From the sequence record MN850590.1: a stretch of DNA of 64,000 nucleotides. The stretch is one strand, 5' to 3'. A program made the translations under genes and the position numbers. Below are positions 1-64,000 of the stretch, one piece after another. Each line of letters opens with the position of its first letter. Positions within the stretch are counted from its first letter, which is position 1. The notes under the pieces were generated by a model. It had not been told where the DNA came from, did no database searches, and saw nothing but the letters and a program-made list of their open reading frames with translations. This DNA comes from Escherichia phage moha.

Positions 1-1755
1 AATGCTAATAAAGATTCTCGTGTTTTTCCAACTCAACGGGACCTTATGGCTGGTATTGTGTCTAAACACATTGCCAAAAATATGGTCCCGTCTTTTATTA
101 TGAAAGCGCATGAAAGCGGAATTATCCATTTCCACGATATTGATTATTCCCCTGCTCTTCCGTTTACTAATTGCTGTTTAGTCGATTTAAAGGGGATGCT
201 TGAGAACGGATTTAAATTAGGCAATGCTCAAATTGAAACGCCTAAATCGATTGGTGTTGCTACTGCAATTATGGCACAAATTACTGCACAAGTTGCTTCC
301 CATCAATACGGCGGAACGACTTTTGCTAATGTAGATAAAGTACTTTCTCCTTATGTTAAACGCACCTATGCAAAACATATTGAGGATGCAGAAAAATGGC
401 AAATCGCTGATGCGTTGAATTATGCTCAATCTAAAACAGAAAAAGATGTATACGATGCATTCCAAGCTTATGAATATGAAGTAAATACTCTTTTTAGTTC
501 AAACGGGCAAACGCCTTTTGTAACAATTACATTTGGTACGGGAACTGACTGGACTGAACGAATGATTCAGAAAGCAATTCTGAAAAATCGTATTAAAGGT
601 CTTGGTCGTGATGGGATAACTCCTATTTTTCCTAAACTTGTTATGTTTGTTGAAGAAGGTGTTAATCTTTATAAAGATGATCCAAACTATGATATTAAAC
701 AACTTGCGTTAGAATGTGCAAGCAAAAGAATGTATCCTGACATTATTTCGGTTAAGAATAATAAAGCTATTACCGGCTCATCTATTCCTGTTTCTCCAAT
801 GGGTTGTCGTAGTTTCTTGAGCGTATGGAAAGATTCGACTGGTAATGAAATTCTTGATGGACGTAATAATCTTGGTGTTGTAACACTGAATCTTCCTCGT
901 ATCGCATTAGATTCTTATATTGGAACCCAGTTCAATGAACAGAAATTTGTTGAATTATTCAATGAACGAATGGATTTATGTTTTGAAGCATTGATGTGCA
1001 GAATTAGTTCCTTAAAAGGAGTTAAAGCGACTGTTGCTCCTATTCTTTACCAAGAAGGTGCATTCGGGGTTCGTCTTAAACCTGATGACGACATAATTGA
1101 GTTATTTAAAAACGGTAGAAGTTCAGTGTCTTTAGGGTACATTGGTATTCACGAATTGAATATTCTTGTCGGTCGTGATATTGGGCAAGAAATTTTAACT
1201 AAAATGAATGCTCATCTTAAGCAGTGGACCGAAAGAACTGGATTTGCTTTTAGTTTATATTCTACTCCTGCTGAAAACCTTTGTTATCGCTTCTGTAAAC
1301 TCGATACAGAAAAATATGGAAGCGTAAAAGATGTTACTGATAAAGGCTGGTACACTAATAGTTTCCATGTTTCAGTAGAAGAAAATATTACTCCGTTTGA
1401 AAAGATTTCTCGTGAAGCGCCATATCATTTCATTGCGACAGGTGGTCACATTTCTTACGTTGAACTTCCTGATATGAAAAATAACCTAAAAGGTCTTGAG
1501 GCCGTGTGGGATTATGCTGCACAACATTTAGATTATTTTGGTGTTAATATGCCAGTAGATAAATGTTTTACATGCGGAAGTACCCATGAAATGACTCCTA
1601 CTGAAAACGGATTTGTTTGTTCTATTTGTGGAGAAACTGATCCTAAAAAGATGAACACAATAAGAAGAACATGCGGATATCTTGGAACTCCTAGCGTTGT
1701 TCCATGGAATTTAGGTAAAATGAAAGAAATGGTAAAACGAGTAAAACATGCATAG
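1..1755 (+). CDS. nrdD: Anaerobic ribonucleoside-triphosphate reductase NrdD (5' end outside window)
   Basis: Frame open to window edge; C-terminal glycyl-radical motif RRTCGYLG and Cys cluster CFTCGS...CSICGE; followed by nrdG as in T4. Confidence 0.9.
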   Translation, partial: NANKDSRVFPTQRDLMAGIVSKHIAKNMVPSFIMKAHESGIIHFHDIDYSPALPFTNCCLVDLKGMLENGFKLGNAQIETPKSIGVATAIMAQITAQVASHQYGGTTFANVDKVLSPYVKRTYAKHIEDAEKWQIADALNYAQSKTEKDVYDAFQAYEYEVNTLFSSNGQTPFVTITFGTGTDWTERMIQKAILKNRIKGLGRDGITPIFPKLVMFVEEGVNLYKDDPNYDIKQLALECASKRMYPDIISVKNNKAITGSSIPVSPMGCRSFLSVWKDSTGNEILDGRNNLGVVTLNLPRIALDSYIGTQFNEQKFVELFNERMDLCFEALMCRISSLKGVKATVAPILYQEGAFGVRLKPDDDIIELFKNGRSSVSLGYIGIHELNILVGRDIGQEILTKMNAHLKQWTERTGFAFSLYSTPAENLCYRFCKLDTEKYGSVKDVTDKGWYTNSFHVSVEENITPFEKISREAPYHFIATGGHISYVELPDMKNNLKGLEAVWDYAAQHLDYFGVNMPVDKCFTCGSTHEMTPTENGFVCSICGETDPKKMNTIRRTCGYLGTPSVVPWNLGKMKEMVKRVKHA

Positions 1756-2578
1756 GTATTATATAATTTATAAAATAACAAATATAATTAATTCAAAGGA
1801 ATATATCGGTGCGCATAGCACCGATAACATAAATGACGGTTATATGGGGTCAGGAACATTGATTCGTGCCGCTTTATTAAAATATGGTAGAAAAAATTTT
1901 AATAAAGAAATTTTACATGTTTTTGATAATGAAAAACAAATGTATGATAAAGAAGCTGAACTTGTAACCGAAGAGTATTGTCTAAAAGAAAATACATATA
2001 ATATTAAACCTGGTGGAAAAGGTGGAACTGCCTATGAACAGACACTTGAACATCGCCGTAAAAATAGTTTAGCAAATAAAGGTAAAAAGAGAACAGAAGA
2101 AACTAAAATAGCTATTTCACGTGCTTTAAAGAAATATAAACGTACGCCAGAGCATCAAGCAAATTTAAATAAAGCCGTAAGCATAGCTATGAAGCGAAAA
2201 GATGTTAGAAGTAAATTAGCTGGAGAGCGGTCTGAGAAAGATAAATTATCTATATCAAACGGTGTTAAAAAATATTACAATTCTTTGAGTGAAGAAGAAC
2301 GCGAACTTCATCGCAAGCGAATTATTGAAGGTAAAAAGAATTCTCCCATGTCATTGGAATCTAGACAAAAGCTTTCAAAAGCTTTAAAAGGGCTTCAAGT
2401 TGGTTCAAAAAATCCAATGTATGGAAAAATTTCTCCAACTAGCAAAACCGTTTCAGTTGACGGTATTAAATATGATTCAATTAAAAAGTGCTCAAATGCC
2501 ATAAAAGTTTCTAGACATCTTATACTAAAACGCTGTAATTCTACTGATGAAGCTTGGAAAAATTGGATATTATTATGA
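1748..2578 (+). CDS. Free-standing GIY-YIG family homing endonuclease
   Basis: N-terminal YIIYKITN...KEYIGAHS motif block, lysine-rich C-terminal half; overlaps nrdD stop (8 nt) and nrdG start (ATGA). Confidence 0.7.
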   Translation: MHRYYIIYKITNIINSKEYIGAHSTDNINDGYMGSGTLIRAALLKYGRKNFNKEILHVFDNEKQMYDKEAELVTEEYCLKENTYNIKPGGKGGTAYEQTLEHRRKNSLANKGKKRTEETKIAISRALKKYKRTPEHQANLNKAVSIAMKRKDVRSKLAGERSEKDKLSISNGVKKYYNSLSEEERELHRKRIIEGKKNSPMSLESRQKLSKALKGLQVGSKNPMYGKISPTSKTVSVDGIKYDSIKKCSNAIKVSRHLILKRCNSTDEAWKNWILL

Positions 2579-3045
2579 ATTATGATAGATTTTATCCTTG
2601 CGATTTTGTGAATGGCCCTGGTTGCAGGGTCGTTCTTTTCGTTACAGGTTGTTTGCATAAATGCGAAGGGTGTTATAATAAATCAACATGGAATGCTAGA
2701 AATGGTATTCCATTCACCGGAGAGACACTAGAACAATTAATTGAATGTTTGAATAATGATTATATAGAAGGATTGACTATAACCGGAGGTGACCCTCTCT
2801 ATCCTGATAACAGAGATGTGATTCACTCTGTGGTTCAAACTATTAAAAATCTTTATCCCAATAAAAGCATTTGGCTGTGGACAGGATATAAGTTTGAAGA
2901 TATTAAACAGCTAGAAATGCTTAAATATGTTGATGTTATTATTGATGGGAAGTATGAGAAAAATCTTCCGACTAAAAAGCTGTGGCGAGGATCAGATAAT
3001 CAGCGACTTTGGTCAAATACCGATGGGGTGTGGAAACATGATTAA
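2575..3045 (+). CDS. nrdG: Anaerobic RNR activating protein NrdG
   Basis: YPCDFVNGPG and CLHKCEGCYN (CxxxCxxC) motifs; ATG at 2575 preferred over TTG at 2554. Confidence 0.9.
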   Translation: MNYDRFYPCDFVNGPGCRVVLFVTGCLHKCEGCYNKSTWNARNGIPFTGETLEQLIECLNNDYIEGLTITGGDPLYPDNRDVIHSVVQTIKNLYPNKSIWLWTGYKFEDIKQLEMLKYVDVIIDGKYEKNLPTKKLWRGSDNQRLWSNTDGVWKHD

Positions 3046-3155
3046 ATTGAATTACATTATGGATACTATAAATGATATGATTTTTCGTTTTGGTCCAGAA
3101 TTTTATTCGCAATATAGTTTAATGATTATCAATGCTTAGTTAATTAAGGGTAAAT

Positions 3156-3371
3156 ATGTACAAATTTCGTAAAGGTTTAGCTGATTTTCTTACAACTGTA
3201 ACGTTCTTTTTGTTTATGGCAGTTGGAGCTATTTTTCTTATTCCTTTTACTGGTGTATTTTTCGTGATTAGTTTAATTTCTCCAGAAAAGGGTTTATCCT
3301 CCAGCGAATTCAATGAACGTTTGGACAAAATTACTAATAAACTGAATTCTGTTCTTGATAAAAAGGCTTAA
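3156..3371 (+). CDS. Hypothetical small membrane protein
   Basis: 71-aa ORF with one hydrophobic helix, AAGGG RBS. Confidence 0.45.
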   Translation: MYKFRKGLADFLTTVTFFLFMAVGAIFLIPFTGVFFVISLISPEKGLSSSEFNERLDKITNKLNSVLDKKA

Positions 3372-3373
3372 TT

Positions 3374-3691
3374 ATGATTAGTTTTGAGCGGTATGTAGTA
3401 GAGAGTTGGAATGGTTTTGATATGTTCGGTAATGACTATTATTTCTATGAATGTAGTCTGAACCCAAGCTTCTGGGCTGGACGTGAACAAGACCTCGAAG
3501 AAATCAACGCCCGTGCCGATTTGTTAGGTGAACTGCCTACGGTTTATTTTACCTTTGATGAATCCGGCTTCGTTATCCAGGTTTATTTTCCTGAAGAAAA
3601 CTCTGGTGAGGATTCTGTTAATCCTCCTTATTGGGCTTACCAAGGAATTATTTCTCGTGGAACAAAACTCGAACTTAAAGAACAAGATTGA
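3374..3691 (+). CDS. Hypothetical acidic protein
   Basis: 105-aa ORF, start overlaps upstream stop. Confidence 0.5.
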   Translation: MISFERYVVESWNGFDMFGNDYYFYECSLNPSFWAGREQDLEEINARADLLGELPTVYFTFDESGFVIQVYFPEENSGEDSVNPPYWAYQGIISRGTKLELKEQD

Positions 3692-3980
3692 AATTTATGG
3701 CATCCCTGAAGAAGTTGGACGTTGTCCAGGATGTTATACTGTTACAAAACTTTTAAAGGAGCTCAATGCTCCTTATACATTTTATAAAGTCCTCACTAAT
3801 AATGGTAAGATTGAATATGACCGTCCTTTAATCGTATCTCTTGCTAAACGTGCAGGATTCACTTCACTTAATATTCGTTATCCTGTCATATTTTTAAATG
3901 ATAAGAAACAAAAGAATATTGCAGAGTTTAAAAAGTCCTTGATTTCATTAGGATATGACTCTGATATCATAGAAGATTGA
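3657..3980 (+). CDS. nrdH: Glutaredoxin/NrdH-like redoxin
   Basis: CPGCY active-site motif after predicted beta-strand IEIYG; no in-frame ATG, probable GTG start at 3657 preceded by AAGGA; terminator follows. Confidence 0.55.
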   Translation: MEQNSNLKNKIEIYGIPEEVGRCPGCYTVTKLLKELNAPYTFYKVLTNNGKIEYDRPLIVSLAKRAGFTSLNIRYPVIFLNDKKQKNIAEFKKSLISLGYDSDIIED

Positions 3981-4003
3981 CCAGGTGCCGCCTGGTCTTC
4001 TTT
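3979..4003 (+). terminator. Intrinsic terminator after nrdH-like gene
   Basis: GACCAGG-tgccg-CCTGGTC stem followed by TTCTTTA. Confidence 0.5.
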
Positions 4004-4148
4004 ATCTCATTTCTAATATAATCCATTGGAATCTTCACTTCACTATCTCCTTGTGCCCCTCTCAAATCAAAAAAATATTTTCATAAAACAGTTTACATCC
4101 TCGATAGATATGTTAAGATTAACACCATCTACCGCAGAGGAAAATAAA

Positions 4149-4331
4149 ATGACAATTGAAGATAAAGAAATTAAGGTTGACCAGTACTATTCTGTCAATG
4201 GTAATGCCATACAGATAACCAGAGTTTCAAGCCTGGATGTTTGGTACCGTTCAATCAAATATCCAGAAATTGGTGAAATGCTTTGTGACCGTGGTATCTT
4301 CTGTTCAATTGCGAAGGAAATTAAGTCATGA
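4149..4331 (+). CDS. Hypothetical protein
   Basis: Internal ATG with AGAGGA RBS in ORF 4026-4331. Confidence 0.35.
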   Translation: MTIEDKEIKVDQYYSVNGNAIQITRVSSLDVWYRSIKYPEIGEMLCDRGIFCSIAKEIKS

Positions 4332-4576
4332 TTAGTTTAGATTCAAAGAAAGTTGTTCTAACCCTTAAAGTTAATGACGAGCGTCCGATATTCATTACCA
4401 TTTCCGATTTGAACGTTGAAATTGCTAATGGCGTTCGTACTTATCAAGCAAATAAAACTCATTGGGATTATATCCCGATGTTGACGCTTACTCAGCGTTT
4501 AGAATCAATCGGTCTTAAAGACCTTTCAGTAAGTGAAGTGAATTTTATCAAACGCGTTGTATCAATCAACCTCTGA
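4328..4576 (+). CDS. Hypothetical protein
   Basis: 82-aa ORF, ATGA overlap with upstream gene. Confidence 0.5.
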   Translation: MISLDSKKVVLTLKVNDERPIFITISDLNVEIANGVRTYQANKTHWDYIPMLTLTQRLESIGLKDLSVSEVNFIKRVVSINL

Positions 4577-4583
4577 GGTACTT

Positions 4584-4877
4584 ATGGGTAAAACATATCG
4601 TCGTAAAGATTTGAAAGTTCGCGATTACGACTATTTTGGTAAGCGTAAAGCTCCTGACGGTGTTAGCCACAAAGACATGGTTGAAAACATCTTCCGCTCA
4701 GATAAATGGAAACGTATGAAAGGCGTTGATTCTGAAGTCAAGAATGAAATGAATCGACAACTCCGCAAAGAAGTTCGTAAGTTGAAAAAAGATGTTTACA
4801 GTAAAGAAGAGTATGATTATAATACTTCTCATACTGAAGCCAAACGTAAAGCTAACGAATGTTATCGTTACAGTTGA
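4584..4877 (+). CDS. Hypothetical basic protein
   Basis: ATG at 4584 after GAGG RBS; Lys/Arg-rich. Confidence 0.5.
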   Translation: MGKTYRRKDLKVRDYDYFGKRKAPDGVSHKDMVENIFRSDKWKRMKGVDSEVKNEMNRQLRKEVRKLKKDVYSKEEYDYNTSHTEAKRKANECYRYS

Positions 4878-4884
4878 GGAAATT

Positions 4885-5019
4885 ATGAATATCAAACGAA
4901 TGCTTTTTAAGCAGGGATTATATACTTTAAATGTTAATCCAAAGGGTGATACAACTAAATGGTCTGTAAATGACTGGATTAAGTTCATCGATGAAAATGG
5001 GGCCTGGAACACAAAATGA
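4885..5019 (+). CDS. Hypothetical small protein
   Basis: ATG after GAGGAAA RBS; short, weak. Confidence 0.25.
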   Translation: MNIKRMLFKQGLYTLNVNPKGDTTKWSVNDWIKFIDENGAWNTK

Positions 5020-5216
5020 ATCCTGAATCTATGTTATCGCAAAAGCTTCGTGAAGAACGTGCCGAATTCTTTGCCAATATGAAACTCAACGGTGTTGAGG
5101 ACGAAGACTTCTTACGCTGGTTCTGGATTTACAAATACAAAGAATGCCAGCACGCTGTACTACTGACTTGTGCAGTTATGTACGAAGGCTGGAAAGGCGC
5201 TAAAAAGTTCGGTTAA
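5016..5216 (+). CDS. Hypothetical protein
   Basis: 66-aa ORF. Confidence 0.45.
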   Translation: MNPESMLSQKLREERAEFFANMKLNGVEDEDFLRWFWIYKYKECQHAVLLTCAVMYEGWKGAKKFG

Positions 5217-5225
5217 TAATGTACA

Positions 5226-5259
5226 ACGATAGGAAGACATGTTATTATCTTCCTATCGT
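5226..5259 (+). promoter_or_regulatory. Perfect 12-bp inverted repeat hairpin
   Basis: ACGATAGGAAGA-10 nt-TCTTCCTATCGT; loop contains TTATTA; no clear U-tract. Confidence 0.4.
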
Positions 5260-5279
5260 CTTAAAATGAGGAAAATATC

Positions 5280-5519
5280 ATGGCCCAAGAATTAGATTTT
5301 ATCAAATTCAAAAAACACCTCGACGTTAAAATTGGGGATTCAATTGTTAGGATTGAGTATGACATTTTAACAGATGCTATTACTGTTAGTTGTGATGGAA
5401 ATAGTTTCAGCTTCGATACAACCGAAAACAAATACCCAATCTATAAAGGCATCTTTGATATGGGTGTTGATATTACTCCACGTGATACAAATTACTTACT
5501 TTTCATGCTTAAAAAATAG
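5280..5519 (+). CDS. Hypothetical protein
   Basis: 79-aa ORF, GAGGAAAA RBS. Confidence 0.55.
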   Translation: MAQELDFIKFKKHLDVKIGDSIVRIEYDILTDAITVSCDGNSFSFDTTENKYPIYKGIFDMGVDITPRDTNYLLFMLKK

Positions 5520-5555
5520 TATACAAACTCTTGAGAGATGAGTATAATTCTCTCG
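5518..5555 (+). promoter_or_regulatory. Early-type promoter with IR around the -10 (copy 1 of a duplicated 30-mer)
   Basis: GTATACAAACTCTTGAGAGATGAGTATAAT; -10 TATAAT at 5543-5548 between GAGAGA/TCTCTC arms. Confidence 0.45.
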
Positions 5556-5585
5556 TTGGATAATAAAATAACCGAGGAAAATAAT

Positions 5586-5918
5586 ATGTCTACTAAAATC
5601 AAAAACGTAGTTAATTCTTTCGCTTTCGATAAAGTTGTTGCTCTTCTGGAATCTGGCAATATTGTTACTCCTCAAGTTCTTGATGCGTGGGAATTCCGTC
5701 TTTATGAAATCATGCAAAAACACGACCAGAAAATTGGACGTAATTCTATTCGTGAAATTCTAGTACAATATATTCTTTCTGAATTTGACGTTGCTGCATT
5801 TGGTGTTGAATCTAAAGCTTATCAGAAACATGAAATCTCTGAAAAGACTATCCGTCGTATGAAAAATCAACGTAAGAAAAAATTCGTTGACCTTAAAATT
5901 GTTAAGGCGGTAAAATGA
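5586..5918 (+). CDS. Hypothetical protein
   Basis: ATG at 5586 with GAGGAAAA RBS downstream of promoter-like element. Confidence 0.5.
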   Translation: MSTKIKNVVNSFAFDKVVALLESGNIVTPQVLDAWEFRLYEIMQKHDQKIGRNSIREILVQYILSEFDVAAFGVESKAYQKHEISEKTIRRMKNQRKKKFVDLKIVKAVK

Positions 5919-6142
5919 GCGTATTAACAGAAACTTTGATTAATGACCTGCATCTAGCTGGTTACGAAGTTGGTACAAATAGTCTAGGTCTTCCTCAGAT
6001 TGAAGGTCCTGGATTTATTCTAGAATACGAATTCAAACAATGGTGGTTATATGCTACGGTTGACGATGCGTTGAATATTGATTTCGTTGACCAATTTGAT
6101 TCGCTGGATGCTGCTCTTGAAGCAGCAAAGGAACTAGAATGA
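5915..6142 (+). CDS. Hypothetical acidic protein
   Basis: 75-aa ORF, overlapping stop/start. Confidence 0.5.
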   Translation: MSVLTETLINDLHLAGYEVGTNSLGLPQIEGPGFILEYEFKQWWLYATVDDALNIDFVDQFDSLDAALEAAKELE

Positions 6143-6408
6143 AATTAACTCGAATCAGTATAACTGAAGAAAAGCTGGGCGAATTTTATGTTGACGAATA
6201 CATGAAAGTCACGTATTTTCCATTCGTTAAAGGTGTTGGTTTTTGGGAAACTCATGTATCTCAATTAAACGAAGGCGACTATAACGAAACACATGAGAAC
6301 TTTTTAGATTTTCTTTATAATGCCGGTCTTACTGAGCTTTATATCGATATCCATGAGTTCAAACGTTTAATGGAAAAAGTGTTTCAGGCTTATTGTTTGC
6401 TCCGATAG
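6139..6408 (+). CDS. Hypothetical protein
   Basis: 89-aa ORF, overlapping stop/start. Confidence 0.5.
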   Translation: MKLTRISITEEKLGEFYVDEYMKVTYFPFVKGVGFWETHVSQLNEGDYNETHENFLDFLYNAGLTELYIDIHEFKRLMEKVFQAYCLLR

Positions 6409-6415
6409 TATCTCG

Positions 6416-6459
6416 TGCTTTAAGATAGGTCTCTAAATATTATGATATAATAGACCTAT
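6416..6459 (+). promoter_or_regulatory. Promoter-like element upstream of gene 55
   Basis: TGCTTTA at 6416-6422, TATAAT at 6446-6451 inside 8-bp IR ATAGGTCT/AGACCTAT. Confidence 0.35.
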
Positions 6460-6480
6460 GAATTGAGCCAAGAGGTACTT

Positions 6481-7038
6481 ATGACTGAACAAAAACCTAA
6501 AAATAACTATGTGAATAATAAAGAGCTTCTCGCCGCTATAATCGAGTGGAAAAAGGAGCTCTTAAATAATAAAGACCCAAACAAAATTATTCGTCAGAAT
6601 GATACCATCGGTTTAGCAATTATGCTTATCGCCGAAGGCCTGTCCAAACGTTTCAACTTTTCAGGATATACCCAGTCTTGGAAGCAGGAGATGATTGCAG
6701 ATGGGATTGAAGCCTCTATTAAGGGACTTCATAATTTCGACGAAACTAAGTACAATAACCCACATGCATACATAACTCGAGCTTGTTTTAATGCTTTTGT
6801 CCAACGTATCAAAAAAGAACGTAAGGAAGTTGCAAAGAAATATAGTTACTTCGTTCATAATGTCTACGACAGTCATGACGATGATATGGTAGCGTTGGTA
6901 GATGAAACGTTTATTCAAGACATCTACGATAAAATGACGCATTATGAAGAATCCGCTTATAAAGCTCCTGGGGCTGAAAAGAAGGAAGTTGTTAGCGATT
7001 CGCCTAGTTTGGATTTTTTATATGAGGATGACAATTGA
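6481..7038 (+). CDS. 55: Late-transcription sigma factor gp55
   Basis: Near-identity to T4 gp55 as I recall it ([58 protein letters not shown]); ATG 6481 with AGAGG RBS. Confidence 0.9.
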
Positions 7039-7237
7039 CATCTCTAACTACTTAGAAGAACCTTTTGACGAAGCAATCCCTTATTTGGTAAAACTGTTGG
7101 GTCGTGAATTTAAAATTAATTTTGACATCGACCCTTTGAACCCACATGACGTGTCATTTTCGATAAACGGGACTCCAGTTGAATATGAGTTCTGTATTGA
7201 AGAGGATGGACGTTTTTATTTTAATTTAATGAGATAA
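7022..7237 (+). CDS. Hypothetical protein
   Basis: Internal ATG overlapping gene 55 stop. Confidence 0.35.
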
Positions 7238-7238
7238 T

Positions 7239-7562
7239 ATGACTACCGAGATTATTGAAAATAAAGAAGCAGAAGATGCAGTAGCTAAAATGCTAAAAGA
7301 AATCCAAAAGAAAAATGAAGCTGAAGCACGTAAAAAATCCGAAAAGATTCTTAAAAAGAATCGTTTTGAACTAAACCGTCTTTATGCTCATGCTCAAGAA
7401 GCAGCAATTCAAAACAACTTCGAAGCTTACGAATATGCTATTAAGAAATCTCGGGATATTCTACGACAACCATACAATGACAAGTTAATTAAAATCCAGT
7501 GGGTTACTACTCGTCAGGCTATTGAGGACATCATTAATGGCGCTAGTTCAAACAAAGTTTAA
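7239..7562 (+). CDS. Hypothetical Lys/Glu-rich protein
   Basis: 107-aa ORF. Confidence 0.5.
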   Translation: MTTEIIENKEAEDAVAKMLKEIQKKNEAEARKKSEKILKKNRFELNRLYAHAQEAAIQNNFEAYEYAIKKSRDILRQPYNDKLIKIQWVTTRQAIEDIINGASSNKV

Positions 7563-7743
7563 ACGTCTGAAGCTGAACGCAGGGTTCACCCTTAAATTGG
7601 GAGGTCCTCTTTGTGTTAAAATTTCTGAAAAGGAATATCACGACGGTTCTATTACAGAAATTTGTCCGCCTATTGTAAAGGCAGACCCAAAACAACTCGT
7701 ATGGGTTGATTCATTTCAAGTTAAGAAATGGTGGAAACGATGA
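7537..7743 (+). CDS. Hypothetical protein
   Basis: Internal ATG in ORF 7522-7743. Confidence 0.3.
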   Translation: MALVQTKFKRLKLNAGFTLKLGGPLCVKISEKEYHDGSITEICPPIVKADPKQLVWVDSFQVKKWWKR

Positions 7744-7782
7744 GAGAAATCGATTTAGGTATTTTCTGAGAGGTGCTTATGC

Positions 7783-7956
7783 ATGACGAACATCCCGACT
7801 TCTGAAAATTTCGATAAAATCCGTAAAGGCAAAGCAGAAAGAATGAGACGTTTTAAAGAGTCTTATGATAAAGCTAAAGCCGAAGGAACTATTACGTACA
7901 AGCCCATTCGATTTAAAAGTTCAAATGAGCCTCTGTACGGTGTACTATGTGGATAG
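7783..7956 (+). CDS. Hypothetical small protein (57 aa, below ORF-track cutoff)
   Basis: ATG 7783 after GAGAGGTG; stop directly followed by strong terminator. Confidence 0.3.
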   Translation: MTNIPTSENFDKIRKGKAERMRRFKESYDKAKAEGTITYKPIRFKSSNEPLYGVLCG

Positions 7957-7981
7957 GAACTCTTCGGAGTTCCTTTTTTGC
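7957..7981 (+). terminator. Intrinsic terminator
   Basis: GGAACTC-TTCG-GAGTTCC followed by TTTTTT. Confidence 0.8.
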
Positions 7982-8025
7982 TTTATAAACGGATGATAGA
8001 ATGAATTAACTAATGAGGAAATAAT

Positions 8026-9045
8026 ATGAAAATTTTGCACTTAGGCGACTTCCATATCGGAGTCAAACAAGACGACCCATGGGTTCAAGATATTCAACGT
8101 GATGGTATTCGACAAGCAATTGAATACTCTAAGAAACACGGGATTAAAACTTGGATTCAGTACGGTGATTGGTTTGACGTCCGTAAAGCAATAACACATC
8201 GTACAATGGAATTCAATCGTGAAATCGTTGATATGATTTCTAAAGCAGGCATTCACGTTCATGTCACGATAGGAAATCATGACATGGCGTTTAAGAATAC
8301 AATAACACCTAACACTGTTTCTGAATTGTTAACTCAATTTGAAAACTTTACTATTTACGAGCATCCAACTACTGTAGATTTTGACGGATGTCTGATTGAT
8401 ATCGTTCCATGGATGTGTGAAGAAAATACAGGTGAAATCTTAGAGCACATCAAGACTTCTTCCGCAGCGTATTGTGTTGGGCACTGGGAACTGAATGGCT
8501 TTTATTTCTATAAAGGAATGAAGTCTCATGGGCTTGAACCTGATTTCTTAAAGACCTATAAACAAGTCTGGTCCGGCCACTTCCACACAATCTCTGAAGC
8601 TGCTAACGTCAAATATATTGGGACACCATGGACACTTACTGCAGGTGATGAGAACGACCCGCGCGGATTCTGGGTATTTGACACTGATGTTGAACGTATG
8701 GAATTTATTCCTAATGAAACAACATGGCATCGACGAATCACTTATCCGTTTAAAGGCAAAATCAATTATTCTGATTATACTAATCTAGCCTTACGTGTTA
8801 TAGTATCAGAAATTGATTCAGAGTTGACTAAGTTTGAATCTGAACTTGAAAAAGTAGTTCACTCTCTTCGCATGGTTTCTAAAGTTGATAACAGTGTTGA
8901 ATCTGATGACGACCAGGAAATCGAGATTAAATCACTTCAAGATATCATTAAAGAATATATTGACGCGATTCCAGATATCTCAGACGAAGACAGAGAAGCG
9001 CTGGTCAAATATTCCAACGAACTTTATATTGAGGCAACACAATGA
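8026..9045 (+). CDS. 47: Recombination nuclease subunit gp47 (Mre11-like)
   Basis: Calcineurin-like phosphoesterase motifs LHLGDFH, GDWFD, GNHD; followed by gp46. Confidence 0.9.
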   Translation: MKILHLGDFHIGVKQDDPWVQDIQRDGIRQAIEYSKKHGIKTWIQYGDWFDVRKAITHRTMEFNREIVDMISKAGIHVHVTIGNHDMAFKNTITPNTVSELLTQFENFTIYEHPTTVDFDGCLIDIVPWMCEENTGEILEHIKTSSAAYCVGHWELNGFYFYKGMKSHGLEPDFLKTYKQVWSGHFHTISEAANVKYIGTPWTLTAGDENDPRGFWVFDTDVERMEFIPNETTWHRRITYPFKGKINYSDYTNLALRVIVSEIDSELTKFESELEKVVHSLRMVSKVDNSVESDDDQEIEIKSLQDIIKEYIDAIPDISDEDREALVKYSNELYIEATQ

Positions 9046-9299
9046 CTTTAGATGAATTTAACAATGCTGGGCTCGGGCTTGAAGTTGAAATAGACGTTAA
9101 AGATGATGATGGATTCGAGAACACCATCAAGTATTGGATTGAGCCAATACGCGTTGAAGGCGATGAAGTTAAAGCAGTTCATGTCTGCACCGACTGGGCT
9201 ATTGAATTTAGCTTTAATATAATGGACAACGATACTCCCGGCTCTATTCTTAAAATGGCTGAAGCATGTATTGAGGATGCGTATAATGACGAAGACTGA
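9042..9299 (+). CDS. Hypothetical acidic protein
   Basis: 85-aa ORF. Confidence 0.5.
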   Translation: MTLDEFNNAGLGLEVEIDVKDDDGFENTIKYWIEPIRVEGDEVKAVHVCTDWAIEFSFNIMDNDTPGSILKMAEACIEDAYNDED

Positions 9300-9525
9300 T
9301 TATGAAATCCATCGTCATGAATTTAGTATTGGTGACGGTTATATTGGTATCGTTGAATGGACTGAGAATTACGAGGAATCAACTCCTCGTTTCTTTGGAA
9401 CAATGTATGTTACTTGCGAGTATGCACCAGGTGTTGTTATGTATGCAGAACTAGATGAATATTTTGCTGATAGAGATGACATGTTAAAATATGTAGAGGA
9501 CTTCATTCGAAGAGAATACATATGA
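9286..9525 (+). CDS. Hypothetical protein
   Basis: ATG 9286 in ORF 9271-9525. Confidence 0.45.
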   Translation: MTKTDYEIHRHEFSIGDGYIGIVEWTENYEESTPRFFGTMYVTCEYAPGVVMYAELDEYFADRDDMLKYVEDFIRREYI

Positions 9526-11210
9526 AATCATTTAAATTAAATCGTGTTCGTTATCAAAACATCATGTCGGTAGGTGGGAATCCTATCGATATCCAATTAG
9601 ATAAAGTCCAAAAGACCTTAATCACCGGTAAAAATGGCGGTGGTAAATCTACGATGTTAGAAGCCATTACTTTCGGACTTTTCGGTAAACCATTTCGTGA
9701 TGTTAAGAAAGGACAAATCATTAATAGCACGAACAAGAAAGAGCTCTTAGTTGAGCTTTGGATGGAATTCGATGATAAAAAATACTTCATTAGACGCGGC
9801 CAAAAGCCCAATATTTTCGAAATCTCCGTTGACGGTGTTCGTCTCGATGAATCTGCCAGCAGTCGTGACTTCCAAGAAGAATTTGAACGTAGCATCGGAA
9901 TGTCATACGCGTCTTTTAAACAAATCGTTGTGCTTGGGACGGCAGGGTATACCCCTTTCATGGCTCTTAGCACCCCTGCTCGTAGAAAACTTGTCGAAGA
10001 CCTTTTAGAAGTCGGCACACTCGCTGAAATGGATAAAATCAATAAGTCTCAAGTTCGAGAACTTAATTCCCAGGGACAAGTTCTCGATGCTAAGAAAGAT
10101 GGTGTTATCCAACAAATTAAGATTTATAACGAGAATATCGAACGTCAAAAGAAATTATCTGGTGATAATGTAGCGCGTCTACAGAATATGTATGACGACC
10201 TAGCCAAAGAAGCTCGTTCATTAAAAGCAGAAATCGAAGAAGCTAATGAGCGACTACTTAATATCGTTCTTGATGAAGACCCTACTGAGGCATTCAACAA
10301 GATAGGACAAGAAGCATTCTTGATTAAATCTAAAATCGACTCATATAACAAAGTTATTAAGATGTATCATGACGGTGGCACATGTCCTACTTGTGCATCA
10401 CAGTTGCACCAGGGTGATCCTATTGTCTCTAAGATTACCGATAAGCTTCACGAATGTAATCACTCATTCGAACAACTTACATGTCACAGAGATAATCTGA
10501 GTGTCCTAGTGGACGAATACAGAGCCAATGTTAAGACTAAACAGGACCTTGCATCTGATATTCGTACCAAGAAACAAGCAATGATTGCCACTATTGATAA
10601 AGCTAAGAAAGTTAAAGCTGCAATAGAGCAAGCCTCAGCAGAATTTATCGACCATGCCGATGAGATAGCTTTGCTTCAAAAAGAACTTGATAAAATCATT
10701 AAAACAAAATCAGATATCGTTCTTGAAAAATACCATCGTGGTATTATCACAGATATGTTAAAAGATTCTGGTATTAAAGGTGCTATCATTAAAAAATATG
10801 TGCCTCTGTTCAACAAGCAGATTAACCATTATCTTAAAATCATGGAAGCTGATTACGTGTTTTCTATTGATGAAGAATTCAATGAATCTATAAAATCACG
10901 TGGTCGTGAAGATTTTAGTTATGCTTCATTTAGTCAAGGTGAAAAAGCACGCATTGATATCGCGTTGTTGTTTACATGGCGAGATATTGCTGAAAAGGTC
11001 TCTGGTGTTAAAATCAACACTCTGATTCTTGATGAGGTTTTTGATGGGGCAGTTGATTCTGAAGCTGTTAAGGCTATAGATACCATTCTTGGAAGTTTAC
11101 AAAATACTAACGTGTTCATTATTTCTCATAGGGACCATGACCCTCAACGTTATGGACAACATTTGCAAATGAGCAAAGTTGGACGATTTACTGTAATGAC
11201 TGTTTCATAA
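9522..11210 (+). CDS. 46: Recombination ATPase subunit gp46 (Rad50/SbcC-like)
   Basis: Walker A GKNGGGKST, coiled-coil middle with CPTC zinc hook, signature/Walker B region LILDEVFD. Confidence 0.9.
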   Translation: MKSFKLNRVRYQNIMSVGGNPIDIQLDKVQKTLITGKNGGGKSTMLEAITFGLFGKPFRDVKKGQIINSTNKKELLVELWMEFDDKKYFIRRGQKPNIFEISVDGVRLDESASSRDFQEEFERSIGMSYASFKQIVVLGTAGYTPFMALSTPARRKLVEDLLEVGTLAEMDKINKSQVRELNSQGQVLDAKKDGVIQQIKIYNENIERQKKLSGDNVARLQNMYDDLAKEARSLKAEIEEANERLLNIVLDEDPTEAFNKIGQEAFLIKSKIDSYNKVIKMYHDGGTCPTCASQLHQGDPIVSKITDKLHECNHSFEQLTCHRDNLSVLVDEYRANVKTKQDLASDIRTKKQAMIATIDKAKKVKAAIEQASAEFIDHADEIALLQKELDKIIKTKSDIVLEKYHRGIITDMLKDSGIKGAIIKKYVPLFNKQINHYLKIMEADYVFSIDEEFNESIKSRGREDFSYASFSQGEKARIDIALLFTWRDIAEKVSGVKINTLILDEVFDGAVDSEAVKAIDTILGSLQNTNVFIISHRDHDPQRYGQHLQMSKVGRFTVMTVS

Positions 11211-11252
11211 ACGCTTTAACACGATGTGGTTATAATGACCACATCAAATTAA

Positions 11253-11453
11253 ATGGAGAACAACATGGAGTATTCAACTGGACAACATCTTCTCGTTGTC
11301 CCTGAAATTAAAAAATATGTTTTGACCAATACGTTTTCAGGTGAAGAACATATTGTCACTGAACAAATGCTCAAATCTGCTTTTAAAGATGAGTATAATA
11401 AAATAATGTCTAATCGCAATTCCGCATGGACAGTTACCGACTTCTACGAATAA
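11253..11453 (+). CDS. Hypothetical protein
   Basis: 66-aa ORF. Confidence 0.4.
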   Translation: MENNMEYSTGQHLLVVPEIKKYVLTNTFSGEEHIVTEQMLKSAFKDEYNKIMSNRNSAWTVTDFYE

Positions 11454-11465
11454 GAGAGAAATAAT

Positions 11466-11882
11466 ATGTTTACTACTGCTAAAGGTTTTACCGCTGCTGA
11501 TCTGAAAGTTACTTCTATCCGTACTGACGCTAACCCACATAACCATAATCGTGTTCGTAAAGCATGGGTCCTGCATTGTGATGACGCAAGTGCTAAAAAA
11601 CTCCAATCTTTGCCACAAGAAACTCGTTTTATGATTTATGGTTTTATTGATAACGATGTATCTGATATGTGGATTCATCTGATGCGTAAGCACTATAAAG
11701 ATTCTATTGAAGCTGGCGGAAAAATCGTTCTTGATAAAGACGGTTCTGAGCGTCTGGAAGATTTCTACTGTGTTGATGCCGACGAACAACTAATTGCCGC
11801 TGGTGAAATTGTTGCTTCTAAAATTCCAGAATATATTGAATCACTGCCTGAAGCTATTAAAAAGCAGATGGTTGCTGCATAA
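11466..11882 (+). CDS. Hypothetical protein (position of T4 rpbA/45.x)
   Basis: 138-aa ORF; identity not recognised. Confidence 0.5.
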   Translation: MFTTAKGFTAADLKVTSIRTDANPHNHNRVRKAWVLHCDDASAKKLQSLPQETRFMIYGFIDNDVSDMWIHLMRKHYKDSIEAGGKIVLDKDGSERLEDFYCVDADEQLIAAGEIVASKIPEYIESLPEAIKKQMVAA

Positions 11883-11924
11883 TAAATTTGTTATAAACTT
11901 TGAATTGTCTTGAAAGGAAATAAA

Positions 11925-12611
11925 ATGAAACTGTCTAAAGATACTATCGCTATTCTGAAAAACTTTGCCTCTATTAACTCCGGCATTCTGCTGAGTCAAG
12001 GTAAATTTATTATGACTCGTGCAGTTAATGGCACCACTTATGCGGAAGCAAATATCTCTGATGAAATTGATTTTGACGTAGCACTTTATGATTTGAATAG
12101 CTTCTTAAGCATTTTGAGTCTAGTGTCCGATGATGCTGAAATTTCAATGCACACCGATGGCAATATTAAAATTGCAGATACACGTTCCACAGTTTATTGG
12201 CCTGCCGCTGACAAGAGCACCATTGTTTTTCCTAATAAGCCAATTCAATTCCCAGTGGCTTCTGTGATTACTGAAATTAAAGCTGAAGACCTTCAACAAT
12301 TGCTTCGAGTTTCACGTGGTCTTCAGATTGATACAATTGCTATTACAAATAAAGATGGTAAAATTGTTATCAATGGCTATAATAAAGTTGAAGATTCTGG
12401 GCTAACTCGTCCTAAGTATTCTTTGACTCTTACCGATTATGATGGTTCTAACAATTTTAACTTCGTAATCAATATGGCTAATATGAAAATCCAGCCAGGT
12501 AACTATAAAGTAATGTTGTGGGGAGCTGGTGATAAAGTTGCAGCCAAGTTTGAAAGCTCTCAAGTAAGTTATGTTATTGCGATGGAAGCCGATTCTACTC
12601 ACGACTTCTAA
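11925..12611 (+). CDS. 45: Sliding clamp gp45
   Basis: 228 aa, same length as T4 gp45 and T4-like sequence as recalled; ATG 11925 preferred over TTG 11910. Confidence 0.85.
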   Translation: MKLSKDTIAILKNFASINSGILLSQGKFIMTRAVNGTTYAEANISDEIDFDVALYDLNSFLSILSLVSDDAEISMHTDGNIKIADTRSTVYWPAADKSTIVFPNKPIQFPVASVITEIKAEDLQQLLRVSRGLQIDTIAITNKDGKIVINGYNKVEDSGLTRPKYSLTLTDYDGSNNFNFVINMANMKIQPGNYKVMLWGAGDKVAAKFESSQVSYVIAMEADSTHDF

Positions 12612-12643
12612 GTCAAAGCTTTACGTTTATTGTGATACGATTA

Positions 12644-12661
12644 TGGAGGAGAAATCCTCCA
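12644..12661 (+). promoter_or_regulatory. Hairpin upstream of gene 44 RBS
   Basis: TGGAGGA-GAAA-TCCTCCA stem-loop 25 nt before ATG. Confidence 0.35.
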
Positions 12662-12686
12662 GTTTAATGATAATGAGGAAAATTAC

Positions 12687-13649
12687 ATGATTACTATCAA
12701 TTCCAAAGAACACATTCTAGAACAGAAATATCGTCCTTCTTCCATTGACGAATGTATTCTGCCTGCGTATGACCATGAAACATTCAAGTCTTTAGTATCT
12801 AAAGGAAAACTTCCTCATATTATTTTGCACTCTCCTTCTCCTGGTACCGGTAAAACAACCGTAGCAAAAGCATTATGTAATGATATCAATGCCGAAATGA
12901 TGTTCGTCAACGGTTCTGATTGTAAGATTGATTTTGTGCGGGGTCCGTTAACCGCATTCGCTCGTTCAGTCTCAATGGAAGGCAAGCCTAAAGTTATTGT
13001 TATTGATGAATTTGACCGTAGTGGCCTCGCCGAATCACAACGTCACCTTCGTACGTTTATGGAAGAATTCTCTAGTAACTGCTCTATTGTTATTACTGCT
13101 AACAACATCGATGGAATTATTGAACCATTACGTAGTCGTTGTCGAGTTATCGAATTCGGACGTCCAACCGAAGAAGATAAAATCTCGATGATGAAGAAAA
13201 TGATTCATCGTATGGTTGAAATCTGTAAGAATGAAAATATCGAAATCGCTGATATGAAAGTTGTTGCAGCTCTGGTTAAAAAGAACTTCCCAGACTTTCG
13301 TCGCACAATTGGTCAATTAGACCAGTACTCGTCTAAAGGTGTTCTTGATGCGGGTATTTTGTCTATCGTAACTAATGACCGTGGCACAGTCTCTGATGTT
13401 ATCGAAGCAATGAAGAACAAAGATATCAAACAGCTTCGTGCATTAGCTCCAAAATATGCTGCAGATTATTCATGGTTCATCGATAAATTAGTTTCAGAAT
13501 GTTATGACCAAGTTGCACCTGGTAAAAGTATTATTTCGCTTTACGAAATTGCAGGCGAAAATAATAAGTTTCATGGACTAGCAAGTAATATTGAATTACA
13601 TGTTATGTATATGCTTCTTCAACTGACCTGCGAACTGACTTGGAAATAA
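12687..13649 (+). CDS. 44: Clamp loader large subunit gp44 (AAA+)
   Basis: Walker [11 protein letters not shown], Walker [12 protein letters not shown]-like motif. Confidence 0.9.
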
Positions 13650-13650
13650 T

Positions 13651-14214
13651 ATGAACTTATTCGATGATGACGTCCAGCTTAACGAGCACCAAATTGCATG
13701 GAAGTCTAATGACGCTGATGCGATTCAAAAATGTGCTGATATGTTTAAAGAAAAACCTGAGAATGAATTCTTTAAAATCATTAATGCTATTAATGAAAAG
13801 AAATCTATGTCAATTGCTCAGGTCGACTACTCAAAATTTATGGTTGAGAACTCGTTATCCCAGTTCCCAGAATGTATGCCAGCTGTTTACATGATGAACT
13901 TAGTCGGTTCTGAATTAAGCGATGAAGCGCACTTCAACTATATGATGGCGGCAATTCCGCGTGGTCGTCGATTCTCTAAATGGGCTAAACTAGTCGAAGA
14001 CACTTCAGAGTTACTAGTTATCAAACTGTTGATGAAACATTACACAATCAACATGAATGATGCTACTGAGTATAAGCGGCTCCTTGAAAAAAATAACAAG
14101 TTGCCAATAGTCCTTAAAGAACTGAAGGCCATGGTCACTGATGAGTTTCTCAAAGAAGTTACAAAAAATGTGAAAGAACAAAAACAATTTAAAAAATTAG
14201 CATTGGAATGGTAA
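13651..14214 (+). CDS. 62: Clamp loader small subunit gp62
   Basis: Size (187 aa) and position between 44 and regA. Confidence 0.7.
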
Positions 14215-14216
14215 AA

Positions 14217-14585
14217 ATGATTGAAATTAAATTGAAGAACCCTGAAGATTTTCTGAAAGTCAAAGAGACTTTGACCCGTATGGGCATCGCTAATAACAAG
14301 GATAAAGTTCTTTATCAGTCCTGTCATATCCTCCAAAAGCAAGGTAAGTACTATATTGTCCACTTTAAAGAAATGTTGCGTATGGATGGACGTCAGGTTG
14401 ATATTGATGGTGAAGACTATCAGCGTCGTGATTCGATTGCTCAGTTGCTTGAAGACTGGGGCTTGATTGTTATTGAAGACTCTGCTCGTGAAGATCTGTT
14501 TAGCCTGACTAATAACTTCCGTGTTATCTCTTTTAAACAGAAAGATGACTGGACTTTGAAAGCAAAATATACAATTGGTAATTAA
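14217..14585 (+). CDS. regA: Translational repressor RegA
   Basis: 122 aa, T4 RegA-like sequence as recalled (LKVKETLTRMGIANNKDKVLYQSCHIL); position before gene 43. Confidence 0.85.
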   Translation: MIEIKLKNPEDFLKVKETLTRMGIANNKDKVLYQSCHILQKQGKYYIVHFKEMLRMDGRQVDIDGEDYQRRDSIAQLLEDWGLIVIEDSAREDLFSLTNNFRVISFKQKDDWTLKAKYTIGN

Positions 14586-14589
14586 AGCA

Positions 14590-14611
14590 ATGGGACTTCG
14601 GTCCCATTTGG
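14590..14611 (+). terminator. Hairpin after regA (weak terminator or gene 43 leader structure)
   Basis: ATGGGAC-TTCG-GTCCCAT followed by TTGG. Confidence 0.4.
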
Positions 14612-14666
14612 AGTATAATAAGTTCATCAACAAACAAAAGACAATAACTCGTCTAAAGGAAATTAA

Positions 14667-17378
14667 ATGAAAGAATTTTACTTAACGGTTGAACAGATTG
14701 GTGATTCAATTTTTGAACGTTACATCGATTCTAATGGCCGTGAACGTACTCGTGAAGTAGAATATAAACCATCACTGTTTGCTCATTGTCCAGAAAGTCA
14801 GGCTACGAAATATTTCGATATCTACGGTAAGCCGTGTACTCGTAAGTTGTTCGCCAATATGCGTGATGCCTCCCAATGGATTAAACGCATGGAAGATATC
14901 GGTCTTGAAGCATTAGGTATGGACGATTTCAAATTGGCGTATTTGTCTGACACTTATAACTATGAAATCAAATACGACCATACAAAAATTCGTGTGGCTA
15001 ACTTCGACATCGAAGTAACATCTCCAGATGGGTTCCCTGAGCCGTCACAAGCAAAACATCCGATTGATGCTATCACCCATTATGACTCAATTGACGACAG
15101 GTTCTACGTATTTGATCTATTGAATTCTCCATATGGTAATGTAGAAGAATGGTCTATTGAAATCGCTGCTAAGCTTCAAGAACAAGGCGGTGATGAAGTT
15201 CCATCCGAAATTATCGATAAAATCATTTATATGCCGTTCGATAACGAAAAAGAATTGTTGATGGAATATCTCAACTTCTGGCAACAGAAAACTCCTGTCA
15301 TTTTGACTGGATGGAACGTTGAGTCATTTGATATTCCATATGTGTATAACCGAATCAAGAATATTTTTGGCGAATCTACTGCGAAACGTTTATCACCACA
15401 TCGTAAAACTCGTGTTAAAGTTATCGAAAACATGTATGGTTCTCGTGAAATCATTACATTGTTCGGTATCTCTGTTCTTGATTACATTGACCTTTACAAA
15501 AAATTCTCTTTTACCAATCAACCGTCGTATTCTCTGGATTACATTTCAGAATTTGAATTGAACGTTGGTAAACTGAAATATGACGGCCCTATTTCTAAGC
15601 TTCGTGAAAGCAATCACCAACGATATATTTCTTATAACATTATCGACGTGTATCGTGTATTGCAAATTGATGCTAAGCGTCAGTTCATCAACTTGAGTTT
15701 GGACATGGGTTATTATGCTAAGATACAGATTCAATCTGTGTTTAGCCCAATTAAAACATGGGATGCTATTATTTTTAATAGCCTTAAAGAGCAGAACAAG
15801 GTGATTCCACAAGGTCGTTCTCACCCTGTTCAACCTTATCCTGGCGCTTTTGTTAAGGAACCTATTCCAAATCGATACAAATATGTAATGAGTTTCGACC
15901 TTACATCTCTGTATCCAAGTATTATTCGCCAAGTGAATATTAGCCCAGAAACAATAGCAGGAACGTTTAAAGTAGCTCCATTGCATGATTATATTAACGC
16001 AATCGCTGAACGTCCTTCTGATGTGTACAGTTGTTCTCCTAACGGCATGATGTATTATAAAGACCGTGACGGTGTTGTTCCAACTGAAATCACTAAGGTC
16101 TTTAATCAACGTAAAGAACATAAAGGTTATATGCTTGCGGCTCAACGTAATGGTGAAATAATTAAAGAGGCACTGCATAATCCTAATCTTTCTGTTGACG
16201 AACCATTAGATGTTGATTATCGTTTCGACTTCAGTGATGAGATTAAAGAAAAGATTAAAAAGTTGTCTGCTAAATCTCTTAATGAAATGTTGTTTAGAGC
16301 TCAACGTACTGAAGTTGCAGGTATGACTGCACAGATTAACCGTAAATTGCTTATCAACTCACTTTATGGTGCACTTGGCAACGTTTGGTTCCGTTATTAT
16401 GATTTGCGTAATGCTACTGCAATCACAACATTCGGTCAAATGGCTTTACAGTGGATTGAACGTAAAGTTAATGAATATCTGAATGAAGTTTGTGGTACAG
16501 AAGGTGAAGCTTTCGTTCTTTATGGTGATACAGACTCTATTTACGTATCTGCTGATAAAATTATCGATAAGGTTGGTGAATCTAAATTCCGTGATACCAA
16601 CCATTGGGTAGACTTCTTAGATAAGTTCGCACGTGAACGTATGGAACCGGCTATTGATAGAGGTTTCCGTGAAATGTGTGAATACATGAACAATAAACAA
16701 CACTTAATGTTCATGGACCGAGAAGCTATCGCTGGTCCTCCGCTCGGTTCTAAAGGTATTGGTGGATTCTGGACTGGTAAGAAACGTTATGCATTAAACG
16801 TTTGGGATATGGAAGGTACTCGTTACGCTGAGCCTAAACTCAAAATCATGGGTCTAGAGACTCAGAAATCTTCGACTCCTAAAGCAGTACAGAAAGCTCT
16901 TAAAGAATGTATTCGTCGTATGCTTCAAGAAGGTGAAGAATCATTACAAGAATATTTTAAAGAGTTTGAAAAAGAATTCCGTCAATTGAATTATATTAGC
17001 ATCGCGTCGGTATCTTCTGCGAATAACATTGCTAAATATGACGTTGGTGGATTCCCTGGTCCTAAATGTCCGTTCCATATTCGTGGAATTCTGACGTATA
17101 ACCGGGCTATCAAAGGTAATATTGATGCTCCACAAGTTGTAGAAGGTGAAAAAGTATATGTTCTGCCTTTACGTGAAGGAAACCCATTCGGTGATAAATG
17201 TATCGCATGGCCTTCTGGTACTGAAATCACAGATTTAATTAAAGACGACGTACTTCATTGGATGGACTACACTGTTCTCCTTGAGAAGACATTTATTAAA
17301 CCACTTGAAGGATTCACATCAGCAGCGAAACTCGATTACGAGAAGAAAGCATCTCTGTTCGATATGTTCGATTTTTGA
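14667..17378 (+). CDS. 43: DNA polymerase gp43 (family B), RB69-type
   Basis: 903 aa; sequence matches RB69 gp43 as recalled from structural literature; exo motif FDIE, pol motifs DxxSLYPS and YGDTDS. Confidence 0.97.
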   Translation: MKEFYLTVEQIGDSIFERYIDSNGRERTREVEYKPSLFAHCPESQATKYFDIYGKPCTRKLFANMRDASQWIKRMEDIGLEALGMDDFKLAYLSDTYNYEIKYDHTKIRVANFDIEVTSPDGFPEPSQAKHPIDAITHYDSIDDRFYVFDLLNSPYGNVEEWSIEIAAKLQEQGGDEVPSEIIDKIIYMPFDNEKELLMEYLNFWQQKTPVILTGWNVESFDIPYVYNRIKNIFGESTAKRLSPHRKTRVKVIENMYGSREIITLFGISVLDYIDLYKKFSFTNQPSYSLDYISEFELNVGKLKYDGPISKLRESNHQRYISYNIIDVYRVLQIDAKRQFINLSLDMGYYAKIQIQSVFSPIKTWDAIIFNSLKEQNKVIPQGRSHPVQPYPGAFVKEPIPNRYKYVMSFDLTSLYPSIIRQVNISPETIAGTFKVAPLHDYINAIAERPSDVYSCSPNGMMYYKDRDGVVPTEITKVFNQRKEHKGYMLAAQRNGEIIKEALHNPNLSVDEPLDVDYRFDFSDEIKEKIKKLSAKSLNEMLFRAQRTEVAGMTAQINRKLLINSLYGALGNVWFRYYDLRNATAITTFGQMALQWIERKVNEYLNEVCGTEGEAFVLYGDTDSIYVSADKIIDKVGESKFRDTNHWVDFLDKFARERMEPAIDRGFREMCEYMNNKQHLMFMDREAIAGPPLGSKGIGGFWTGKKRYALNVWDMEGTRYAEPKLKIMGLETQKSSTPKAVQKALKECIRRMLQEGEESLQEYFKEFEKEFRQLNYISIASVSSANNIAKYDVGGFPGPKCPFHIRGILTYNRAIKGNIDAPQVVEGEKVYVLPLREGNPFGDKCIAWPSGTEITDLIKDDVLHWMDYTVLLEKTFIKPLEGFTSAAKLDYEKKASLFDMFDF

Positions 17379-17418
17379 TATAATACCATGGACGGTAAAC
17401 TAATTAAATGAGAGAAAT

Positions 17419-18054
17419 ATGAAAACTACTCCTATTACTATCGCTATTGACGCAATCGTAAAACAAGCTTCTTCTTTGGCTACTATGGCCAAAGTAATTA
17501 GTCAAAACCCTGCTCGTTATAATGCTATTCTAGAAACTCTTCGACGCCCAGGACTTAGCAATTATGAAAGCCGAGTAATTATTACAGGTGTTGGTAAGAA
17601 TGCTAATATTGCAACTAAAGCTTCTGAGACATTTGCTTCACTCGGTATCCCAAGTATGTACTTGAACACCGGGCATTATTCTCACGGTGATGCAGGATTC
17701 ATTGCGCCTAATGATGTGTTGATTCATATTAGTCGTTCTGGTAAGACCGAAGAAATGATAGGTGTTGCTAAACATCTTCGTATGATTCGTCCGAACGTCA
17801 AACAGATTCTGTTGCATTGTAACCCAGACATTCCACAAGAAAATGAAGCCCTTTTTGATTACTCTTTCTGTACAGGCATCGCAGTAGAGGTTGACGAGAA
17901 CTCTTTAGCTCCGACTATGTCTACTACATTGTTGTTAGCGCTTATCGATACGTTTGCTATCAACCTTTCGTCTGAGCGTGGATTTACCTCTAATGACTTC
18001 CTTAAGTTCCACCCTGGTGGTGCACTAGGTGCCATGTTACGAGGCGAACAATGA
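17419..18054 (+). CDS. SIS-domain sugar-phosphate isomerase (KdsD/GutQ-like arabinose-5-phosphate isomerase, no CBS domains)
   Basis: ITGVGKNANIA, HISRSGKTEE, LAPTMSTT, HPGGALG blocks co-linear with KdsD SIS domain. Confidence 0.8.
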   Translation: MKTTPITIAIDAIVKQASSLATMAKVISQNPARYNAILETLRRPGLSNYESRVIITGVGKNANIATKASETFASLGIPSMYLNTGHYSHGDAGFIAPNDVLIHISRSGKTEEMIGVAKHLRMIRPNVKQILLHCNPDIPQENEALFDYSFCTGIAVEVDENSLAPTMSTTLLLALIDTFAINLSSERGFTSNDFLKFHPGGALGAMLRGEQ

Positions 18055-18194
18055 AAGCAATAACAATAGGACTTTTACTATTGATGCTTGTCATGACTAT
18101 CTACTGGAGCTTAACAGCTCCAGTAATGATTCCAACACTTGTAATTGGATGGATTATGATTGGACTACAAGCAAAGTATGAATGCTTTAACTAG
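18051..18194 (+). CDS. Hypothetical 47-aa hydrophobic peptide
   Basis: ATGA overlap with SIS gene stop; hydrophobic throughout; below ORF-track cutoff. Confidence 0.25.
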   Translation: MKAITIGLLLLMLVMTIYWSLTAPVMIPTLVIGWIMIGLQAKYECFN

Positions 18195-18207
18195 AATAGT
18201 GTACAAT
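18183..18207 (+). promoter_or_regulatory. MotA-dependent middle promoter upstream of nucleotidyltransferase-kinase gene
   Basis: MotA box TGCTTTA (18183-18189), 12-nt spacer, -10 TACAAT (18202-18207). Confidence 0.55.
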
Positions 18208-18235
18208 ACTCCTACTTACCAATGAGGACTTCAAC

Positions 18236-19921
18236 ATGAAAAAAGCTGTTATTCTTGGTGCTGGATTGGCAACTCGTTTATATCCAATAACGCATCATAT
18301 TCCTAAGGTGCTTGTTAACTATAAACAAGACACTATTCTGAGCAATTTGTATACAATTTATTCTGACCTTGGCGCAGATGAAATTATTGTAGTAGTTCAT
18401 TCAAAATTTGCTGAAACTGTTCGAGCTTATTGTGAGCAAGAAGGGTTCAATGTGACTATTCGTACAGTTGATGAAGCGTATGGATCTGCTTATGCTCTTG
18501 CTAAATTACACAAAGATTTAGACGGCCATAATGTAATTGTTAACTGGTGTGATATTATTCCTGATTTTGGTTCATGGTCTTGGAATGTTAACGCAATCTA
18601 TGTTAAAGGTGACGAATGTCGATATAATTTCGACGGTGAAAATATCACTAACGTAGGTTCAACAGGTGGTAATGTTGTAGGAATTTATCAGTTCAAAGAC
18701 TGGGAATTCTATATGGGTTCTACTGATGAAGAAATTCATGAATACTGCAAAGGACGTGATTTCGTAGAATTCCTTTACGCCAGCGCATTCAATAAATCAG
18801 AGCTTATGAATCTAATTGATTTAGGTGATATGCCTAAACTTGAAAAGGCTCATGAAGTTCGTGAACTTAATCGTAGTTTTAATGCAGTTGAAATTGGTGA
18901 AGAAACTGTAACTAAATTCGCATTGACCGAACAGGGTCGAGCTCTTCAGAAAGATGAGATTTCATGGTATCTTAAAGTGAAATCGGATTCAGTTCCTCAG
19001 TTAGTTTCTGTTAATGAAAATAACTTTGAAATGGAACGCATTAAAGGTAAGCCGGCATTTGAATATATTAAATCCAAATCAAGTCTTGCTCGTCCACAAA
19101 TTGTTGATGCAATTTTAGATGCACTGAAATTCAGCACAGACACTTATTTTGTAAGTCCTGAAACTGTTCGTCGTGATTTCACTAAAGAATTCTATACGAA
19201 AGTTATTGATCGTTGTGAAAGCATTCAACCATTGATTGATTCATTTGGTAAAATCACGCATGTGAACTACACTAAGATTGGACGTCTGAAGCCAATGCTG
19301 AAACAAGCTTTAGAACACCTTATTCGTTATCATAACCGTTCTCAGGGGCAGTACTCTGTTATTCACGGTGACCCGAACTTCAGTAATACTATGATTACTG
19401 ATAACGGCGAAGTCAAGTTTATCGACCCTCGTGGATATTTTGGCGAAACCAAGATTTACGGGCCAAAATTGTATGATGAAGCTAAAGTGCTTTATGCTGT
19501 TTCAGGTTATGATGAATTCAATGCTAATCCGACCTGGGGACAGTTTACTATTGATGAAACAACTTGTAATGTGACTATTAACATCAATCCATTAGTTTAC
19601 AAATATGGAAAGATGAGTTCGTTTAACGAGTATCATCATTTGGCAGTGGCAATTATCTGGATTGCATTAGGTGGTTATTTCAAGAATAATCCACTTAAAG
19701 CGGTAGCCGCATATTATAAAGGTATGGAACTTCTGACTAAGCAATTACGTAACATGGGCCGTGTACTTCAGGACGGCTCTATTAGTTATGACGTAGCAGA
19801 ACCTGTAACGGCTACTCTGATTACAAAAAATCCTGGTAAATGGGTACTAACTGATAAAGAAACTGGTGTTTCCTATCGTCCAATCGGTGGCGATATCACT
19901 CATCAATGGGAACGAATCTAA
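18236..19921 (+). CDS. Bifunctional sugar-1-phosphate nucleotidyltransferase / APH-fold sugar kinase
   Basis: N-terminal AVILGAGLATRL nucleotidyltransferase motif; C-terminal HGDPNFSN (HxDxxxxN) and IDPRG kinase motifs. Confidence 0.7.
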   Translation: MKKAVILGAGLATRLYPITHHIPKVLVNYKQDTILSNLYTIYSDLGADEIIVVVHSKFAETVRAYCEQEGFNVTIRTVDEAYGSAYALAKLHKDLDGHNVIVNWCDIIPDFGSWSWNVNAIYVKGDECRYNFDGENITNVGSTGGNVVGIYQFKDWEFYMGSTDEEIHEYCKGRDFVEFLYASAFNKSELMNLIDLGDMPKLEKAHEVRELNRSFNAVEIGEETVTKFALTEQGRALQKDEISWYLKVKSDSVPQLVSVNENNFEMERIKGKPAFEYIKSKSSLARPQIVDAILDALKFSTDTYFVSPETVRRDFTKEFYTKVIDRCESIQPLIDSFGKITHVNYTKIGRLKPMLKQALEHLIRYHNRSQGQYSVIHGDPNFSNTMITDNGEVKFIDPRGYFGETKIYGPKLYDEAKVLYAVSGYDEFNANPTWGQFTIDETTCNVTININPLVYKYGKMSSFNEYHHLAVAIIWIALGGYFKNNPLKAVAAYYKGMELLTKQLRNMGRVLQDGSISYDVAEPVTATLITKNPGKWVLTDKETGVSYRPIGGDITHQWERI

Positions 19922-20307
19922 TGCCCCGTGTAGAAAACATGCTTAATCTTTGTTTTGATGTCGATGATTGCATCACGGAATGGAATAACAATCGTGATTA
20001 CGTGAACTTCAAACCAGACGTCGAAATGGTGTCTGCCATTAATGCCCTGTATGATGCAGGGCATACCATAACGCTTTACACTGCTCGTGGTATGAAGTCA
20101 GTAGGTCCTGGTCGTATAGCAATTGACATTCTCCCAAGTCTGATTCAGAACTTGGAAAACATTGGTTTGAAGTACCATAATTTGCTAACACATAAACCAG
20201 TATATGATTGGATTATCGACGACAAAGCTATGCGTCCTGATGAATTCAAAGCTCTTATGAATAAAGGCGAATTCGAAACATTTAAATCATATAAACCAAA
20301 TCTATAA
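19921..20307 (+). CDS. HAD-superfamily phosphatase (small, KdsC/GmhB-like)
   Basis: Motif I FDVDDCIT, motif IV IIDDK; ATG 19921 overlaps upstream stop (alternative ATG 19906). Confidence 0.6.
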   Translation: MPRVENMLNLCFDVDDCITEWNNNRDYVNFKPDVEMVSAINALYDAGHTITLYTARGMKSVGPGRIAIDILPSLIQNLENIGLKYHNLLTHKPVYDWIIDDKAMRPDEFKALMNKGEFETFKSYKPNL

Positions 20308-20364
20308 TAATTTAAGTAAGACCTGCAAAAACCATCGCATCAATTAACGTGAGATGCAAAAAAA

Positions 20365-21525
20365 ATGAATACTTTTAAAATCGGAACGAATTTTGATTTA
20401 GCTCTTCTTGATAAAATCGTAGAGCTCAATAAAACCTATCCTAATAGCTTGATAAACGAAGTATATGGCTCTACAAGAGAAATGGCTTTTGTAGCAGCCA
20501 GACCTGATTTTAGGCTTCCTGACGTTGACAAAAAGATGTTAGAAGACTACGTTAAACGTTGTAACGAATTAGGTATTTGCTTTAACTATACACTCAACAC
20601 GATAAATCCTGGTTCAAAAAGAGAACTAGTTGAGTGGAAGAAGAAAGCTATTCAGGATTATGTTCAGTATCTTTGGTCAATAGGCGTATGGCGTATTACT
20701 ATCGCTAACCCTGTTGTTATGGAAATTGTTCGTGAAGTCAATAAAGATATTGAGATTGAAGTTTCAACAATTCTACATGTCGATGCTGTAACTCAAATAA
20801 AATACTTGCATGACCAATATAACATCAAAAAGGTCTGTTGCGGAATTCATAAGAACCGTTCAGTTTCTTTCCTGAAGCGTGCAGCAGAGTTTTGCAATAA
20901 GAACAATATAATATTTGAAGTTCTTGTAAATGAGTTCTGTTCTAATGCTGGTAAAGGGTATACAACACATTGTAGCTATCGTGACTCTTGCTATATTTTC
21001 CATAGTACTGATGTTACCGCTGATGATGCTAAATCCTTAAATGGATATCCAATGCAACACTGCATTAAAGCTCGTGATACAGACCCATTTAACTGGCTGA
21101 GAACTCGTTTTGTTCGTCCTCAAGATTTGAAACTTTATAATGATATTGGTATCACTCAATTCAAAGTTTCAGGACGTACAGGTAGCACAGACTACATTTT
21201 GAAAGTTCTTGAAGCATACGCTTCTGAAAAGTTTGAAGGTAATTTGTTAGAACTGTGGAAGCCTTTAGAGACTATTTTCACTCTTGAAAACGAAACTGAG
21301 TTTTCACATACAGTAAATATTGAAACCTCTTTGTTAGATGGCTTTTTAGAAAAAAGGTGGTTCAGACATCCAGATTTCGATTGTGCTAATGAAATCTGCG
21401 GGACGACGTGTACATATTGTGAAAGATATTATAAACGTCAATTATCTAAAAACGGGTTAGCAGAAAACTCTATATCTATTATTGATATAACTAACTCTGA
21501 TGACGCTTTGAGGTACCCGGAATGA
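20365..21525 (+). CDS. Cys-rich putative Fe-S enzyme (family unassigned; U32-like or radical-SAM-like)
   Basis: 386 aa; CX3CX2C (CGTTCTYC) near C-terminus plus internal Cys cluster EFCSNAGKGYTTHCSYRDSC. Confidence 0.55.
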   Translation: MNTFKIGTNFDLALLDKIVELNKTYPNSLINEVYGSTREMAFVAARPDFRLPDVDKKMLEDYVKRCNELGICFNYTLNTINPGSKRELVEWKKKAIQDYVQYLWSIGVWRITIANPVVMEIVREVNKDIEIEVSTILHVDAVTQIKYLHDQYNIKKVCCGIHKNRSVSFLKRAAEFCNKNNIIFEVLVNEFCSNAGKGYTTHCSYRDSCYIFHSTDVTADDAKSLNGYPMQHCIKARDTDPFNWLRTRFVRPQDLKLYNDIGITQFKVSGRTGSTDYILKVLEAYASEKFEGNLLELWKPLETIFTLENETEFSHTVNIETSLLDGFLEKRWFRHPDFDCANEICGTTCTYCERYYKRQLSKNGLAENSISIIDITNSDDALRYPE

Positions 21526-21761
21526 TTTCTAGAAAAACTTTTAACCACCAACTTAATGAAGAGATTTTGACTATGAAACTGAACACTAATGAACAAATTC
21601 TTAAAAAGGCCCTGATGGGCCTTTTTGAAACTAAAGCGGCTAAAGTGATTAAAGAACCTGTTCAATTAGAATACTACGCTGATGCATTTCTTCATAGTGT
21701 TCTTGGAAGTATCGATGCCGAAGCTTTACGTTATATCAATATTGCCAAGAAATTCAAATAA
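21522..21761 (+). CDS. Hypothetical protein
   Basis: 79-aa ORF overlapping upstream stop. Confidence 0.4.
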   Translation: MISRKTFNHQLNEEILTMKLNTNEQILKKALMGLFETKAAKVIKEPVQLEYYADAFLHSVLGSIDAEALRYINIAKKFK

Positions 21762-21802
21762 GCTTTACGAATTGAGTATATAATAATTGTATTGAGGTAA
21801 AC

Positions 21803-22519
21803 ATGGGAAAACATAACACAATGAAATATATCAAAGCCGCAGATTTTCAAACCGCATTTAAAGCAGTCAATCGTGAAATTTTAGAAAACCCGGAATTCGT
21901 AACTGATTCTCGTATTGGACGTTGTAATGAAATTGGGTCTATGACAGTAGTTGTTGACACTCCATCATCATTCAAAATGACCGACCCACGTATTAACCGC
22001 ATCTCTTATGAATATGCCGAAGACTTCTGGAAGTTTATGATTTCTGGTGGTACCAACGCAGAAGAAGCGTTTAAGGCATATCCTAATGTCGCTAAATTTA
22101 TTTCTAAACCAAAATCAGATGTTTTGCCGGCGAACTTCAACACTTTCTATGGTCCTCGCATTGCGGCTCAATTACCAGCTCTTCTAAAAGAACTTAAAGA
22201 GAAGCCTAACTCTCGAAGAGTTGTGTTCCAAATTCTAGAAAGTTCTGATCAGGCTTTGCTTGATTCGGACGAAACGCTTGAATATCCATGTACTGACTCA
22301 GTGACTTATTATATTCGTGATGGTAAGCTTTATACCCACTGTCATATGCGTTCTCAGAACTGTGCTGTTGTTATGCAGTTGGATTTTTATCTCCAAGGAA
22401 AATTACTTCATTATATCGCTAACGAATGTGGTGTAGAAGTTGGTGATTATACTCATACCATGGTAAGTGCCCATGTGTTTGAACGTGATTTTGATTATGT
22501 TAAAGGATTCCTTGACTAA
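21803..22519 (+). CDS. 42: ThyA-fold pyrimidine hydroxymethylase (dCMP hydroxymethylase-like)
   Basis: Candidate nucleophile Cys in EYPCTDSV and HMRSQN block typical of thymidylate synthase/dCMP hydroxymethylase family; position of T4 gene 42. Confidence 0.7.
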   Translation: MGKHNTMKYIKAADFQTAFKAVNREILENPEFVTDSRIGRCNEIGSMTVVVDTPSSFKMTDPRINRISYEYAEDFWKFMISGGTNAEEAFKAYPNVAKFISKPKSDVLPANFNTFYGPRIAAQLPALLKELKEKPNSRRVVFQILESSDQALLDSDETLEYPCTDSVTYYIRDGKLYTHCHMRSQNCAVVMQLDFYLQGKLLHYIANECGVEVGDYTHTMVSAHVFERDFDYVKGFLD

Positions 22520-23418
22520 TGGCTATTTTCCGCGTACCTATCTTGAGTATGCGGTCTTATGAAACTGGACAGTATGCTATCCTTAAGGATGGCAACTTCC
22601 AACTTCATTTGCACCGTGCTAATCCAGGTGATGTGATTACATATCCACGTAATGCATCTGATATTAAAGAATGTGAACGTCTTTTCCCAGAATTTAAGTT
22701 TGTTCCATTATGGTATAAAGATAACGCGTATAACACTCGTAAATATTTCTGGTCTGAAAATGAATTTGTGGTTGATTCATTAATTGCTTATTATGATTGT
22801 GATTTTCTAATCACAGATATCACTGGATATGATGGTGCTTTTGATGTAGAATTCAATTTCAATATCACTGCAGACCCTAATAAACCACGTTTTTATATTG
22901 ACGAATTCTTAAAAACTGATATGTTGTCGGTTAATCGTTCACTTCAAACTACTGTGTTGAATGAACGTCAAAAAGAAGTGCTGGTTAACGCAGGTGCAAA
23001 TGGTAATAAGATTATCGTAACGCAGAAAGTTATACGTCCTTCCATCATGCAGCGTCTTGTAGGTGATTTGGCTCCTATTCATCTAGATGGTATTTTTCAT
23101 CCATTTCGAATTAGTGACCCATGCTATCGTTTTGAACAAGTGGTTGAATGTGCAATTCAATTAGGTCAACCGCTTTATATAACCGATCCAAATAATAGCT
23201 TCGACAGAAATAAGTATCCTGAAGAAGCGTTGATTCGAATTTTTAAACCAACTAAAACTGAGTACTATCAAATTCTTAAAGGACGTCCGAAGATTCAATA
23301 TTTCGAAAATCCTGAAGAAGTATTCCATCCAGGTCTTGGTGAGTTCATCTACTTTAATGCTTTAATTTCTTCGCCGTATAATATACCTAAATACGAAGAT
23401 GTCGTAATCGAGGAATAA
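22519..23418 (+). CDS. Hypothetical protein in the beta-gt slot (candidate DNA-modification enzyme)
   Basis: 299-aa ORF, no recognised motifs; lies where T4 has beta-glucosyltransferase. Confidence 0.55.
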   Translation: MAIFRVPILSMRSYETGQYAILKDGNFQLHLHRANPGDVITYPRNASDIKECERLFPEFKFVPLWYKDNAYNTRKYFWSENEFVVDSLIAYYDCDFLITDITGYDGAFDVEFNFNITADPNKPRFYIDEFLKTDMLSVNRSLQTTVLNERQKEVLVNAGANGNKIIVTQKVIRPSIMQRLVGDLAPIHLDGIFHPFRISDPCYRFEQVVECAIQLGQPLYITDPNNSFDRNKYPEEALIRIFKPTKTEYYQILKGRPKIQYFENPEEVFHPGLGEFIYFNALISSPYNIPKYEDVVIEE

Positions 23419-23419
23419 A

Positions 23420-23968
23420 ATGGCTAAAATTATTTTAGTAGACGGCCCAGATAATGCTGGTAAAACAACTTTCATTAATGACATAATGGAAATTAGTGAA
23501 AGATATGTAAAGATTGATTTCCCTAAACGAACAGTTGATGGACGTTTCGATGTTAAGTCTCGAAATGAAGTTGGCTGTTTCGAAACGATGTTGAATTATT
23601 TAGACCCTACTAAGATTTATCTGTTAGACCGTGGATATATTAGTAACTGGGTTTATGGACGTATTCGACAAGATGCGGACTCGGTTCTTGATGTTTATGA
23701 ACAGGATTATGTTCGTCTTTGCCAAAACCATGATGTGTTCACAATTATTTTAACACGTAACGAAATGACTGAAAGTTTTGAAGACGACCTTATTACTTTG
23801 TCTTCATTCGGTTTTAATACAGTCATTTCACATTTTGAAGAGTTTGCAATTCATAACAAAATCCAAACGTATCAATTACTTAATCATGATGGTGCTAACA
23901 AAGTTATAGGATTTAATGCAAGCGAACGTAATGATTTGATTACAGAAATCATCAAATGGGCTCGTTAA
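23420..23968 (+). CDS. P-loop nucleoside-monophosphate kinase-like protein (Tmk-like)
   Basis: Walker A DGPDNAGKTT; LDRGY...YG resembles thymidylate kinase DRY/lid region. Confidence 0.6.
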   Translation: MAKIILVDGPDNAGKTTFINDIMEISERYVKIDFPKRTVDGRFDVKSRNEVGCFETMLNYLDPTKIYLLDRGYISNWVYGRIRQDADSVLDVYEQDYVRLCQNHDVFTIILTRNEMTESFEDDLITLSSFGFNTVISHFEEFAIHNKIQTYQLLNHDGANKVIGFNASERNDLITEIIKWAR

Positions 23969-24066
23969 GAGCCATTTAAAGTTTTAAATGCTGTATAACC
24001 CTTAGTATATAATCATTTTATCTTTTAAACATGAGTAAAATATAATGATGCCTATGGAAAAATACA

Positions 24067-25239
24067 ATGTCTGATTTAAAATCTCGTCTGATTAAAGCTT
24101 CTACTTCTAAAATGACTGCAGACTTGACTAAGTCTAAGCTGTTTAATAATCGCGATGAAGTCCCTACTCGTATTCCGATGTTGAATATTGCATTAGGTGG
24201 TGCACTGAATGCAGGGTTGCAATCAGGCTTAACTATTTTTGCTGCACCTTCTAAACATTTTAAAACATTGTTTGGACTAACTATGGTTGCAGCGTATATG
24301 AAGAAATATAAAGATGCAATCTGTTTGTTTTATGACTCAGAATTCGGTGCTTCAGAATCTTATTTTCGTTCAATGGGTGTTGATTTAGACCGTGTAGTTC
24401 ATACTCCGATTCAATCTGTCGAACAACTTAAAGTTGATATGACTAATCAGCTTGACGCTATTGAACGCGGTGATAAAGTTATTATCTTTATTGACTCGAT
24501 TGGTAATACTGCATCTAAGAAAGAAACCGAAGATGCATTGAACGAGAAAGTTGTAGGTGATATGTCTCGTGCTAAGGCACTTAAATCTCTGTTCCGCATT
24601 GTGACCCCGTATCTGACTATTAAAGATATTCCGTGTGTTGCAATTAACCATACAGCAATGGAAATCGGCGGATTGTATCCTAAAGAGATTATGGGTGGTG
24701 GTACAGGTATTCTTTATTCTGCCAACACAGTGTTTTTTATCTCTAAACGTCAGGTTAAAGAAGGTACAGAATTGACCGGTTATGACTTCACGTTGAAAGC
24801 AGAAAAATCTCGCACAGTTAAAGAGAAATCTACTTTCCCGATCACGGTTAATTTTGATGGCGGTATTGACCCATTCAGTGGCTTGTTAGAAATGGCAACT
24901 GAAATTGGTTTTGTGGTTAAGCCTAAAGCCGGTTGGTATGCTCGCGAATTCCTTGACGAAGAAACAGGTGAAATGATTCGTGAAGAAAAATCATGGCGTG
25001 CTAAAGCTACTGATTGTGTAGAATTCTGGGGACCTTTGTTTAAACACAAACCTTTCCGAGATGCAATTGAAACTAAATATAAACTAGGTGCTATCTCTTC
25101 TATTAAAGAAGTTGATGACGCTGTTAATGACCTTATTAATTGCAAAGCAACAACTAAAGTTCCGGTTAAAACTTCTGATGCTCCGTCTGCAGCAGATATA
25201 GAAAACGACCTTGACGAAATGGAAGATTTCGATGAATAA
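24067..25239 (+). CDS. uvsX: Recombinase UvsX (RecA-like)
   Basis: T4 UvsX-like N-terminus MSDLKSRLIKASTSK as recalled; Walker A GPSKHFKT. Confidence 0.95.
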   Translation: MSDLKSRLIKASTSKMTADLTKSKLFNNRDEVPTRIPMLNIALGGALNAGLQSGLTIFAAPSKHFKTLFGLTMVAAYMKKYKDAICLFYDSEFGASESYFRSMGVDLDRVVHTPIQSVEQLKVDMTNQLDAIERGDKVIIFIDSIGNTASKKETEDALNEKVVGDMSRAKALKSLFRIVTPYLTIKDIPCVAINHTAMEIGGLYPKEIMGGGTGILYSANTVFFISKRQVKEGTELTGYDFTLKAEKSRTVKEKSTFPITVNFDGGIDPFSGLLEMATEIGFVVKPKAGWYAREFLDEETGEMIREEKSWRAKATDCVEFWGPLFKHKPFRDAIETKYKLGAISSIKEVDDAVNDLINCKATTKVPVKTSDAPSAADIENDLDEMEDFDE

Positions 25240-25573
25240 TCTCGATGATTTAAATCTAGAAATCGTTGATGAATCCCCTTCTTCGGAAGGGGAGGACATT
25301 CGCAAAGAACGAGTGTTTAATGAATCTCTTAAAATTATCCGTTCAGCAATGGAAAATGTCATTCAAGAGATTCTGATTACACTTGAAGACGGTTCCCATC
25401 ATATAGTCTATATTACAAAACTAGATTGGGTTGATGGTAAAATCGTAATGGACTTTGCAGTTCTTGACCAGGACAGAAAAGCAGAACTTGCACCACATGT
25501 TGAAAAATGTGTTACAATGCAAGTACAACAAGCTTTTAATGAACGAACCAAGAAAAAATTTAAATTCTTTTAA
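25232..25573 (+). CDS. 40: Hypothetical protein at gene 40 position
   Basis: 113 aa, ATGA-type overlap with uvsX stop; identity by position only. Confidence 0.45.
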   Translation: MNNLDDLNLEIVDESPSSEGEDIRKERVFNESLKIIRSAMENVIQEILITLEDGSHHIVYITKLDWVDGKIVMDFAVLDQDRKAELAPHVEKCVTMQVQQAFNERTKKKFKFF

Positions 25574-25582
25574 GGAGTTATC

Positions 25583-27025
25583 GTGGTAGAAATTATTTTG
25601 TCTCATCTAGTATACGACCAGGCTTATTTTTCTAAGGTCTGGCCTTATATGGATTCTGAGTATTTTGAGCGTGGACCGGCAAAAAACGTCTTTAAAATTA
25701 TAAAGAGCCACGTTAACGAATATAATGCAATGCCATCTATCAATGCATTAAAGGTGGCTTTAGATAACAGTTCTTTAACTGAAGCCGAATATAAAGGAAC
25801 TTCAGACCTAATTGAAAAATTGGCTGATACTCCTGAAGACCACGAATGGTTGGTTAAAGAAACTGAGAAATATGTCCAGCAAAAAGCGATGTATAATGCT
25901 ACATCCAAAATCATTGAGATTCAGTCTAATGCTGAACTACCTCCAGAACAACGTAACAAGAAAATGCCTGATGTAGGAGCTATTCCTGATATTATGCGTC
26001 AAGCACTTTCAATTTCGTTTGATAGTTATGTTGGACATGACTGGATGGAAGACTACGAAGCACGCTGGCTTTCTTATCTAAATAAAGCACGTAAGGTCCC
26101 GTTCAAATTAAACATTCTGAATAAAATCACTAAAGGTGGTGCTGAAACCGGTACACTGAATGTTTTAATGGCCGGTGTTAACGTTGGTAAATCTTTAGGC
26201 CTTTGTTCACTTGCTGCAGATTATCTTCAAACAGGTCATAATGTTCTTTATATTTCTATGGAAATGGCTGAAGAAGTTTGTGCTAAGCGTATAGATGCAA
26301 ACATGCTTGACGTATCACTCGATGATATCGATGATGGTAACGTATCTTATGCTGAATATAAAGCCAAGATGGAAAAATGGCGTTCAAAATCCACATTAGG
26401 ACGTTTAGTAGTTAAACAGTATCCTACTGGTGGAGCTAACGCTAATACATTTCGTGCATTGCTTAATGAGTTAAAACTTAAGAAGAACTTTGTGCCATCT
26501 GTAATCATGGTTGATTACTTAGGTATTTGTGGGTCTTGTCGTATCAGAGTTTACACTGAAAATAGCTACACATTAGTTAAAGCTATTGCAGAAGAACTTC
26601 GTGCATTAGCAGTAGAATCTGAAACAGTTCTATGGACTGCAGCTCAAGTAGGACGTGCAGCATGGGATGCTTCAGACATGAACATGAGTGATATCGCAGA
26701 ATCAGCAGGTTTACCAGCAACGGCAGATTTCATGTTGGCCGTAATTGAAACCGAAGAACTTGCACAAGCTGAACAACAACTTATCAAACAAATAAAATCA
26801 CGATATGGTGATAAGAATAAGTGGAATAAATTCCTGATGGGTGTACGTAAAGGCAATCAGAAATGGGTTGAGATTGAGCAAGAAGGCATGAACACACCTA
26901 ACACAGTAAATGAAAACGCAGGTGCTCAGATGCGTCAGGCAGAGGTGAATCGTACGGAACGCGTAGGTAAAGCCAAAGCAACACGTGCTGACCTAGATAG
27001 CTTAGCCAACGAGTTAAAATTTTAA
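25583..27025 (+). CDS. 41: Replicative DNA helicase gp41 (DnaB-like)
   Basis: Walker A GVNVGKSLG, RecA-fold C-terminal domain; GTG start after TAAGGAG. Confidence 0.9.
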   Translation: MVEIILSHLVYDQAYFSKVWPYMDSEYFERGPAKNVFKIIKSHVNEYNAMPSINALKVALDNSSLTEAEYKGTSDLIEKLADTPEDHEWLVKETEKYVQQKAMYNATSKIIEIQSNAELPPEQRNKKMPDVGAIPDIMRQALSISFDSYVGHDWMEDYEARWLSYLNKARKVPFKLNILNKITKGGAETGTLNVLMAGVNVGKSLGLCSLAADYLQTGHNVLYISMEMAEEVCAKRIDANMLDVSLDDIDDGNVSYAEYKAKMEKWRSKSTLGRLVVKQYPTGGANANTFRALLNELKLKKNFVPSVIMVDYLGICGSCRIRVYTENSYTLVKAIAEELRALAVESETVLWTAAQVGRAAWDASDMNMSDIAESAGLPATADFMLAVIETEELAQAEQQLIKQIKSRYGDKNKWNKFLMGVRKGNQKWVEIEQEGMNTPNTVNENAGAQMRQAEVNRTERVGKAKATRADLDSLANELKF

Positions 27026-27030
27026 TAAAA

Positions 27031-27052
27031 AGGAGACTTCGGTCTCCTTTCG
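27031..27052 (+). terminator. Intrinsic terminator after gene 41
   Basis: GGAGAC-TTCG-GTCTCC followed by TTTCGTGGTTT. Confidence 0.65.
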
Positions 27053-27054
27053 TG

Positions 27055-27084
27055 GTTTACATCTTCCTCTAGGCATGATATGAT
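27055..27084 (+). promoter_or_regulatory. Early-type promoter
   Basis: -35 GTTTAC (27055-27060), -10 TATGAT. Confidence 0.45.
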
Positions 27085-27113
27085 GTACTTACACAAACCA
27101 AGAGGAAAACATT

Positions 27114-27488
27114 ATGAATATGTCTCAAGCAATTTTTACTGCAATCACCGAAAACACAACTGTTGAAGTAGTTTCTCCACTGGCAACCTACGTTATTCTT
27201 GCTCCTAAAACTATTGTATCTCGTATGGAAAACACAGGCAAACGTATCGTACAAATAGTTGGAGCTGGAAATCAAAAACTTGATTATCTACGAACCATCA
27301 AAGCTTACGAACATTTCCAACTCGAAAAAGGTTCTCCTATCCAGGTAGAACTCGTAAATGGTGATATCGTTCGAGCAATGTTCCATCATTTCTATGCATT
27401 GAATGACCCATCTAAAGCGGTTCGTTTAATTGCATACGACGCAAACCAAAACGAAATCAACGCAGATGTATCTAAATTACGTTTTTAA
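27114..27488 (+). CDS. Hypothetical protein
   Basis: 124-aa ORF. Confidence 0.5.
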   Translation: MNMSQAIFTAITENTTVEVVSPLATYVILAPKTIVSRMENTGKRIVQIVGAGNQKLDYLRTIKAYEHFQLEKGSPIQVELVNGDIVRAMFHHFYALNDPSKAVRLIAYDANQNEINADVSKLRF

Positions 27489-27536
27489 GTTTACTTCTCC
27501 AGTAGTTGTGTTATTATAGATCTATCAACTACTGGA
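27488..27536 (+). promoter_or_regulatory. Early-type promoter embedded in 12-bp inverted repeat that includes the downstream SD
   Basis: -35 GTTTAC 27488-27493, -10 TATTAT 27511-27516; arms CTCCAGTAGTTG (27496-27507) and CAACTACTGGAG (27525-27536). Confidence 0.55.
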
Positions 27537-27543
27537 GAACAAA

Positions 27544-27861
27544 ATGAAAACCATCGATTGTAAAGCAGAATTTAAGATTTTTTATCAAGGTTCAAGTAGT
27601 TCAGCTAACATCGAAAACATGCTTTGTCCTCCTGAAGAAACAGGAGTTCTGTCTGAAACTGGACGTAAGAAAAACTTGGATCGTGTATTCTTTACTGAAG
27701 ATATCGGTTTAGCAAAGATTTATGCAGGACGAGCAGCACGCTCTTATGGAGGTGAACCACGTCTCTATCGAGTAATTTCTCCGGTAGATGTAGTTCAAAT
27801 GAATGATACTAAAGGCGCTACAGTTTATCACGCTGAATGGGCCTTTTGCGAGGAAATATGA
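27544..27861 (+). CDS. Hypothetical protein
   Basis: 105-aa ORF with GGAG RBS. Confidence 0.5.
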   Translation: MKTIDCKAEFKIFYQGSSSSANIENMLCPPEETGVLSETGRKKNLDRVFFTEDIGLAKIYAGRAARSYGGEPRLYRVISPVDVVQMNDTKGATVYHAEWAFCEEI

Positions 27862-28049
27862 GCAAATTAACTAAAGTTACTTTTATCGGTTGGTTTAAAA
27901 GCGGTGAGATGTTCACTAAAGATATGATGTTATCAGGTGATCGCGAAGAAATCGAGTGGGTTACGGTACAACTTGCTGAAGTAAACAAAACATTAGTTAA
28001 AGCATTTATTAATGACGAGAAAGTTTTTGAAGCTGATTTCAGAGGATAA
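27858..28049 (+). CDS. Hypothetical protein
   Basis: ATG 27858 after GAGG, overlapping upstream stop. Confidence 0.4.
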   Translation: MSKLTKVTFIGWFKSGEMFTKDMMLSGDREEIEWVTVQLAEVNKTLVKAFINDEKVFEADFRG

Positions 28050-28050
28050 T

Positions 28051-28263
28051 ATGTATTCAACTGTGTTTAAACCATCAACATATGAATTTGCATCAACTAC
28101 ACAATGGAAAGCTCTTATTCTGGAAGGATGGGAACTAATGATGGACTGTGAAGCATCTGAAAAGTTTCCACACGGCAAAGTGGACTTCGTTAAATTTGCT
28201 GTACGTCCGACTAAACGACAGATTCGTCAAGAAAAACGCAAATTTCGAAAAAGTTTAAAATAG
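28051..28263 (+). CDS. Hypothetical protein
   Basis: ATG 28051 after AGAGGA. Confidence 0.4.
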   Translation: MYSTVFKPSTYEFASTTQWKALILEGWELMMDCEASEKFPHGKVDFVKFAVRPTKRQIRQEKRKFRKSLK

Positions 28264-28265
28264 CC

Positions 28266-28295
28266 GTTTACAAGCACCACATACTGTGTTACTAT
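28266..28295 (+). promoter_or_regulatory. Early-type promoter
   Basis: -35 GTTTAC, -10 TACTAT. Confidence 0.45.
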
Positions 28296-28323
28296 CTTTC
28301 TATCAACTACAGAGGAAATTGAA

Positions 28324-28692
28324 ATGAAAAAATTAATCGCTTTAGCAATGGTATTTGGATTAACCGGATGTGGTGCCCATGGCTTTATCCCTAATAATGT
28401 CGGCCAATTGATTTACAATCCTAATGTTAAACAATATGAACAACCTAAAGTTGAAGTGGAAGACCCGGTTACTGTAGGTAATCGAATGATTCAAGCTGAT
28501 GCCCATGCTCAACGTTATCGTGACTCTGATACTGTAGCATTGTCAAAAGAACAACGCGTTAAAGAACATTGCTTACAGGCTACTGAAATCGCATTCATTC
28601 GCTATGTTGAAACAACTGGCAAAGAGCCTACCCAGAAACAAATCGCGAATAACTACGTCCAGTGTATTGAACGTTTAAACAAATTTAATTAA
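28324..28692 (+). CDS. Predicted lipoprotein
   Basis: Signal peptide with lipobox LTGC. Confidence 0.55.
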   Translation: MKKLIALAMVFGLTGCGAHGFIPNNVGQLIYNPNVKQYEQPKVEVEDPVTVGNRMIQADAHAQRYRDSDTVALSKEQRVKEHCLQATEIAFIRYVETTGKEPTQKQIANNYVQCIERLNKFN

Positions 28693-28695
28693 TTG

Positions 28696-28725
28696 GTTTA
28701 CACCAAAGTTAAAACAAGATACTAT
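28696..28725 (+). promoter_or_regulatory. Early-type promoter
   Basis: -35 GTTTAC, -10 TACTAT. Confidence 0.45.
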
Positions 28726-28753
28726 AAACATAACAAATCAAGAGGAAATTAAC

Positions 28754-29002
28754 ATGGAATTATTCGTAGCTAGTTCAGTAGCAGTTTTAATCGCAGGTAT
28801 TGGTTCAATCATCATTTACATGTTGCCTTGGGTAATCGCACTTATTCGTGGCACAAAAAGCACAACAGCAATCTTCTTTGTATCTTTACTCTTTAACTGG
28901 ACGATGATTGGTTGGATTGGAACTTTAATTTGGTCTATCGTTGCCGAAAAGAAATCTGCTCAGCAGCCTCAACAAGTAATTATTATTCGCGAAAAAGAAT
29001 AA
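28754..29002 (+). CDS. Small two-helix membrane protein (superinfection-immunity Imm-like candidate)
   Basis: 82 aa, two hydrophobic helices (LPWVIALIRG...NWTMIGWIGTLIW). Confidence 0.4.
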   Translation: MELFVASSVAVLIAGIGSIIIYMLPWVIALIRGTKSTTAIFFVSLLFNWTMIGWIGTLIWSIVAEKKSAQQPQQVIIIREKE

Positions 29003-29006
29003 ACTT

Positions 29007-29041
29007 GTTTACATTATAGATGGACTATAGTATAGTAGTCC
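29007..29041 (+). promoter_or_regulatory. Early-type promoter with short IR
   Basis: -35 GTTTAC 29007-29012, -10 TATAGT; GGACTA/TAGTCC arms. Confidence 0.45.
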
Positions 29042-29065
29042 TATCAAATCAACTAAGGAGTTAAA

Positions 29066-29359
29066 ATGAAAAAGTTATCATTGGCAGCAATCTTACTTGC
29101 AGTATCATGTGCACCGGCTCCAGTTACGGCAGGTTATGATAAAGACCTCTGTGAGTGGTCAATGACTGCAAATCAAGAAGATGTTGAACAACAAATCTTC
29201 TCTGATATCATGAACATCACTAAACGAGACCGTCCTAATATGGTTAATAAAGTTGTTGAACAACTTAAGTCTGGCGGTGTCATGCAGTACAACTATGTTT
29301 TGTATTGTGACCCTAATTTCGATAACAAAGATATCGTAACCGAAATCACAGGTGAATAA
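29066..29359 (+). CDS. sp: Periplasmic Spackle-like protein
   Basis: 97 aa with signal peptide; GYDKDLCEWSMTA and GGVMQYNYVLYCD blocks match T4 Spackle as recalled; located between 41 and 61. Confidence 0.6.
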   Translation: MKKLSLAAILLAVSCAPAPVTAGYDKDLCEWSMTANQEDVEQQIFSDIMNITKRDRPNMVNKVVEQLKSGGVMQYNYVLYCDPNFDNKDIVTEITGE

Positions 29360-29360
29360 T

Positions 29361-30011
29361 ATGATTTATTATATGCACAAAAATGCGCCATTTAAATATG
29401 GTAAATTTCCTAATGCACAATGTTATAATATAACGCCGAATGAAAATAATAACGGATACCATCTCGGTGTAATTTTTGTAATTGTTAAAGATAACGAAAT
29501 CGTTGCCTGGGCAGATTTTAAAGGTACAACATATGATGTTAATCCTGTGCCTTTCACATATTACAATATAATGGATTTGGCATATGATTATAATTGGTTT
29601 AATCATGACACGTTGGCTCATATTGAAGGTGTAGGATTTGACATCTCTTATTCTAGCTATTCATTATGTCCTATGAGCCGAGCTCACGGTAAAGATGTAT
29701 CATATCTTTCAATTCGGAAACGTGTAAACTTCAAACGTAGTACAGAGTATGTTGGTGGACTCTTTGTTAAAGATAATAAAATAACCCGTATTAGTTATCC
29801 TCTAAGTGTAGGCCAAAAAGATGTTGATGTTGATTTGGACTTAACTGAAAATAACATTAATCGTATTGCTTCTGTATATTTTGATATCGATGAAAAAATT
29901 GTAGTGTGTGGATATGAATTACCACCTGAAGAAAAGGCTGAAGCAATTGAAGTCGAATTAGAAATTTCTGTTGATGACCAAATATTTAATGCATTTATGA
30001 ATCGAGGTTAA
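29361..30011 (+). CDS. Hypothetical protein
   Basis: ATG 29361 after upstream stop. Confidence 0.5.
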   Translation: MIYYMHKNAPFKYGKFPNAQCYNITPNENNNGYHLGVIFVIVKDNEIVAWADFKGTTYDVNPVPFTYYNIMDLAYDYNWFNHDTLAHIEGVGFDISYSSYSLCPMSRAHGKDVSYLSIRKRVNFKRSTEYVGGLFVKDNKITRISYPLSVGQKDVDVDLDLTENNINRIASVYFDIDEKIVVCGYELPPEEKAEAIEVELEISVDDQIFNAFMNRG

Positions 30012-30012
30012 A

Positions 30013-30210
30013 ATGACTACTGCAATTTGCACTGGTTCTAAAATTAGTGTTTTTACAAGTTTTGAAGATTATGAAGTTGTTTCAAAACACCAATGCCATA
30101 TTAGCGTAAAAGCTAATGACGGTGTAATTTGGAATATTCCACAGTATGAAGGCACTACATATGAAGTCACAGATATAAATGGTGACAAAGCAATCTTTGT
30201 AATTGATTAA
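30013..30210 (+). CDS. Hypothetical protein
   Basis: 65-aa ORF. Confidence 0.45.
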   Translation: MTTAICTGSKISVFTSFEDYEVVSKHQCHISVKANDGVIWNIPQYEGTTYEVTDINGDKAIFVID

Positions 30211-30229
30211 ATATACTCAGGAGGTACCT

Positions 30230-30697
30230 ATGGGTATTATTAACACTGCGATAGATTCTGTTTACGCATATAAGTTTATTCGACTAATGCAAAAACCTTT
30301 TACCGAATGGAAAGCATACGAAGCCAAAATCATCGATGAACGTGGAAGTGTTCTTAAACGTCCTTCCACTCCTGAAGAGAAAGCGGCTTATACACCTTTT
30401 CATGCTTCAGTTCGTTCAATGAAGCGAATGATGAACACTGTTCCAGGTCTTAATGGAATGGCATCAATGATGTCTGCTTGGAGTGCTGTAGCTTCACGCT
30501 ATAACATTACGGAAGAACAACAGAAAGAAATATTTAAAGAGCTCCCTTTATTTGAGGATATGGTTGCTGGTGATTCAGGCGACAGTCCTCAAGCTATTGC
30601 ATCAGGAACAACTACAGGTGCAGTCGTAAATAAAGGTCCAGAACAAATTCCTTCCAAGAAAAGAAAGCGAATTAAAGTAAATATTAATAAGTTGTGA
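30230..30697 (+). CDS. Hypothetical protein
   Basis: ATG 30230 after AGGAGG. Confidence 0.5.
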   Translation: MGIINTAIDSVYAYKFIRLMQKPFTEWKAYEAKIIDERGSVLKRPSTPEEKAAYTPFHASVRSMKRMMNTVPGLNGMASMMSAWSAVASRYNITEEQQKEIFKELPLFEDMVAGDSGDSPQAIASGTTTGAVVNKGPEQIPSKKRKRIKVNINKL

Positions 30698-30736
30698 TAT
30701 GATGGCCTTATTAATTTAAGGCCTCTGGAGAATACT

Positions 30737-31759
30737 ATGGCTGAATGGATAGATAATGAATTTGCTTATCGTGCGTTTTCTCACCTACCTCGTTTTAGAC
30801 AAATTAATAATTCAAGCACATTTAAATTAACATTTCGTTGTCCAGTTTGTGGCGACTCTCAGACAGATGCAATGAAAGCTCGCGGATGGTATTACGGTGG
30901 TACTCCTGGTAATGTACATTGCTATAACTGTCAATACCACAATACAATTTCCGGATACTTAAAAGAGTATGATGAAGAGCTTTATCGCGAATATCTAATG
31001 GAAGTTCGTAAAGAAAAAGCTAGAATGGAACCAAAGATTGAAAAGGTTCCTGAACATAAACCAGAACCGGAGAAAAAGACTATAAATTCTTTGCCGTCTT
31101 GTTCTCGTCTGGACAAGTTGCCTGAAGAGCATCCTATTGTGAAATATGTTAAGTCTCGGTGTATTCCTAAAGAATCATGGAACAGATTATGGTTCACATT
31201 AGAATGGCCCAAATTGGTCAACAAGATTCAACCTGGTACGTATAAGAAAGAGATTCCCGAACCACGTTTAGTTATTCCTATTTTTAATAAAGATGGGAAG
31301 GCCGAGTCATTCCAAGGACGTGCACTTCGTAAAGATGCTCCTCAGAAATATATCACTATTAAAGCGTTTGAGTCTGCAACAAAAATTTATGGTGTTGAAC
31401 GTGTTAAGGAAGGGGACGTCTGGGTAATGGAAGGCCCTATTGATAGTTTATTCATACCCAATGCAATCGCTATTACAGGCGGCTCAATAGATTTAGATGT
31501 GGTACCATTTAAAGAACGTCGGGTATGGGTAATGGATAATGAACCTAGGCATCCAGATACTATAGCTCGCATGAAGCGATTAGTTGATGCAGGCGAACGT
31601 GTCATGTTCTGGGACCGAGCTCCATGGAGATCAAAGGATGTGAATGATATGGTAATGAAAGAAAATGCAACACCACAAGAAATTTTAGAATATATGAAAC
31701 AGAATATTTCAAGTGGGTTGCATGCTAAAATGAGATTATCTCGTTATTCGAAGATTTAA
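30737..31759 (+). CDS. 61: DNA primase gp61
   Basis: N-terminal zinc ribbon CPVCGDS...CYNC; Toprim-like C-terminal part; 340 aa. Confidence 0.85.
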   Translation: MAEWIDNEFAYRAFSHLPRFRQINNSSTFKLTFRCPVCGDSQTDAMKARGWYYGGTPGNVHCYNCQYHNTISGYLKEYDEELYREYLMEVRKEKARMEPKIEKVPEHKPEPEKKTINSLPSCSRLDKLPEEHPIVKYVKSRCIPKESWNRLWFTLEWPKLVNKIQPGTYKKEIPEPRLVIPIFNKDGKAESFQGRALRKDAPQKYITIKAFESATKIYGVERVKEGDVWVMEGPIDSLFIPNAIAITGGSIDLDVVPFKERRVWVMDNEPRHPDTIARMKRLVDAGERVMFWDRAPWRSKDVNDMVMKENATPQEILEYMKQNISSGLHAKMRLSRYSKI

Positions 31760-31953
31760 ACAAGTCCTATAATAGCAAAGGCCAAATCAACTACAGTATC
31801 CAATGGAACAGAAGGAACTATAATACCATGGGCAACTAACAATGGTGCAATCCCGAAGTTCCATGAAATAATGCCACCTACAACTATTGCAGCGATAGCA
31901 GTTTTCTTTTTATTGCCTTTAATAGCGTTGATTAACGATGGAAGTTTAAACAT
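31756..31953 (-). CDS. Hypothetical small membrane protein (antisense orientation to surrounding early genes)
   Basis: 65 aa, two hydrophobic segments; GGAG RBS 7 nt upstream on - strand. Confidence 0.4.
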   Translation of the reverse strand: MFKLPSLINAIKGNKKKTAIAAIVVGGIISWNFGIAPLLVAHGIIVPSVPLDTVVDLAFAIIGLV

Positions 31954-32041
31954 AATATCTCCTTAGTTACCTATTATTTATTACGCTTTATAAAATTAAT
32001 GTTAGAATTAACTCTCTTATACTGAATTGAAAGGAAAAATA

Positions 32042-32563
32042 ATGGCACACTTTAACGAATGTTCACAACTTATTTCTGGTGTTGATAAAGCAGAAGAAGC
32101 TTATTTTAATGCTCTGATTCACGAAGATAAAGACCCACTGCAGGTAATGCTTGATATGCAGAAATCTTTACAGGTTCGTCTGGCAAATGACAAGCCTGAA
32201 CATAACAAACATCCTGATGAATTGGTCACTGCTGGCGATGTTGTTGATTGGCTGCGTAATCAGAAAGATTATATTGATGATGAATTCCGTGAACTGCTGA
32301 CTTCACTTGGTGGTATGAGCAATGGTGAAAAAGCCGCTAGCTCTGTATGGAAGCCATGGAAAGCACAACATGCTGAATATCGAAATCGTCGTATCGATGA
32401 ACTGTCTCCTGAAGACCAGCTTGAAATTAAATTTGAAATGATTGATATTCTGCACTTCGTTCTGAACATGTTCCAAGGTCTGGGTCTTTCTGCTGAAGAA
32501 ATCTTTAAACTGTATTATCTGAAGAATGCTGAAAACTTTGCTCGTCAAGACCGAGGTTATTAA
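32042..32563 (+). CDS. 56: dCTP pyrophosphatase gp56 (MazG-like)
   Basis: All-alpha MazG-like sequence with acidic block EDQLEIKFEMIDILHF; position after gene 61. Confidence 0.7.
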   Translation: MAHFNECSQLISGVDKAEEAYFNALIHEDKDPLQVMLDMQKSLQVRLANDKPEHNKHPDELVTAGDVVDWLRNQKDYIDDEFRELLTSLGGMSNGEKAASSVWKPWKAQHAEYRNRRIDELSPEDQLEIKFEMIDILHFVLNMFQGLGLSAEEIFKLYYLKNAENFARQDRGY

Positions 32564-32736
32564 TGGCTCGTTTAAATAAACGTCAGCTTAAGAAAGCTCA
32601 TAAGAAACGTATTGACCAACTATTTAAAAATGATAACAGTGAGCTTATTTGTAAGCTCCTGTCTAATCAGCTTCAGCATGTTAGTCAATTATCAGACCAT
32701 CTACATATGGTTGATTGGGTTGCAAATGAAACTTGA
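32563..32736 (+). CDS. Hypothetical small basic protein (57 aa)
   Basis: taATG overlap with gp56 stop; below ORF-track cutoff. Confidence 0.3.
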   Translation: MARLNKRQLKKAHKKRIDQLFKNDNSELICKLLSNQLQHVSQLSDHLHMVDWVANET

Positions 32737-32950
32737 TTTTTATGCATGGCAAAAAGCCGGGAGACCGGCTAATAAAGCATTCGGCTCTGATGGATATAAT
32801 ACTAGACTCCACTGGAAATTTAATACTCCAGATGATTATTCTCCGGTAATAATTAACGGTGATGTTGTTATATTAGCTAAATTCGGATATTTTATTGTCC
32901 CGAAGAAATTCATTATAAATACACCTGTAATTAAACAACAAAGGAGTTAA
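32726..32950 (+). CDS. Hypothetical protein
   Basis: Internal ATG in ORF 32612-32950. Confidence 0.35.
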   Translation: MKLDFYAWQKAGRPANKAFGSDGYNTRLHWKFNTPDDYSPVIINGDVVILAKFGYFIVPKKFIINTPVIKQQRS

Positions 32951-32952
32951 TT

Positions 32953-33189
32953 ATGGGTGGTTATGTAAACATCAAAACCTTTACGCATCCTGCTGGTGAA
33001 GGTAAAGAAGTTAAAGGTATGGAAGTTTCTGTGCCGTTTGAGATTTATTCAAACGAACATCGGATTGCAGATTCTCATTATCAGACCTTTCCTTCTGAAA
33101 AGGCGGCATATTCTACTGTAGTTTCTGATGCAGCTGACTGGAAAACTAAGAATGCTGCAATGTTTACCCCTACACCAGTAAGTGGTTAA
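32953..33189 (+). CDS. Hypothetical protein
   Basis: 78-aa ORF with AGGAG RBS; terminator follows. Confidence 0.5.
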   Translation: MGGYVNIKTFTHPAGEGKEVKGMEVSVPFEIYSNEHRIADSHYQTFPSEKAAYSTVVSDAADWKTKNAAMFTPTPVSG

Positions 33190-33198
33190 ATAATTTAA

Positions 33199-33224
33199 GG
33201 AATCCTTCGGGATTCCTTTTTTTT
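33199..33224 (+). terminator. Intrinsic terminator
   Basis: GGAATCC-TTCG-GGATTCC followed by TTTTTTTT. Confidence 0.8.
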
Positions 33225-33233
33225 GTTTCTACA

Positions 33234-33263
33234 GTTTACAACCGCTAAAAACTGTGTTAAGAT
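33234..33263 (+). promoter_or_regulatory. Early-type promoter
   Basis: -35 GTTTAC, -10 TAAGAT. Confidence 0.4.
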
Positions 33264-33291
33264 ATTCTTACTTACTCAAGAGGAGAACAAT

Positions 33292-33519
33292 ATGTTAAAT
33301 CGTTGGATTAAACCTAATAACACATTAGGTGCTTTGATTGCTCAAGAAGTTTCGTTGAAATACGGTCTTGGATATTACGATGATGTAGTCGTACACTCAT
33401 TCATGATGGATGGCGAAGACGTCAAATTTAATGCCGAAATCCGTTGGGATGATGGTGGTGTTCGTTTTGTTCGAGGAACAATTAATGCTTACGATACTGA
33501 AGAAGTTGTTTGCTGTTAA
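33292..33519 (+). CDS. Hypothetical protein
   Basis: ATG 33292 after AGAGGAG. Confidence 0.45.
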   Translation: MLNRWIKPNNTLGALIAQEVSLKYGLGYYDDVVVHSFMMDGEDVKFNAEIRWDDGGVRFVRGTINAYDTEEVVCC

Positions 33520-33532
33520 GCCAGGCGAAGGT

Positions 33533-33733
33533 ATGATGCCTATTCCTGATACACACGAAAAAAGTTGGGAATATATCGGTGACGGAATGATGGAAGAAGT
33601 TGTTCGTCCAAAAACAAAACAGGTTAATGCTTCAAGCTCTTCCGATTATAATCATTCATACGTATCGTCTTGGCCTGGTGATTCCGGGTCAAGTTATTCT
33701 GATTGTGGTTCAAGCTCAGGGAGCTGCGAATGA
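33533..33733 (+). CDS. Hypothetical Ser-rich protein
   Basis: Internal ATG in ORF 33410-33733. Confidence 0.35.
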   Translation: MMPIPDTHEKSWEYIGDGMMEEVVRPKTKQVNASSSSDYNHSYVSSWPGDSGSSYSDCGSSSGSCE

Positions 33734-33909
33734 ACAAGATAGTTAAATGGTTTAAAAGCTGGGACGATGGTGTCGGTCCAGAAGATTGGCTGGATGTTCT
33801 TGAAGAGAATATGGCTAAAGAATTCCAGAAACATGAAGAAAAGCTCGTCGAAGATGAAGGCGAACGTATTGTAAAACTTTATATGGGTGAACCATCGAGG
33901 AAATTATAA
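33730..33909 (+). CDS. Hypothetical protein
   Basis: ATGA overlap. Confidence 0.35.
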   Translation: MNKIVKWFKSWDDGVGPEDWLDVLEENMAKEFQKHEEKLVEDEGERIVKLYMGEPSRKL

Positions 33910-34373
33910 TGGATGCTATGTTATTTAAAATGTATTTGCTTGAAGCCAAGTCGTTTAAACATATACCAGTAGAAGATAAGACTCCACTAGAAATAGCTAT
34001 TCTCATTAACAAAAGTCTAAATAATCCGCAATATATCGTAGAAGAATTCTGCAAATTGCAGATTCCTAAAGGTTACAAAATTCGTGTAGAGCGAGTTGGA
34101 GCTATTACTCGTTCTAAAAATTCTCCGTTTAGTCTTGAAGAAGGCATAAAGGACTTAGGTTATGAATCTACGGAAAATGCCGTTTATGCGAATCCTGAAA
34201 AGCGTTTAGACTTGTTTGAAAAGCGAGACCACAAGTATTTTGCCAAAAAATACTTTATTACATCATTAGCAGATTTAATCCATTTGCAACGAGCTATTTG
34301 GAAATTTTTTAAGACAAAAGGTGTAGCACTAGAAACATTCTCTGAACCTGCTAGTTTTTATTTAGGTGAATAA
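33909..34373 (+). CDS. Hypothetical protein
   Basis: 154-aa ORF. Confidence 0.5.
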   Translation: MDAMLFKMYLLEAKSFKHIPVEDKTPLEIAILINKSLNNPQYIVEEFCKLQIPKGYKIRVERVGAITRSKNSPFSLEEGIKDLGYESTENAVYANPEKRLDLFEKRDHKYFAKKYFITSLADLIHLQRAIWKFFKTKGVALETFSEPASFYLGE

Positions 34374-34374
34374 T

Positions 34375-34554
34375 ATGGACCTTATGAGTATGTTTGACGA
34401 GCCTGAAGTTGAGGCTCCTAAAGTGCATCGTAGTGAACTTGTTGATGAACTAGATAGTATTATACAGCGTCATGGATTTAGTTTACCATTAGATGTCCTG
34501 AAAGACCTCGCCTCTTATTATGATGACCCTCCACCATGGAGTCCTTGGAAATGA
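34375..34554 (+). CDS. Hypothetical acidic protein
   Basis: ATG 34375. Confidence 0.4.
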   Translation: MDLMSMFDEPEVEAPKVHRSELVDELDSIIQRHGFSLPLDVLKDLASYYDDPPPWSPWK

Positions 34555-34715
34555 AAGAGAAATTGAAAGAGAAATTCTTACTAGAAATCAAGGAAAAAGA
34601 CTTTGAGACATGGTATCGAATGGTGAAAGGGTTGACATTGCTTTTTAAAGCATCCTTATTCATGTTAGAACAACCTGGTCCTGATGGTCCTTTAGTAGGA
34701 AAGCTTAAAAAGTAG
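34551..34715 (+). CDS. Hypothetical small protein (54 aa)
   Basis: ATGA overlap; below ORF-track cutoff. Confidence 0.25.
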   Translation: MKEKLKEKFLLEIKEKDFETWYRMVKGLTLLFKASLFMLEQPGPDGPLVGKLKK

Positions 34716-34743
34716 TTTACATTCCCTCCTCTCGTGTTATGAT
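34715..34743 (+). promoter_or_regulatory. Early-type promoter upstream of ModB-like gene
   Basis: -35 GTTTAC 34715-34720, 17-bp spacer, -10 TATGAT. Confidence 0.45.
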
Positions 34744-34770
34744 AGGCTTATCTTTAAATGGAGGTCTATC

Positions 34771-35352
34771 ATGACATGTCAATCTGAACTTCAAGAACGT
34801 GAATACCTAACAAATCTGATTGATAGCAAATTCACCCGCCAAGAACAAAACATTCTCTGGGCTTGCACCGATTCTAAGGAAGACCCGGATTTCCACTATG
34901 AATTAGACCATCTTGTTCGTAAGCATATGACTTCTACAGTACCAGTAGAACTCTACCGTGGTGTAACTCCAGAAGAAGTAGAACGTCTTTCACTTCTTTC
35001 TGTTGGATGCCATTGGTCTCCTGGACGAGTAACATCGTTCACAACTGATTTCAGTACAGCTCGTCAATTCTCTGGGAGATGGGAATATCAGACGTACACT
35101 ATTCTTAGTCTCAGGAATGCTCCATTCATTTTTGATTACTACCAAAACATGATTAACATTGTACTCGCCGGAAAGAACCCTAAGCATGTTATGGAAGAAA
35201 AGCGTGTTGACGTCTTAGATATGATTGAATCCGAACAAGAGTACATGGTCTCAGGTATCTCTAGATTTGAGATTGTGGAAATTGAAGACTTAGAATATGA
35301 CCCTTTATCTCGATTATACAAAATCATTCATTTGAAAATGTTGAATTTTTAG
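34771..35352 (+). CDS. ADP-ribosyltransferase-like protein (ModB-like, paralog 1)
   Basis: R-S-E pattern: LYRG, S/T-rich block FTTDFSTA, acidic EQEYMV; paralogous to next gene. Confidence 0.55.
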   Translation: MTCQSELQEREYLTNLIDSKFTRQEQNILWACTDSKEDPDFHYELDHLVRKHMTSTVPVELYRGVTPEEVERLSLLSVGCHWSPGRVTSFTTDFSTARQFSGRWEYQTYTILSLRNAPFIFDYYQNMINIVLAGKNPKHVMEEKRVDVLDMIESEQEYMVSGISRFEIVEIEDLEYDPLSRLYKIIHLKMLNF

Positions 35353-35410
35353 TGTACAAACTCTTCCAATGATGATACTATTACCTTTATCAACCACAGG
35401 AGAAACCTAA

Positions 35411-36019
35411 ATGTTTATGCCGTATAACGAGTGTGAAATTGAAGAAATGGTTCGTCGTGCTCAAAACCCCGAATATCAAGATGTATTGCAGTACGAAATT
35501 GATAGTCAATTCAGCGACATTGAACAAAGTGTACTGTGGCAGTGTATGGAAAACAAGCCAGACTGTATTCAACAGGAGTTAAGTTCAATCGTTCGTAGAA
35601 ATTGGACGTCTTCTGTTCCTGAGACAATGTATCGTGGAATCTCTAAGAAAACTATGGCCACACTTGATGATAAAGGCATTGGTAGTATTATTAAATTTGA
35701 CAGAGTAATGAGCTTCAGCCCAGTGTTCGGTGTAGCACGTAACTTTGCTTCGTATAATTTTTACGGAACATTTAATATGTTCTGCATCAAAGATGCACCA
35801 TTTGCTTTCAACTTCCGTGAACATATGCTTAACATGATTCTGGCTGCGCCATCTTGTGAGTTCAATGGAGCTTTCCCTGAAGCGACAAGACGGTCTAATG
35901 CTAGACTTATATCCGACGAATGTGAATTTATGCTCCCTATAGGGACTACACTGCGTGTAGATTCTATTATTCAGGATGGACGTTATACAATCTGGAATCT
36001 GTCTATTGTCAGTTACTGA
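35411..36019 (+). CDS. ADP-ribosyltransferase-like protein (ModA-like, paralog 2)
   Basis: MYRG, MSFSPVF, DECEFML pattern; paralogous to previous gene. Confidence 0.55.
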   Translation: MFMPYNECEIEEMVRRAQNPEYQDVLQYEIDSQFSDIEQSVLWQCMENKPDCIQQELSSIVRRNWTSSVPETMYRGISKKTMATLDDKGIGSIIKFDRVMSFSPVFGVARNFASYNFYGTFNMFCIKDAPFAFNFREHMLNMILAAPSCEFNGAFPEATRRSNARLISDECEFMLPIGTTLRVDSIIQDGRYTIWNLSIVSY

Positions 36020-36172
36020 CTGAATTGGAATAACCGAATGGAACTCAGAACCATTATAACACATAAAAAATTAAAGCATTTTACGAAAAAAGAGTGTACA
36101 CTACCTGAGGGCATGATATTATAAGCTTATCAGCTAAATGACCTTAACGTCCGTAAGACAGAGGAAAATATT

Positions 36173-36919
36173 ATGTTATCAAATAATAAAATTAACAAAA
36201 TCAATCGTCGTCTTGACCACACCAGAGCTTCTGCGAAGAGACGCTCTAAGGATTTTAACTTAGACTTTAATTACCTTAAAAACATTCTTGATCAAAAGGT
36301 CTGCGCTTACTCAGGTGAATCTTTTAATAACTCTGTTGAAGGTGAGAAATTATCCTTAGAACGTTTTAATAATGATATAGGCTACATTAAAGGTAATGTT
36401 ATCCCAGTTAAGAAAAAATATAACACGGCTCGTTCTGATTTAACACTAGAAGAACTTATTGAGAAACGTGACGCTGTTGCAAGACGTATTGCTAATCCTT
36501 CTGCCCGTAAAGTAGAGAAACTTAATCTCGACGAGAAGAAATGGGCCCAAATTAAAAAGGTTTACGGTACTATTTTAAAAATCCGAGCAAAACGTGAAAA
36601 TCGTGTTAAGCATATGGCGAACATGATGAAAAATCAACCTTTATCTAACGAATCTAAACTTAGAATTGTTGCTTTGAAAGCACGCATTAATGGCTCACAT
36701 CAAGCAGAAGGCCATGAACTTACTAAACTCAACGTTCTTCTTAAAGGCTCTGACTGGAAAACTAAAACTAAATTAACTGACGCTGAATCGCTTTTCGATA
36801 CATATGATAAAGTTATCCAAGGTCTGCAACGTTTTGAAAAGATTGGTTTCATTGGTAAATTAAAATTGAAACGTGGCTTACCACTTAGCGCATCATTATT
36901 CCAACTGATTAAAGGTTAA
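36173..36919 (+). CDS. Hypothetical basic protein (position of T4 srd)
   Basis: 248-aa ORF; identity by position only. Confidence 0.5.
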   Translation: MLSNNKINKINRRLDHTRASAKRRSKDFNLDFNYLKNILDQKVCAYSGESFNNSVEGEKLSLERFNNDIGYIKGNVIPVKKKYNTARSDLTLEELIEKRDAVARRIANPSARKVEKLNLDEKKWAQIKKVYGTILKIRAKRENRVKHMANMMKNQPLSNESKLRIVALKARINGSHQAEGHELTKLNVLLKGSDWKTKTKLTDAESLFDTYDKVIQGLQRFEKIGFIGKLKLKRGLPLSASLFQLIKG

Positions 36920-36921
36920 TT

Positions 36922-37233
36922 ATGGTTTATGTATATGCAATAGTTTATCGAGATATGGAAGGATTTACTGTCCCGGTTCCACTTGATGAGCATCGTCCTG
37001 CAGTATTTTTTAGAAAGGATATTGCAGATAAAGTTTTCGATACTTTGAAAACACAGTATAAAACAGATTTAAAAATGGGAGTTCTAAGAATGGTCGAAAC
37101 TCCGCGTAAGTTCTGGTTTAATAAGCTTGAAATGAAACACGTTAAACTAGATGCGGAGACGCAAAGATTGTATCAACGAATCCTAGACACAGGCCGTATT
37201 GTTAGTATTCCAATTGCAGGGACTTTACGATGA
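36922..37233 (+). CDS. Hypothetical protein (dda.1 position)
   Basis: 103-aa ORF. Confidence 0.5.
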   Translation: MVYVYAIVYRDMEGFTVPVPLDEHRPAVFFRKDIADKVFDTLKTQYKTDLKMGVLRMVETPRKFWFNKLEMKHVKLDAETQRLYQRILDTGRIVSIPIAGTLR

Positions 37234-38543
37234 CATTTGATGATTTGACTGAAGGCCAGAAAAACGCCTTCAACGTTGTTATGGAAGCTATTAAAGAAAA
37301 GAAACATCATGTAACTATTAATGGACCGGCTGGTACAGGTAAAACAACACTTACTAGATTTATTGTTGAAGCTCTTATTTCTTCAGGAGAATCAGGTATT
37401 ATTTTAGCAGCCCCTACACATGCTGCTAAAAAGGTTCTAAGCAAACTTGCTGGTCAAGAAGCATCGACTATTCATAGCATTCTTAAAATCAACCCAACTA
37501 CATACGAAGAAAACGTATTGTTTGAACAGAAAAAGGTTCCCGACTTAGCCTTGTGTCGTGTACTGTTATTTGATGAAGCGTCAATGTGCGACCGTTCTCT
37601 GTTTAAAATAATGTTAGCTAGTATCCCTAAATGGTGTACAGTAATTGGAATCGGCGACAGATGCCAGATTCGTCCGGTAGACCCAGGCGAATCAACTGCG
37701 TATCTAAGTCCTTTCTTCACTCACAAAGACTTCGTGCAATGCAACCTTACAGAAGTTAAACGTAGCAATGCACCAATTATTGATGTTGCGACTGATATTC
37801 GTAATGGCAAATGGATTTATGATAAAGTAGTTGATGGGCACGGTGTTCATGGATATACAGACCTTAAATCGTATATGATGAACTATTTTAACGTCGTTAA
37901 AACTCCTGAAGACCTTTTCGAAAATCGAATGATGGCATTCACAAATAAGTCGGTGGATAAGTTAAATTCAATTATTCGCCGAAAACTTCTTGAAACAGAA
38001 AAACCATTTATTAAAGACGAAGTCATTGTTCTACAAGAGCCGTTTACTAAGACGTACAAGCTAGATGGTAAAAATATGACCGAAATGCTTTTCAATAACG
38101 GGCAATTCGTTCGTATTCGAGATGCTGTAGAAACGTCTACATTCGTTAAAGCACGTGGTGTTTCAGGCGAATATATGATACGATACTGGAATCTTACAGT
38201 AGAAACATATGGTGATGATGAAGAATACATCCGCGAGGATATAAAGGTTATTTCTTCTGAAGAAGAGCTTTATAAATTCAATTTGTTTTTGGCTAAGACC
38301 GCAGAAACATACAAATTCTGGAATAAAGGTGGTAAAGCCCCATGGAGCGAATTCTGGGATGCTAAACGCATGTTCACTAAGGTGAAGGCACTACCTGTAT
38401 CAACCTTCCATAAGGCCCAGGGTATATCTGTTGACACGGCCTTTGTTTATACACCGTGTATCCATTATGCCGATTCAGAATTAGCCAAACAATTACTATA
38501 TGTCGGCACTACTCGTGGTCGTTTTGACGTCCATTTTATTTGA
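37230..38543 (+). CDS. dda: SF1 DNA helicase Dda
   Basis: Walker A INGPAGTGKTT, Walker B LLFDEASM; 437 aa. Confidence 0.85.
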   Translation: MTFDDLTEGQKNAFNVVMEAIKEKKHHVTINGPAGTGKTTLTRFIVEALISSGESGIILAAPTHAAKKVLSKLAGQEASTIHSILKINPTTYEENVLFEQKKVPDLALCRVLLFDEASMCDRSLFKIMLASIPKWCTVIGIGDRCQIRPVDPGESTAYLSPFFTHKDFVQCNLTEVKRSNAPIIDVATDIRNGKWIYDKVVDGHGVHGYTDLKSYMMNYFNVVKTPEDLFENRMMAFTNKSVDKLNSIIRRKLLETEKPFIKDEVIVLQEPFTKTYKLDGKNMTEMLFNNGQFVRIRDAVETSTFVKARGVSGEYMIRYWNLTVETYGDDEEYIREDIKVISSEEELYKFNLFLAKTAETYKFWNKGGKAPWSEFWDAKRMFTKVKALPVSTFHKAQGISVDTAFVYTPCIHYADSELAKQLLYVGTTRGRFDVHFI

Positions 38544-38552
38544 GAGAAAATT

Positions 38553-39230
38553 ATGAGCACTGATGTTATTATAGATTTTGAAACATTCGGCAATACATCA
38601 AAAGCGGCTGTTATTGACCTTGCGGTTATTGCATATAATTCGGACCCTGAAGTTGTTGAAACATTTGAAGAACTTGTTCAACGAGGTAAGCGAATTAAAT
38701 TTAATTTAGCTTCTCAAAAAGGGAAGCGAGTTTTCGCTAAATCAACTATGAAATGGTGGAAAGAACAATCGGCTGAAGCGCGTAAAAACTTGGCCCCGTC
38801 TGAAGACGATGTCACTACGCTTGAAGGCATTAAAATCTTTTTAGATTATTGTCGAGCTAATAAAGTTGACCAATGGAAATCACAGATGTGGTGCCGTGGT
38901 ATGAGCTTTGACTTCCCGATCTTGGTCGATTTGATTCGTGACCTCTATCGTGATGAAGGTGTTCTTGAACCAGATATTGATACTGATAAATTAGAACCTG
39001 TTAAATTCTGGGCTCAACGTGATATTCGTACGGCAATCGAAGCTTACTCGTTGACACGAGGATTAAGTATGTGTCCATTACCGATGGGTACGCTAAAAGG
39101 ATTCGTTGCTCATGATAGTATTCATGATTGTGCTAAAGATATTTTGATGTTAAAATATGCTCAGCGTTATGCGCTTGGCCTTGAAGATGTCCCTGAGAAT
39201 CCTGACCCGTTAAGTGTAAAACAGCGATAA
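38553..39230 (+). CDS. dexA: Exonuclease A (DEDD-type)
   Basis: N-terminal IIDFETFG exo motif; 225 aa; position after dda. Confidence 0.7.
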   Translation: MSTDVIIDFETFGNTSKAAVIDLAVIAYNSDPEVVETFEELVQRGKRIKFNLASQKGKRVFAKSTMKWWKEQSAEARKNLAPSEDDVTTLEGIKIFLDYCRANKVDQWKSQMWCRGMSFDFPILVDLIRDLYRDEGVLEPDIDTDKLEPVKFWAQRDIRTAIEAYSLTRGLSMCPLPMGTLKGFVAHDSIHDCAKDILMLKYAQRYALGLEDVPENPDPLSVKQR

Positions 39231-39235
39231 AATCA

Positions 39236-39265
39236 GTTTACAACCAAGGATGGTTGGAGTATAAT
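39236..39265 (+). promoter_or_regulatory. Early-type promoter (copy 1 of duplicated unit)
   Basis: -35 GTTTAC, -10 TATAAT; CCAAGGATGGTTGGAGTATAATG. Confidence 0.5.
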
Positions 39266-39296
39266 GAATCTATCTTAACCAAACAGGAAAAACATT

Positions 39297-39791
39297 ATGA
39301 ATATCAATACTACGGCTACTTACATCCTGAAAGACGAAAAACAAATCAACTGGTACGGTGCTTCAGTGCGAGCTTATGAAAAGTTTTGTGAAATTTTAGG
39401 TGCCACTCAAGGTAATAGTTTCACTATTGTTAACTTCATCAAACAAGCTGAAGGCCCTTGGTTATTCTTAGAAATTAAAAATTCACACGGTACAATTTCT
39501 ACTACCGCCATTCCAAGCACCGACTTTGAACTGTTGATTGAAGAAGTAGAACCTGTTAAAGACATCTGTATTGATACGGATATCGCTTGTATGTACGGTA
39601 CTCTGATTAAGCCTATTGAGCCTACTGATTTGCTGTGTAAATATGTTTCAATTCGACGCCCATTCGCTGGTCCAGTAAATGGATGGGTAACTGATCAGTG
39701 GATTGAAGACGGTGTTGAACTTCTGAACGTTGTTCATGCAGGTGATTTTAGTGTAGTTCCACGTAGTGCTGTGGTTAATATTCTAAATTAA
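39297..39791 (+). CDS. Hypothetical protein, tandem paralog family member A
   Basis: C-terminal block WVTDQWIEDGVELLNVVHAGDFSVVP shared with next two genes. Confidence 0.5.
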   Translation: MNINTTATYILKDEKQINWYGASVRAYEKFCEILGATQGNSFTIVNFIKQAEGPWLFLEIKNSHGTISTTAIPSTDFELLIEEVEPVKDICIDTDIACMYGTLIKPIEPTDLLCKYVSIRRPFAGPVNGWVTDQWIEDGVELLNVVHAGDFSVVPRSAVVNILN

Positions 39792-39793
39792 TG

Positions 39794-39823
39794 TTGTACA
39801 TCCAAGGATGGATGGAGTATAGT
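39794..39823 (+). promoter_or_regulatory. Early-type promoter (copy 2 of duplicated unit)
   Basis: CCAAGGATGGATGGAGTATAGTG nearly identical to 39242-39264. Confidence 0.45.
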
Positions 39824-39851
39824 GAATTCAATTTAAACAAAGAGAGAAATT

Positions 39852-40316
39852 ATGATTACTATTGGTGAAATTAAGCGTGTATCGACAGCGTCTCGTTCTA
39901 AAGCTGCAGGAAAGCTGGTTGAAGTAGTAGGACTTCGTACTAATGGCATGGGCCGTATTAAAGAAGTTAAAGTTCGAATCATTCCTAGTTCTGGAAAAAC
40001 TGAAACTCAGTTCGCCTATGTAAGTCCTAAATTCTTGGAAACTCGTGTAAGTGCCCACTTTGCTTCAAGCGATATCGTTGAGCCTACTACACAGTTCAAA
40101 TGGGCCTTATGTAAAGGTGTTGAATTCCAGACTGATAAAGAATTTGACTTCATCGATGAATACGGTTATCCAAGCAAAACTGATACTATGTGTGGCTTCA
40201 TTAGCGACCAATGGGTTGAAGATGGTAAAAAGCTATACAATATTGTATTCTTAGGTGACTTCCGAGTTGTTGAAGAATCTGAAATCACTCGCTATGTGTC
40301 TCCTCGTAAAGCTTAA
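39852..40316 (+). CDS. Hypothetical protein, tandem paralog family member B
   Basis: ASRSKAAGKLVEV and FISDQWVEDGKKLYNIVFLGDFRVV blocks. Confidence 0.5.
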   Translation: MITIGEIKRVSTASRSKAAGKLVEVVGLRTNGMGRIKEVKVRIIPSSGKTETQFAYVSPKFLETRVSAHFASSDIVEPTTQFKWALCKGVEFQTDKEFDFIDEYGYPSKTDTMCGFISDQWVEDGKKLYNIVFLGDFRVVEESEITRYVSPRKA

Positions 40317-40325
40317 GGAATTATT

Positions 40326-40745
40326 ATGAATATTGTAAATCTCTCTACAGGTGATTACGTACACGTATCGGATGCTTCTCGCTCTAAAGTTGCCGGGAAG
40401 TTGGTTGAAGTTCTTTCTGTGAGTGATCCGGTTTTTGGACGTAACGAAGTTAAAGTTCGTGACGCCGATGGTAACATTGGTTACGTCTCAAGCCAGTTCA
40501 TTGAACCAGAAGAAAAAGCGTTCAAATGGAAACTGTGCAGGTCAGTTTTAGTTGTAAAAGATCATGAATTTACTATTGCTGCCGCAACTGATGGGTCTCC
40601 ATGGACAACGAATCAAGTCGCTGGTTTTATTTCAGACCAATGGGTTGAAGATGGTGTTAAGCTTTATAACATCGTTTTCGCCGGACAGTTCATGGTAGTT
40701 CCTGAATTCCAAATCAAAGGATATAGCCAAGCATCTTTTGCATAA
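40326..40745 (+). CDS. Hypothetical protein, tandem paralog family member C
   Basis: ASRSKVAGKLVEV and FISDQWVEDGVKLYNIVFAGQFMVVP blocks. Confidence 0.5.
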   Translation: MNIVNLSTGDYVHVSDASRSKVAGKLVEVLSVSDPVFGRNEVKVRDADGNIGYVSSQFIEPEEKAFKWKLCRSVLVVKDHEFTIAAATDGSPWTTNQVAGFISDQWVEDGVKLYNIVFAGQFMVVPEFQIKGYSQASFA

Positions 40746-40749
40746 AGTA

Positions 40750-40798
40750 GTTTACTTCTCCTCTGGTTTTGATATTATAACCATATCAACCAGAGGAG
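40750..40798 (+). promoter_or_regulatory. Early-type promoter embedded in 11-bp inverted repeat that includes the downstream SD
   Basis: -35 GTTTAC 40750-40755, -10 TATTAT 40773-40778; arms CTCCTCTGGTT (40758-40768) and AACCAGAGGAG (40788-40798). Confidence 0.55.
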
Positions 40799-40804
40799 AA
40801 TAAT

Positions 40805-41329
40805 ATGTTAGTTTACCGCGTAGAACGTAGTTTTTGTACTCAACGTGAATCATTACCCGGAATTGCTATCGAAGACGGTAAAGCCGTCAGAATTTGGGAA
40901 ACCTCTTGGAATAAAGAACCTCGCTCGCCGTACGGTTGGTCGGGTACCGACAACTCTGAAGAAACATGGGAGTTCCTTGATAAACACGGAATACTCTCAG
41001 GTAACTTCTACCATCACGGCGACAACTATAATGTCCCTAATCGTCCTACAGTAAATGAAGACAAACTCCTTGAACAAAATATCTTAAGATACTATAGAAT
41101 TGAGCACACATTTGAATTGAGTGAAGATTGGGCTCAAGGGTTCTATTTTGGATTTGAAAGTGTTGACGCGGTTTATACATGGTTTGATGACCAGGTGGAT
41201 GTTGAACTCTTGAAAGCTAAAGGATACTACATCGCGGTCTATGAAGCACCTGATTTCATACTCGGAAGTTGTCAATTAATGTTCAGACGTTCATTAGCAG
41301 AACAAGTTGATTTTATTTTGCTAAAATGA
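40805..41329 (+). CDS. Hypothetical protein
   Basis: 174-aa ORF with GAGGAG RBS. Confidence 0.5.
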   Translation: MLVYRVERSFCTQRESLPGIAIEDGKAVRIWETSWNKEPRSPYGWSGTDNSEETWEFLDKHGILSGNFYHHGDNYNVPNRPTVNEDKLLEQNILRYYRIEHTFELSEDWAQGFYFGFESVDAVYTWFDDQVDVELLKAKGYYIAVYEAPDFILGSCQLMFRRSLAEQVDFILLK

Positions 41330-41386
41330 TGTACAACAACTATGGTCTATGATACTATAGACCTATCAAAACAAGAGGAGAATATT

Positions 41387-41614
41387 ATGAAACGTCAAAT
41401 CATTAAAAACGTAACTACTGATTCAAACATCGATGAGTTTGAAGATGTTCTGTTTAATCCTGATTTAGTTGTTGTACAGAAAAACTGGACTGAATTTTTA
41501 TGCTACACTGAAGTGGTTTACGTTTACGAAAAACTCGGCGATGAAATGCCTATCTATGGTATCTTCCGTGAAATCACTGAAAATGGTACAACTTATTGGA
41601 AGGAAACTTACTAA
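41387..41614 (+). CDS. Hypothetical protein
   Basis: ATG 41387 after AGAGGAG. Confidence 0.45.
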
Positions 41615-42027
41615 TGGCTAATAAATTCCGCGTTAACTCACGGTACCAATTTAAAGATAAACGTGCCCAAGAAGAGTTTATTAAAGACCACACTGATAAT
41701 GGGATTTATGCACGACGTCTTGGCATGGAACCATTTAAAGTATTAGATGTTGACCATCTTGGTCGTCCTACTAAAATTGTGACATCTACCGGCATGGTTG
41801 GATACGCAACAGGCGGTGATATCCTTGATGAAAACTTTATCTGGCTCTCCACGAATGAAGCAGAATTCTTTGACGAAGTTGGAAATCCATATCAAGCGTC
41901 CGAAGAGCAAGATTCTGGTGAACTTGATGAATTGTCTGAATTTCCGGTGATGACGATTACTATCGAAAATAACGACCAGGCATGGTCTTTGTATCAAATG
42001 TTGAAAGCTCACTTTAAGGAACAATAA
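41614..42027 (+). CDS. Hypothetical acidic protein
   Basis: taATG overlap. Confidence 0.45.
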
Positions 42028-42206
42028 TGCCGTTATACGACTATAAATGTCAATCTGAAGATTGTGGTCATGAATATGAAAAAATTAAAAGAATTTCTGA
42101 ACGAGAAAACGATGTTTGCCCTGAATGTCATCGTCTGTCTACTCGTCGGGTTTCTGCTCCTAAACATGTGAACGGTGGTTTTTACGACTTACTTAAGAAG
42201 GGTTAA
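42027..42206 (+). CDS. Small zinc-ribbon protein (FmdB-like, 59 aa)
   Basis: CQSEDCGH...CPECH four-Cys ribbon; below ORF-track cutoff. Confidence 0.4.
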   Translation: MPLYDYKCQSEDCGHEYEKIKRISERENDVCPECHRLSTRRVSAPKHVNGGFYDLLKKG

Positions 42207-42208
42207 TT

Positions 42209-42631
42209 ATGGCTTTTAAAGGTTTTGAAGTTGGTAAGAAATATCGTATTATTAAAGGACAGGAAGATAATTTCTTGAGAATTCTTAATACGACTGGTAA
42301 ACGTCTTAACACTACTCTGCATACAGTTTTATTATCAAGAGATTTTATTGTAGAAGAGATGATTGGTTATGGTGTTTCAATGATTGCCGCTGAAACCGAT
42401 GGACCTGGACGTACAATCATTAGTATGCAAGGTGATATTCTAATTTACGGTGCAGAATTTAAATTCTTTGAAGAAGTTCCTGAATCAGATACAGCCGTAG
42501 ATTTCAAAAAAGGCTCTATAGAATTTGTTGATGGTTCGGTGATCGTATCAGGTGATGTGGTCATTACAGTTAAAAGTGAACAAGGGCGTTTGGCTGCAAT
42601 TGATGCACTTCAGAAAATTAAATTTAAATAA
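42209..42631 (+). CDS. Hypothetical protein
   Basis: 140-aa ORF; terminator follows. Confidence 0.5.
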   Translation: MAFKGFEVGKKYRIIKGQEDNFLRILNTTGKRLNTTLHTVLLSRDFIVEEMIGYGVSMIAAETDGPGRTIISMQGDILIYGAEFKFFEEVPESDTAVDFKKGSIEFVDGSVIVSGDVVITVKSEQGRLAAIDALQKIKFK

Positions 42632-42648
42632 GGGCTTCGGCCCTTTTT
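42632..42648 (+). terminator. Intrinsic terminator
   Basis: GGGC-TTCG-GCCC followed by TTTTT. Confidence 0.7.
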
Positions 42649-42672
42649 GCTTTAGATTTCGGATGATAGAAT
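42648..42672 (+). promoter_or_regulatory. MotA-dependent middle promoter upstream of gene 39
   Basis: TGCTTTA (42648-42654), 12-nt spacer, -10 TAGAAT (42667-42672). Confidence 0.5.
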
Positions 42673-42694
42673 ACCTTCATAACGAGGAGACAAC

Positions 42695-44512
42695 ATGATT
42701 AAAAATGAAATTAAGGTATTGTCAGATGTAGAACATATTAAGAAACGTAGTGGTATGTATATTGGTTCTTCTGCTAAAGAAGCACATGAGCGTTTTTTGT
42801 TTGGTAAATATCAACAAGTTGAATATGTTCCTGGTCTGGTTAAATTAATCGATGAGATTATTGACAACTCGGTTGATGAATCTATTCGTACATCATTTAA
42901 GTTTGCAAATAAAATTGATGTGCAAATTAAAAATAATCAAGTTTCGGTGGAAGATAACGGACGTGGTATTCCTCAAGGTTTAGTTACCGACCAAACAGGT
43001 GAACAAATTCCTGGGCCTGTAGCAGCCTGGACTATTCCAAAGGCTGGTGGTAACTTTGGTGATGATTCTGAACGCAAGACTGGTGGTATGAACGGCGTCG
43101 GGAGTAGTTTAACTAATATCTTCTCTACGTTGTTTACAGGCATCACGTCAGATGGCGAAAATGAAATCACTGTTAATTGTTCAAACGGAATGGAAAACAA
43201 ATCATGGTCTTCTAAGAAATCTAAATGTAAAGGCACTAAAGTAATCTTCACTCCTGATTTCTCTTCATTTGAAGAGCATAATTTATCTCAAATTTATTTA
43301 GATATTACTTTAGACAGACTTCAAACATTGGCAGTCGTTTATCCTGATATCAAGTTCACATTTAATGGTAAAAAGGTTGATGGTAATTTTAAACGATTTG
43401 CTAAACAATTTGGTGAAGATAACATCATTCAAGAAAATGATAAAGTCTCTATAGCATTCACAACATCACCAGATGGCTTCCGTCATTTAACTTATGTGAA
43501 TAACATCCATACTAAAAATGGTGGTCATCATGTTGAATGTGTAATGGATGATATCTGCGAACATCTTTTGCCCGGTATTAAAAAGAAATATAAGGGTATT
43601 GAAGTCACTAAAGCTCGTGTTAAAGAATGTCTCACAATGTTGATGTTTATTAGAGACATGAGCAACATGCGTTTTGATTCTCAGACTAAAGAACGTTTAA
43701 CGTCAACGTATGGTGATATTCGTAATCATATCCAATTAGATGCTAAGAAAATTGCTCAGGCACTTCTTAAAAACGAAGCCTTGATTATGCCTATTGTTGA
43801 AGCAGCATTAGCTCGTAAATTGGCAGCAGAAAAGGCTGCAGAAACTAAAGCAGCTAAAAAGGCAACTAAAGCTAAGGTTCATAAGCATATTAAAGCTAAC
43901 CAATGTGGTAAAGATGCAGATACGACATTGTTTTTAACAGAAGGTGATTCGGCAATTGGTTATCTCATTGATGTTCGTGACCGTGAACTACACGGCGGAT
44001 TCCCATTACGTGGTAAGGTGATGAATAGCTGGGGTATGTCATATGCTGATATGATGAAGAACAAAGAGCTCTTTGATATCTGTGCTATCACGGGTCTTAT
44101 TCTTGGTGAAAAGGCAGAGAATACGAACTATCGTAATATTGCAATTATGACCGATGCCGATCATGACGGTCTTGGAAGTATCTATCCGGCTTTGCTTGCT
44201 TTCTTTAGTAATTGGCCTGAATTGTTTGAACAAGGACGTATTCGCTTTGTTAAAACACCTGTAATTATTGCACAAATTGGCAAAGCTCAAAAATGGTTTT
44301 ATACTGTAGCTGAGTATGAAGAAGTTAAAGATACACTGCCTAAGCATAGTATTCGATACATCAAGGGATTAGGCTCCCTTGAAAAGTCAGAATATCGTGA
44401 AATGATTCAGAACCCTGTGTACGACGTAGTTAAACTTCCTGAAAATTGGAAAGAACTCTTTGAAATGTTGATGGGTGATGATTCAGAACTTCGTAAAGAA
44501 TGGATGTCCTAA
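42695..44512 (+). CDS. 39: DNA topoisomerase II large (ATPase, GyrB-like) subunit gp39, unsplit form
   Basis: GHKL ATPase motifs (IDNSVDE, EDNGRGIP), Toprim block; 605 aa single ORF. Confidence 0.9.
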   Translation: MIKNEIKVLSDVEHIKKRSGMYIGSSAKEAHERFLFGKYQQVEYVPGLVKLIDEIIDNSVDESIRTSFKFANKIDVQIKNNQVSVEDNGRGIPQGLVTDQTGEQIPGPVAAWTIPKAGGNFGDDSERKTGGMNGVGSSLTNIFSTLFTGITSDGENEITVNCSNGMENKSWSSKKSKCKGTKVIFTPDFSSFEEHNLSQIYLDITLDRLQTLAVVYPDIKFTFNGKKVDGNFKRFAKQFGEDNIIQENDKVSIAFTTSPDGFRHLTYVNNIHTKNGGHHVECVMDDICEHLLPGIKKKYKGIEVTKARVKECLTMLMFIRDMSNMRFDSQTKERLTSTYGDIRNHIQLDAKKIAQALLKNEALIMPIVEAALARKLAAEKAAETKAAKKATKAKVHKHIKANQCGKDADTTLFLTEGDSAIGYLIDVRDRELHGGFPLRGKVMNSWGMSYADMMKNKELFDICAITGLILGEKAENTNYRNIAIMTDADHDGLGSIYPALLAFFSNWPELFEQGRIRFVKTPVIIAQIGKAQKWFYTVAEYEEVKDTLPKHSIRYIKGLGSLEKSEYREMIQNPVYDVVKLPENWKELFEMLMGDDSELRKEWMS

Positions 44513-44536
44513 GCTCCTTCGGGAGCTTCATTTTAA
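44511..44536 (+). terminator. Intrinsic terminator after gene 39
   Basis: AAGCTCC-TTCG-GGAGCTT followed by CATTTTAATTTT. Confidence 0.65.
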
Positions 44537-44554
44537 TTTTAATAAGGCTTAATT

Positions 44555-45655
44555 ATGAAAGTTATGTTTATCCCATCTCGTGCAGTCCCATTTAACCCAG
44601 AACGTGTACAAGGTGGTCTTGAAGCAGTACATTTAAATGTGTTGAAATATCTTGTGTCCATCGGTGCCGATATTGATTATATTGGTTTTGATAATGACAC
44701 ATTTGGTGATTGGAAGGTTAATCATCATCCTGTTGGTCATCTGACTAAATTCAGTCTAGGTATGAGTTATACTATGGCTCGTAAGATTGTTGAACTAGCC
44801 GGCATCCATGAATACGATTTTGTTGTTACTATGGAACCGACTAAACTAACCGTTCAGGCAATTAAAGACGCAGGTCTCTCTAAAGTTCATAAGAATTTTA
44901 TGGCAACACCATTTGAACCGGTATCTCGTGGCATTGTTCAAATTTGGGACCAGACTATTCAAATTCATAAGAATGGTGGTAAGAGTTATGCTCCTACTAA
45001 AGCCTTCCGTGAATTTGAACGTAAATATTGTTATATGACTTCAGGTCTGACTGACAAAATTGATTATGATTATTGGCGAGCAAATCCTTTGTTTGAAGCC
45101 GAAGATTATCCGGTTATTTGTTTGACTGAAAAGCCAGAAGTTCTTCCGGCGACGGATCTGATTATTAGTGCACAACGTTATGACACTAAAATGCGTCGTA
45201 CTGATGTTGCTCTTGAAGCGATTAAAGCACTAGGCGAAAATGGTGCAGGATACTGTCCAAGCAAATGGGCGCCACCGGCTAAATATCCTGTTATTATTGA
45301 TGCTCCACACAGTGAAATTATGGAACGTCTTAAAACAGCTAAAGCACTTATTAATACGTGTCCTGACACAGGTACGGTAGAGAATAGTTCTATTGAAGCC
45401 ATCTCTAAAGGTGTCCCTGTAATCCAGTTAGTTTTTAAGGATTATCCTCATGCGACATTTGAATACGACCCAGATACTGTGCGTGTAGAAATTGATTCCT
45501 CTACTCCTAAGAAAGAAGTAGTTGCGCTTTACACAAAAGCTGTATTAGAATTCACTGACACATACGAAGCTCGAGTTAAACGTGCTGAAGCAGTATGGAA
45601 GAAGTATAACCGAGATGCAGTTGTTGCGATGTGGGATAAAATCTTCACAGCGTAA
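44555..45655 (+). CDS. GT-B fold glycosyltransferase (candidate DNA sugar transferase)
   Basis: N-terminal MKVMFIPS...GG.E.V and C-terminal ENSSIEAISKGVPVIQ resembling GT-B donor-binding E-x7-E region. Confidence 0.6.
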   Translation: MKVMFIPSRAVPFNPERVQGGLEAVHLNVLKYLVSIGADIDYIGFDNDTFGDWKVNHHPVGHLTKFSLGMSYTMARKIVELAGIHEYDFVVTMEPTKLTVQAIKDAGLSKVHKNFMATPFEPVSRGIVQIWDQTIQIHKNGGKSYAPTKAFREFERKYCYMTSGLTDKIDYDYWRANPLFEAEDYPVICLTEKPEVLPATDLIISAQRYDTKMRRTDVALEAIKALGENGAGYCPSKWAPPAKYPVIIDAPHSEIMERLKTAKALINTCPDTGTVENSSIEAISKGVPVIQLVFKDYPHATFEYDPDTVRVEIDSSTPKKEVVALYTKAVLEFTDTYEARVKRAEAVWKKYNRDAVVAMWDKIFTA

Positions 45656-45747
45656 ATCCTGAATAGCCTGAGGCACTATTACACATAAGATGATAGATTA
45701 TACGGTCTTTAGTAATAGTGCCCTAGGAATCTACTGAAGAGAATATT

Positions 45748-45948
45748 ATGAGAACATATAACGTGGACTTGGAACTTTTTGATAAAGCAGTGCTCCGGGA
45801 ATTCCGGCTTATCCAAAGATTTTTTGATATCGAATCAGCAGAGTCCTTTAAAGAACGCTTTAAAGAAATTCGATATAAAATACAAACCGATACAGCTACT
45901 AAAGAAGAACTTCTTGAAGTAGCAGAAATTTTTAAACGTAACTTGTGA
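45748..45948 (+). CDS. Hypothetical protein (rIIA.1 position)
   Basis: 66-aa ORF. Confidence 0.45.
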   Translation: MRTYNVDLELFDKAVLREFRLIQRFFDIESAESFKERFKEIRYKIQTDTATKEELLEVAEIFKRNL

Positions 45949-45960
45949 TGAGAGAAAAAT

Positions 45961-48174
45961 ATGATTATTGAAACGGCTAAAGAAACGATTATTGGTTCAG
46001 GCGGTAAGAGCACAGCATTCACTATTCAAGGCAATAGCAAAGTTTATAAGATTTTGTCTAATGACCTTTATACAAACAAAGAATTGGCTTGTGTACGTGA
46101 ATTAATCACAAACTGTATCGATGGACAAATTCTTAATGGTTGCACTGATAAGTTTATTGTTCAGGCTCCAGGTCGTTTAGACCCACGTTTTGTAGTTCGA
46201 GACTTTGGTCCTGGTATGAGTGATTTCACCATTCGAGGTAATGACGAAGAGCCAGGAATCTATAACTCATATTTTGCTTCAACTAAAACATCGAGTAACG
46301 ATTTCATTGGTGGATTCGGACTCGGCTCTAAAGCTCCATTAGCATATACCGATACGTTTAACCTTACGTCTTATCACAACGGTGAAGTTCGTGGTTACGT
46401 AATCTACCAAGATGACACTGGTCCACAGATTAAGCCAACCTTCGTAGATAAGATGGGTCCTGATGACCGGACCGGCGTTGAAGTAGTTGTACCGGTTAAC
46501 CCAGAAGATTTTGAAAAGTTCGCATCCGAAATTGCATATGTTATGCGTCCTCTAGGTGATATTGCAGAAGTTCGCGGTGTTAAAGATATCAAATACTTTC
46601 CTGAATTCGATGATGTTTATTTAGCCAAGGAAGCTCCATGGGGTGAACGTGGTAATATCATGGCTGTTTATGGTGGTATTGTATATCCAATCGGAAGTGT
46701 TATTAAAGAACAAACATGGATGATGACGCGATGCACTACAGCTTATATTAAATTCCCTATGGGTGAACTAGATGTAGCCCCGTCTCGTGAAGCATTGTCA
46801 TTTGATAAACGTACAGTAGCAAATATCCATAAACGCGTTGCAGAAATCGATGCTAAATTGTTCGCTGAAGATTCTAAGAAATGGATTGATTGTAAATACC
46901 CACGTCATGTGTTCCGTGAAATTGATTCTCTTGGCTATACCGCTCGTAAATACATGGAAAAGGCTGGGTCTAATATTGAATCACTGAAATACTCTAAAGA
47001 ACAACTAACTTATTCCGAGTTGTACAAACGTTTTAAAATGGGACCCGAATGGTGCAACCTTGGCGTTGTATATGATATCGTTTCAGACCCACGACTTCGT
47101 CGTATTCGTGAAAGCGGAAGCTCGTCTGCAACTATTTCAATTAATAGCCTGCTAGGTATTAGTCGTAAGCATATTGATATCGTTATTGACGATGTGAAAG
47201 GCCGCGTACCAATGATGCGTGCTCTGAACGATGCTTTGACTTCCACCGATGCATCAACACTCGTTGATAAGGTTCCTTCCGGATGGGGTAGTAGCGTATT
47301 ATTCATTAACCCGGAAGATGAAGTTGCAATGAAACTTCTGGAACGATTAAAGGTTATTTTCGCTGGTGATAGCCTTAAATTTTATAAGACCTCTGAAATT
47401 CTTGCATTAGTTAAACCATGGATTGAAGTTAAAGAACGTTCATCGCAGCCTCGTCCTAAATCCCCAAGTGCTCATCGGTTCTTTAAGAATGAAAACGATG
47501 TTTGGGTATCGGAAGATCTCTTTATTCCAGCGAGTGAAGCTGGTGAAATCCAAGGTTATGCTATAGTTCGTAATCGTTCTAATGCTGAATGTCTTGACGC
47601 AGATAAAGGTTGGTTGAACTATGACTCTAATTTCTTGACCCGTATTGCTGATTTGTCAGATATTAAAGAGTTCACTGTAGTCCGTCCACAGATTGCTAAG
47701 AAAGTTCGTAAACTTGGTGAAGTAGAATGCTTGTTCGAAAAATCAATTAATGACTATATTACGCTAATCGATAAAGTAGATTATGATGAGTATGTATCAC
47801 CAAGTCGTAGAGCACAGCCCTATCTAAACCATATTACTCGTAATGAAGAGCTTAACTTCCTTAGTAAGTATTTTAGCTCTAAGAACAAAGAAATCAGTAA
47901 AGATTTTGCAAAACTCTCCACAGTAAATAATCGCTGGGGATGGAATCGATTCGCAGGTGCTACTAATACAGACCTGAATAAGAAGTTAGAATTGTGTGCT
48001 AAAATTTTCGATAAGCTTAAAGATAATGCTTACGATAATGATGATAAAATGATTATTGAATTCGAAACCAATTATCATATTGTGTCAGAATACATGGGAC
48101 GACGTGGTACTCTTTCAAAAGAACAGGTCGCTCAAATCGTTAAATTCATGAAGGCCGTGGAAGCGGCCAAATAA
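45961..48174 (+). CDS. rIIA: rIIA protein
   Basis: 737 aa, N-terminal HATPase-like region; followed by rIIB; T4 synteny. Confidence 0.85.
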   Translation: MIIETAKETIIGSGGKSTAFTIQGNSKVYKILSNDLYTNKELACVRELITNCIDGQILNGCTDKFIVQAPGRLDPRFVVRDFGPGMSDFTIRGNDEEPGIYNSYFASTKTSSNDFIGGFGLGSKAPLAYTDTFNLTSYHNGEVRGYVIYQDDTGPQIKPTFVDKMGPDDRTGVEVVVPVNPEDFEKFASEIAYVMRPLGDIAEVRGVKDIKYFPEFDDVYLAKEAPWGERGNIMAVYGGIVYPIGSVIKEQTWMMTRCTTAYIKFPMGELDVAPSREALSFDKRTVANIHKRVAEIDAKLFAEDSKKWIDCKYPRHVFREIDSLGYTARKYMEKAGSNIESLKYSKEQLTYSELYKRFKMGPEWCNLGVVYDIVSDPRLRRIRESGSSSATISINSLLGISRKHIDIVIDDVKGRVPMMRALNDALTSTDASTLVDKVPSGWGSSVLFINPEDEVAMKLLERLKVIFAGDSLKFYKTSEILALVKPWIEVKERSSQPRPKSPSAHRFFKNENDVWVSEDLFIPASEAGEIQGYAIVRNRSNAECLDADKGWLNYDSNFLTRIADLSDIKEFTVVRPQIAKKVRKLGEVECLFEKSINDYITLIDKVDYDEYVSPSRRAQPYLNHITRNEELNFLSKYFSSKNKEISKDFAKLSTVNNRWGWNRFAGATNTDLNKKLELCAKIFDKLKDNAYDNDDKMIIEFETNYHIVSEYMGRRGTLSKEQVAQIVKFMKAVEAAK

Positions 48175-48183
48175 GGAAACATT

Positions 48184-49131
48184 ATGTACAATATCAAATG
48201 CTTGTCCCAAGAAGAACAGTTAGAAGCTTACGGCCTGGTTGAATCAGGCAAATGGACTCGTAAAGAAATTGCCGATTACTTCGACATTTCAACAGATACT
48301 CTTCGTAAGATTGTTAAGAATTTTAAAGCAGAAGGCGTTGTCCCTGAAGCAAACGATGCCTCTTATGTAATCGAAGAAGTTCCAGAAAATGATGAACCTA
48401 TTATCGGCGGCCATCGTCCTGAAATCGTATGGAACGCGTCATCTAAATTTATTTCAATTATTGAAGGACGCGTAGCATACAATGCGACTCCATCAAGTCA
48501 TGCAAATTTTGAAGAAATTAAAGCTAATCTGGTCGCAGGAAACCTTAGTAAAGCTGTCGAACTTATTAACATCAAGAAAGCTATTAGTAAGTTTGTTGAC
48601 GGTAATGTTGTTATTGAAGGTGGTAGTTTATTTTATCAAGGTATAGAAATTCGTTCAGGACTGGTTAATCGTATTATTGATTCCATGGAAAAAGGCGAAG
48701 ACTTTAAATTCTATCTGCCGTTCCTTGAAAACCTGTTAGAAAACCCAAGCGAAAAAGCTGTACAACGTTTATTCGACTTCTTGGTTGCAAACGATATTGA
48801 AATCACTGAAGATGGTCATTTCTATGCGTGGAAAGTAGTTCGTAAGGACTATTTAGACTGCTATAGTGGTACATTTGATAACTCCCCAGGTAAAGTTGTT
48901 TCAATGCCTCGTACTCGAGTTAACGACGATGATACTCAAACCTGTTCTCGCGGTCTCCACGTTTGTGCTAAATCTTATATTCGCCACTTTGGTTCAAGCT
49001 CAGATAAAGTTGTGAAAGTTAAAGTTCATCCACGTGATGTTGTATCCATCCCGGTTGACTATGGTGATGCTAAGATGCGTACATGTCGTTATGAAGTAAT
49101 TTCAGACGTTACTGAATTATTTGCAGAATAA
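48184..49131 (+). CDS. rIIB: rIIB protein
   Basis: 315 aa, N-terminus MYNIKCL as in T4 rIIB as recalled; strong terminator follows. Confidence 0.8.
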   Translation: MYNIKCLSQEEQLEAYGLVESGKWTRKEIADYFDISTDTLRKIVKNFKAEGVVPEANDASYVIEEVPENDEPIIGGHRPEIVWNASSKFISIIEGRVAYNATPSSHANFEEIKANLVAGNLSKAVELINIKKAISKFVDGNVVIEGGSLFYQGIEIRSGLVNRIIDSMEKGEDFKFYLPFLENLLENPSEKAVQRLFDFLVANDIEITEDGHFYAWKVVRKDYLDCYSGTFDNSPGKVVSMPRTRVNDDDTQTCSRGLHVCAKSYIRHFGSSSDKVVKVKVHPRDVVSIPVDYGDAKMRTCRYEVISDVTELFAE

Positions 49132-49136
49132 TAATT

Positions 49137-49159
49137 GGGGACTTCGGTCCCCTTTTTTC
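49137..49159 (+). terminator. Intrinsic terminator after rIIB
   Basis: GGGGAC-TTCG-GTCCCC followed by TTTTTTC. Confidence 0.8.
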
Positions 49160-49172
49160 TTTAGGGGTAATT

Positions 49173-49460
49173 ATGATTCATCCATTTGACGTATCAGAAT
49201 CCAAAATCGCTAATCTTCGTGGCCATCATAAATGTAAATCAGTGTATTGCGCTAAATTGGTAAAACACCCAGGTGATGCACACTATGGCTGGTTAGAATG
49301 TGACGAAGTTGTTATTGAAATCCCACCGGTAGATGCAGAATATCTTGAAGAAGGTGACCGCATTTATTTTGGCGAACTACACATTAGAGGTATCTATGGT
49401 AAAGACGAACTTGGGACTGTTGAGGCTGAAGAGTCTTCCGACATTTATCCTGTCGAATGA
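49173..49460 (+). CDS. Hypothetical protein
   Basis: 95-aa ORF. Confidence 0.5.
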   Translation: MIHPFDVSESKIANLRGHHKCKSVYCAKLVKHPGDAHYGWLECDEVVIEIPPVDAEYLEEGDRIYFGELHIRGIYGKDELGTVEAEESSDIYPVE

Positions 49461-49476
49461 GTTTTTGACTAGCGAA

Positions 49477-49953
49477 ATGAAGGTTAAGATCGCTGATACT
49501 GCTCGGTACTCGTTGAAACAAGATCCAGGTCAAATAAAAGAAGACGTTGTTCGACGTTGTAAGGTTGCAGTCTTTGCAGAGTATGTAGTAGCAAATTGGC
49601 TAGACGGATATGTTAATAAAGGTAATGAAGACGTAGAAGACCCGTACACGTATGCATGGGACGTTTTAGCTCATCCTAAGTACTGTGGTCTACGCGTAGA
49701 AGTAAAGACCCATCAGATGGATTCGAAATGGATTTCGGTTACCACAGGATACGGTGGTGATTATCCGGGTGGCAACGGAATAAACATAGGGCCCTTCCTT
49801 AATCATCGAGTCGCTGACTGTATTATTATATTGAATGTCAAAGAAACCTCACCTGACGTCTTCTCTTATTCTATAAAGTTTGTGGGAGACCATGAAGACC
49901 TAAAGAAAATCGTCCGCAAGAGCAACTACAACGGGTGGTATCTTCATCTTTAA
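49477..49953 (+). CDS. Hypothetical protein
   Basis: Internal ATG in ORF 49333-49953. Confidence 0.45.
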   Translation: MKVKIADTARYSLKQDPGQIKEDVVRRCKVAVFAEYVVANWLDGYVNKGNEDVEDPYTYAWDVLAHPKYCGLRVEVKTHQMDSKWISVTTGYGGDYPGGNGINIGPFLNHRVADCIIILNVKETSPDVFSYSIKFVGDHEDLKKIVRKSNYNGWYLHL

Positions 49954-49965
49954 TTTCATAAAAGT

Positions 49966-50001
49966 GTTTACAACTAAGTAGGACTATGATATATTAGTCC
50001 T
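49966..50001 (+). promoter_or_regulatory. Early-type promoter with IR
   Basis: -35 GTTTAC 49966-49971; AGGACTA/TAGTCCT arms flank the -10 region. Confidence 0.45.
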
Positions 50002-50021
50002 ATCTAAAAGAGGATAACATC

Positions 50022-50285
50022 ATGAAATTTAAATTTTTCTACGCAAAACATAAAGTAACAGGCGAATTTGTTTCAATGTACAACACTGCAGATGACGAAG
50101 GGATGATTTATACCCATTTGGGTCTATCTCATTGGGACTCAGACGTGCCTTATATGTCATCTGAAGCCGAAATAACTCGTTTAGTTAACGGACATATGAA
50201 CGACCATTTTAGTGTTATTCTTTCTAAAGACCTTAAAGAGGTTATCAACAAAGGATATATGGAACTTGCGGAAGTTGAGATATGA
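50022..50285 (+). CDS. Hypothetical protein
   Basis: 87-aa ORF with AGAGGA RBS. Confidence 0.5.
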   Translation: MKFKFFYAKHKVTGEFVSMYNTADDEGMIYTHLGLSHWDSDVPYMSSEAEITRLVNGHMNDHFSVILSKDLKEVINKGYMELAEVEI

Positions 50286-50474
50286 GCTCTAAAATGTGGA
50301 TCGGAATATGGTTGCTTAGTATCCCTATGATTTGTATAATATTTTCAATTGCATTGAGGTACTTATGAAAAATGCACTTATTGTATTAAGAACAATTTGT
50401 GATACGGGTTTTTACATTGCATGTTCGTTCACTGGAACATGGATGGCTTTAACATATTTTAATGTAATTTAATT

Positions 50475-50512
50475 GTTTACATCACGGTAGGATTATGGTA
50501 TAGTAGTCCTAC
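50475..50512 (+). promoter_or_regulatory. Early-type promoter with IR
   Basis: -35 GTTTAC 50475-50480, -10 TATAGT; GTAGGA/TCCTAC arms. Confidence 0.45.
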
Positions 50513-50532
50513 TGAAACATGAGGAACACAAA

Positions 50533-50733
50533 ATGGCTAAGCTTTTTAAAGATGTTGAAATTGGTGAAAAATTTGTTCTGAATAATGGTCAGCAGCTTAT
50601 TCGTGTAGCTTCTATCGCCGGACAAACTCATAACTGTATCGCCCCAACGTGTTGGACTCGATTCTTTATTGAAGATGACACTGAATGTTTAACTGTTGAA
50701 GAGCTTTTTGAACGTTCTGATATGACCGAATAA
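50533..50733 (+). CDS. Hypothetical protein
   Basis: 66-aa ORF with GAGGAA RBS. Confidence 0.45.
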   Translation: MAKLFKDVEIGEKFVLNNGQQLIRVASIAGQTHNCIAPTCWTRFFIEDDTECLTVEELFERSDMTE

Positions 50734-50737
50734 AATT

Positions 50738-50771
50738 GTACAAACTCTTGAGAGCAGAGTATAATGCTCTC
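50738..50771 (+). promoter_or_regulatory. Early-type promoter with IR (copy 2 of duplicated 30-mer)
   Basis: TGTACAAACTCTTGAGAGCAGAGTATAAT; -10 TATAAT 50760-50765 between GAGAGCA/TGCTCTC arms. Confidence 0.45.
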
Positions 50772-50809
50772 ATGGATTACAAAAACATTAATCAATTGAG
50801 GAAATTAGC

Positions 50810-51256
50810 ATGTCCAAATATTTAACTCGTAAAGACCTTCTGGCAGTTGGCGGTGAAGTTGTTGCAGTAGTTCGTAATGGCGAATACGGTTCTGAAGTTT
50901 CTAAAGAGTTTCGTTCTCGTGAAGGTTTTTACTTCTTCGTTAAAGGTTCATCTGATTGGCGACAAGTAGCAGCACGATTCTTTGTAGGACGTCAACGTTC
51001 TAAACAAGGGTTGGATGCAATTCTTTCTCACATTCGTCAAGGCCGTTCGCAACTAGCCCGTACCATGGGCACTAACAATATTGAATATGATGTAATCTTT
51101 GTTGCAGCTAAGAACATGAAACCACTGACCACTGGTTATGGTAAAGGTCAATTGGCTCTGGCATTCACTCGCAATCATACATCAGAATATCAAACACTCA
51201 CCGAAATGAACCGTCTTCTGGCCGATAATTTCAAATTCATTCTGCAGAGTTACTAA
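50810..51256 (+). CDS. Hypothetical protein, possibly Ndd-like
   Basis: 148 aa; position between rIIB and 52; Ndd assignment from weak recollection only. Confidence 0.4.
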
Positions 51257-51308
51257 TTTATACGGACCTATTAAGTTGGGCCTTTAATTTATTTTTGAGG
51301 TAATTAAA

Positions 51309-51455
51309 ATGGTAGCATGGATTATTGCATTGCTGTGTTGGTCGTTTTTATTCGTTAACACTTTAGTTACGGGCGAAACAACAGTATTTCAACAGGCCGT
51401 ATCACAAGGTACCTTAGCGGTCTTAGCTCTTATTAACGTGTTAAAAGGCGAGTAA
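51309..51455 (+). CDS. Hypothetical 48-aa hydrophobic peptide
   Basis: Single TM-like segment; below ORF-track cutoff. Confidence 0.3.
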   Translation: MVAWIIALLCWSFLFVNTLVTGETTVFQQAVSQGTLAVLALINVLKGE

Positions 51456-51595
51456 TGATTAAGAAAATCTTAGCAGGAGCCTTCGGGCTCTTGTTGTTGC
51501 TTACGGTTCTGTACTACGGTGTGATGTTTGGACTAATCCAAGTAGTGCTTTTCATTTCAGATGTTATAATGGTTATTCGTTCATTAATATGGTGA
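51455..51595 (+). CDS. Hypothetical 46-aa hydrophobic peptide
   Basis: taATG overlap with previous; hydrophobic. Confidence 0.3.
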   Translation: MIKKILAGAFGLLLLLTVLYYGVMFGLIQVVLFISDVIMVIRSLIW

Positions 51596-51599
51596 AAAT

Positions 51600-52925
51600 A
51601 TGCAATTGAATTCTCGTAATCTAAAAAGTATTATTGATAACGAAGCCTTAGCATATGCGATGTACACCGTTGAAAACCGTGCAATCCCAAACATGATTGA
51701 TGGATTTAAGCCGGTTCAACGTTTTGTGGTCCATCGTGCGTTAGATTTGGCTCGTGGTAATAAAGAAAAATTTCATAAACTTGCGTCAATTGCAGGCGGT
51801 GTTGCAGATTTAGGTTATCACCATGGTGAATCTTCTGCACAAGATGCAGGTGCATTGATGGCTAACACATGGAACAACAACTATCCACTGTTAGATGGCC
51901 AAGGCAACTTTGGTTCTAGAACAGTCCAAAAAGCTGCAGCATCTCGTTATATTTTTGCTCGTGTAAGTAAAAATTTCTATAACGTATATAAAGATACTGA
52001 ATATGCTCCAGCTCATGAAGATAAAGAACACATTCCACCAAAATTTTATCTTCCTATTATTCCGACAGTTCTTTTGAATGGCGTCTCTGGTATTGCAACC
52101 GGTTACGCAACAAATATTCTGCCTCATAGTTTTAAATCAGTCAAAAAGGCTGTATTACAAGCTCTTCAAGGTAAAAATGTCACTAAGCCAAAAGTTGAAT
52201 TCCCGGAATTCCATGGCGAAGTACATGAAGTTGATGGGCGTTATGAGATTCACGGAACATATAAGTTCACATCTCGCACTCAAATGCAGATAACTGAAAT
52301 CCCATATAAATTCGACCGTGAAACGTATGTGAGTAAGGTTCTTGACCCATTAGAAGATAAAGGTCTAATCTCATGGGAAGATGATTGTGGTGAACACGGC
52401 TTTGGGTTTAAGGTGAAGTTCCGTAAAGAGTACTCGCTTCCAGATGACGAAGAGCTACGTCATGAAAAAATCATGAAAGATTTTAGTCTCATCGAACGTC
52501 GTTCACAAAACATCACAGTGATTAATGAAAAGGGTAAATTAGCGGTCTACGATAATGTAGTAGACTTAATCAAAGATTTTGTTGAAGTCCGTAAGACTTA
52601 CGTTCAGAAACGTATTGACAACAAAATCCTTGAATCTGAAAAAGCATTTAAACTGGCTTTTGCTAAGGCGCACTTCATCAAAAAAGTTATCAACGGTGAA
52701 ATTGTGATTCAGGGCAAGACTCGTAAAGCTTTGACTGAAGAGCTAGCACAAATCGAAATGTATAAAGAACATGTCGATAAACTGGTAGGTCTTAACATCT
52801 TCCATATCACTTCCGACGAAGCACGTAAACTAGCAGAAGAAGCTAAAGCTAAGAAAGAAGAAAATGAGTATTGGAAGTCTACTGATGTTGTGACAGAGTA
52901 CACTAAAGACTTGGAGGCACTTTGA
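51600..52925 (+). CDS. 52: DNA topoisomerase II medium (GyrA-like) subunit gp52
   Basis: 441 aa; GyrA-like N-terminal block RAIPNMIDGFKPVQR; T4 synteny. Confidence 0.9.
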   Translation: MQLNSRNLKSIIDNEALAYAMYTVENRAIPNMIDGFKPVQRFVVHRALDLARGNKEKFHKLASIAGGVADLGYHHGESSAQDAGALMANTWNNNYPLLDGQGNFGSRTVQKAAASRYIFARVSKNFYNVYKDTEYAPAHEDKEHIPPKFYLPIIPTVLLNGVSGIATGYATNILPHSFKSVKKAVLQALQGKNVTKPKVEFPEFHGEVHEVDGRYEIHGTYKFTSRTQMQITEIPYKFDRETYVSKVLDPLEDKGLISWEDDCGEHGFGFKVKFRKEYSLPDDEELRHEKIMKDFSLIERRSQNITVINEKGKLAVYDNVVDLIKDFVEVRKTYVQKRIDNKILESEKAFKLAFAKAHFIKKVINGEIVIQGKTRKALTEELAQIEMYKEHVDKLVGLNIFHITSDEARKLAEEAKAKKEENEYWKSTDVVTEYTKDLEAL

Positions 52926-53002
52926 GTGCCCTAGCCTTAGGATTTCTCGGTGCAATAGCTGTACTAGTGATTTGGCTGTATTGGTTGGACAAACATGATT
53001 AG

Positions 53003-53022
53003 GGAGCTTCGGCTCCTTTTTT
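53003..53022 (+). terminator. Intrinsic terminator after gene 52
   Basis: GGAGC-TTCG-GCTCC followed by TTTTTT. Confidence 0.75.
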
Positions 53023-53043
53023 GTGCATTTTTCTCACAAAACA

Positions 53044-53072
53044 GTTTACATGTGCTTCAAACATGATATTAT
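53044..53072 (+). promoter_or_regulatory. Early-type promoter upstream of motA
   Basis: -35 GTTTAC 53044-53049, 17-bp spacer, -10 TATTAT. Confidence 0.5.
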
Positions 53073-53111
53073 AGACCTATCAAAACAAAACAACCAAATT
53101 GGAGAAATAAA

Positions 53112-53744
53112 ATGTCTAAAGTTACTTACATCATCAAAGCTTCTGAAAACGCTCTGAATGAAAAAACTGCTGCAATAATGGTTTATATCATTAAGAACAA
53201 CTTCACCACTGCTGCCAATGTCCGTGAAGCTCTGGAAGCGGAATACAATGCATCAGTTGTTAACTCTAACATTGGTGTATTGATTAAGAAAGGTTTAGTC
53301 GAAAAATCCGGTGATGGACTTATAGCAACAGGCGAAGCAATGGATATTATCCAAAAAGCTGCAGACCTATTTGCTCAAGAAAATGCTCCAGAACTTCTTC
53401 AGAAACGTAACACCAGAAAAGCACGTGGAGTTACTCCTGAAATGCATGAACTAGCAAACTTTGTTTTTGAAAATATTAAAGATAAAGTTGAAGTTAAAGA
53501 AATTGGTGAAAACCGTAGTAACTTAGAAGTTCGATTTGCAAAACGAGTTCTAGGTATTCGTCAGATCGAAATTCGTCGAGATGGCGCTCTTAGAATCTTT
53601 GCATACAACATGTCAGAAACTGAATCAAAACTGTTTACTTCTCTTGAAAATGATGTTAAGATTAAGATCGGTGGTAAATATACTTACATTGACTTCCCTA
53701 ATGTGTCCAAAGAAATCATTACCCTTGTAACTAACGTACTGTGA
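53112..53744 (+). CDS. motA: Middle-transcription activator MotA
   Basis: 210 aa; N-terminus MSKVTYIIKAS and NIGVLIKKGLVEKSGDGLI block as in T4 MotA as recalled. Confidence 0.8.
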   Translation: MSKVTYIIKASENALNEKTAAIMVYIIKNNFTTAANVREALEAEYNASVVNSNIGVLIKKGLVEKSGDGLIATGEAMDIIQKAADLFAQENAPELLQKRNTRKARGVTPEMHELANFVFENIKDKVEVKEIGENRSNLEVRFAKRVLGIRQIEIRRDGALRIFAYNMSETESKLFTSLENDVKIKIGGKYTYIDFPNVSKEIITLVTNVL

Positions 53745-53754
53745 GGAATACATA

Positions 53755-54084
53755 ATGAATAAGCTGAATATTATTAACGAACTTCGTAAATGTGCAGAAC
53801 CTACTCAGGAAGGATGGGATATTTGGTACCACGGGGCTTATTTAGGGACAATTGTAAAGATTAAAGCAGGCCAATATACGGTTATTCGTGAAAATAATGA
53901 CGCGCCATTTGGCCTTCGTAAAAACTACATGGCCGCGATCAGTTCATTTGTTGATGCAGCTTATGAAATCTATAAAGAAGATTATAAAGAATATCAGCAG
54001 TCACAACCGGTTATTCGTTCAATTGGTGTTAACAAAGCTCAGCAGAAAACTTTGTGGCAACGTATTAAAGGATGGTTTAAATGA
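53755..54084 (+). CDS. Hypothetical protein
   Basis: 109-aa ORF. Confidence 0.5.
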
Positions 54085-54542
54085 AAACTTTTAAAGAACG
54101 TTTAGCTCTGTTAGATAAAGCTTTGTCGCGTGAGACTCCGGAAAGTCTGGCTGCTAAATTAGCTTCTTACGGTGGTGAATATACAGAACAAAATGTTTTA
54201 GATGAAGTTCCTGAAATCTGTTGGCAGACTCTGTATTGGGATGAAAACCAAAAGTATCAACGACGAATTGTCTGCGCAGCCAACCGTTTTAAATTAAAAG
54301 ATGGACGAACTCTTATTATTCCAGGTGCTCGTCATTATTCTAAAGATATGGCAGAAGTTTTAGATGTAGTTAAACCTCAATTAGTTACTCAACAAGTTTG
54401 TGATGATGACCAAGGGTTTATTGACCAGTATAGTAATTATTGGACACGTGAAGAAGCAATGATTATTGCAACTTACGCTGGACAAGTACGTATTGAACGT
54501 GGTGGTAATGAAAAAGAACTTTACTCTGAGGACCTTTACTAA
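54081..54542 (+). CDS. Hypothetical protein
   Basis: 153-aa ORF. Confidence 0.5.
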
Positions 54543-54823
54543 TGAATCTTAAACAACTCCAGATTGATGCTATTGAAGCCCACATTAATCATATCAAACG
54601 CCTGAATGCTATGATGGAAGAAAATTATGGTATGTATGCTAATCAGCCTGGTTGGGATGCTTTAGACCATCCTTATTTGGTTAATTTATGTAAAGGTGAT
54701 ACGTTAGCAATTATTCGTGATGGGTTAAAACCTTTCTTGCGCGACATGTATATTAAAATGAACGAAGAAATTATTAGCTCGTTTCAATATCAATTAAGGA
54801 AATTAGACGATGAGAATAATTGA
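54542..54823 (+). CDS. Hypothetical protein
   Basis: 93-aa ORF. Confidence 0.5.
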   Translation: MNLKQLQIDAIEAHINHIKRLNAMMEENYGMYANQPGWDALDHPYLVNLCKGDTLAIIRDGLKPFLRDMYIKMNEEIISSFQYQLRKLDDENN

Positions 54824-55034
54824 TTCTAAAGCAGATTATTTTAATTCTGTTAATGATAAGAATAAAGCTTTAATTCGTCACTTTATTACTGAGATGGGAT
54901 ATACTGACTCTAAAGATTTGAAAGAGCACATTATCGAATGTTCTGTGGCTAAAAAGTTTTCTTTCACAGACAAATGTTTAAATGAGGTTATAAATCATTA
55001 TGAACAATCTTGTAGCAAAACACGATTTCAATAA
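54810..55034 (+). CDS. Hypothetical protein
   Basis: 74-aa ORF. Confidence 0.4.
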   Translation: MRIIDSKADYFNSVNDKNKALIRHFITEMGYTDSKDLKEHIIECSVAKKFSFTDKCLNEVINHYEQSCSKTRFQ

Positions 55035-55108
55035 GGCTTCTGTCCATAAGGACAAAAAGAAATCAGAACTTCAATCTAAACGTAAACAAAAACATAAGGG
55101 TAAAGACT

Positions 55109-55408
55109 ATGCTTACTAAAATCAAAGAAAATCCTGCCACTGAACTTGTTATTCGATGTGAAGAACTTGCAGAGCTTTATCAGGTTAACCGAGAAGTGTG
55201 TCGTAGTGTTATCGTAGATATGGAAGATGAAGTCTGTTCTCGTATTCCTTTTAGTGTCGATTTCAATCACATGAAGCCCGGTGAAATCACTATCGTCTTT
55301 GGTTCTGACTATACTGAAGAACGGGCTCTTAACGTCCTAGAATATGAAATGTCGTTTTTCGACATACAGGACTATATTGATAGTTATAAGGAACGATATG
55401 AGTCATAA
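55109..55408 (+). CDS. Hypothetical acidic protein
   Basis: 99-aa ORF. Confidence 0.45.
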   Translation: MLTKIKENPATELVIRCEELAELYQVNREVCRSVIVDMEDEVCSRIPFSVDFNHMKPGEITIVFGSDYTEERALNVLEYEMSFFDIQDYIDSYKERYES

Positions 55409-55559
55409 TCTTCAGAACGTAGTAGAGGCCGAACGTGAGCGTGAGGCTTTAGTCTATAATGAACTATTAGTTCAATTCTTGGTCTTACACTCGTATGAAC
55501 AGGAAGACTATACCAATTACGTTAAAAGCGTAGAAAAAGCCGTTTACAATCAACACTGA
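55398..55559 (+). CDS. Hypothetical small protein
   Basis: Internal ATG in ORF 55344-55559. Confidence 0.3.
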   Translation: MSHNLQNVVEAEREREALVYNELLVQFLVLHSYEQEDYTNYVKSVEKAVYNQH

Positions 55560-55605
55560 TAATGGTACTATATCCATATCAACTAAGTGGAATGAATAAA
55601 ACGTT

Positions 55606-55878
55606 ATGAATAAAGATATTGAAATCGTACGTGAAATTATTACTATTGCTTCTATTTTGATTAAATTCTCTAGGGAAGATATTGTTGAAGACCGAGCAAG
55701 TTTCATCGGATTCTTGAATGAGATTGGAATTAAAAAAGATGGTCGGCAGCTAAATCAGAATTCGTTCAGAAAACTAATTACAAATTTAACTGCCGAAGAA
55801 AAGAAAACACTGATTAGTGAATTCAATGAAGGTTTTGAAAATATTTATCGTCATTTAGCGATGTATTCTAACAACTAA
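55606..55878 (+). CDS. asiA: Anti-sigma-70 factor AsiA
   Basis: 90 aa; near-identity to T4 AsiA as recalled (VREIITIASILIKFSREDIVE...FNEGFE). Confidence 0.9.
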   Translation: MNKDIEIVREIITIASILIKFSREDIVEDRASFIGFLNEIGIKKDGRQLNQNSFRKLITNLTAEEKKTLISEFNEGFENIYRHLAMYSNN

Positions 55879-56538
55879 TTATTTAGCCCTTCCTAGTATT
55901 CGGACCGCTTGGTTGCATATAGCCGCTAAGCGATCTTCCTCAAGTATATTATTCCCCTTATACCAATACATCGTCACAGTTCCAGCATAGATGTTATCCA
56001 AATTAAAGTATGGACAACTATACATATAAGAAAGTTCGGCAGTCTTAGATTTTGTAGGCAAAAATGCAAATTCTGATTTAGATGAGAAATGACGGCCACT
56101 TAAATGAATTATATATTCATTGGCCGTTTTATCCACCGGGAATCCGCCAAGGGACTTTTCAGAAATTGTGCTAGGTAGTTTGCCTTCATAAGCTATAAGG
56201 TCGACAAAATAATTTAAGTTTTTAGGTCTGAAAGAATACACAGCACTAAAATCTGCACCAGATGAGATATGAACTATTTGCAGTTGTTCTAGAGCCGCAG
56301 ATTCAAAACGTAAAGCTCGTTCTTTTTGGATTATTTCAGTATAAGTATCATACTTAGCTCTTACATAATAATCCAGCAAAATACTTCCTTTGTACCATAT
56401 TAGTGCCATTAGGAACAAAAGAATAATTACCGCTACTCGGGACATTAAAACCTTTCCAGTAGCGTTATCTTTGAAAATACGATCTAGCAACCCAAATAGA
56501 ATATCACTAGGCGAAAATGACACTTTTGGTGTTGCCAT
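55879..56538 (-). CDS. t: Holin T
   Basis: 219 aa; T4 holin-like (SFSPSDILFG..LDRIFKDNATGKV; single TM; YMYSCPYFNLDNIYAG). Confidence 0.9.
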   Translation of the reverse strand: MATPKVSFSPSDILFGLLDRIFKDNATGKVLMSRVAVIILLFLMALIWYKGSILLDYYVRAKYDTYTEIIQKERALRFESAALEQLQIVHISSGADFSAVYSFRPKNLNYFVDLIAYEGKLPSTISEKSLGGFPVDKTANEYIIHLSGRHFSSKSEFAFLPTKSKTAELSYMYSCPYFNLDNIYAGTVTMYWYKGNNILEEDRLAAICNQAVRILGRAK

Positions 56539-56547
56539 AATACCTCC

Positions 56548-57099
56548 TTACTTAAAGATATTTATAATCGCTTTGATAATAGATTTGTTTTCAAGGTCAG
56601 GGAATTTAGGGAATTCACCGCCAAGATGTTCATGTTTTTCTAAAAGGGCAAAGAATTTTTTGAGCTCTTTAAATTTTCGTTTTTCTTCTCTATTAGCAAC
56701 CTCTGCGTCAATAAGAGAACTTAAAACACTGAATAATTTATAGAGTTCATGAATTTTCTTATCACGTTGAACTACGCGTTTATATGCTTCATCTTCCTTC
56801 CACCCGTCACCGGTCCAAATGTCAAATTCACCAGGTTCTTCTGTAGTAACATTTTGAAGAGCACCTGGAGTGTCAATAACAATTTTTTGCTTATCATAAG
56901 TCCATACTGTTTTTCCACGATGGTCTTCAACATACACCCATTCTTGTTCGCGTTCATCAAATAAAACAGCATAGCCTTCTTTAGGGTCTAAAGGTTTTTT
57001 AGATGTCGAGTGAGCTGGAAGACCCATACCTTTAATCGGTTTGTAATTTTCTTCTTTGTAAAATTCTTTAGTGTCAAAATAATAATGATATATTTTCAT
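56548..57099 (-). CDS. 38: Tail-fibre assembly protein gp38 (T4-type, 183 aa)
   Basis: N-terminus MKIYHYYFDTKEFYKEENYKP as in T4 gp38 as recalled. Confidence 0.85.
   Translation of the reverse strand: MKIYHYYFDTKEFYKEENYKPIKGMGLPAHSTSKKPLDPKEGYAVLFDEREQEWVYVEDHRGKTVWTYDKQKIVIDTPGALQNVTTEEPGEFDIWTGDGWKEDEAYKRVVQRDKKIHELYKLFSVLSSLIDAEVANREEKRKFKELKKFFALLEKHEHLGGEFPKFPDLENKSIIKAIINIFK
56559..56566 (-). promoter_or_regulatory. T4-type late promoter for gene t
   Basis: TATAAATA on - strand inside the 3' end of gene 38, followed by AAGGAGG RBS and ATG of t. Confidence 0.6.
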
Positions 57100-57126
57100 A
57101 TTTAGAAGGGGCCGAAGCCCCTCTCC
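57100..57126 (-). promoter_or_regulatory. Split Shine-Dalgarno hairpin in gene 38 translation initiation region
   Basis: On - strand RNA: GGAGAG, then GGGGC-UUCG-GCCCC hairpin, then UUCUAAAUAUG; hairpin would bring SD near AUG. Confidence 0.5.
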
Positions 57127-60100
57127 TTATGCTAAACGAACGATATAGTTAAAAGCAACGTTTTTAACTGTGTTTTCTGTATTTCCTGTGGCATTTACAG
57201 TTATTGTATGTCCATGGGAACCAATCGCTACCGAATGAGAGTGGGCACCAATACCTACAGTATGTGTATGGGCACCGATACCCACAGTATGAGCATGGTT
57301 ACCTGTGGTACTTGTAGTTCCTGACCAACTATGGGTGTGGGCACCATCTGAAGAAGTTTTGGCCATATTCGACGATGCAGTAGCACCGCTCACGGTTGCA
57401 GTGAATTTAGCGTTGCCGTTTGGACCCGCACTATTGTATCCATCATAGAATATGCTAGTGGGTATGCCGCCTTGTACCTGAGGACCTGAACGCGCGTGTT
57501 GGTGCGCACCAGCGGAACTAGTATTACCACTCACTGTATGGCTATGGTTGCCAGTGGTATTACTGGTCTTAGTACCATAATCAAAGCTTGAAGTCGTTTT
57601 GCTACCGTAATCAAAACTAGAAGTGGTCTTAGTACCCAAATCTGTGCTTGATGCACTTGCACTATGGCTATGTGACTTAACACCGTCTGCTTCTGTACTC
57701 AATACATCACGCCCAGATGGTTTACCCTTAATAGTTTGCCCACGCATATCAGGAATAGTACCTGTTGGATACGCTGCCGCTAGTTTAGGATATGCAGACT
57801 TATCAAAGGTTTGACCTTCCATTAAAGCGAACCCGGCTGGAACTGAATCACTTGGCCATGGAATCGGAGCACCGACTGGATAAGGTATTTGAGCATCAGA
57901 ATACATCATATACACTTGACCAACGAGATGACCAGCGGGTAATTCTGTTACTGGTGTTTGATATCCACCATTAAGTCCAATTACCGAAATATAACGGGTA
58001 TTTTCTGTGGCGTCATATTCAACTATAAGTTTGTCTGCATAAGTCCCAGCATACAGATAAACGTCATAATCATCACCGGAGGTATTAATTGTTGCTATAT
58101 TAGTAAATCCATTACCCGTGCGCCCCCATAAAGTGGCGTTAATACCTTTAGGATTGTTATTACTGGTACGAAGAACTACTTCAGTAATTGTAGCCTGTTC
58201 TGGTGAATTGGCATTATATCCATTACCACCTATAATCTTAAATTGGACGGTAGAAACTGATTGTGGCATAGTTACAGTAGCAAATTTATACCATCCTGCA
58301 GTTGAACTACCGGACCAAGTTCCGACCTTAACTCTACGTTCTAAAGTTGTGTTCAGGTTAGCAAAATTACCAGAACCACCTGTGATGTTACCATCGGTTC
58401 CAATCTGGGTTGAACCTATTCTAAGAGGTTTAGCTATATCAACCGTATCAGAGTTTAATGCAATACCATGGGAGTAGGTGTAACTATGCATACGAACGAC
58501 GTTTCCGCCATCGCCAATACCCAAATACCATTTTGTGACATCTGCTTTACGTCCTTGGATGAAGTTAGAAGACTCTTGTGTTGGAGCATTTATTCTAATA
58601 GCATCTGATGCTGTATTTATTGTTATACGCTGACCTGCTGTAGTACCGGATGCTTCTACTTTAAATCTACCGCCACCGATATCTACATCATGATCCATGG
58701 AAACTTTACCATTACTTAATGCAATATAGAACGGACGTAAATTAGAAATACCACCTGTTTCACCAGCGTTCTGCGGAGTTGGAATAATATAAAGCTTATC
58801 TTCAGAACGACGGAAAATAGCACCATATTCGGCATTCCAAATTCTTAATGCATCTGCTGTTCCACCAAATTTAGCTTGTCCGTTTACAGATAATCCATTA
58901 TTTGCAACTAAACTTGATTCACTAACAATAGAACCGGCCGATATAATACCACCACCCACACGTAAAGCGCCGGAAATTCTAAATTGGAGAGAACCGACAG
59001 TTTCAGAACCTGTTGGAGCTAAACGTTGAGAATAAAAATGATAGCCCTGGCCGTCATACAATTCAAATACGGTTTCACGATTACCGGCAGTGGAGTCGAA
59101 TGCATTACCCCAAGCTTTCATAGTTAAATAACTTTTATTTTGTCCTGCACGGGACCCGGCATTCCACTGGATAGTTCTCGAGCCATCAACTTTGCTAGGG
59201 GCGCCAAATTTAAGTCCTGCAGTATTATTAGAACTATTTAAAAATAATTCGTTGTCCAATTTAACAGGTTGGATAGAAGAAATAGTGCCATCAGCATAAA
59301 ACTGTACATTATTAGAGCCAGTTACCAATTTCAAAATACCCGGGTTAATTTCCATACCTTCCTGTGTATTAATGTTGGTTTGGCCTTTACCACGGAAATA
59401 ATGGGAAAATTTACCGCCAGAATTATATCCAATGTGGGTTTGACCATCACCTGCATTGTTTGTATCAGCCTGGGTTTGAACCGATAAAAGCGCGGCGTTG
59501 ATTCCAGGCATGGTCCAGGTTCCGCCTTGGTCTTCTGAGCGTCCAAATAACGCTTTACGAGTACTACGGAAACTGTCAGGTGTAATAGAAGCAACAGAAT
59601 TCCAATTACCTACTAAATCATAAACGCCTTGCTTAATATATTTTAAACCAGTTGCAGCATCGCCCAAAGCAATATATCTTTCTCCCATTGGAGTAGGAGA
59701 GCCGTAGTTGTTAGTATTTTCGTCAGCAGTAATTGTGCCAATAGCAAGTGAACGACGTAATACCATTGCTCCATCATTACGAAGACCCATTAATTTAGTA
59801 GTAAGTGTATTTCCGGTCCACCAAGAAATTTCATCATTCTTACCAGTTTGAGCTGAAGCGATTTCATGGTAAATGGTTCCACCTGATTTAGCTCGAACTT
59901 TACGAAGATAGTTTATACCATTTTCTTCACCTGTTCCAGGATAAACATATTGAACTAATGACTGCGAATCGTATTGTCCAAATGCTTTTGTGTCTAAAAC
60001 AATGGTTTTCGTATTAACTTGTGGAGCAGAAACTATACCATTAGCGGAGTTAATATTGCCTGACGCAGAAATATTACCTTTGCTGACAAATAAATCACCA

Positions 60101-60618
60101 GTGTCAACTTGGAAATTACCATTACGATTAAAAGTCCAATATTTCGAATCCCCAGTTTCATCAATATAATGGAACTTAAAACTGCCTTCAGCAACCAATG
60201 TACCCGCTGAAAACGTACCATCTTTATAACGTTGCTTAATGAGTGGATGATATTCTGAAATAGAAGTAGTTGAACTTAAATCTGTAAAGATAGGAGCTTT
60301 ATTTAGGTGTTGATTTGCCCACGCGCCATTACCAGCTGTTTTAGGTAAAAATTCAATATATTTTCCTGCATAAACAAACTGATTTCCATTGAGATTATAT
60401 GTGCCGTTTTGTAAATAATCACCATTTTGAGTTACATTACCGTTAATATCCCCGCCCTTAGCAAAGCCTAGGCTAATAATATTACCGAGGTCATCTTTAG
60501 TAAAAAGAGTTCGATCTTTTAAGTTTATCGCTAATTCGCCTTCGGCTAATTGTGCTGCAGTAGGATTAACTCCTGCCACTTTGCTTCTTTTAAATTGTAT
60601 CTGTTTTAATGTAGCCAT
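57127..60618 (-). CDS. 37: Long tail fibre distal subunit gp37
   Basis: 1163 aa; C-terminal His-x-His repeat region ([24 protein letters not shown]); T4 synteny. Confidence 0.9.
57180..57330 (-). repeat. His-x-His repeat-encoding segment of gene 37
   Basis: Repeated GGCACC(A/G)ATACC...ATG(G/A)GTATG units encoding GxHxHxV repeats. Confidence 0.6.
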
Positions 60619-60626
60619 AAGTCCTC

Positions 60627-61289
60627 TTAATAATAGCCGAAATCTTGAACAGAATCTTTAATTACAATCTGGTCGAAACGAGGAACATGATTAGCCTCAG
60701 ACGCCGGATTCTGTGAGAAAAAGTTTGGTGCTGTTAAAGTACCAGTCATGGTATCGCCTTTACGCAATACACGAGAATTTGCGTTATCCGTAACAATATT
60801 TATTCGTCCATCAACATAATCTTTTCTTGTGAGATCATTTGCTGCAACCGGAGCAGTAGCGTTAGAACGGACAGGACCAATTGCATAAAAACCGCCCTTA
60901 GTGCTGATATCACCGGTACGAGCGTTAATTACAACAGTTCGGTCTGCTGAACCTTGTGATGACTTAAAACCAATACCATTCCACGAAACGATGTCAATAT
61001 TTGCCATATCAAAAGTAGCTGCATCACCGTTACCTGGATAAACACCACACTGTTGACTACTACCTACAGTAGGAACATGTACTCCTCCATTAAATCGAAC
61101 AGTTGCAGCGTAAGTACCACCATTAGCTTTAGAAACGAAATCGTTATCAGCCGCTTGTGGTTTATTATATTCTGAATAGAGTTTAAACGTTTTATACAGG
61201 ACGTCATCACCTGCTGGCATTAAAGGGAAATTACCTTGATGCCATATGACAGCACCGCCAGTTGTACTACCAGCTTTTAAATCGGCCAT
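60627..61289 (-). CDS. 36: Long tail fibre hinge protein gp36
   Basis: 220 aa, position between 35 and 37; TATAAATA late promoter upstream. Confidence 0.8.
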
Positions 61290-61313
61290 AGTTGTCTCCT
61301 TATATGTATACCA

Positions 61314-61321
61314 TATTTATA
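61314..61321 (-). promoter_or_regulatory. T4-type late promoter for gene 36
   Basis: TATAAATA on - strand about 25 nt upstream of gene 36 ATG with AAGGAGA RBS. Confidence 0.6.
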
Positions 61322-61346
61322 CAAAAATGGGAGACCGAAGTCTCCC
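61319..61346 (-). terminator. Intrinsic terminator after gene 35
   Basis: GGGAGAC-UUCG-GUCUCCC followed by AUUUUUGU on - strand RNA. Confidence 0.6.
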
Positions 61347-61351
61347 TAAAT

Positions 61352-62479
61352 TTATTCTGATGCTTCTTTAAATTCTTGTCCAAATACCTTACCAGTATCA
61401 GTTGAAGATTGAGTAGGTAGTGTCATTATGTCTGGGGCACTTAAAGATTCTGAAACATAATTTACACGAATACCATTTATACCAAACTCCGCAGGTTTTG
61501 AAACGCTTCCATTGCATGATACTTCAGTTAATATAACGTTTCTTAATCCACCTTGCCCGACTGGAGCTGTACGATAACAATAAATCGTGAACCCGTCAGC
61601 ACCAGCAGGAATTTCTATGTAGTCTTCATATATCTTCCATTCACCTGCGGCCCCATCAAAGTTTGTATCCTTAAATGAAATAGGTGAAGTAGAAGGAGAT
61701 TTAAAGAAACGAATAGAAAGTCGTGTCGTCCCTTGTGCTAACAAATCGGCATCTGCCATTAGTTGGAATTTCATATAAAGGAAATCTCCAGGCTTCAATT
61801 TATACCCAGCGAGAGGTGTAATAATGGACGGTGTAGGCATCCTTTTAATTTCATTATTAGTACCTCCAACGGCAGATAAAAATGTGTCTGACGATTCATA
61901 CGTACGACTAGGGAAGCCGGTAGCACCAATATCATCTATAGTGTCGTACACAACATCAAGTGGTGTACTATAGTCGGTTGAAGTTTTCTTATTACTATAC
62001 TTAATATGTTCTAGTGCTATAGCATTCTTACCAGAAATATAAAATGCAGAATAAGAAATGTCCACTATATTTAAAACTTGTTGAGCTAATGGAATAACAG
62101 AACTCCCAGCTTTAGTAAACCATGTGAGAACTTCTGGTGGAAAGTTTGTTTTAGAGTTAGTAACAAGAGCAAATATAAAATTTGAAGCATATGTGTCCAT
62201 GTAAGTAACAAATGCACTTGACGTGGCGTCGTTTTCAGTAGAGAAATTATATGTCTTAGATTCAACTACTGCACCCGTTGTAGGATTTATTACACGAACG
62301 TTTAATCCAACGGAAAAAACCTGGGACCCAAGTGGATTATCCTGGAACTTAATATAAGCAGGAGATGTTGATAGCGGACAAGAGCCCGCTATGCTTAATT
62401 TAAATCGTACTGAATTGCTTTCCGATAAAAATGGCGTTTGGACGTATCCTTGTCCAAACTTAGCCATAAATTTTTCCAT
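61352..62479 (-). CDS. 35: Long tail fibre hinge protein gp35
   Basis: 375 aa, position between 34 and 36. Confidence 0.8.
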   Translation of the reverse strand: MEKFMAKFGQGYVQTPFLSESNSVRFKLSIAGSCPLSTSPAYIKFQDNPLGSQVFSVGLNVRVINPTTGAVVESKTYNFSTENDATSSAFVTYMDTYASNFIFALVTNSKTNFPPEVLTWFTKAGSSVIPLAQQVLNIVDISYSAFYISGKNAIALEHIKYSNKKTSTDYSTPLDVVYDTIDDIGATGFPSRTYESSDTFLSAVGGTNNEIKRMPTPSIITPLAGYKLKPGDFLYMKFQLMADADLLAQGTTRLSIRFFKSPSTSPISFKDTNFDGAAGEWKIYEDYIEIPAGADGFTIYCYRTAPVGQGGLRNVILTEVSCNGSVSKPAEFGINGIRVNYVSESLSAPDIMTLPTQSSTDTGKVFGQEFKEASE

Positions 62480-62487
62480 AATACCTC

Positions 62488-64000
62488 TTATTCAATCCAC
62501 TCGAATTTAACAGATTTATTCACAGGGTCCGGAATAATGCGGACGTTACCAATCCTTAAGAAATCCCTTATTGTCAAGTTTCCGATTGTTGCATTATCAG
62601 AAGGTAAAGCACCAATATCAGATGGCTGAGGAGGGTTACCCCCATCAAATACTTGAACAAAACTTGACCAAGAATTTTTAGTTTTCTGCCATGTACGAGT
62701 CCAACGGGTTGTACGTGCTTCTGGGGTTGTTGGATAAGTAATCCAATCTTGGTAAAGTGAATCAAGTGTGTTACCAAACTGAGTCAGTGTACCAGGAGAT
62801 TTAACTTCTTCGCCACGTTCTAAGTATGGAAGCCCAGTCACTTCATTAGTTTTTTCAACCATTTTAAAATAACCTGGGAACTGGTTATAAGTGGCTGAAT
62901 CGTTAATATCAATTGACCAGAATCCTACATTATCAGATGTTGGCGCACGGGTATATAAATCGGATGTTTTAGTACCCTGAGAACGAATTCTTGAGTTAAC
63001 AGTCAAACCGCCAGAATTTATAGTAGCACCTTTGGCAATGATTAAGCTTTCACCAATCGTAACTTGACCGGATTGATTATTAATTGATAATGGACGTAAT
63101 CCATTAAATCCACCGGTCTGATCACCAGATGCAGTAAGCATAAAATATGTGCTGCCGCCATCATTGCGAATAAAGAATCCGTAATCACCACTAATTGCTC
63201 TGAAAGCATTTGCAGACTTGCTAATGAATTCGCCATTGGCTGTAACTGAACGTCCAAATGTTGCAATGCCATTCGCATTTAACGTGCCTGAAGCGTTAAC
63301 ATTTATTGGCATCAAAGTACCATTAATGCTAAACGTTATATTCCCAGCTTTATTACGTTGAGAATAAAAGTGATTAGATGTTTCATCACCAACTTCAAAT
63401 ACAGTAGAACGTGTTGTATCTGAACCACCACCACCAAATTCATTTCCCCAAACTCTGATAGTCATCGTCTGTGCTGGGTTAGTTCCAGTTTGAGGTCCTT
63501 TCTCAAAAATCAGACGAGTTGCCGTTCCAGTATTAGAAATAGTTAATGTACTATTTGCCGAAACTGAACCACCAAACGTAGCAGTACTAGTTGATACAAG
63601 AGGGGCACTCAGATTCGTTTGTTGGGTTAAGGTTAGTGAACCATTAACCGTCTGTGCAATGTCCCTACGAATGAACTGAGATGAATCTAGGCCATCTAAT
63701 AAATTACTATCTACGGCTTTAGCTTTCAATGGCAAATAGTTAGCAAGTACACGGTTTAATTCATATGGTGATACTGCATAGCTATTTTTCTCATATGATT
63801 CTAAAGGTTGTGTTGAACCAACTGTATCATTACCAACAAATGTAATAGAACCGGATGAAGTTTTAACGAATCCACGAATCGCCGTAGTAGCAGCCCATGT
63901 TGGTTCAGACTGGACAATCCATTTTAAATTCTTAGGAGATACAGCAGTATTAGCAGAAGTTCCTGTTACAGTTTCAGCCTGAGTAGCAACCTTAATTACG
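62488..64000 (-). CDS. 34: Long tail fibre proximal subunit gp34 (C-terminal part; N-terminus outside window)
   Basis: Frame open to window edge with no stop; Gly/Ser/Thr/Asn-rich fibre composition; T4 synteny. Confidence 0.8.
   Translation of the reverse strand, partial: VIKVATQAETVTGTSANTAVSPKNLKWIVQSEPTWAATTAIRGFVKTSSGSITFVGNDTVGSTQPLESYEKNSYAVSPYELNRVLANYLPLKAKAVDSNLLDGLDSSQFIRRDIAQTVNGSLTLTQQTNLSAPLVSTSTATFGGSVSANSTLTISNTGTATRLIFEKGPQTGTNPAQTMTIRVWGNEFGGGGSDTTRSTVFEVGDETSNHFYSQRNKAGNITFSINGTLMPINVNASGTLNANGIATFGRSVTANGEFISKSANAFRAISGDYGFFIRNDGGSTYFMLTASGDQTGGFNGLRPLSINNQSGQVTIGESLIIAKGATINSGGLTVNSRIRSQGTKTSDLYTRAPTSDNVGFWSIDINDSATYNQFPGYFKMVEKTNEVTGLPYLERGEEVKSPGTLTQFGNTLDSLYQDWITYPTTPEARTTRWTRTWQKTKNSWSSFVQVFDGGNPPQPSDIGALPSDNATIGNLTIRDFLRIGNVRIIPDPVNKSVKFEWIE

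Follow-up and report, generated by a model that had tools for sequence, protein, structure and literature searches.

Several described systems combine a sugar kinase with a nucleotidyltransferase. The ADP-heptose pathway (GmhA, HldE, GmhB) proceeds from a SIS isomerase through an anomeric sugar-phosphate kinase and a HAD phosphatase to a nucleotidyltransferase. HldE is composed of an N-terminal ribokinase-fold kinase and a C-terminal cytidylyltransferase-fold domain, and the two fused domains catalyse non-consecutive steps. The kinase of FKP, the L-fucokinase/GDP-fucose pyrophosphorylase of Bacteroides, is of the GHMP type, and the enzyme converts a salvaged free sugar to a GDP-pyranose in consecutive steps. 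AmgK and MurU (MurNAc recycling), as well as LicA and LicC (phosphocholine activation), are encoded as individual proteins, whose consecutive reactions start from unphosphorylated substrates. In FKP from B. fragilis, the pyrophosphorylase, which carries a beta-helix domain, is N-terminal and the kinase is C-terminal (PMC11982464). The bifunctional arabinokinase/pyrophosphorylase of Leishmania is reported to activate D-arabinose as well (PMC3347535).

Arabinose is present in the DNA of RB69-type phages (PMC13326640, PMC6024577, PMC13390438), and its acceptor is 5-hydroxycytosine, not hydroxymethylcytosine (PMC13326640). Arabinosyl-5-hydroxycytosine has been reported in Maestro, Serratia 92A1, and DLP3 (PMC13326640), all of which encode homologs of the protein analysed below. 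In their account of He et al. 2026, Lee et al. 2026 describe AfhE of phage HY126 as a D-arabinose-5-phosphate 1-kinase and UDP-arabinofuranose pyrophosphorylase (PMC13326640). AfhF, a separate HAD phosphatase, is reported to act between the two steps of AfhE by dephosphorylating the 1,5-bisphosphate (PMC13326640, reporting He et al.). Propagation of phage Thanatos depends on a further family member, TH1_060, for which complementation in trans is possible (PMC12838424). TH1_060 had no pyrophosphorylase activity on xylose-1-phosphate with any NTP (PMC12838424); this sugar is not the proposed substrate.

Family and domain organization of the phage moha protein

The window, which is the whole analysed stretch of 64,000 nucleotides from Escherichia phage moha (MN850590.1), belongs to an RB69-like Mosigvirus. 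It contains an intact ORF of 561 codons with an ATG start (18236-19921, + strand), preceded by the Shine-Dalgarno sequence GAGGA (18224-18228, + strand), which is located 7 nt before the ATG and is kept in orthologs. The encoded protein is 100% identical to that of phage vB_Eco_F27 and 99.5% identical to Bas47/AlbertHofmann gp151, which is annotated in GenBank MZ501047 as a putative enzyme involved in UDP-arabinose biosynthesis. The gene shares 98% nucleotide identity with RB69 ORF053c and ORF052c, with a single 1-nt indel. In the RB69 GenBank record, the gene is split by a surplus C at codon 218, which is absent from the RB69 resequencing of Thomas et al. 2018 (PMC6024577), and the copy in the window is intact. 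Judged from the alignment, the moha gene corresponds to RB69 ORF53_52c (gp52:53) in its intact state. More distant relatives include the DLP1/DLP3 group (57% identity), Maestro (54%), Thanatos TH1_060 (P0030; 54%), and Serratia 92A1 (52%). RB69 gp52:53, DLP3 gp82, Bas47 gp151, and TH1_060 have the same 561-residue length, domain order, and neighbours as the moha protein and, like it, are encoded between gene 43 and uvsX. There is no substantive difference between this family and the moha protein, apart from the one erroneous base that splits the RB69 record. Homologs are present in 373 phage records, and the gene was proposed to encode a UDP-arabinose enzyme in 2018 (PMC6024577); the enzyme is not unusual in a T4-like phage, contrary to what had been assumed.

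The protein can be divided into a sugar-1-phosphate nucleotidyltransferase domain (residues 1 to about 210; 18236-18865, + strand), an APH/choline-kinase-fold kinase domain (residues about 211 to 507; 18866-19756, + strand), and a beta-rich C-terminal tail of 54 residues (508-561; 19757-19921 including the stop codon, + strand). The AlphaFold2 model has a pLDDT of 94.7, with values of 82-90 in the tail. The AVILGAGLATRL motif is formed by residues 4-15, HGDPNFSN by residues 377-384, and IDPRG by residues 396-400, all at the places given for them in the preliminary description. Pfam NTP_transferase matches residues 3-99 with an E-value of 8e-10, above the curated cut-off, and the N-terminal domain contains the signature GxGxR...K and acidic metal ligands. 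The kinase domain contains the HxDxxxxN catalytic loop and a metal-binding aspartate. In an alignment of 54 homologs, reaching down to 29% identity, the transferase residues G10, R14, K24, D106, D195, G197, and D198 and the kinase residues K227, E241, G378, D379, N384, and D397 are invariant, and at least 90% of the sequences keep H377. The basic residues R326, R399, K417, and K488 are also invariant. The Pfam match, the invariant catalytic residues, and the fold matches uphold the earlier reading of the ORF as a single-polypeptide fusion of a sugar-1-phosphate nucleotidyltransferase and an APH/choline-kinase-fold kinase.

The full-length protein is named by no curated family model in Pfam, NCBIfam, or PHROGs. 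The NCBIfam MurU equivalog NF045761 scores 24.8 bits relative to a cut-off of 250, which places the protein below the threshold and indicates similarity at the fold level only. A sequence search of solved structures gave matches for the N-terminal domain only, the best of which is LicC (E-value 2e-5), and retrieved no AfhE-like entry. The fold neighbours of the kinase domain are glucosamine kinase, maltokinase, and choline kinase.

The kinase-fold matches also include aminoglycoside phosphotransferases and choline kinases (3ham, 6yxs, 4r77), and the Pfam kinase matches are sub-threshold and unspecific, as could be the case if the C-terminal domain were a protein, antibiotic, or choline kinase of a LicA/LicC-like phosphocholine pathway unrelated to DNA modification. 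We reject such a function, the probability of which is close to nil, on the basis of gene context and domain fusions: the genes for the SIS protein, HAD phosphatase, ThyA homolog, and glycosyltransferase constantly accompany it, and in distant homologs HAD and SIS domains form one covalent chain with the kinase. Moreover, arabinose-5-phosphate kinase activity is reported for the counterpart AfhE (PMC13326640).

FKP and the Leishmania enzyme resemble the moha protein in carrying a kinase and a pyrophosphorylase in one chain. The domain order was previously described as the reverse of that in FKP; however, it is the same as in B. fragilis FKP (PMC11982464), and it is the kinase fold that differs. 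Neither the GHMP-type kinase nor the beta-helix-bearing pyrophosphorylase of FKP-type enzymes is found in the moha protein, the kinase of which has the APH/choline-kinase fold. The likeness to a LicC-LicA fusion is real at the level of folds. However, the genes around it encode the arabinose-5-phosphate isomerase, HAD phosphatase, ThyA homolog, and glycosyltransferase, and no choline-pathway genes and no lic or amgK context were found nearby; the protein falls outside the LicC-LicA phosphocholine-activation type, which has a licB transporter and a licD transferase as its context.

Gene neighbourhood and upstream promoter match

The order of genes in the window, SIS isomerase, 47-residue ORF, bifunctional enzyme, HAD phosphatase, U32 homolog, ThyA homolog, glycosyltransferase, and nucleotide kinase, is the same as that from gp55 to gp45 in RB69. 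The SIS-domain arabinose-5-phosphate isomerase (17419-18054, + strand), the equivalent of RB69 gp55, is located 182 nt upstream of the bifunctional gene and is syntenic with its counterparts in RB69 and Bas47. It matches Pfam SIS (E-value 2e-10) and PHROG 5670, "arabinose 5-phosphate isomerase", whereas the matches to NCBIfam KpsF/GutQ (5e-32) and KdsD (2e-30) are below the cut-offs. JS98-type phages have no detectable SIS gene and keep the kinase and HAD genes, which fits entry into the pathway through host arabinose-5-phosphate. JS98 orf43, considered as a diverged SIS isomerase, was rejected because it has no SIS match.

The small HAD-like phosphatase (19906-20307, + strand), equivalent to RB69 gp51/AfhF, contains a DVDDC motif and matches the NCBIfam capsule biosynthesis phosphatase TIGR01689 with an E-value of 2e-13, below the cut-off. 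Its gene overlaps the end of the bifunctional gene by 16 nt; the overlap shrinks to 1 nt if translation starts from the ATG at 19921. It lies directly 3' of the bifunctional gene in all four relatives inspected. Further downstream are the thymidylate-synthase homolog (21803-22519, + strand; Pfam Thymidylat_synt, E-value 2e-15) and a 299-residue predicted DNA arabinosyltransferase (22519-23418, + strand). The former is equivalent to RB69 gp48, the 5-hydroxy-dCMP synthase activity of which, making the acceptor base, was shown experimentally (PMC13326640). The latter is the equivalent of RB69 gp46:47 according to PHROG 3891, synteny, and Table 1 of PMC13326640, and would consume UDP-arabinose. 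The U32 homolog is variably present in the cluster.

The same enzyme architecture could produce another pentose, such as xylose or a deoxypentose, or use CDP, GDP, or dTDP as the carrier. The closest transferase folds include the CTP- and dTTP-using LicC and RmlA, database names of homologs vary (GlmU, guanylyltransferase), and a (deoxy)pentose was reported in the Thanatos study (PMC12838424). Nevertheless, we regard a different product as very improbable, as the cluster in the window is about 98% identical to those of RB69-type phages with arabinose in their DNA (PMC13326640, PMC6024577, PMC13390438), the homolog of arabinose-5-phosphate isomerase is encoded just upstream, and UDP-arabinose is the product reported for AfhE (PMC13326640).

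A MotA-box-type middle promoter match, TGCTTTA-N12-TACAAT (18183-18207, + strand), falls within the 47-residue ORF, at its 3' end. The match to the pattern is exact, and TGCTTTA-N11-13-TANNNT occurs nine times in the window, compared with 0.98 occurrences expected from shuffled sequences. The box, its spacing, and TACAAT are kept in two diverged genera, 5' of the Serratia phage X20 and Yersinia phage fHe-Yen9-01 orthologs. The MotA-type box is not kept upstream of the orthologs in Acinetobacter DLP1 and JS98. The promoter match reported in the preliminary description is borne out as a pattern by these observations, and the gene is probably transcribed from a MotA-dependent middle promoter at this site. 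Sigma-70 promoter-like sites (22 compared with 26.9 expected) and terminator-like sites (2 compared with 3.7 expected, both on the minus strand) are not enriched within 17300-24100.

Predicted pathway to UDP-arabinofuranose

The domain folds, catalytic residues, orthology, and gene linkage of the moha protein are shown here, and its enzymology follows a second-hand literature report on another phage's protein. By analogy, it is very likely a bifunctional enzyme that makes UDP-D-arabinofuranose for the arabinosylation of 5-hydroxycytosine, and the same high probability covers its placement together with HY126 AfhE, the equivalence of the two being based on the description of AfhE as analogous to RB69 gp52:53 (PMC13326640); no HY126 record was among the phage matches listed. 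The assignment is supported by the transferase and kinase domains, the orthology to RB69 gp52:53, Bas47 gp151, DLP3 gp82, and TH1_060, and the gene cluster. The function proposed in the preliminary description is correct in outline but already known, since it was put forward in 2018 and the family was reportedly characterised biochemically in 2026.

In the predicted pathway, ribulose-5-phosphate would be converted to D-arabinose-5-phosphate by the SIS isomerase or by host KdsD/GutQ. The C-terminal kinase would use ATP to phosphorylate the anomeric C1 hydroxyl, yielding arabinofuranose-1,5-bisphosphate, and the 5-phosphate may hold the sugar as a furanose ring. The small HAD phosphatase would then remove the 5-phosphate, and the N-terminal nucleotidyltransferase would combine arabinofuranose-1-phosphate with UTP, the nucleotide named in the literature, to form UDP-arabinofuranose. 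Finally, glycosyltransferases would move the arabinose onto 5-hydroxycytosine in DNA. The substrate of the kinase is, as judged from AfhE, most likely a sugar phosphate and not a free sugar. Because the HAD step falls between those of the kinase and the transferase, the two domains would catalyse non-consecutive steps and would not be self-sufficient. Arabinose, suggested early on as the sugar, agrees with the UDP-arabinofuranose that AfhE is reported to yield (PMC13326640). Of the notion that one protein makes an activated sugar from a free one, sugar activation stands, whereas the free-sugar start and self-sufficiency do not, according to the reported AfhE and AfhF biochemistry (PMC13326640).

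The opposite order of events would be a salvage in which the HAD phosphatase makes free D-arabinose from arabinose-5-phosphate, the kinase phosphorylates it at C1, and the transferase forms NDP-arabinose, the steps of the fused domains being consecutive as in FKP or AmgK/MurU. This order matches Table 1 of Lee et al., where the entry for gp51 reads "dephosphorylates Araf5p to Ara" and that for the C-terminal domain "Phosphorylates Ara to Araf1p" (PMC13326640). The nearest kinase folds, moreover, use unphosphorylated substrates, and the fusion of consecutive steps is the usual pattern, as in FKP. However, the text of the same article adopts the result of He et al., in which arabinose-5-phosphate is converted to the 1,5-bisphosphate, which is then processed by AfhF (PMC13326640). 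Structural matches of the HAD phosphatase to heptose-1,7-bisphosphate phosphatase are also described (PMC13326640), and free arabinose would be mostly pyranose, whereas the product is a furanoside. We therefore consider the salvage order improbable.

The route through the 1,5-bisphosphate follows the same logic as the ADP-heptose pathway, a parallel drawn through the GmhB-like match of the phosphatase (PMC13326640). In contrast to HldE, the moha protein has an RmlA/LicC-fold transferase at its N-terminus and an APH-fold kinase at its C-terminus, and the likeness of the two enzymes is one of function, not ancestry.

The C-terminal tail is present in all homologs with at least about 36% identity and is absent from more distant ones. 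A search with the tail alone gave a match in DLP3 and found the tail in cultured phages only inside this protein family, neither stand-alone nor differently fused. Among IMG/VR loci, 29 of 80 encode the tail, and the HAD phosphatase, ThyA homolog, and glycosyltransferase co-occur in every one of the 29, with the HAD homolog mostly right after the bifunctional gene. The tail tracks the DNA-modification context. Distant homologs include single-chain HAD-SIS-transferase-kinase fusions from giant-virus bins and a Ceratiomyxa transcriptome. We tentatively suggest, as a rather unlikely possibility, that the tail may dock the separately encoded small HAD phosphatase, enabling a non-covalent kinase-phosphatase-transferase assembly that would pass the bisphosphate and the 1-phosphate between active sites. 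If so, the assembly would correspond in function to the covalent fusions, and some Nucleocytoviricota may make an NDP-pentofuranose in the same way, for glycans or DNA.

Every cytosine in the DNA of RB69-like phages carries arabinose, which blocks many restriction enzymes (PMC13326640). By supplying the activated arabinose, the bifunctional enzyme would provide a central step of this phage counter-defence.

Two-domain architecture of the protein

The target gene (window 18236–19921, + strand) starts with ATG, has the Shine-Dalgarno sequence GAGGA 7 nt 5′ of its start, and encodes a protein of 561 residues. The motifs AVILGAGLATRL (residues 4–15), HGDPNFSN (residues 377–384), and IDPRG (residues 396–400) are located where the preliminary description placed them. 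The Pfam family NTP_transferase matches residues 3–99 with an E-value of 8e-10, a score above the curated cut-off, and residues ~344–409 have weak, sub-threshold matches to the kinase-fold families Fructosamin_kin, EcKL, and RIO1. The structure of the protein, predicted by AlphaFold2 with 54 homologs as input, has a pLDDT of 94.7 and a pTM of 0.91. The best Foldseek match of the model is MurU (4y7u), and the kinase part matches 3ham. In homologs with identities down to 29%, residues G10, R14, K24, D106, D195, G197, and D198 of the transferase domain and K227, E241, G378, D379, N384, D397, P398, R399, and G400 of the kinase domain are invariant, and His377 of the kinase is kept in at least 90% of homologs. 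The boundary between the domains was placed at residues ~206–215 because of the secondary structure, the extent of a kinase-only PHROG (residues 211–517), and the position of the RB69 frameshift at codon 218. The fusion of a nucleotidyltransferase to an APH/choline-kinase-fold kinase is therefore real, and the central reading of the preliminary description was right.

The finding was already known from earlier work, and three details of the preliminary description are corrected here. Thomas et al. 2018 proposed ORF53_52c and ORF055c of RB69 as candidates for UDP-arabinose synthesis (PMC6024577). Lee et al. 2026 modelled gp52:53, the RB69 counterpart, as an N-terminal NDP-sugar pyrophosphorylase and a C-terminal kinase, and their best structural matches (4y7t, 1jyk, 3ham, and glucosamine kinase) are those obtained here (PMC13326640). 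The domain order is not the reverse of that in FKP, as had been claimed, since the pyrophosphorylase of FKP is also N-terminal and its kinase C-terminal (PMC11982464). The suggested likeness to a LicC-LicA fusion is a fair analogy at the fold level, but the protein is not a member of that group.

Proposed route to UDP-arabinofuranose

The best-supported role of the protein is in a four-step route to UDP-arabinofuranose. The SIS isomerase (window 17419–18054) or the host KdsD/GutQ would make arabinose-5-phosphate from ribulose-5-phosphate. The C-terminal kinase domain would then use ATP to phosphorylate C1, producing arabinofuranose-1,5-bisphosphate, the small HAD phosphatase (window 19906–20307) would remove the 5-phosphate, and the N-terminal domain would complete UDP-arabinofuranose by uridylyl transfer. 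Two non-consecutive steps, the second and the fourth, would thus be carried out by one two-domain protein. We infer that retention of the 5-phosphate up to the phosphorylation of C1 fixes the sugar as a furanose. HldE from ADP-heptose synthesis follows the same pathway logic, although its folds are unrelated. The UDP-arabinofuranose would be consumed by glycosyltransferases acting on 5-hydroxycytosine in DNA. The DNA of RB69 and DLP3 contains mono- and poly-arabinosylated 5-hydroxycytosine, not hydroxymethylcytosine, and gp48, which is homologous to thymidylate synthase, produces the 5-hydroxycytosine base (Lee et al. 2026, PMC13326640).

The preliminary description assumed that the kinase acts on a free sugar. 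This corresponds to an order in which the phosphatase acts first and the kinase domain uses free arabinose, which is still listed in Table 1 of Lee et al. (PMC13326640) and which we consider improbable. According to He et al. 2026, as cited by Lee et al., AfhE and AfhF, the phage HY126 counterparts of the target protein and the HAD phosphatase, convert arabinofuranose-5-phosphate to UDP-arabinose, and AfhF is a Mg-dependent phosphatase acting on the 1,5-bisphosphate (PMC13326640). An ortholog of 561 residues from phage Thanatos, TH1_060, is needed for phage propagation, can be complemented in trans, and is without pyrophosphorylase activity on xylose-1-phosphate (PMC12838424).

The functional linkage of the pathway genes is indicated by the co-occurrence of the SIS gene, by the gene sets of JS98 and Klebsiella phages, and by fusions in distant homologs. 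A SIS homolog is present in the flanks of 50 of the 80 IMG/VR loci, usually directly 5′ of the target homolog. It was not detected in JS98-type (Dhakavirus), Klebsiella, and some Proteus phages (L009, L026–L032, L036, L040, L056), which retain the kinase-transferase, HAD, ThyA-homolog, and glycosyltransferase genes; its position in JS98 (L009, 3940–4440) is occupied by a 166-residue ORF without a Pfam match. This fits entry through host arabinose-5-phosphate, on which these phages presumably depend. The target and HAD genes share 16 nt at their junction, or 1 nt (TAATG) if the second ATG of the HAD gene is its start, which suggests that the two genes are translationally coupled.

Distant homologs of ~890–955 residues (27–35% identity; P0084, P0088, P0089, P0091, P0092) contain HAD, SIS, nucleotidyltransferase, and kinase domains in a single chain, and are the whole phage pathway fused. 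They originate mostly from giant-virus metagenome bins (loci L003–L005 with P0084, L049, L050, L053, L055, L057, L058, L061–L063, L067, L068, L072, L074, L081, L084). P0084 adjoins single-gene RNA polymerase Rpb2, Rpb10, and a MutS-HNH gene, whereas P0091 comes from a Ceratiomyxa fruticulosa transcriptome. No ThyA homolog was found within 8 kb in L003, and therefore the sugar there may go to a glycan instead of DNA. A Butyrivibrio protein joining the transferase-kinase architecture to a SIS domain was described by Thomas et al. 2018 (PMC6024577).

Putative promoters and neighbouring genes

The MotA-box middle promoter proposed upstream of the gene corresponds to TGCTTTA-N12-TACAAT at window 18183–18207. 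The pattern occurs about nine times as often in the window as in shuffled sequence, and the match, its spacing unchanged, is kept in two further genera, whose proteins are just 66–73% identical; it is absent 5′ of the Acinetobacter and JS98 orthologs. This putative promoter lies within the 3′ end of a conserved hydrophobic 47-residue ORF (window 18051–18194, + strand; PHROG 3610, equivalent to RB69 ORF054c), which shares the 4 nt ATGA with the SIS gene, at the stop codon of the latter. A second match, TGCTTTA-N13-TATGAT (window 19488–19513, + strand), inside the target ORF and ~400 nt 5′ of the phosphatase gene, may be due to chance or may be an internal promoter.

The arabinosylation clusters of Acinetobacter and JS98-type phages lack the U32-family homolog (window 20365–21525, + strand), equivalent to RB69 gp50. 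In phage contigs of 39–230 kb (L075–L078, L082, L083, L087, L088), U32 homologs with 48–50% identity are located beside kinase-transferase genes of just 26–30% identity, and all but one of these contigs have no detectable ThyA homolog, which hints that the U32 homolog is part of the pathway's sugar branch. Its sole NCBIfam match, to UbiU, is weak. The gap between the HAD and U32 genes is just 57 nt in the window and larger in L011, L014, L015, and L017. Some relatives have an extra ~640-bp gene there (L006, phage X20, 6541–7179; L007, 6536–7174), which in X20 carries the annotation putative segB endodeoxyribonuclease; the corresponding T4 region contains segA.

The C-terminal tail of the protein (residues 508–561, window 19757–19918) comprises 54 residues, is small and beta-rich, and contains the motif TK.P.KW.L.D.ETG..Y.P....W. 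It is present in all T4-like homologs and missing from all more distant ones, and no stand-alone copy was found in cultured phages. Among the 80 loci, the small HAD, ThyA homolog, and glycosyltransferase all accompany the tail in 29 of 29 cases; in the 51 tail-less loci they occur in two, four, and three, respectively. This co-occurrence could simply reflect shared ancestry. The tail might dock the HAD phosphatase.

Distribution among T4-like phages

The protein is 100% identical to a "nucleotidyltransferase" of phage vB_Eco_F27 and 99.5% identical to the Bas47/AlbertHofmann "putative enzyme involved in UDP-arabinose biosynthesis". Other homologs compared are from Serratia phage X20 (72.6%), Acinetobacter phages DLP1 (57%) and Maestro (54%), Shewanella phage Thanatos (TH1_060, 54%), and Serratia phage 92A1 (52%). 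The RB69 GenBank record, with 98% nucleotide identity, splits the gene into ORF053c and ORF052c owing to a single extra C relative to the target (ORF nucleotide 654, codon 218). The extra C was absent when RB69 was resequenced, and one 63.9-kDa protein was expressed (Thomas et al. 2018, PMC6024577). ORF052c/053c and ORF046c/047c are still split in the reference NC_004928 (L001, 6095–7781 and 2598–3498). Their window equivalents (18236–19921 and 22519–23418) are single intact ORFs, in agreement with the published reports of RB69 sequencing errors.

The 6.6-kb region containing the gene shares 98% identity with numerous RB69-like phages (genus Mosigvirus), and a single match spans at least 80% of it in 151 phage records. 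The upstream 903-residue ORF (window 14667–17378) corresponds in its syntenic position to gene 43 of RB69 and Bas47, which is annotated as DNA polymerase. This ORF is followed by the genes for the SIS isomerase, 47-residue ORF, target, small HAD, U32 homolog, a 79-residue ORF, the thymidylate-synthase homolog, a 299-residue protein, and a 182-residue nucleotide kinase, an order that matches RB69 gp56 to gp45 and Bas47 genes 154–145. In T4, the slot between gene 43 and uvsX contains imm.1, imm, gene 42 (dCMP hydroxymethylase), beta-glucosyltransferase, and segA. Therefore, the entire DNA-modification module differs at a conserved position, as already remarked by Thomas et al. 2018 (PMC6024577). 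The gene had been regarded as unusual in a T4-like phage; however, 373 phage records contain a homolog, which is full length in 364, and this makes the gene a common one in T4-like phages that use no glucosyl-hydroxymethylcytosine.

Follow-up and report, generated by a model that had tools for sequence, protein, structure and literature searches.

Why should a phage carry, among the genes with which it modifies its DNA, one annotated in GenBank and PHROG as a "peptidase" or "collagenase-like protease"? The question is raised by a 386-codon reading frame in the window (the whole 64,000-nucleotide stretch of Escherichia phage moha, MN850590.1, that was analysed), which is present exactly as the first-pass annotation had described it and is, as had also been judged there, the least understood gene of its cluster. 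Its RB69 orthologue is labelled "sugar or heterocycle reductase" in Table 1 of PMC13326640, from a fold match to 5d88; Lee et al. 2026 give a fold-based label only, though citing He et al. 2026 (Nat Chem Biol) and Mahler et al. 2025 (Cell Host Microbe), and no other published label for the orthologue was found in the literature covered, which leaves out those two papers. The gene sits in the arabinosyl-5-hydroxycytosine DNA-modification cluster of this RB69-like phage:

17419-18054, + strand: SIS / arabinose-5-P isomerase, NDP-arabinose supply (Pfam SIS; function from PMC13326640)
18236-19921, + strand: AfhE-like kinase and nucleotidyltransferase, NDP-arabinose supply (Pfam NTP_transferase; function from PMC13326640)
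19906-20307, + strand: AfhF-like HAD phosphatase, NDP-arabinose supply (TIGR01689; function from PMC13326640)
20365..21525, + strand: U32-family protein, 386 aa, ATG start, orthologue of RB69p050 (NP_861740.1)
21522..21761, + strand: p79 (phrog_8601), 79 aa, no Cys, its start codon overlapping the U32 stop codon (ATGA)
21803..22519, + strand: ThyA-like 5-hydroxy-dCMP synthase of the RB69 gp48 type (Pfam Thymidylat_synt; function from PMC13326640)
22519..23418, + strand: DNA arabinosyltransferase 1 of the RB69 gp46:47 type, with the 5-OH group as acceptor (PMC13326640 Table 1)
23420..23968, + strand: thymidylate-kinase-like nucleotide kinase of the RB69 gp45 type, with a P-loop sequence (PMC13326640 Table 1)

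A promoter and terminator scan returned nothing above chance, and no + strand terminator was found inside the cluster.

A loose resemblance to the start of U32 proteins had been noted earlier, and this proved to be real homology that extends beyond the N-terminus. The Pfam Peptidase_U32 (PF01136) match spans residues 94-286 (42.2 bits against a gathering score of 22.4, E 7e-11), and precomputed PF01136 matches are found on nearly all homologues. Pfam, profile-profile comparison and fold all agree on the family; the structure comparison that had been proposed as a check returned the TIM-barrel-like U32 fold, and the catalytic core of RlhA is homologous to the phage protein (hhalign 96%). Mk0906 (PDB 5d88) was the sole solved U32 structure matched, at 12-14% identity, and a PDB sequence search with the phage protein gave no meaningful match. 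The best NCBIfam match was UbiU, whose cut-off of 440 bits is far above the 18.5 bits scored, and Pfam detected the U32 core alone, with no DUF3656 or Peptidase_U32_C-type domain; neither architecture nor an equivalog-level score identifies the protein as RlhA, TrhP or UbiU. The gene product is a member of a compact, distinct U32 subfamily, set apart because the profile of alignment A1 matched only 1,669 of 1.84 billion representatives at E <= 1e-3. An earlier hint of radical SAM chemistry was rejected. That superfamily is recognised by CX3CX2C in the N-terminal part of the barrel together with SAM-binding motifs and a profile match; here the fold is U32, neither Pfam nor NCBIfam reports a Radical_SAM match, and the CX3CX2C lies near the C-terminus, at residues 345-352.

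The cysteines on which the first-pass annotation had dwelt are conserved rather than incidental. With 13 Cys (3.4%, against a pooled 1.1%; binomial P about 4e-4), the protein ranks second in Cys richness among the window's 64 ORFs of at least 100 aa, and 10 of these residues are invariant in an alignment of 37 homologues of 46-87% identity. Both of the motifs quoted earlier, EFCSNAGKGYTTHCSYRDSC (C192, C203, C209) and CGTTCTYC (C345, C349, C352), were found, the latter CX3CX2C being in fact the end of a four-Cys motif and not of the radical-SAM type. Three features stand out:

20938..21063, + strand: internal Cys set C192-X10-C203-X5-C209-X23-C233, a candidate [4Fe-4S] site that would be equivalent to the U32 cluster site
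21160..21177, + strand: FKVSGR (residues 266-271), corresponding to FKIEGR, the canonical U32 signature
21382..21420, + strand: C-terminal CX4CX3CX2C (C340, C345, C349, C352), possibly a further site for a metal or Fe-S cluster, which appears subfamily-specific

In the internal set, C203 and C209 align with C169 and C176 of RlhA, the canonical ligands 1 and 2; no Cys of the phage protein is aligned with ligands 3 and 4, whose positions are not conserved, and C233 and C192, the former comparable to UbiU C232, are candidate replacements. The spacing is accordingly CX10CX5CX23C, as against CX6CX15CX3-4C in the U32 Fe-S hydroxylation factors. Among 119 more divergent representatives, C192 (99%) and C233 (100%) are almost always retained, C203 (57%) and C209 (64%) less so, and C340, C345, C349 and C352 are retained in 80-92%. 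The FKVSGR motif carries the (F/L)KIEGR signature, aligning with SFKIEGR of RlhA, LKIEGR of TrhP and KIEGR of UbiU, and its K267 and R271 are 100% conserved in the same 119 relatives. The C-terminal motif is invariant in alignment A1 and falls beyond the stretch that aligns with canonical U32 proteins. Judged from these patterns, the product is probably an Fe-S protein.

What such a protein might do depends on its neighbours. The ThyA-like gene about 280 bp downstream had been taken for a hydroxymethylase; it corresponds instead to the 5-hydroxy-dCMP synthase, an O2- and flavin-dependent cytosine hydroxylase identified by 18O2 labelling and bound flavin (PMC13326640). As the oxygen of its product comes from 18O2, the O2 need of the modification pathway is real. 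Since this neighbour already hydroxylates cytosine, the U32 protein is probably a parallel route rather than an additional step. U32 matches come from phages of Enterobacterales and Shewanella, and the syntenic clusters of Acinetobacter phage DLP2 and Pseudomonas phage PspYZU05 have nothing between the HAD and ThyA-like genes. AfhE is found in 57 Acinetobacter phage records; the ten genera listed for U32 do not include Acinetobacter, which leaves at most 3 of these 57 that could carry it. RB69, which has the U32 gene, and DLP3, which lacks it, have the same base in their DNA, arabinosyl-5hoC, which fits a redundant route and not an extra chemical step. Nor is the cassette of U32 and chorismate mutase (CM) obligatory in facultative-anaerobe hosts, for the pathway is also present in the Dhakaviruses, a group infecting E. 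coli, and these lack both genes; a strict rule confining the cassette to phages of anaerobe hosts was set aside, with Dhakavirus Bp7 infecting E. coli without it.

Prephenate is the product of chorismate mutase, and genes for this enzyme accompany the phage U32 genes repeatedly. The reading frame that overlaps the stop codon of U32 in Entb_45 encodes a chorismate mutase (CM_2, 40.9 bits where 27 is the cut-off), and homologues of it occur in 56 phage records. A CM directly follows U32 in 13 of 15 T4-like loci from the viral collection, and comes before the ThyA-like gene wherever this arrangement is kept; the phage enzymes retain the AroQ catalytic residues R11, R28, K39, S84 and Q88. In Thanatos-1 the cluster is rearranged and the two genes are still together. 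In distant jumbo-phage loci DAHP synthase-CM (DAHPS-CM) fusions or a lone DAHP synthase abut U32; CM or DAHPS-CM adjoins it in at least 8 of 23 distant loci. The possibility that a DAHP_synth_1 neighbour is a KDO8P synthase partnering the SIS isomerase was rejected for locus L054, given the CM_2 fusion and the scores there (164 bits for DAHP synthase, 56 for KDO8P synthase). Klebsiella phage Marfa has U32 without a chorismate mutase, and no CM gene was found in the window or in other Mosigviruses, which makes any tie to prephenate an indirect one for the U32 protein studied here. The CM and DAHPS neighbourhood is a genomic proxy for a possible prephenate dependence of the phage proteins.

The small gene that does follow U32 in the window, p79, is possibly an accessory partner. 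Mosigvirus, Tegunavirus, PM2 and L030 all keep it behind U32, and in Yersinia phage TG1 it stands alongside a true CM. An AroQ enzyme would be expected to match the CM_2 profile and to have R11, R28, K39, E52 and Q88 as catalytic residues; p79 was rejected as a cryptic AroQ chorismate mutase, with no Pfam match, a BLASTP comparison to the Entb_45 CM that was not significant and an hhalign probability below 1%. A PDB sequence search with p79 gave no meaningful match.

In more distant phages the U32 gene parts company with the ThyA-like gene and keeps that of nucleotide kinases and glycosyltransferases (GT). Relatives of 45-55% identity lie in Kin-GT1-U32 or GT1-SIS-AfhE-Kin-(DAHPS-CM)-U32 arrays; homologues of arabinosyltransferase 1 adjoin U32 there, and homologues of the RB69 gp45-type kinase adjoin GT and U32. 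A ThyA-like gene lies within 6 kb on either side of U32 in only 1 of 31 loci. Small phages have pyrophosphatase, dNMP kinase, glycosyltransferase and U32 modules with no ThyA-like gene nearby, absence in distant phages referring to the 6-10 kb from the U32 gene. In L066 the order is primase, dUTPase_2, thymidylate kinase, GT, U32 and Pol III alpha, and neither ThyA nor ThyX was found in 21 kb. Megaphage copies stand beside dCMP deaminase, thymidylate kinase and UDG, and the L065 copy adjoins dCMP deaminase; the megaphage ORFs after U32 (L001, L004) and a 265-aa ORF of L002 had no family match. For the distant representatives P0150 and P0210 the contigs were so short that their gene context was uninformative. 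The first-pass annotation had suggested that a base or a sugar might be modified, and the recurrent CM or DAHP synthase and dNMP-kinase or glycosyltransferase neighbours back base hydroxylation.

From the U32 membership, conserved cysteines and gene neighbourhood observed here, we infer that the protein is, with somewhat better than even likelihood, a C5-hydroxylase that acts on a cytosine deoxynucleotide (dCMP most likely), depends on prephenate and does without O2. It would convert dCMP to 5-hydroxy-dCMP, the intermediate also made by the adjacent O2- and flavin-dependent ThyA-like enzyme. Phosphorylation of this intermediate, its entry into DNA and its arabinosylation would follow. Prephenate would be the oxygen donor, related phages supplying their own chorismate mutase and this Mosigvirus presumably drawing on the host PheA/TyrA. 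If UbiU-UbiV is a guide, a [4Fe-4S] cluster in the catalytic domain would be bound by one Cys set, and the four-Cys motif near the C-terminus would house another redox or metal centre. A phage replacing all of its cytosine would thereby have aerobic and anaerobic routes to one base, paralleling the pairs of its host, TrhO/TrhP for tRNA ho5U and UbiI,H,F/UbiU,V for ubiquinone.

Several other roles were weighed against dCMP hydroxylation. The same chemistry might have another target, either cytosine in polymeric DNA after replication or dUMP, giving 5-hydroxy-dUMP, which we consider unlikely, if the least so of these alternatives. The characterised nucleic-acid U32 hydroxylases, RlhA and TrhP among them, do work on polymers, their known substrates being RNA and not mononucleotides (PMC5727448, PMC6599085), and the dCMP deaminase that adjoins the megaphage and L065 copies is a source of dUMP. 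Against this reading, the phage protein consists of the U32 core and Cys motif only, without the C-terminal RNA-binding-type domains of RlhA and TrhP, and the phage destroys dCTP, so little C is expected in its DNA. RB69 DNA is also reported to contain modified cytidines only, and U32 is consistently placed beside dNMP-kinase-like genes.

A slim chance is given to an Fe-S or redox role new to U32, such as passing electrons to the flavin of the ThyA-like synthase, or to a different reaction consuming prephenate or chorismate. Two conserved Cys sets and an adjacent flavoenzyme gene would suit it, as would the unsettled mechanism of U32 enzymes; most distant loci, however, have no ThyA-like partner, and the synthases of Acinetobacter and Pseudomonas phages work without U32.

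Improbable, too, is the sugar or heterocycle reductase of the published label (PMC13326640 Table 1), or another sugar-tailoring enzyme of NDP-arabinose biosynthesis. U32 does lie among sugar-nucleotide genes in T4-like phages, and the Thanatos sugar is described as a deoxypentose. Yet the label derives only from the 5d88 fold match, the route Ru5P -> Ara5P -> Ara1,5P2 -> Ara1P -> UDP-Ara is complete without the U32 protein (PMC13326640), and DLP3, DLP2 and PspYZU05 have the arabinose pathway without U32. Modification of the sugar, the other half of the earlier suggestion, is unlikely, since Kin-GT-U32 modules contain the gene without any sugar-nucleotide genes and arabinosyl-5hoC is the same with or without it; a sugar role would also leave the chorismate mutase link unexplained. 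We know of no U32 protein that acts as a reductase.

Hydroxylation of host or phage tRNA or rRNA (ho5U, ho5C), tuning translation in infection, is very improbable although the nearest characterised relatives, RlhA and TrhP, modify RNA: the DUF3656 and Peptidase_U32_C-type domains are missing, NCBIfam equivalog scores are far under cut-off, and in several phage lineages U32 lies within modules for DNA modification and replication, where the genes often overlap. The peptidase or collagenase of the GenBank and PHROG annotation can hardly be credited, that annotation being inherited from the family name, the genetically characterised members being hydroxylation factors, the conserved features being cysteines and a KxxGR motif, and the context being nucleotide metabolism.

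If the protein is indeed a dCMP hydroxylase, replication in the anoxic intestine would become understandable for a gut phage whose replacement of all cytosine goes through an O2-requiring enzyme, a question not raised in the arabinosyl-5hoC literature covered. The protein would be the first U32 enzyme on DNA precursors, extending prephenate-dependent hydroxylation from RNA and quinones to these and to viruses. Being small, soluble and made of one subunit, and having a mononucleotide as its substrate, it would also be an attractive model for U32 enzymology, a field in which no hydroxylase has yet been reconstituted in vitro. The chances seem evenly balanced for the wider proposition that phages encode a dedicated U32/prephenate hydroxylase for making 5-hydroxypyrimidine deoxynucleotides without O2, as the anaerobic twin of the ThyA-type synthase in RB69-like phages and as the sole hydroxylase in many uncultured phages, including jumbo phages and megaphages in which DAHPS-CM would boost prephenate. 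Glycosylated 5-hydroxypyrimidine DNA would then be widespread in anoxic viromes, and the U32 subfamily together with CM/DAHPS, GT and dNMP kinase would be a genomic marker for it in uncultured phages. DNA modification is predicted to vary with oxygen, and with it sensitivity to restriction, CRISPR and type IV systems, which bears on phage therapy with Mosigviruses.

Several known systems can be set beside the phage protein. Mk0906 (PDB 5d88) is a 247-residue core without an assigned function that misses the C-terminal ~100 residues of the phage protein, where the four-Cys motif lies. The 5-hydroxy-dCMP synthases of the ThyA superfamily (RB69 gp48, DLP3 gp80, HY126) are proposed to share their product and arabinosylation pathway with the phage U32 protein; they differ from it in the ThyA fold, in flavin, in O2 as oxygen source and in having a function demonstrated by experiment, that of U32 being deduced. 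RlhA (YdcP) is required for 5-hydroxycytidine in 23S rRNA (C2501) and needs Fe-S biogenesis and prephenate (PMC5727448). It has in common with the phage protein the U32 core, the first two cluster Cys and KxxGR and, by analogy, C5 hydroxylation of cytosine is proposed for the latter. RlhA has 653 aa, DUF3656, a C-terminal Cys region and a ribosomal RNA precursor as substrate, whereas the phage protein has 386 aa, carries CX4CX3CX2C towards its C-terminus, has ligands 3 and 4 displaced and is found in a context of deoxynucleotides and DNA modification. A parallel in logic is the pairing of two routes in organisms that grow both aerobically and anaerobically. TrhP, which depends on prephenate and not on O2, acts alongside the O2-dependent TrhO to give tRNA ho5U34 (PMC6599085), and UbiU-UbiV, whose oxygen donor is prephenate (PMC10990095), is matched by UbiI/H/F for ubiquinone, each pair yielding an identical product. 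The same logic is proposed for the phage, with the differences that its enzyme would be a single polypeptide with two Cys sets instead of a UbiU-UbiV heterodimer, that its O2-dependent partner is a flavin-using ThyA homologue, and that the pair would be viral, encoded in one cluster and directed at a DNA precursor.

Many Mosigvirus genomes are 98-99% identical to the window in nucleotide comparison and the RB69 orthologue (RB69p050) of its U32 protein shares 99.5% amino acid identity, so the window belongs to a T4 relative of the RB69 type. The U32 open reading frame was present as the first-pass annotation described it, within a cluster encoded throughout on the + strand, where a scan of the window found no + strand terminator-like sites:

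14667-17378, +, gp43 DNA polymerase
17419-18054, +, SIS isomerase
18236-19921, +, nucleotidyltransferase and kinase (AfhE-like, 561 aa)
19906-20307, +, HAD phosphatase
20365-21525, +, U32 ORF (386 aa, ATG start)
21522-21761, +, p79 (79-aa ORF)
21803-22519, +, ThyA-like
22519-23418, +, glycosyltransferase (GT, 299 aa)
23420-23968, +, P-loop kinase
24067 onward, +, uvsX

The AfhE-like and GT genes are each one intact ORF here. Both are split in the RB69 reference (ORF052/053 and ORF046/047), which was attributed to sequencing errors (PMC13326640), and the intact ORFs support that account. Elsewhere in the window, the sign of the GC skew flips near 56 kb, where the cumulative skew peaks (about 56000-64000), probably reflecting a switch in the main transcription direction or gene strand.

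The loose U32 resemblance suggested earlier was borne out by a match to Pfam Peptidase_U32 (42.2 bits, gathering score 22.4) and by comparison of the family profile with E. coli RlhA, TrhP, UbiU and UbiV (96% probability, E 2.6e-9, 210 columns), while the accompanying hint of a radical-SAM enzyme fell away, as no radical-SAM profile matched the protein. In the profile alignment to these four proteins, FKVSGR aligns with the FKIEGR signature, C203 and C209 align with canonical cluster ligands 1 and 2, and no cysteine aligns at ligands 3 and 4. The latter two Fe-S ligands are likely displaced, with the near-universal C233 and C192 as candidate substitutes (cf. UbiU C232). The protein has 13 cysteines (3.4%, versus 1.1% pooled in the window's ORFs; P about 4e-4), and 10 are invariant across 37 homologues of 46-87% identity. 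Both cysteine motifs quoted earlier are there, although the C-terminal CX3CX2C is really part of a four-cysteine CX4CX3CX2C. Across 119 divergent representatives, retention is 99-100% for C192 and C233, 80-92% for C340/C345/C349/C352 near the C-terminus and 57-64% for C203 and C209. The sole window ORF richer in cysteine (2554-3045, +, 163 aa) has 6 (3.7%). The phage protein did not match the equivalog of any named U32 protein, and of 1.84 billion representatives a search with its profile found only 465 at E <= 1e-30 (1,669 at E <= 1e-3), nearly all about 350-380 aa and aligned over their full length. Judged by sequence, it belongs to a compact, separate subfamily.

The DNA base of RB69 is arabinosylated 5-hydroxycytosine, not hydroxymethylcytosine (Lee et al., NAR 2026, PMC13326640). 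UDP-arabinose is made by the SIS, bifunctional and HAD proteins, and 5-hydroxy-dCMP by the ThyA-like gp48, which binds flavin and takes its oxygen from 18O2 (PMC13326640); the ThyA-like neighbour is thus not the hydroxymethylase it had been taken for. RB69p050 is absent from the running text of that paper and appears only in a table, labelled 'Sugar or heterocycle reductase' on the strength of a fold match to 5d88, and RlhA- and TrhP/TrhO-type pyrimidine hydroxylation is mentioned in the Discussion untied to RB69p050 (PMC13326640). The Thanatos paper offers no hypothesis on where the hydroxyl group comes from, and a full-text literature search (one that did not extend to He et al. 2026 or Mahler et al. 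2025) found phage 5-hydroxycytosine linked to none of U32, chorismate mutase and prephenate. Prephenate is needed for RlhA-dependent ho5C (PMC5727448) and TrhP-dependent ho5U (PMC6599085) and is the oxygen donor of UbiU/V; in vitro reconstitution has so far been achieved for no U32 enzyme (PMC10990095).

The neighbours of U32 point to the same metabolite. Enterobacter phage Entb_45 has, overlapping its U32 stop, a 79-aa ORF that encodes a type II chorismate mutase (CM_2 40.9 bits, cut-off 27), whose homologues are present in 56 phage records and, among the matches listed, lie within the U32/ThyA-like neighbourhood. Hosts of the phages that carry it include Klebsiella, Serratia, Yersinia, Enterobacter, Edwardsiella, Erwinia, Proteus, Pectobacterium, Providencia, Morganella, Kosakonia, Shewanella and E. 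coli (EcS1). Among the T4-like loci of the viral collection, 15 were retrieved and in 13 the mutase gene directly follows U32; all phage mutases keep the AroQ catalytic residues R11, R28, K39, S84 and Q88. In Shewanella phage Thanatos-1 (L014 423-6240), whose published sugar is a deoxypentose and not arabinose, the rearranged gene order departs from that of enterobacterial phages (AfhE, x, ThyA-like, GT, thymidylate-kinase-like, U32, mutase) with no SIS gene detected in the cluster, yet U32 and the mutase are still an overlapping pair. Distant loci, which hold 40-55%-identical U32 relatives from uncultured, often jumbo phages, have DAHP synthase-mutase fusions or DAHP synthase alone as neighbours (L054:7079-8194, L040:4411-5430, L043:4321-5373, L044:4332-5384, L029:7080-7823), and DAHP synthase-like fragments adjoin U32 in L046, L048 and L051. 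The L054 fusion scored 56 bits as a KDO8P synthase, which was rejected, versus 164 as a DAHP synthase. These neighbours suggest a viral push of shikimate-pathway flux towards prephenate, the product of chorismate mutase. U32 is the sole family in these clusters with a known need for it; the other known phage use is CmoA/CmoX carboxymethylation, and no CmoA/CmoX homologues were seen in the annotated T4-like clusters.

The Mosigvirus of the window does not itself encode a chorismate mutase, and p79 proved unrelated to the mutase in sequence and profile comparison, for which reasons the phage would draw prephenate from host PheA/TyrA. Cysteine-free p79 (phrog_8601; conserved motif YYxDAFxHSxxGxIxAExxRxINxAK) is translationally coupled to U32 through an ATGA overlap of stop and start codons, and follows U32 in Mosigvirus, Tegunavirus (TG1, fHe-Yen9-01), Pectobacterium PM2, Serratia 92A1 and the fetched locus L030. 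Possibly it serves U32 as an accessory subunit; TG1 carries p79 and a true mutase together.

A ThyA-like gene lay within 6 kb either side of U32 in 1 of 31 distant loci. Their arrays, with genes often overlapping, ran thymidylate-kinase-like, GT1-like, U32; or GT1, SIS, AfhE, (kinase), (DAHP synthase-mutase), HAD, U32; or U32, (DAHP synthase), GT1, AfhE. The usual phage base-replacement module comprises a dNTP pyrophosphatase, a dNMP-modifying enzyme, a dNMP kinase and a DNA glycosyltransferase. The 44-kb phage contig L066 follows this plan, its genes in order encoding primase, a dUTPase_2-type pyrophosphatase, a thymidylate-kinase-like protein, GT, U32 and Pol III alpha, with neither ThyA nor ThyX found over 21 kb; here U32 occupies the usual slot of the ThyA homologue. 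Its GT is homologous over the full length to the arabinosyltransferase of the window (E 2e-10), and the two share a PIxSMRSYETG motif.

Other settings were also seen. Megaphage-sized contigs (up to 466 kb; L001:9447-11939, L004:8279-10601) have dCMP deaminase, then U32, then a conserved 248-254-aa ORF without a family match, adjoining a module of Pol III alpha fused to or beside UDG, thymidylate kinase, MazG/dUTPase_2, radical SAM/SPASM and a weak GT-like 402-aa protein. A bacterial contig (L002:7135-17428; also L003) has, near a dockerin-bearing GH43, an operon of GP88, methyltransferase, 265-aa ORF, U32, NT5C, PnuC, dNK, AlaX-like, radical SAM/SPASM, a second weak U32-like protein, a 29-aa ORF and nucleoside deoxyribosyltransferase, perhaps representing a cellular modified-deoxynucleoside pathway or a phage-derived island.

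The AfhE-like marker of the pathway is present in 368 phage records, 57 of them from Acinetobacter phages, and U32 in 221, the named genera being Enterobacterales and Shewanella, with Acinetobacter absent among the ten genera listed. Acinetobacter phage DLP2 and Pseudomonas phage PspYZU05 have syntenic SIS, AfhE, HAD, ThyA-like, GT and kinase genes, with none between HAD and ThyA-like; because synteny is kept without it, U32 (with or without the mutase) behaves as a discrete cassette. Its make-up differs between genera: in Klebsiella phage Marfa (L016 6001-7918) the ThyA-like gene directly follows U32, with neither mutase nor p79. The cassette tracks host lifestyle only imperfectly, as Dhakavirus Bp7 infects E. 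coli yet its cluster (L012 6971-11151: AfhE, HAD, kinase, ThyA-like, GT) is without SIS, U32 and mutase.

A sugar-tailoring role for U32 is made less likely by RB69, with U32, and DLP3, without it, both making arabinosyl-5hoC (PMC13326640), and because they share this base, U32 fits a redundant route and not an extra chemical step. We think it somewhat probable that the U32 protein is instead an O2-independent, prephenate-dependent C5-hydroxylase yielding 5-hydroxy-dCMP. As to substrate level (dCMP, DNA or dUMP), we infer dCMP solely from kinase adjacency. An anoxic host would be a problem for a phage replacing all its cytosine via an O2-consuming enzyme, one that such a hydroxylase would solve, and, if true, this would be a viral aerobic/anaerobic pair of cytosine hydroxylases. 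The U32 family and its general chemistry are already known; the apparent novelty lies in how several features come together, namely a distinct subfamily bearing an additional C-terminal cysteine motif, a putative target among deoxynucleotides or DNA, a viral setting and an O2-dependent ThyA-type partner. A pairing of an O2-dependent with a prephenate-dependent U32 route is found in E. coli, in TrhO with TrhP (PMC6599085) and UbiI/H/F with UbiU/V (PMC10990095).

Follow-up and report, generated by a model that had tools for sequence, protein, structure and literature searches.

Phage RB69 provides the closest described system. Its gp48 protein was demonstrated in 2025-2026 to be a flavin- and O2-dependent 5-hydroxy-dCMP synthase; 5hodC was made in vivo, 18O was incorporated from 18O2, and FMN was bound (PMC13326640). 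Flavin-dependent formation of 5hodCMP was also reported for the HY126 enzyme (PMC13326640). Replacement of Asp169 (E. coli numbering) by Asn was proposed as diagnostic of 5-hydroxy-dCMP synthases (PMC13326640), and nine more active enzymes were predicted from this D169N signature. The DNA of NicPhage was chemically shown to carry 5-ara-dC and 5-ara-ara-dC (PMC13390438). The order of the three genes described below was likewise reported for phages DLP3 and RL38J1 (PMC13326640).

We analyzed a stretch of 64,000 nt from phage moha (MN850590.1), referred to here as the window. Moha is a Mosigvirus, an RB69-like T-even phage, and the DNA of the region is 98-99% identical to Mosigvirus genomes, including that of NicPhage. 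Three adjacent genes in the window very likely form the core module of the pathway by which RB69-like (Mosigvirus) phages hypermodify their DNA with arabinosyl-5-hydroxycytosine. This pathway has already been published; the finding is real and no longer new.

The three-gene module and its proposed pathway

The three genes are as follows.

21803-22519, + strand: ThyA homolog, 238 aa, corresponding to RB69 gp48; predicted 5-hydroxy-dCMP synthase (flavin/O2-dependent dCMP C5-hydroxylase)
22519-23418, + strand: 299-aa protein, corresponding to RB69 gp46:47; compact GT-B, predicted first (base-proximal) arabinofuranosyltransferase
23420-23968, + strand: Tmk-like kinase, 182 aa, corresponding to RB69 gp45; thymidylate-kinase-fold P-loop nucleotide kinase

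All three reading frames of the initial annotation were confirmed, as were the four motifs it quoted: EYPCTDSV (residues 160-167) and HMRSQN (181-186) in the ThyA homolog, and DGPDNAGKTT (8-17) and LDRGY (69-73) in the kinase. The three genes form a single, tightly packed unit. GAGG precedes the ThyA-homolog gene, whose stop overlaps the start of the 299-aa gene in TAATG, and the kinase gene, preceded by GAGGAA, starts 1 nt past the 299-aa gene stop. A scan for promoters and terminators found none above shuffled expectation. PHROG matches were obtained for the ThyA homolog (E = 7e-47), the 299-aa protein (3.5e-156), and the kinase (1.6e-45). By tblastn, 348 phage records encode the 299-aa protein and 343 the kinase, and the counts for the two matched for most host genera. 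The PHROG matches and this spread indicate that the three ORFs are real genes and not chance frames. On jumbo-phage contigs encoding proteins only 28-38% identical, an AfhE-like gene, a ThyA homolog (with HMRSNN), the GT gene, and an overlapping kinase gene are retained. The earlier description of the 299-aa gene as occupying the beta-gt slot also stands, the order being 42, beta-gt, segA, and uvsX in T4 and ThyA homolog, 299-aa gene, kinase, and uvsX in the window.

Other putative pathway genes were found elsewhere in the window.

17419-18054, + strand: arabinose-5-phosphate isomerase with SIS domain, corresponding to RB69 gp55
18236-19921, + strand: bifunctional sugar kinase/UDP-arabinose pyrophosphorylase, AfhE-like, corresponding to RB69 gp52:53
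19906-20307, + strand: HAD-type phosphatase, AfhF-like, corresponding to RB69 gp51
32027-32563, + strand: gp56 dCTPase/dUTPase, corresponding to RB69 gp28
44555-45655, + strand: second arabinosyltransferase, GT4-like GT-B, corresponding to RB69 ORF003c

The isomerase matched Pfam SIS and has relatives annotated as arabinose 5-phosphate isomerase; the proposed role of the RB69 gp55 type is the first step of sugar-donor synthesis (PMC13326640). The bifunctional protein (PHROG 4098, E = 3e-295) has an N-terminal Pfam NTP_transferase domain and weak C-terminal matches to APH-type kinases, and its kinase/pyrophosphorylase role is taken from PMC13326640, which cites He et al. The phosphatase belongs to PHROG 1238 and matched the NCBIfam capsule biosynthesis phosphatase model TIGR01689 below its cut-off (E = 1.9e-13); its role was likewise assigned in PMC13326640. 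The dCTPase matched Pfam dUTPase_2 at a position corresponding to RB69p028, its true start is probably internal to the ORF, and gp56 is described as supplying dCMP and removing dCTP (PMC13326640, Table 1). The second transferase lies between topoisomerase gene 39 and rIIA.1, the position of RB69p003, and matched PDB 9IQZ/9IR0, "phage HY126 glycosyltransferase" (E = 2e-248); addition of the second arabinose has been ascribed to ORF003c (PMC6024577, PMC13326640).

In the proposed pathway, gp56 would supply dCMP, and the ThyA-fold enzyme, with FMN and O2, would hydroxylate it at C5 to give 5-hydroxy-dCMP, as demonstrated for the 99%-identical protein. Conversion of 5hodCMP to the diphosphate would fall to the T4-type dNMP kinase, for which this step was demonstrated, with the Tmk-fold kinase as a possible participant, and the host would presumably make the triphosphate. 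The phage DNA polymerase would then insert 5hodC for C, in keeping with the in vivo evidence from RB69 genes in E. coli. Judging by fold, synteny, and co-occurrence, the 299-aa GT-B protein may move D-arabinofuranose from UDP-arabinofuranose to the 5-hydroxyl. This donor would be made by the isomerase, kinase/pyrophosphorylase, and phosphatase encoded just upstream, and a second arabinose would be added by the 366-aa transferase (44555-45655). The resulting DNA would resist cutting by many restriction enzymes and by some CRISPR systems.

The ThyA-fold protein and the chemistry at C5

The ThyA homolog scored 56.9 bits against Pfam Thymidylat_synt (PF00303; cut-off 24.3). It is identical to RB69 gp48 at 236 of 238 residues (99%) and has 5 differences over 238 residues (~98% identity) from PDB 9IQC/9IR2. 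In an alignment with E. coli ThyA and with the T4 gp42 sequence from a database, C163, E160, N186, and D194 of the ThyA homolog corresponded to E. coli C146, L143, D169, and N177. The catalytic Cys163, an acidic residue at the 143 position (E160), and the feature associated with dCMP preference, Asp194 at the N177 position, are all present. N186 of "RSQN" lies opposite E. coli D169 and the Asp of "RSND" in T4 gp42, so that the D169N change sits inside the HMRSQN motif, and the Asp that typifies the T4 gp42 class is Asn here. Based on the 99% identity to gp48 and the D169N signature, we read the window protein as a predicted flavin-dependent dCMP hydroxylase.

The initial annotation had called this protein a hydroxymethylase, had noted its divergence from T4 gp42, and had cautioned against assuming behavior like that of the T4 enzyme. 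The divergence is real (25% identity) and the caution was justified, the chemistry of the 99%-identical gp48 being different, but the label was wrong. The choice posed between dCMP and dUMP as substrate was not the real question either, given that gp48 turns dCMP into 5-hydroxy-dCMP. A folate-dependent dCMP/dUMP hydroxymethylase like T4 gp42, with the sugar carried on hydroxymethylcytosine, would agree with the ThyA fold and with two residues shared with T4 gp42, an Asp opposite N177 and an acidic residue opposite L143. Such an enzyme would also fit the first description of RB69 DNA as arabinosyl-hmC (PMC6024577) and the label "dCMP hydroxymethylase" in many GenBank records. However, NMR/MS and enzyme assays led to a correction of that 2018 assignment (PMC13326640, PMC13390438), and the methylene bridge is absent from the DNA of relatives. 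The product of gp48 is 5hodC with its oxygen from O2 and flavin as cofactor, which refutes the hydroxymethylase reading for RB69 gp48. Asp169 is kept by both T4 gp42 and E. coli ThyA. We consider this reading barely credible, and a T4-type hydroxymethylase was rejected on the low identity, the Asn, and the published chemistry.

The significance of the dCMP hydroxylase assignment is mainly one of annotation correction. Several hundred deposited genomes carry the module. Most of them label the first gene either "dCMP hydroxymethylase" or "thymidylate synthase" and call the product of the second a "hypothetical protein", whereas the published biochemistry makes the first a 5-hydroxy-dCMP synthase and the second, by prediction, an arabinosyltransferase. 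The single Asp-to-Asn change in HMRSQN suffices to distinguish the two chemistries. Which restriction, glycosylase, and CRISPR defenses a therapeutic phage can evade depends on the modification.

The 299-aa protein, the Tmk-like kinase, and the acceptor of the first sugar

The 299-aa protein was said to have no recognizable GT motif, and at the sequence level this is correct. It matched no Pfam (E <= 0.1) or NCBIfam (E <= 0.01) family, including Glycos_transf_1 and Glyco_trans_4, gave nothing useful against PDB chains by sequence, and had no sequence similarity to T4 beta-gt. A structure model and two fold searches identified it as a compact GT-B protein with two Rossmann-like domains and an inter-domain cleft, its best structural neighbors being sucrose-phosphate synthase, BshA, and MshA. 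This supports the suggestion that it is a sugar transferase and not a structural protein, and places it outside the T4 beta-glucosyltransferase family in both sequence and close structural similarity. The further suggestion of a new transferase fold was not borne out; the empty Pfam, NCBIfam, and PDB sequence searches would suit a new fold or a structural protein, but the model and fold searches led us to discard both, and we give them practically no credence. Within the family, E275 is E/D in 48 of 48 sequences and follows an invariant H270-P-G272, and R197 and K246 likewise do not vary. Of an E-x7-E motif, the second Glu is missing (I283 stands there), and E267 lacks conservation. By analogy only, E275 is a candidate for the C-terminal-domain acidic residue and R197 and K246 for diphosphate binding. 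From its fold, synteny, and co-occurrence, we infer that the 299-aa protein is the first arabinofuranosyltransferase; a literature search found no demonstration of first-arabinose transfer by a member of this family.

The kinase has the Tmk fold with a P-loop and a DR(Y/H/F) motif; across its family, the P-loop, FPK, DR, and certain other residues do not vary. It had no match to Pfam Thymidylate_kin, scored 16.6 bits against TIGR00041 (cut-off 83.25), below the curated Tmk models, and gave nothing useful against PDB chains by sequence. The earlier grouping of a Tmk-like nucleotide kinase with the other two genes was nonetheless borne out by the Tmk fold, the packing, and the matching record counts. 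That it phosphorylates the modified dNMP, as had been suggested, is plausible. A T4-type dNMP kinase of RB69 (gp159, outside the window) already phosphorylates 5hodCMP (PMC13326640), so the Tmk-like kinase looks redundant for that step. Our literature search found no assay of the Tmk-like kinase or RB69 gp45.

These observations allow other scenarios for the second and third genes. The 299-aa protein could supply the sugar donor as a UDP-pentose pyrophosphorylase instead of acting as a transferase. Its homolog TH1_063 of the Shewanella phage Thanatos converted UTP and xylose-1-phosphate to UDP-xylose in vitro and showed no glycosylation of DNA, dCMP, dCTP, or cytosine (PMC12838424), and Thanatos-2, a close relative of Thanatos, yielded a 47.5%-identical tblastn match to the 299-aa protein. 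However, the acceptors in the Thanatos study had no 5-hydroxyl group, the modeled fold is GT-B and not that of a nucleotidyltransferase, and a true NTP-transferase domain encoded upstream of the trio (18236-19921) is assigned the pyrophosphorylase role. We regard a pyrophosphorylase as highly improbable. Glycosylation before replication is less remote, but we still judge it unlikely. In that scenario, the 299-aa GT would arabinosylate 5hodCMP, the kinase would be dedicated to arabinosyl-5hodCMP, and the first sugar would enter via the polymerase. Since the T4-type dNMP kinase handles 5hodCMP, a second kinase would need another job. The GT and kinase genes adjoin or overlap in every lineage examined, the divergent jumbo-phage contigs included, and are found in nearly equal numbers of phage records. 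The best structural neighbors of the 299-aa model use small acceptors that are phosphorylated or acidic. For gp79, the DLP3 homolog, no activity was seen on 5hoC DNA, and its acceptor was described as undetermined (PMC13326640); this in vitro negative was given as "data not shown" and carries little weight.

On the other side, characterized sugar modifications of phage DNA are post-replicative (PMC13326640, introduction), and gp48 and dNMP kinase expressed alone suffice for 5hodC in DNA (PMC13326640). The 299-aa family is acidic (median pI 5.2, 0 of 48 above 8, compared to pI 9.05 for T4 beta-gt), which hints weakly at a small acceptor. However, the second transferase of 366 aa must act on DNA yet has a pI of 6.3; it too is not basic, so net charge is uninformative for DNA binding and was dropped as an indicator. 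We retain transfer to 5-hydroxycytosine in DNA as the predicted role of the 299-aa protein.

The U32-family neighbor and comparison with known systems

Two further genes lie directly upstream of the trio.

20365-21525, + strand: U32-family protein, corresponding to RB69 gp50; Pfam Peptidase_U32, 42.2 bits
21522-21761, + strand: 79-aa protein, corresponding to RB69 ORF049c; start overlaps the U32 stop; PHROG 8601, E = 5e-52

Bacterial U32 relatives use prephenate, the product of chorismate mutase, as hydroxyl donor, RlhA forming 5-hydroxycytidine in rRNA and TrhP 5-hydroxyuridine in tRNA. Because the ThyA-fold hydroxylase needs O2 and the hosts of these phages are gut facultative anaerobes, we tentatively propose, while doubting it on balance, that the U32 protein could be an iron-sulfur, O2-independent, prephenate-dependent second route to 5-hydroxycytosine. 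Ten cysteines (C158, C177, C192, C203, C209, C233, C340, C345, C349, and C352) are invariant in 40 homologs and include a C-terminal C-x4-C-x3-C-x2-C motif. In 48 phage records, covering at least 11 host genera, the U32 gene and the ThyA homolog have a genuine chorismate mutase gene between them. All 221 phage records with the U32 protein show at least 80% identity; Acinetobacter, a strict aerobe, is not among the leading host names listed for it (at most 3 records), and the rest of the module is present in 57 Acinetobacter phage records. In other large phage contigs, U32 homologs (50-58% identical) adjoin genes for dCMP deaminase, deoxynucleoside kinase, and 5'-nucleotidase. BLAST and phmmer found no pairwise similarity to E. 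coli RlhA, TrhP, UbiU, or UbiV, and MAFFT aligned the phage and E. coli U32 proteins only loosely, at the Cys-rich core; the U32 placement thus derives solely from the Pfam model. The protein has been called a "sugar or heterocycle reductase", and DLP3 builds the same arabinosyl sugar without U32, so the sugar does not require it (PMC13326640). The searchable literature contained no link of a phage U32 gene to O2-independent cytosine hydroxylation. If true, the U32/chorismate-mutase route would be an O2-independent cytosine hydroxylation and a new substrate class for the U32 family.

The 79-aa protein was found in 162 phage records. It was considered as a diverged chorismate mutase and rejected, having no Pfam match and no similarity to the KLB31 and Virsaitis27 chorismate mutases. 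Yersinia phage phiR1-RT carries both side by side, so the two proteins differ.

Among known systems, RB69 gp46:47, DLP3 gp79, and Thanatos TH1_063 are the "arabinosyltransferase 1" relatives of the 299-aa protein. In the RB69 reference a 1-nt insertion splits the gp46:47 gene, in contrast to the intact ORF of the window. The kinase has the Tmk fold, P-loop, and DR motif in common with thymidylate kinase (Tmk) and the T4 gp1 dNMP kinase. RB69 gp48 and its HY126 homolog (PDB 9IQC, 9IR2, 9IQU) have the same signature of Cys, E143, N169, and D177 as the ThyA homolog and the same place, after the U32/79-aa pair and before the transferase; they are 2 and 5 substitutions from the window protein, with no substantive difference. 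T4 gp42 (PDB 1B5E family) and E. coli ThyA have the fold and catalytic cysteine in common with the window protein, and T4 gp42 also the dCMP substrate (Asp at the N177 position) and the genomic slot. In contrast, these two enzymes have Asp169 and use methylene-tetrahydrofolate, whereas the gp48 class has Asn and uses flavin and O2; the product of T4 gp42 is 5-CH2OH and that of the gp48 class is 5-OH.

Layout of the trio and its genomic setting

The window is AT-rich (GC 0.35-0.40), and its segment 18000-24100 was 98-99% identical in DNA to many Mosigvirus genomes, including JK42, APCEc01, NicPhage, and NRG-P0074. Mosigvirus comprises the RB69-like T-even phages. The three ORFs described in the initial annotation were present at exactly the positions it had given, all on the plus strand, and every motif it quoted was recovered.

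Trio and other genes of the proposed system in the window
17419-18054, + strand, arabinose-5-phosphate isomerase, upstream of the trio
18236-19921, + strand, bifunctional kinase/pyrophosphorylase (AfhE-like), upstream of the trio
19906-20307, + strand, HAD phosphatase, upstream of the trio
20365-21525, + strand, U32-family protein, upstream of the trio
21522-21761, + strand, 79-aa protein, upstream of the trio
21803-22519, + strand, ThyA-fold protein, 238-aa ORF
22519-23418, + strand, 299-aa protein, ORF
23420-23968, + strand, Tmk-like kinase, 182-aa ORF
32027-32563, + strand, dCTPase gp56
44555-45655, + strand, second transferase, 366 aa; PDB 9IQZ/9IR0 match, E = 2e-248

GAGG was found upstream of the first ATG (gene at 21803), the stop of the ThyA homolog overlaps the start of the 299-aa gene (TAATG), and the kinase start, preceded by GAGGAA, is 1 base past the 299-aa gene stop. 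The trio is a single tightly coupled gene unit. A consensus scan for promoter and terminator signals yielded none exceeding shuffled background. Downstream are uvsX, gene 40, and gene 41; the trio therefore occupies the T4 42/beta-gt/segA position, and the 299-aa ORF does sit in the beta-gt slot, as had been proposed.

Throughout 17419-23968 the genes run in one direction, with spacers that are very short or negative, and look like a single block; the overlap is 16 nt between the AfhE-like gene and the phosphatase gene and 4 nt between the U32 gene and the 79-aa ORF. Homing-endonuclease genes interrupt the sugar-donor clusters of relatives at differing points (L001 5907-6668 and L009 2852-3490, two of the compared DNA pieces). 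In NRG-P0074 the insertion separates the AfhE-like gene from the phosphatase gene, and in Virsaitis27 it separates the phosphatase gene from the U32 gene. The window has no such gene at about 19906-20365. The gene at 44555-45655, flanked by topoisomerase gene 39 and rIIA.1, corresponds to RB69 ORF003c and encodes the second arabinosyltransferase. This protein belongs to no Pfam family and is nearly the same in sequence as the 'phage HY126 glycosyltransferase' whose structure has been solved (PDB 9IQZ/9IR0).

The ThyA-fold protein and 5-hydroxycytosine

The ThyA-fold protein matched Pfam Thymidylat_synt, was only 25% identical to T4 gp42, and shared 236 of 238 residues with RB69 gp48. It differed at five positions from PDB 9IQC/9IR2 ('thymidylate synthase', 238 residues), presumably the HY126 enzyme, judging from the neighboring entry 9IQZ, 'phage HY126 glycosyltransferase'. 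RB69 gp48 with a phage dNMP kinase produces 5-hydroxy-deoxycytidine (5hodC) in E. coli DNA (Lee et al., NAR 2026, PMC13326640). The 5hodC oxygen derives from 18O2, and purified gp48 binds FMN (PMC13326640); for a crystal structure with bound flavin and for reconstitution in vitro, that paper cites He et al. 2026. Lee et al. proposed Asn at the E. coli Asp169 position as the diagnostic residue, and activity was found in nine further D169N proteins (PMC13326640). We aligned landmarks of the window protein to the E. coli ThyA sequence.

Landmark residues, E. coli ThyA to window protein
C146 to C163, catalytic Cys
L143 to E160, acidic, likewise in gp42
D169 to N186, Asp retained in T4 gp42
N177 to D194, dCMP preference

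Because N186 occupies the D169 position and the gp48 chemistry is published, HMRSQN is a hydroxylase signature, not a hydroxymethylase one. The initial annotation was right to distrust the T4 analogy, given the low identity to gp42 and the Asp-to-Asn change. The hydroxymethylase chemistry it assigned was wrong, since RB69 gp48 makes 5hodC with O2. DNA of NicPhage (98.5% identical) contains 5-ara-dC and 5-ara-ara-dC (PMC13390438); the RB69 modification was first described as 'arabinosyl-hmC' (PMC6024577), a description since corrected. The labels 'dCMP hydroxymethylase' and 'thymidylate synthase' persist for the hydroxylase gene in many GenBank records.

The 299-aa protein, the Tmk-like kinase, and the order of steps

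The 299-aa protein had no sequence match in Pfam, NCBIfam, or PDB and no similarity to T4 beta-gt, in agreement with the earlier remark that it lacks a recognizable GT motif. Its family is large, with 137 matches by protein search and 348 phage records by tblastn, including DLP3 (45.6%) and Thanatos-2 (47.5%). A confident AlphaFold2 model (48 homologs; pLDDT 94.5, pTM 0.89) predicts a compact GT-B enzyme, not the new transferase fold that had been suggested. Invariant residues of the family group in S10-M-R-S, K23-D-G-N, D100, F193-x-P-F-R197, T222-D-P-N, K246, and H270-P-G; the last, with the E275 that follows it (E or D in 48/48 homologs), appears to resemble the first half of the GT4 E-x7-E motif. 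Compared as DNA, the gene corresponds to RB69 ORF047c and ORF046c joined: one extra T (alignment column 545) in RB69 NC_004928 24597-25497 splits the frame, a split also stated by Lee et al. (PMC13326640), and the window has an intact 299-codon frame. Lee et al. named the joined protein 'arabinosyltransferase 1' from structure alone and left its acceptor as either nucleotide or DNA; the DLP3 homolog had no activity on 5hoC DNA (PMC13326640).

The Tmk-like kinase was identical at 181 of 182 residues to RB69 gp45, listed by Lee et al. as a 'nucleotide kinase' (PMC13326640). Its P-loop, F34-P-K, R48-N-E, D70-R, and D122-D-L-I were invariant among 23 homologs.

The published pathway is the best-supported account of the trio. 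The flavin enzyme would hydroxylate dCMP to 5hodCMP, which would be phosphorylated and polymerized into DNA; arabinosylation would follow, by the 299-aa enzyme and then the 366-aa enzyme. Work with RB69 proteins showed the hydroxylation, the step from 5hodCMP to its diphosphate by the other, T4-type kinase gp159, and 5hodC incorporation into DNA (PMC13326640). Both the assignment of the first sugar transfer to the 299-aa enzyme and the part played by the Tmk-like kinase are inferred. The main live alternative is that the free nucleotide receives the first sugar and the glycosylated product is the substrate of the Tmk-like kinase, which would account for the strict transferase-kinase linkage, the kinase's apparent redundancy with gp159, and the negative DNA assay of the DLP3 homolog. 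The acidic transferase family (median pI 5.2) points weakly the same way, because the second transferase is likewise not basic. One study reported UDP-xylose pyrophosphorylase activity for a Thanatos homolog of the 299-aa protein (PMC12838424), a role that the predicted GT-B fold makes unlikely here.

Conservation of the module and the U32 protein

Co-occurrence, jumbo-phage contigs, and gene order all support the trio as a unit. By tblastn the kinase was found in 343 phage records, and kinase/transferase counts by genus were nearly equal (Escherichia 176/176, Acinetobacter 57/57, Shigella 15/15, Proteus 7/7). Two jumbo-phage metagenome contigs (L006, 216 kb; L005, 356 kb) have proteins just 28-38% identical to those of the window yet retain an AfhE-like gene, a ThyA homolog (EEYPCTDS, HMRSNN), the transferase and, overlapping its end, a kinase gene. 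These modules suggest, from sequence, that 5-hydroxycytosine glycosylation may extend well beyond Straboviridae. The trio order also matches in DLP3 (gp80-79-78) and Rhizobium phage RL38J1 (gp216-215-214) (PMC13326640). The ThyA homologs of both contigs are longer (298-346 aa), being extended at both termini, and are followed by YAcAr-domain, dCMP deaminase, and gyrase/topoisomerase genes.

The U32 protein was at least 80% identical in 221/221 phage records; in Thanatos-2 it was 82% identical, compared with only 47.5% for the transferase. Across 40 homologs, the most distant 47% identical, ten cysteines were invariant, including C340-x4-C345-x3-C349-x2-C352. In Kanagawavirus and Winklervirus, the small ORF that overlaps the U32 stop encodes a true chorismate mutase (Pfam CM_2, 38.5 and 44.6 bits, cut-off 27; PDB 1ybz, E = 3e-7). 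Such an ORF was found in 48 phage records, under or adjoining a ThyA-homolog annotation in the annotated ones. The window's 79-aa protein (162 records) is distinct from and unrelated to it, and some Yersinia phages carry both. In bacteria, the U32 proteins RlhA and TrhP hydroxylate RNA cytidine or uridine at C5. Prephenate supplies the hydroxyl group for RlhA, an iron-sulfur enzyme; TrhP also depends on prephenate, unlike the O2-dependent TrhO (PMC13602947). Acinetobacter was outside the ten leading U32 host names and therefore accounts for at most 3 of 221 records, against 57 for the rest of the module. This host pattern is not clean, because about 40 Escherichia phages likewise lack U32; DLP3 builds the same sugar without it (PMC13326640).

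U32 homologs with the same C-terminal cysteine motif (49-56% identical) were also seen on other large-phage metagenome contigs, L013 (7001-8086; 466 kb), L015 (7001-8083; 60 kb), and L014 (7001-8098; 86 kb), in nucleotide-metabolism settings lacking sugar clusters. Neighbors include dCMP deaminase, DnaE-type polymerase, UDG, Tmk, deoxynucleoside kinase, 5'-nucleotidase, and nucleoside deoxyribosyltransferase; a second U32 paralog on L014 (21% identical) adjoins a radical SAM gene.

From the invariant cysteines, the chorismate mutase neighbor, the RlhA/TrhP chemistry, the nucleotide-gene contexts, and the host distribution, we propose as a testable hypothesis that the U32 protein could be a prephenate-dependent hydroxylase of cytosine, or more generally of pyrimidine C5, that works without oxygen, in the manner of RlhA and TrhP. 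The E. coli U32 paralogs were too dissimilar for dependable alignment, and a literature search of incomplete coverage returned no paper linking phage U32 to cytosine hydroxylation.

The trio itself is a known feature. Compared with T4 gp42, its ThyA-fold protein has Asn in place of Asp at the D169 position, while the acidic residue at the L143 position is common to both.
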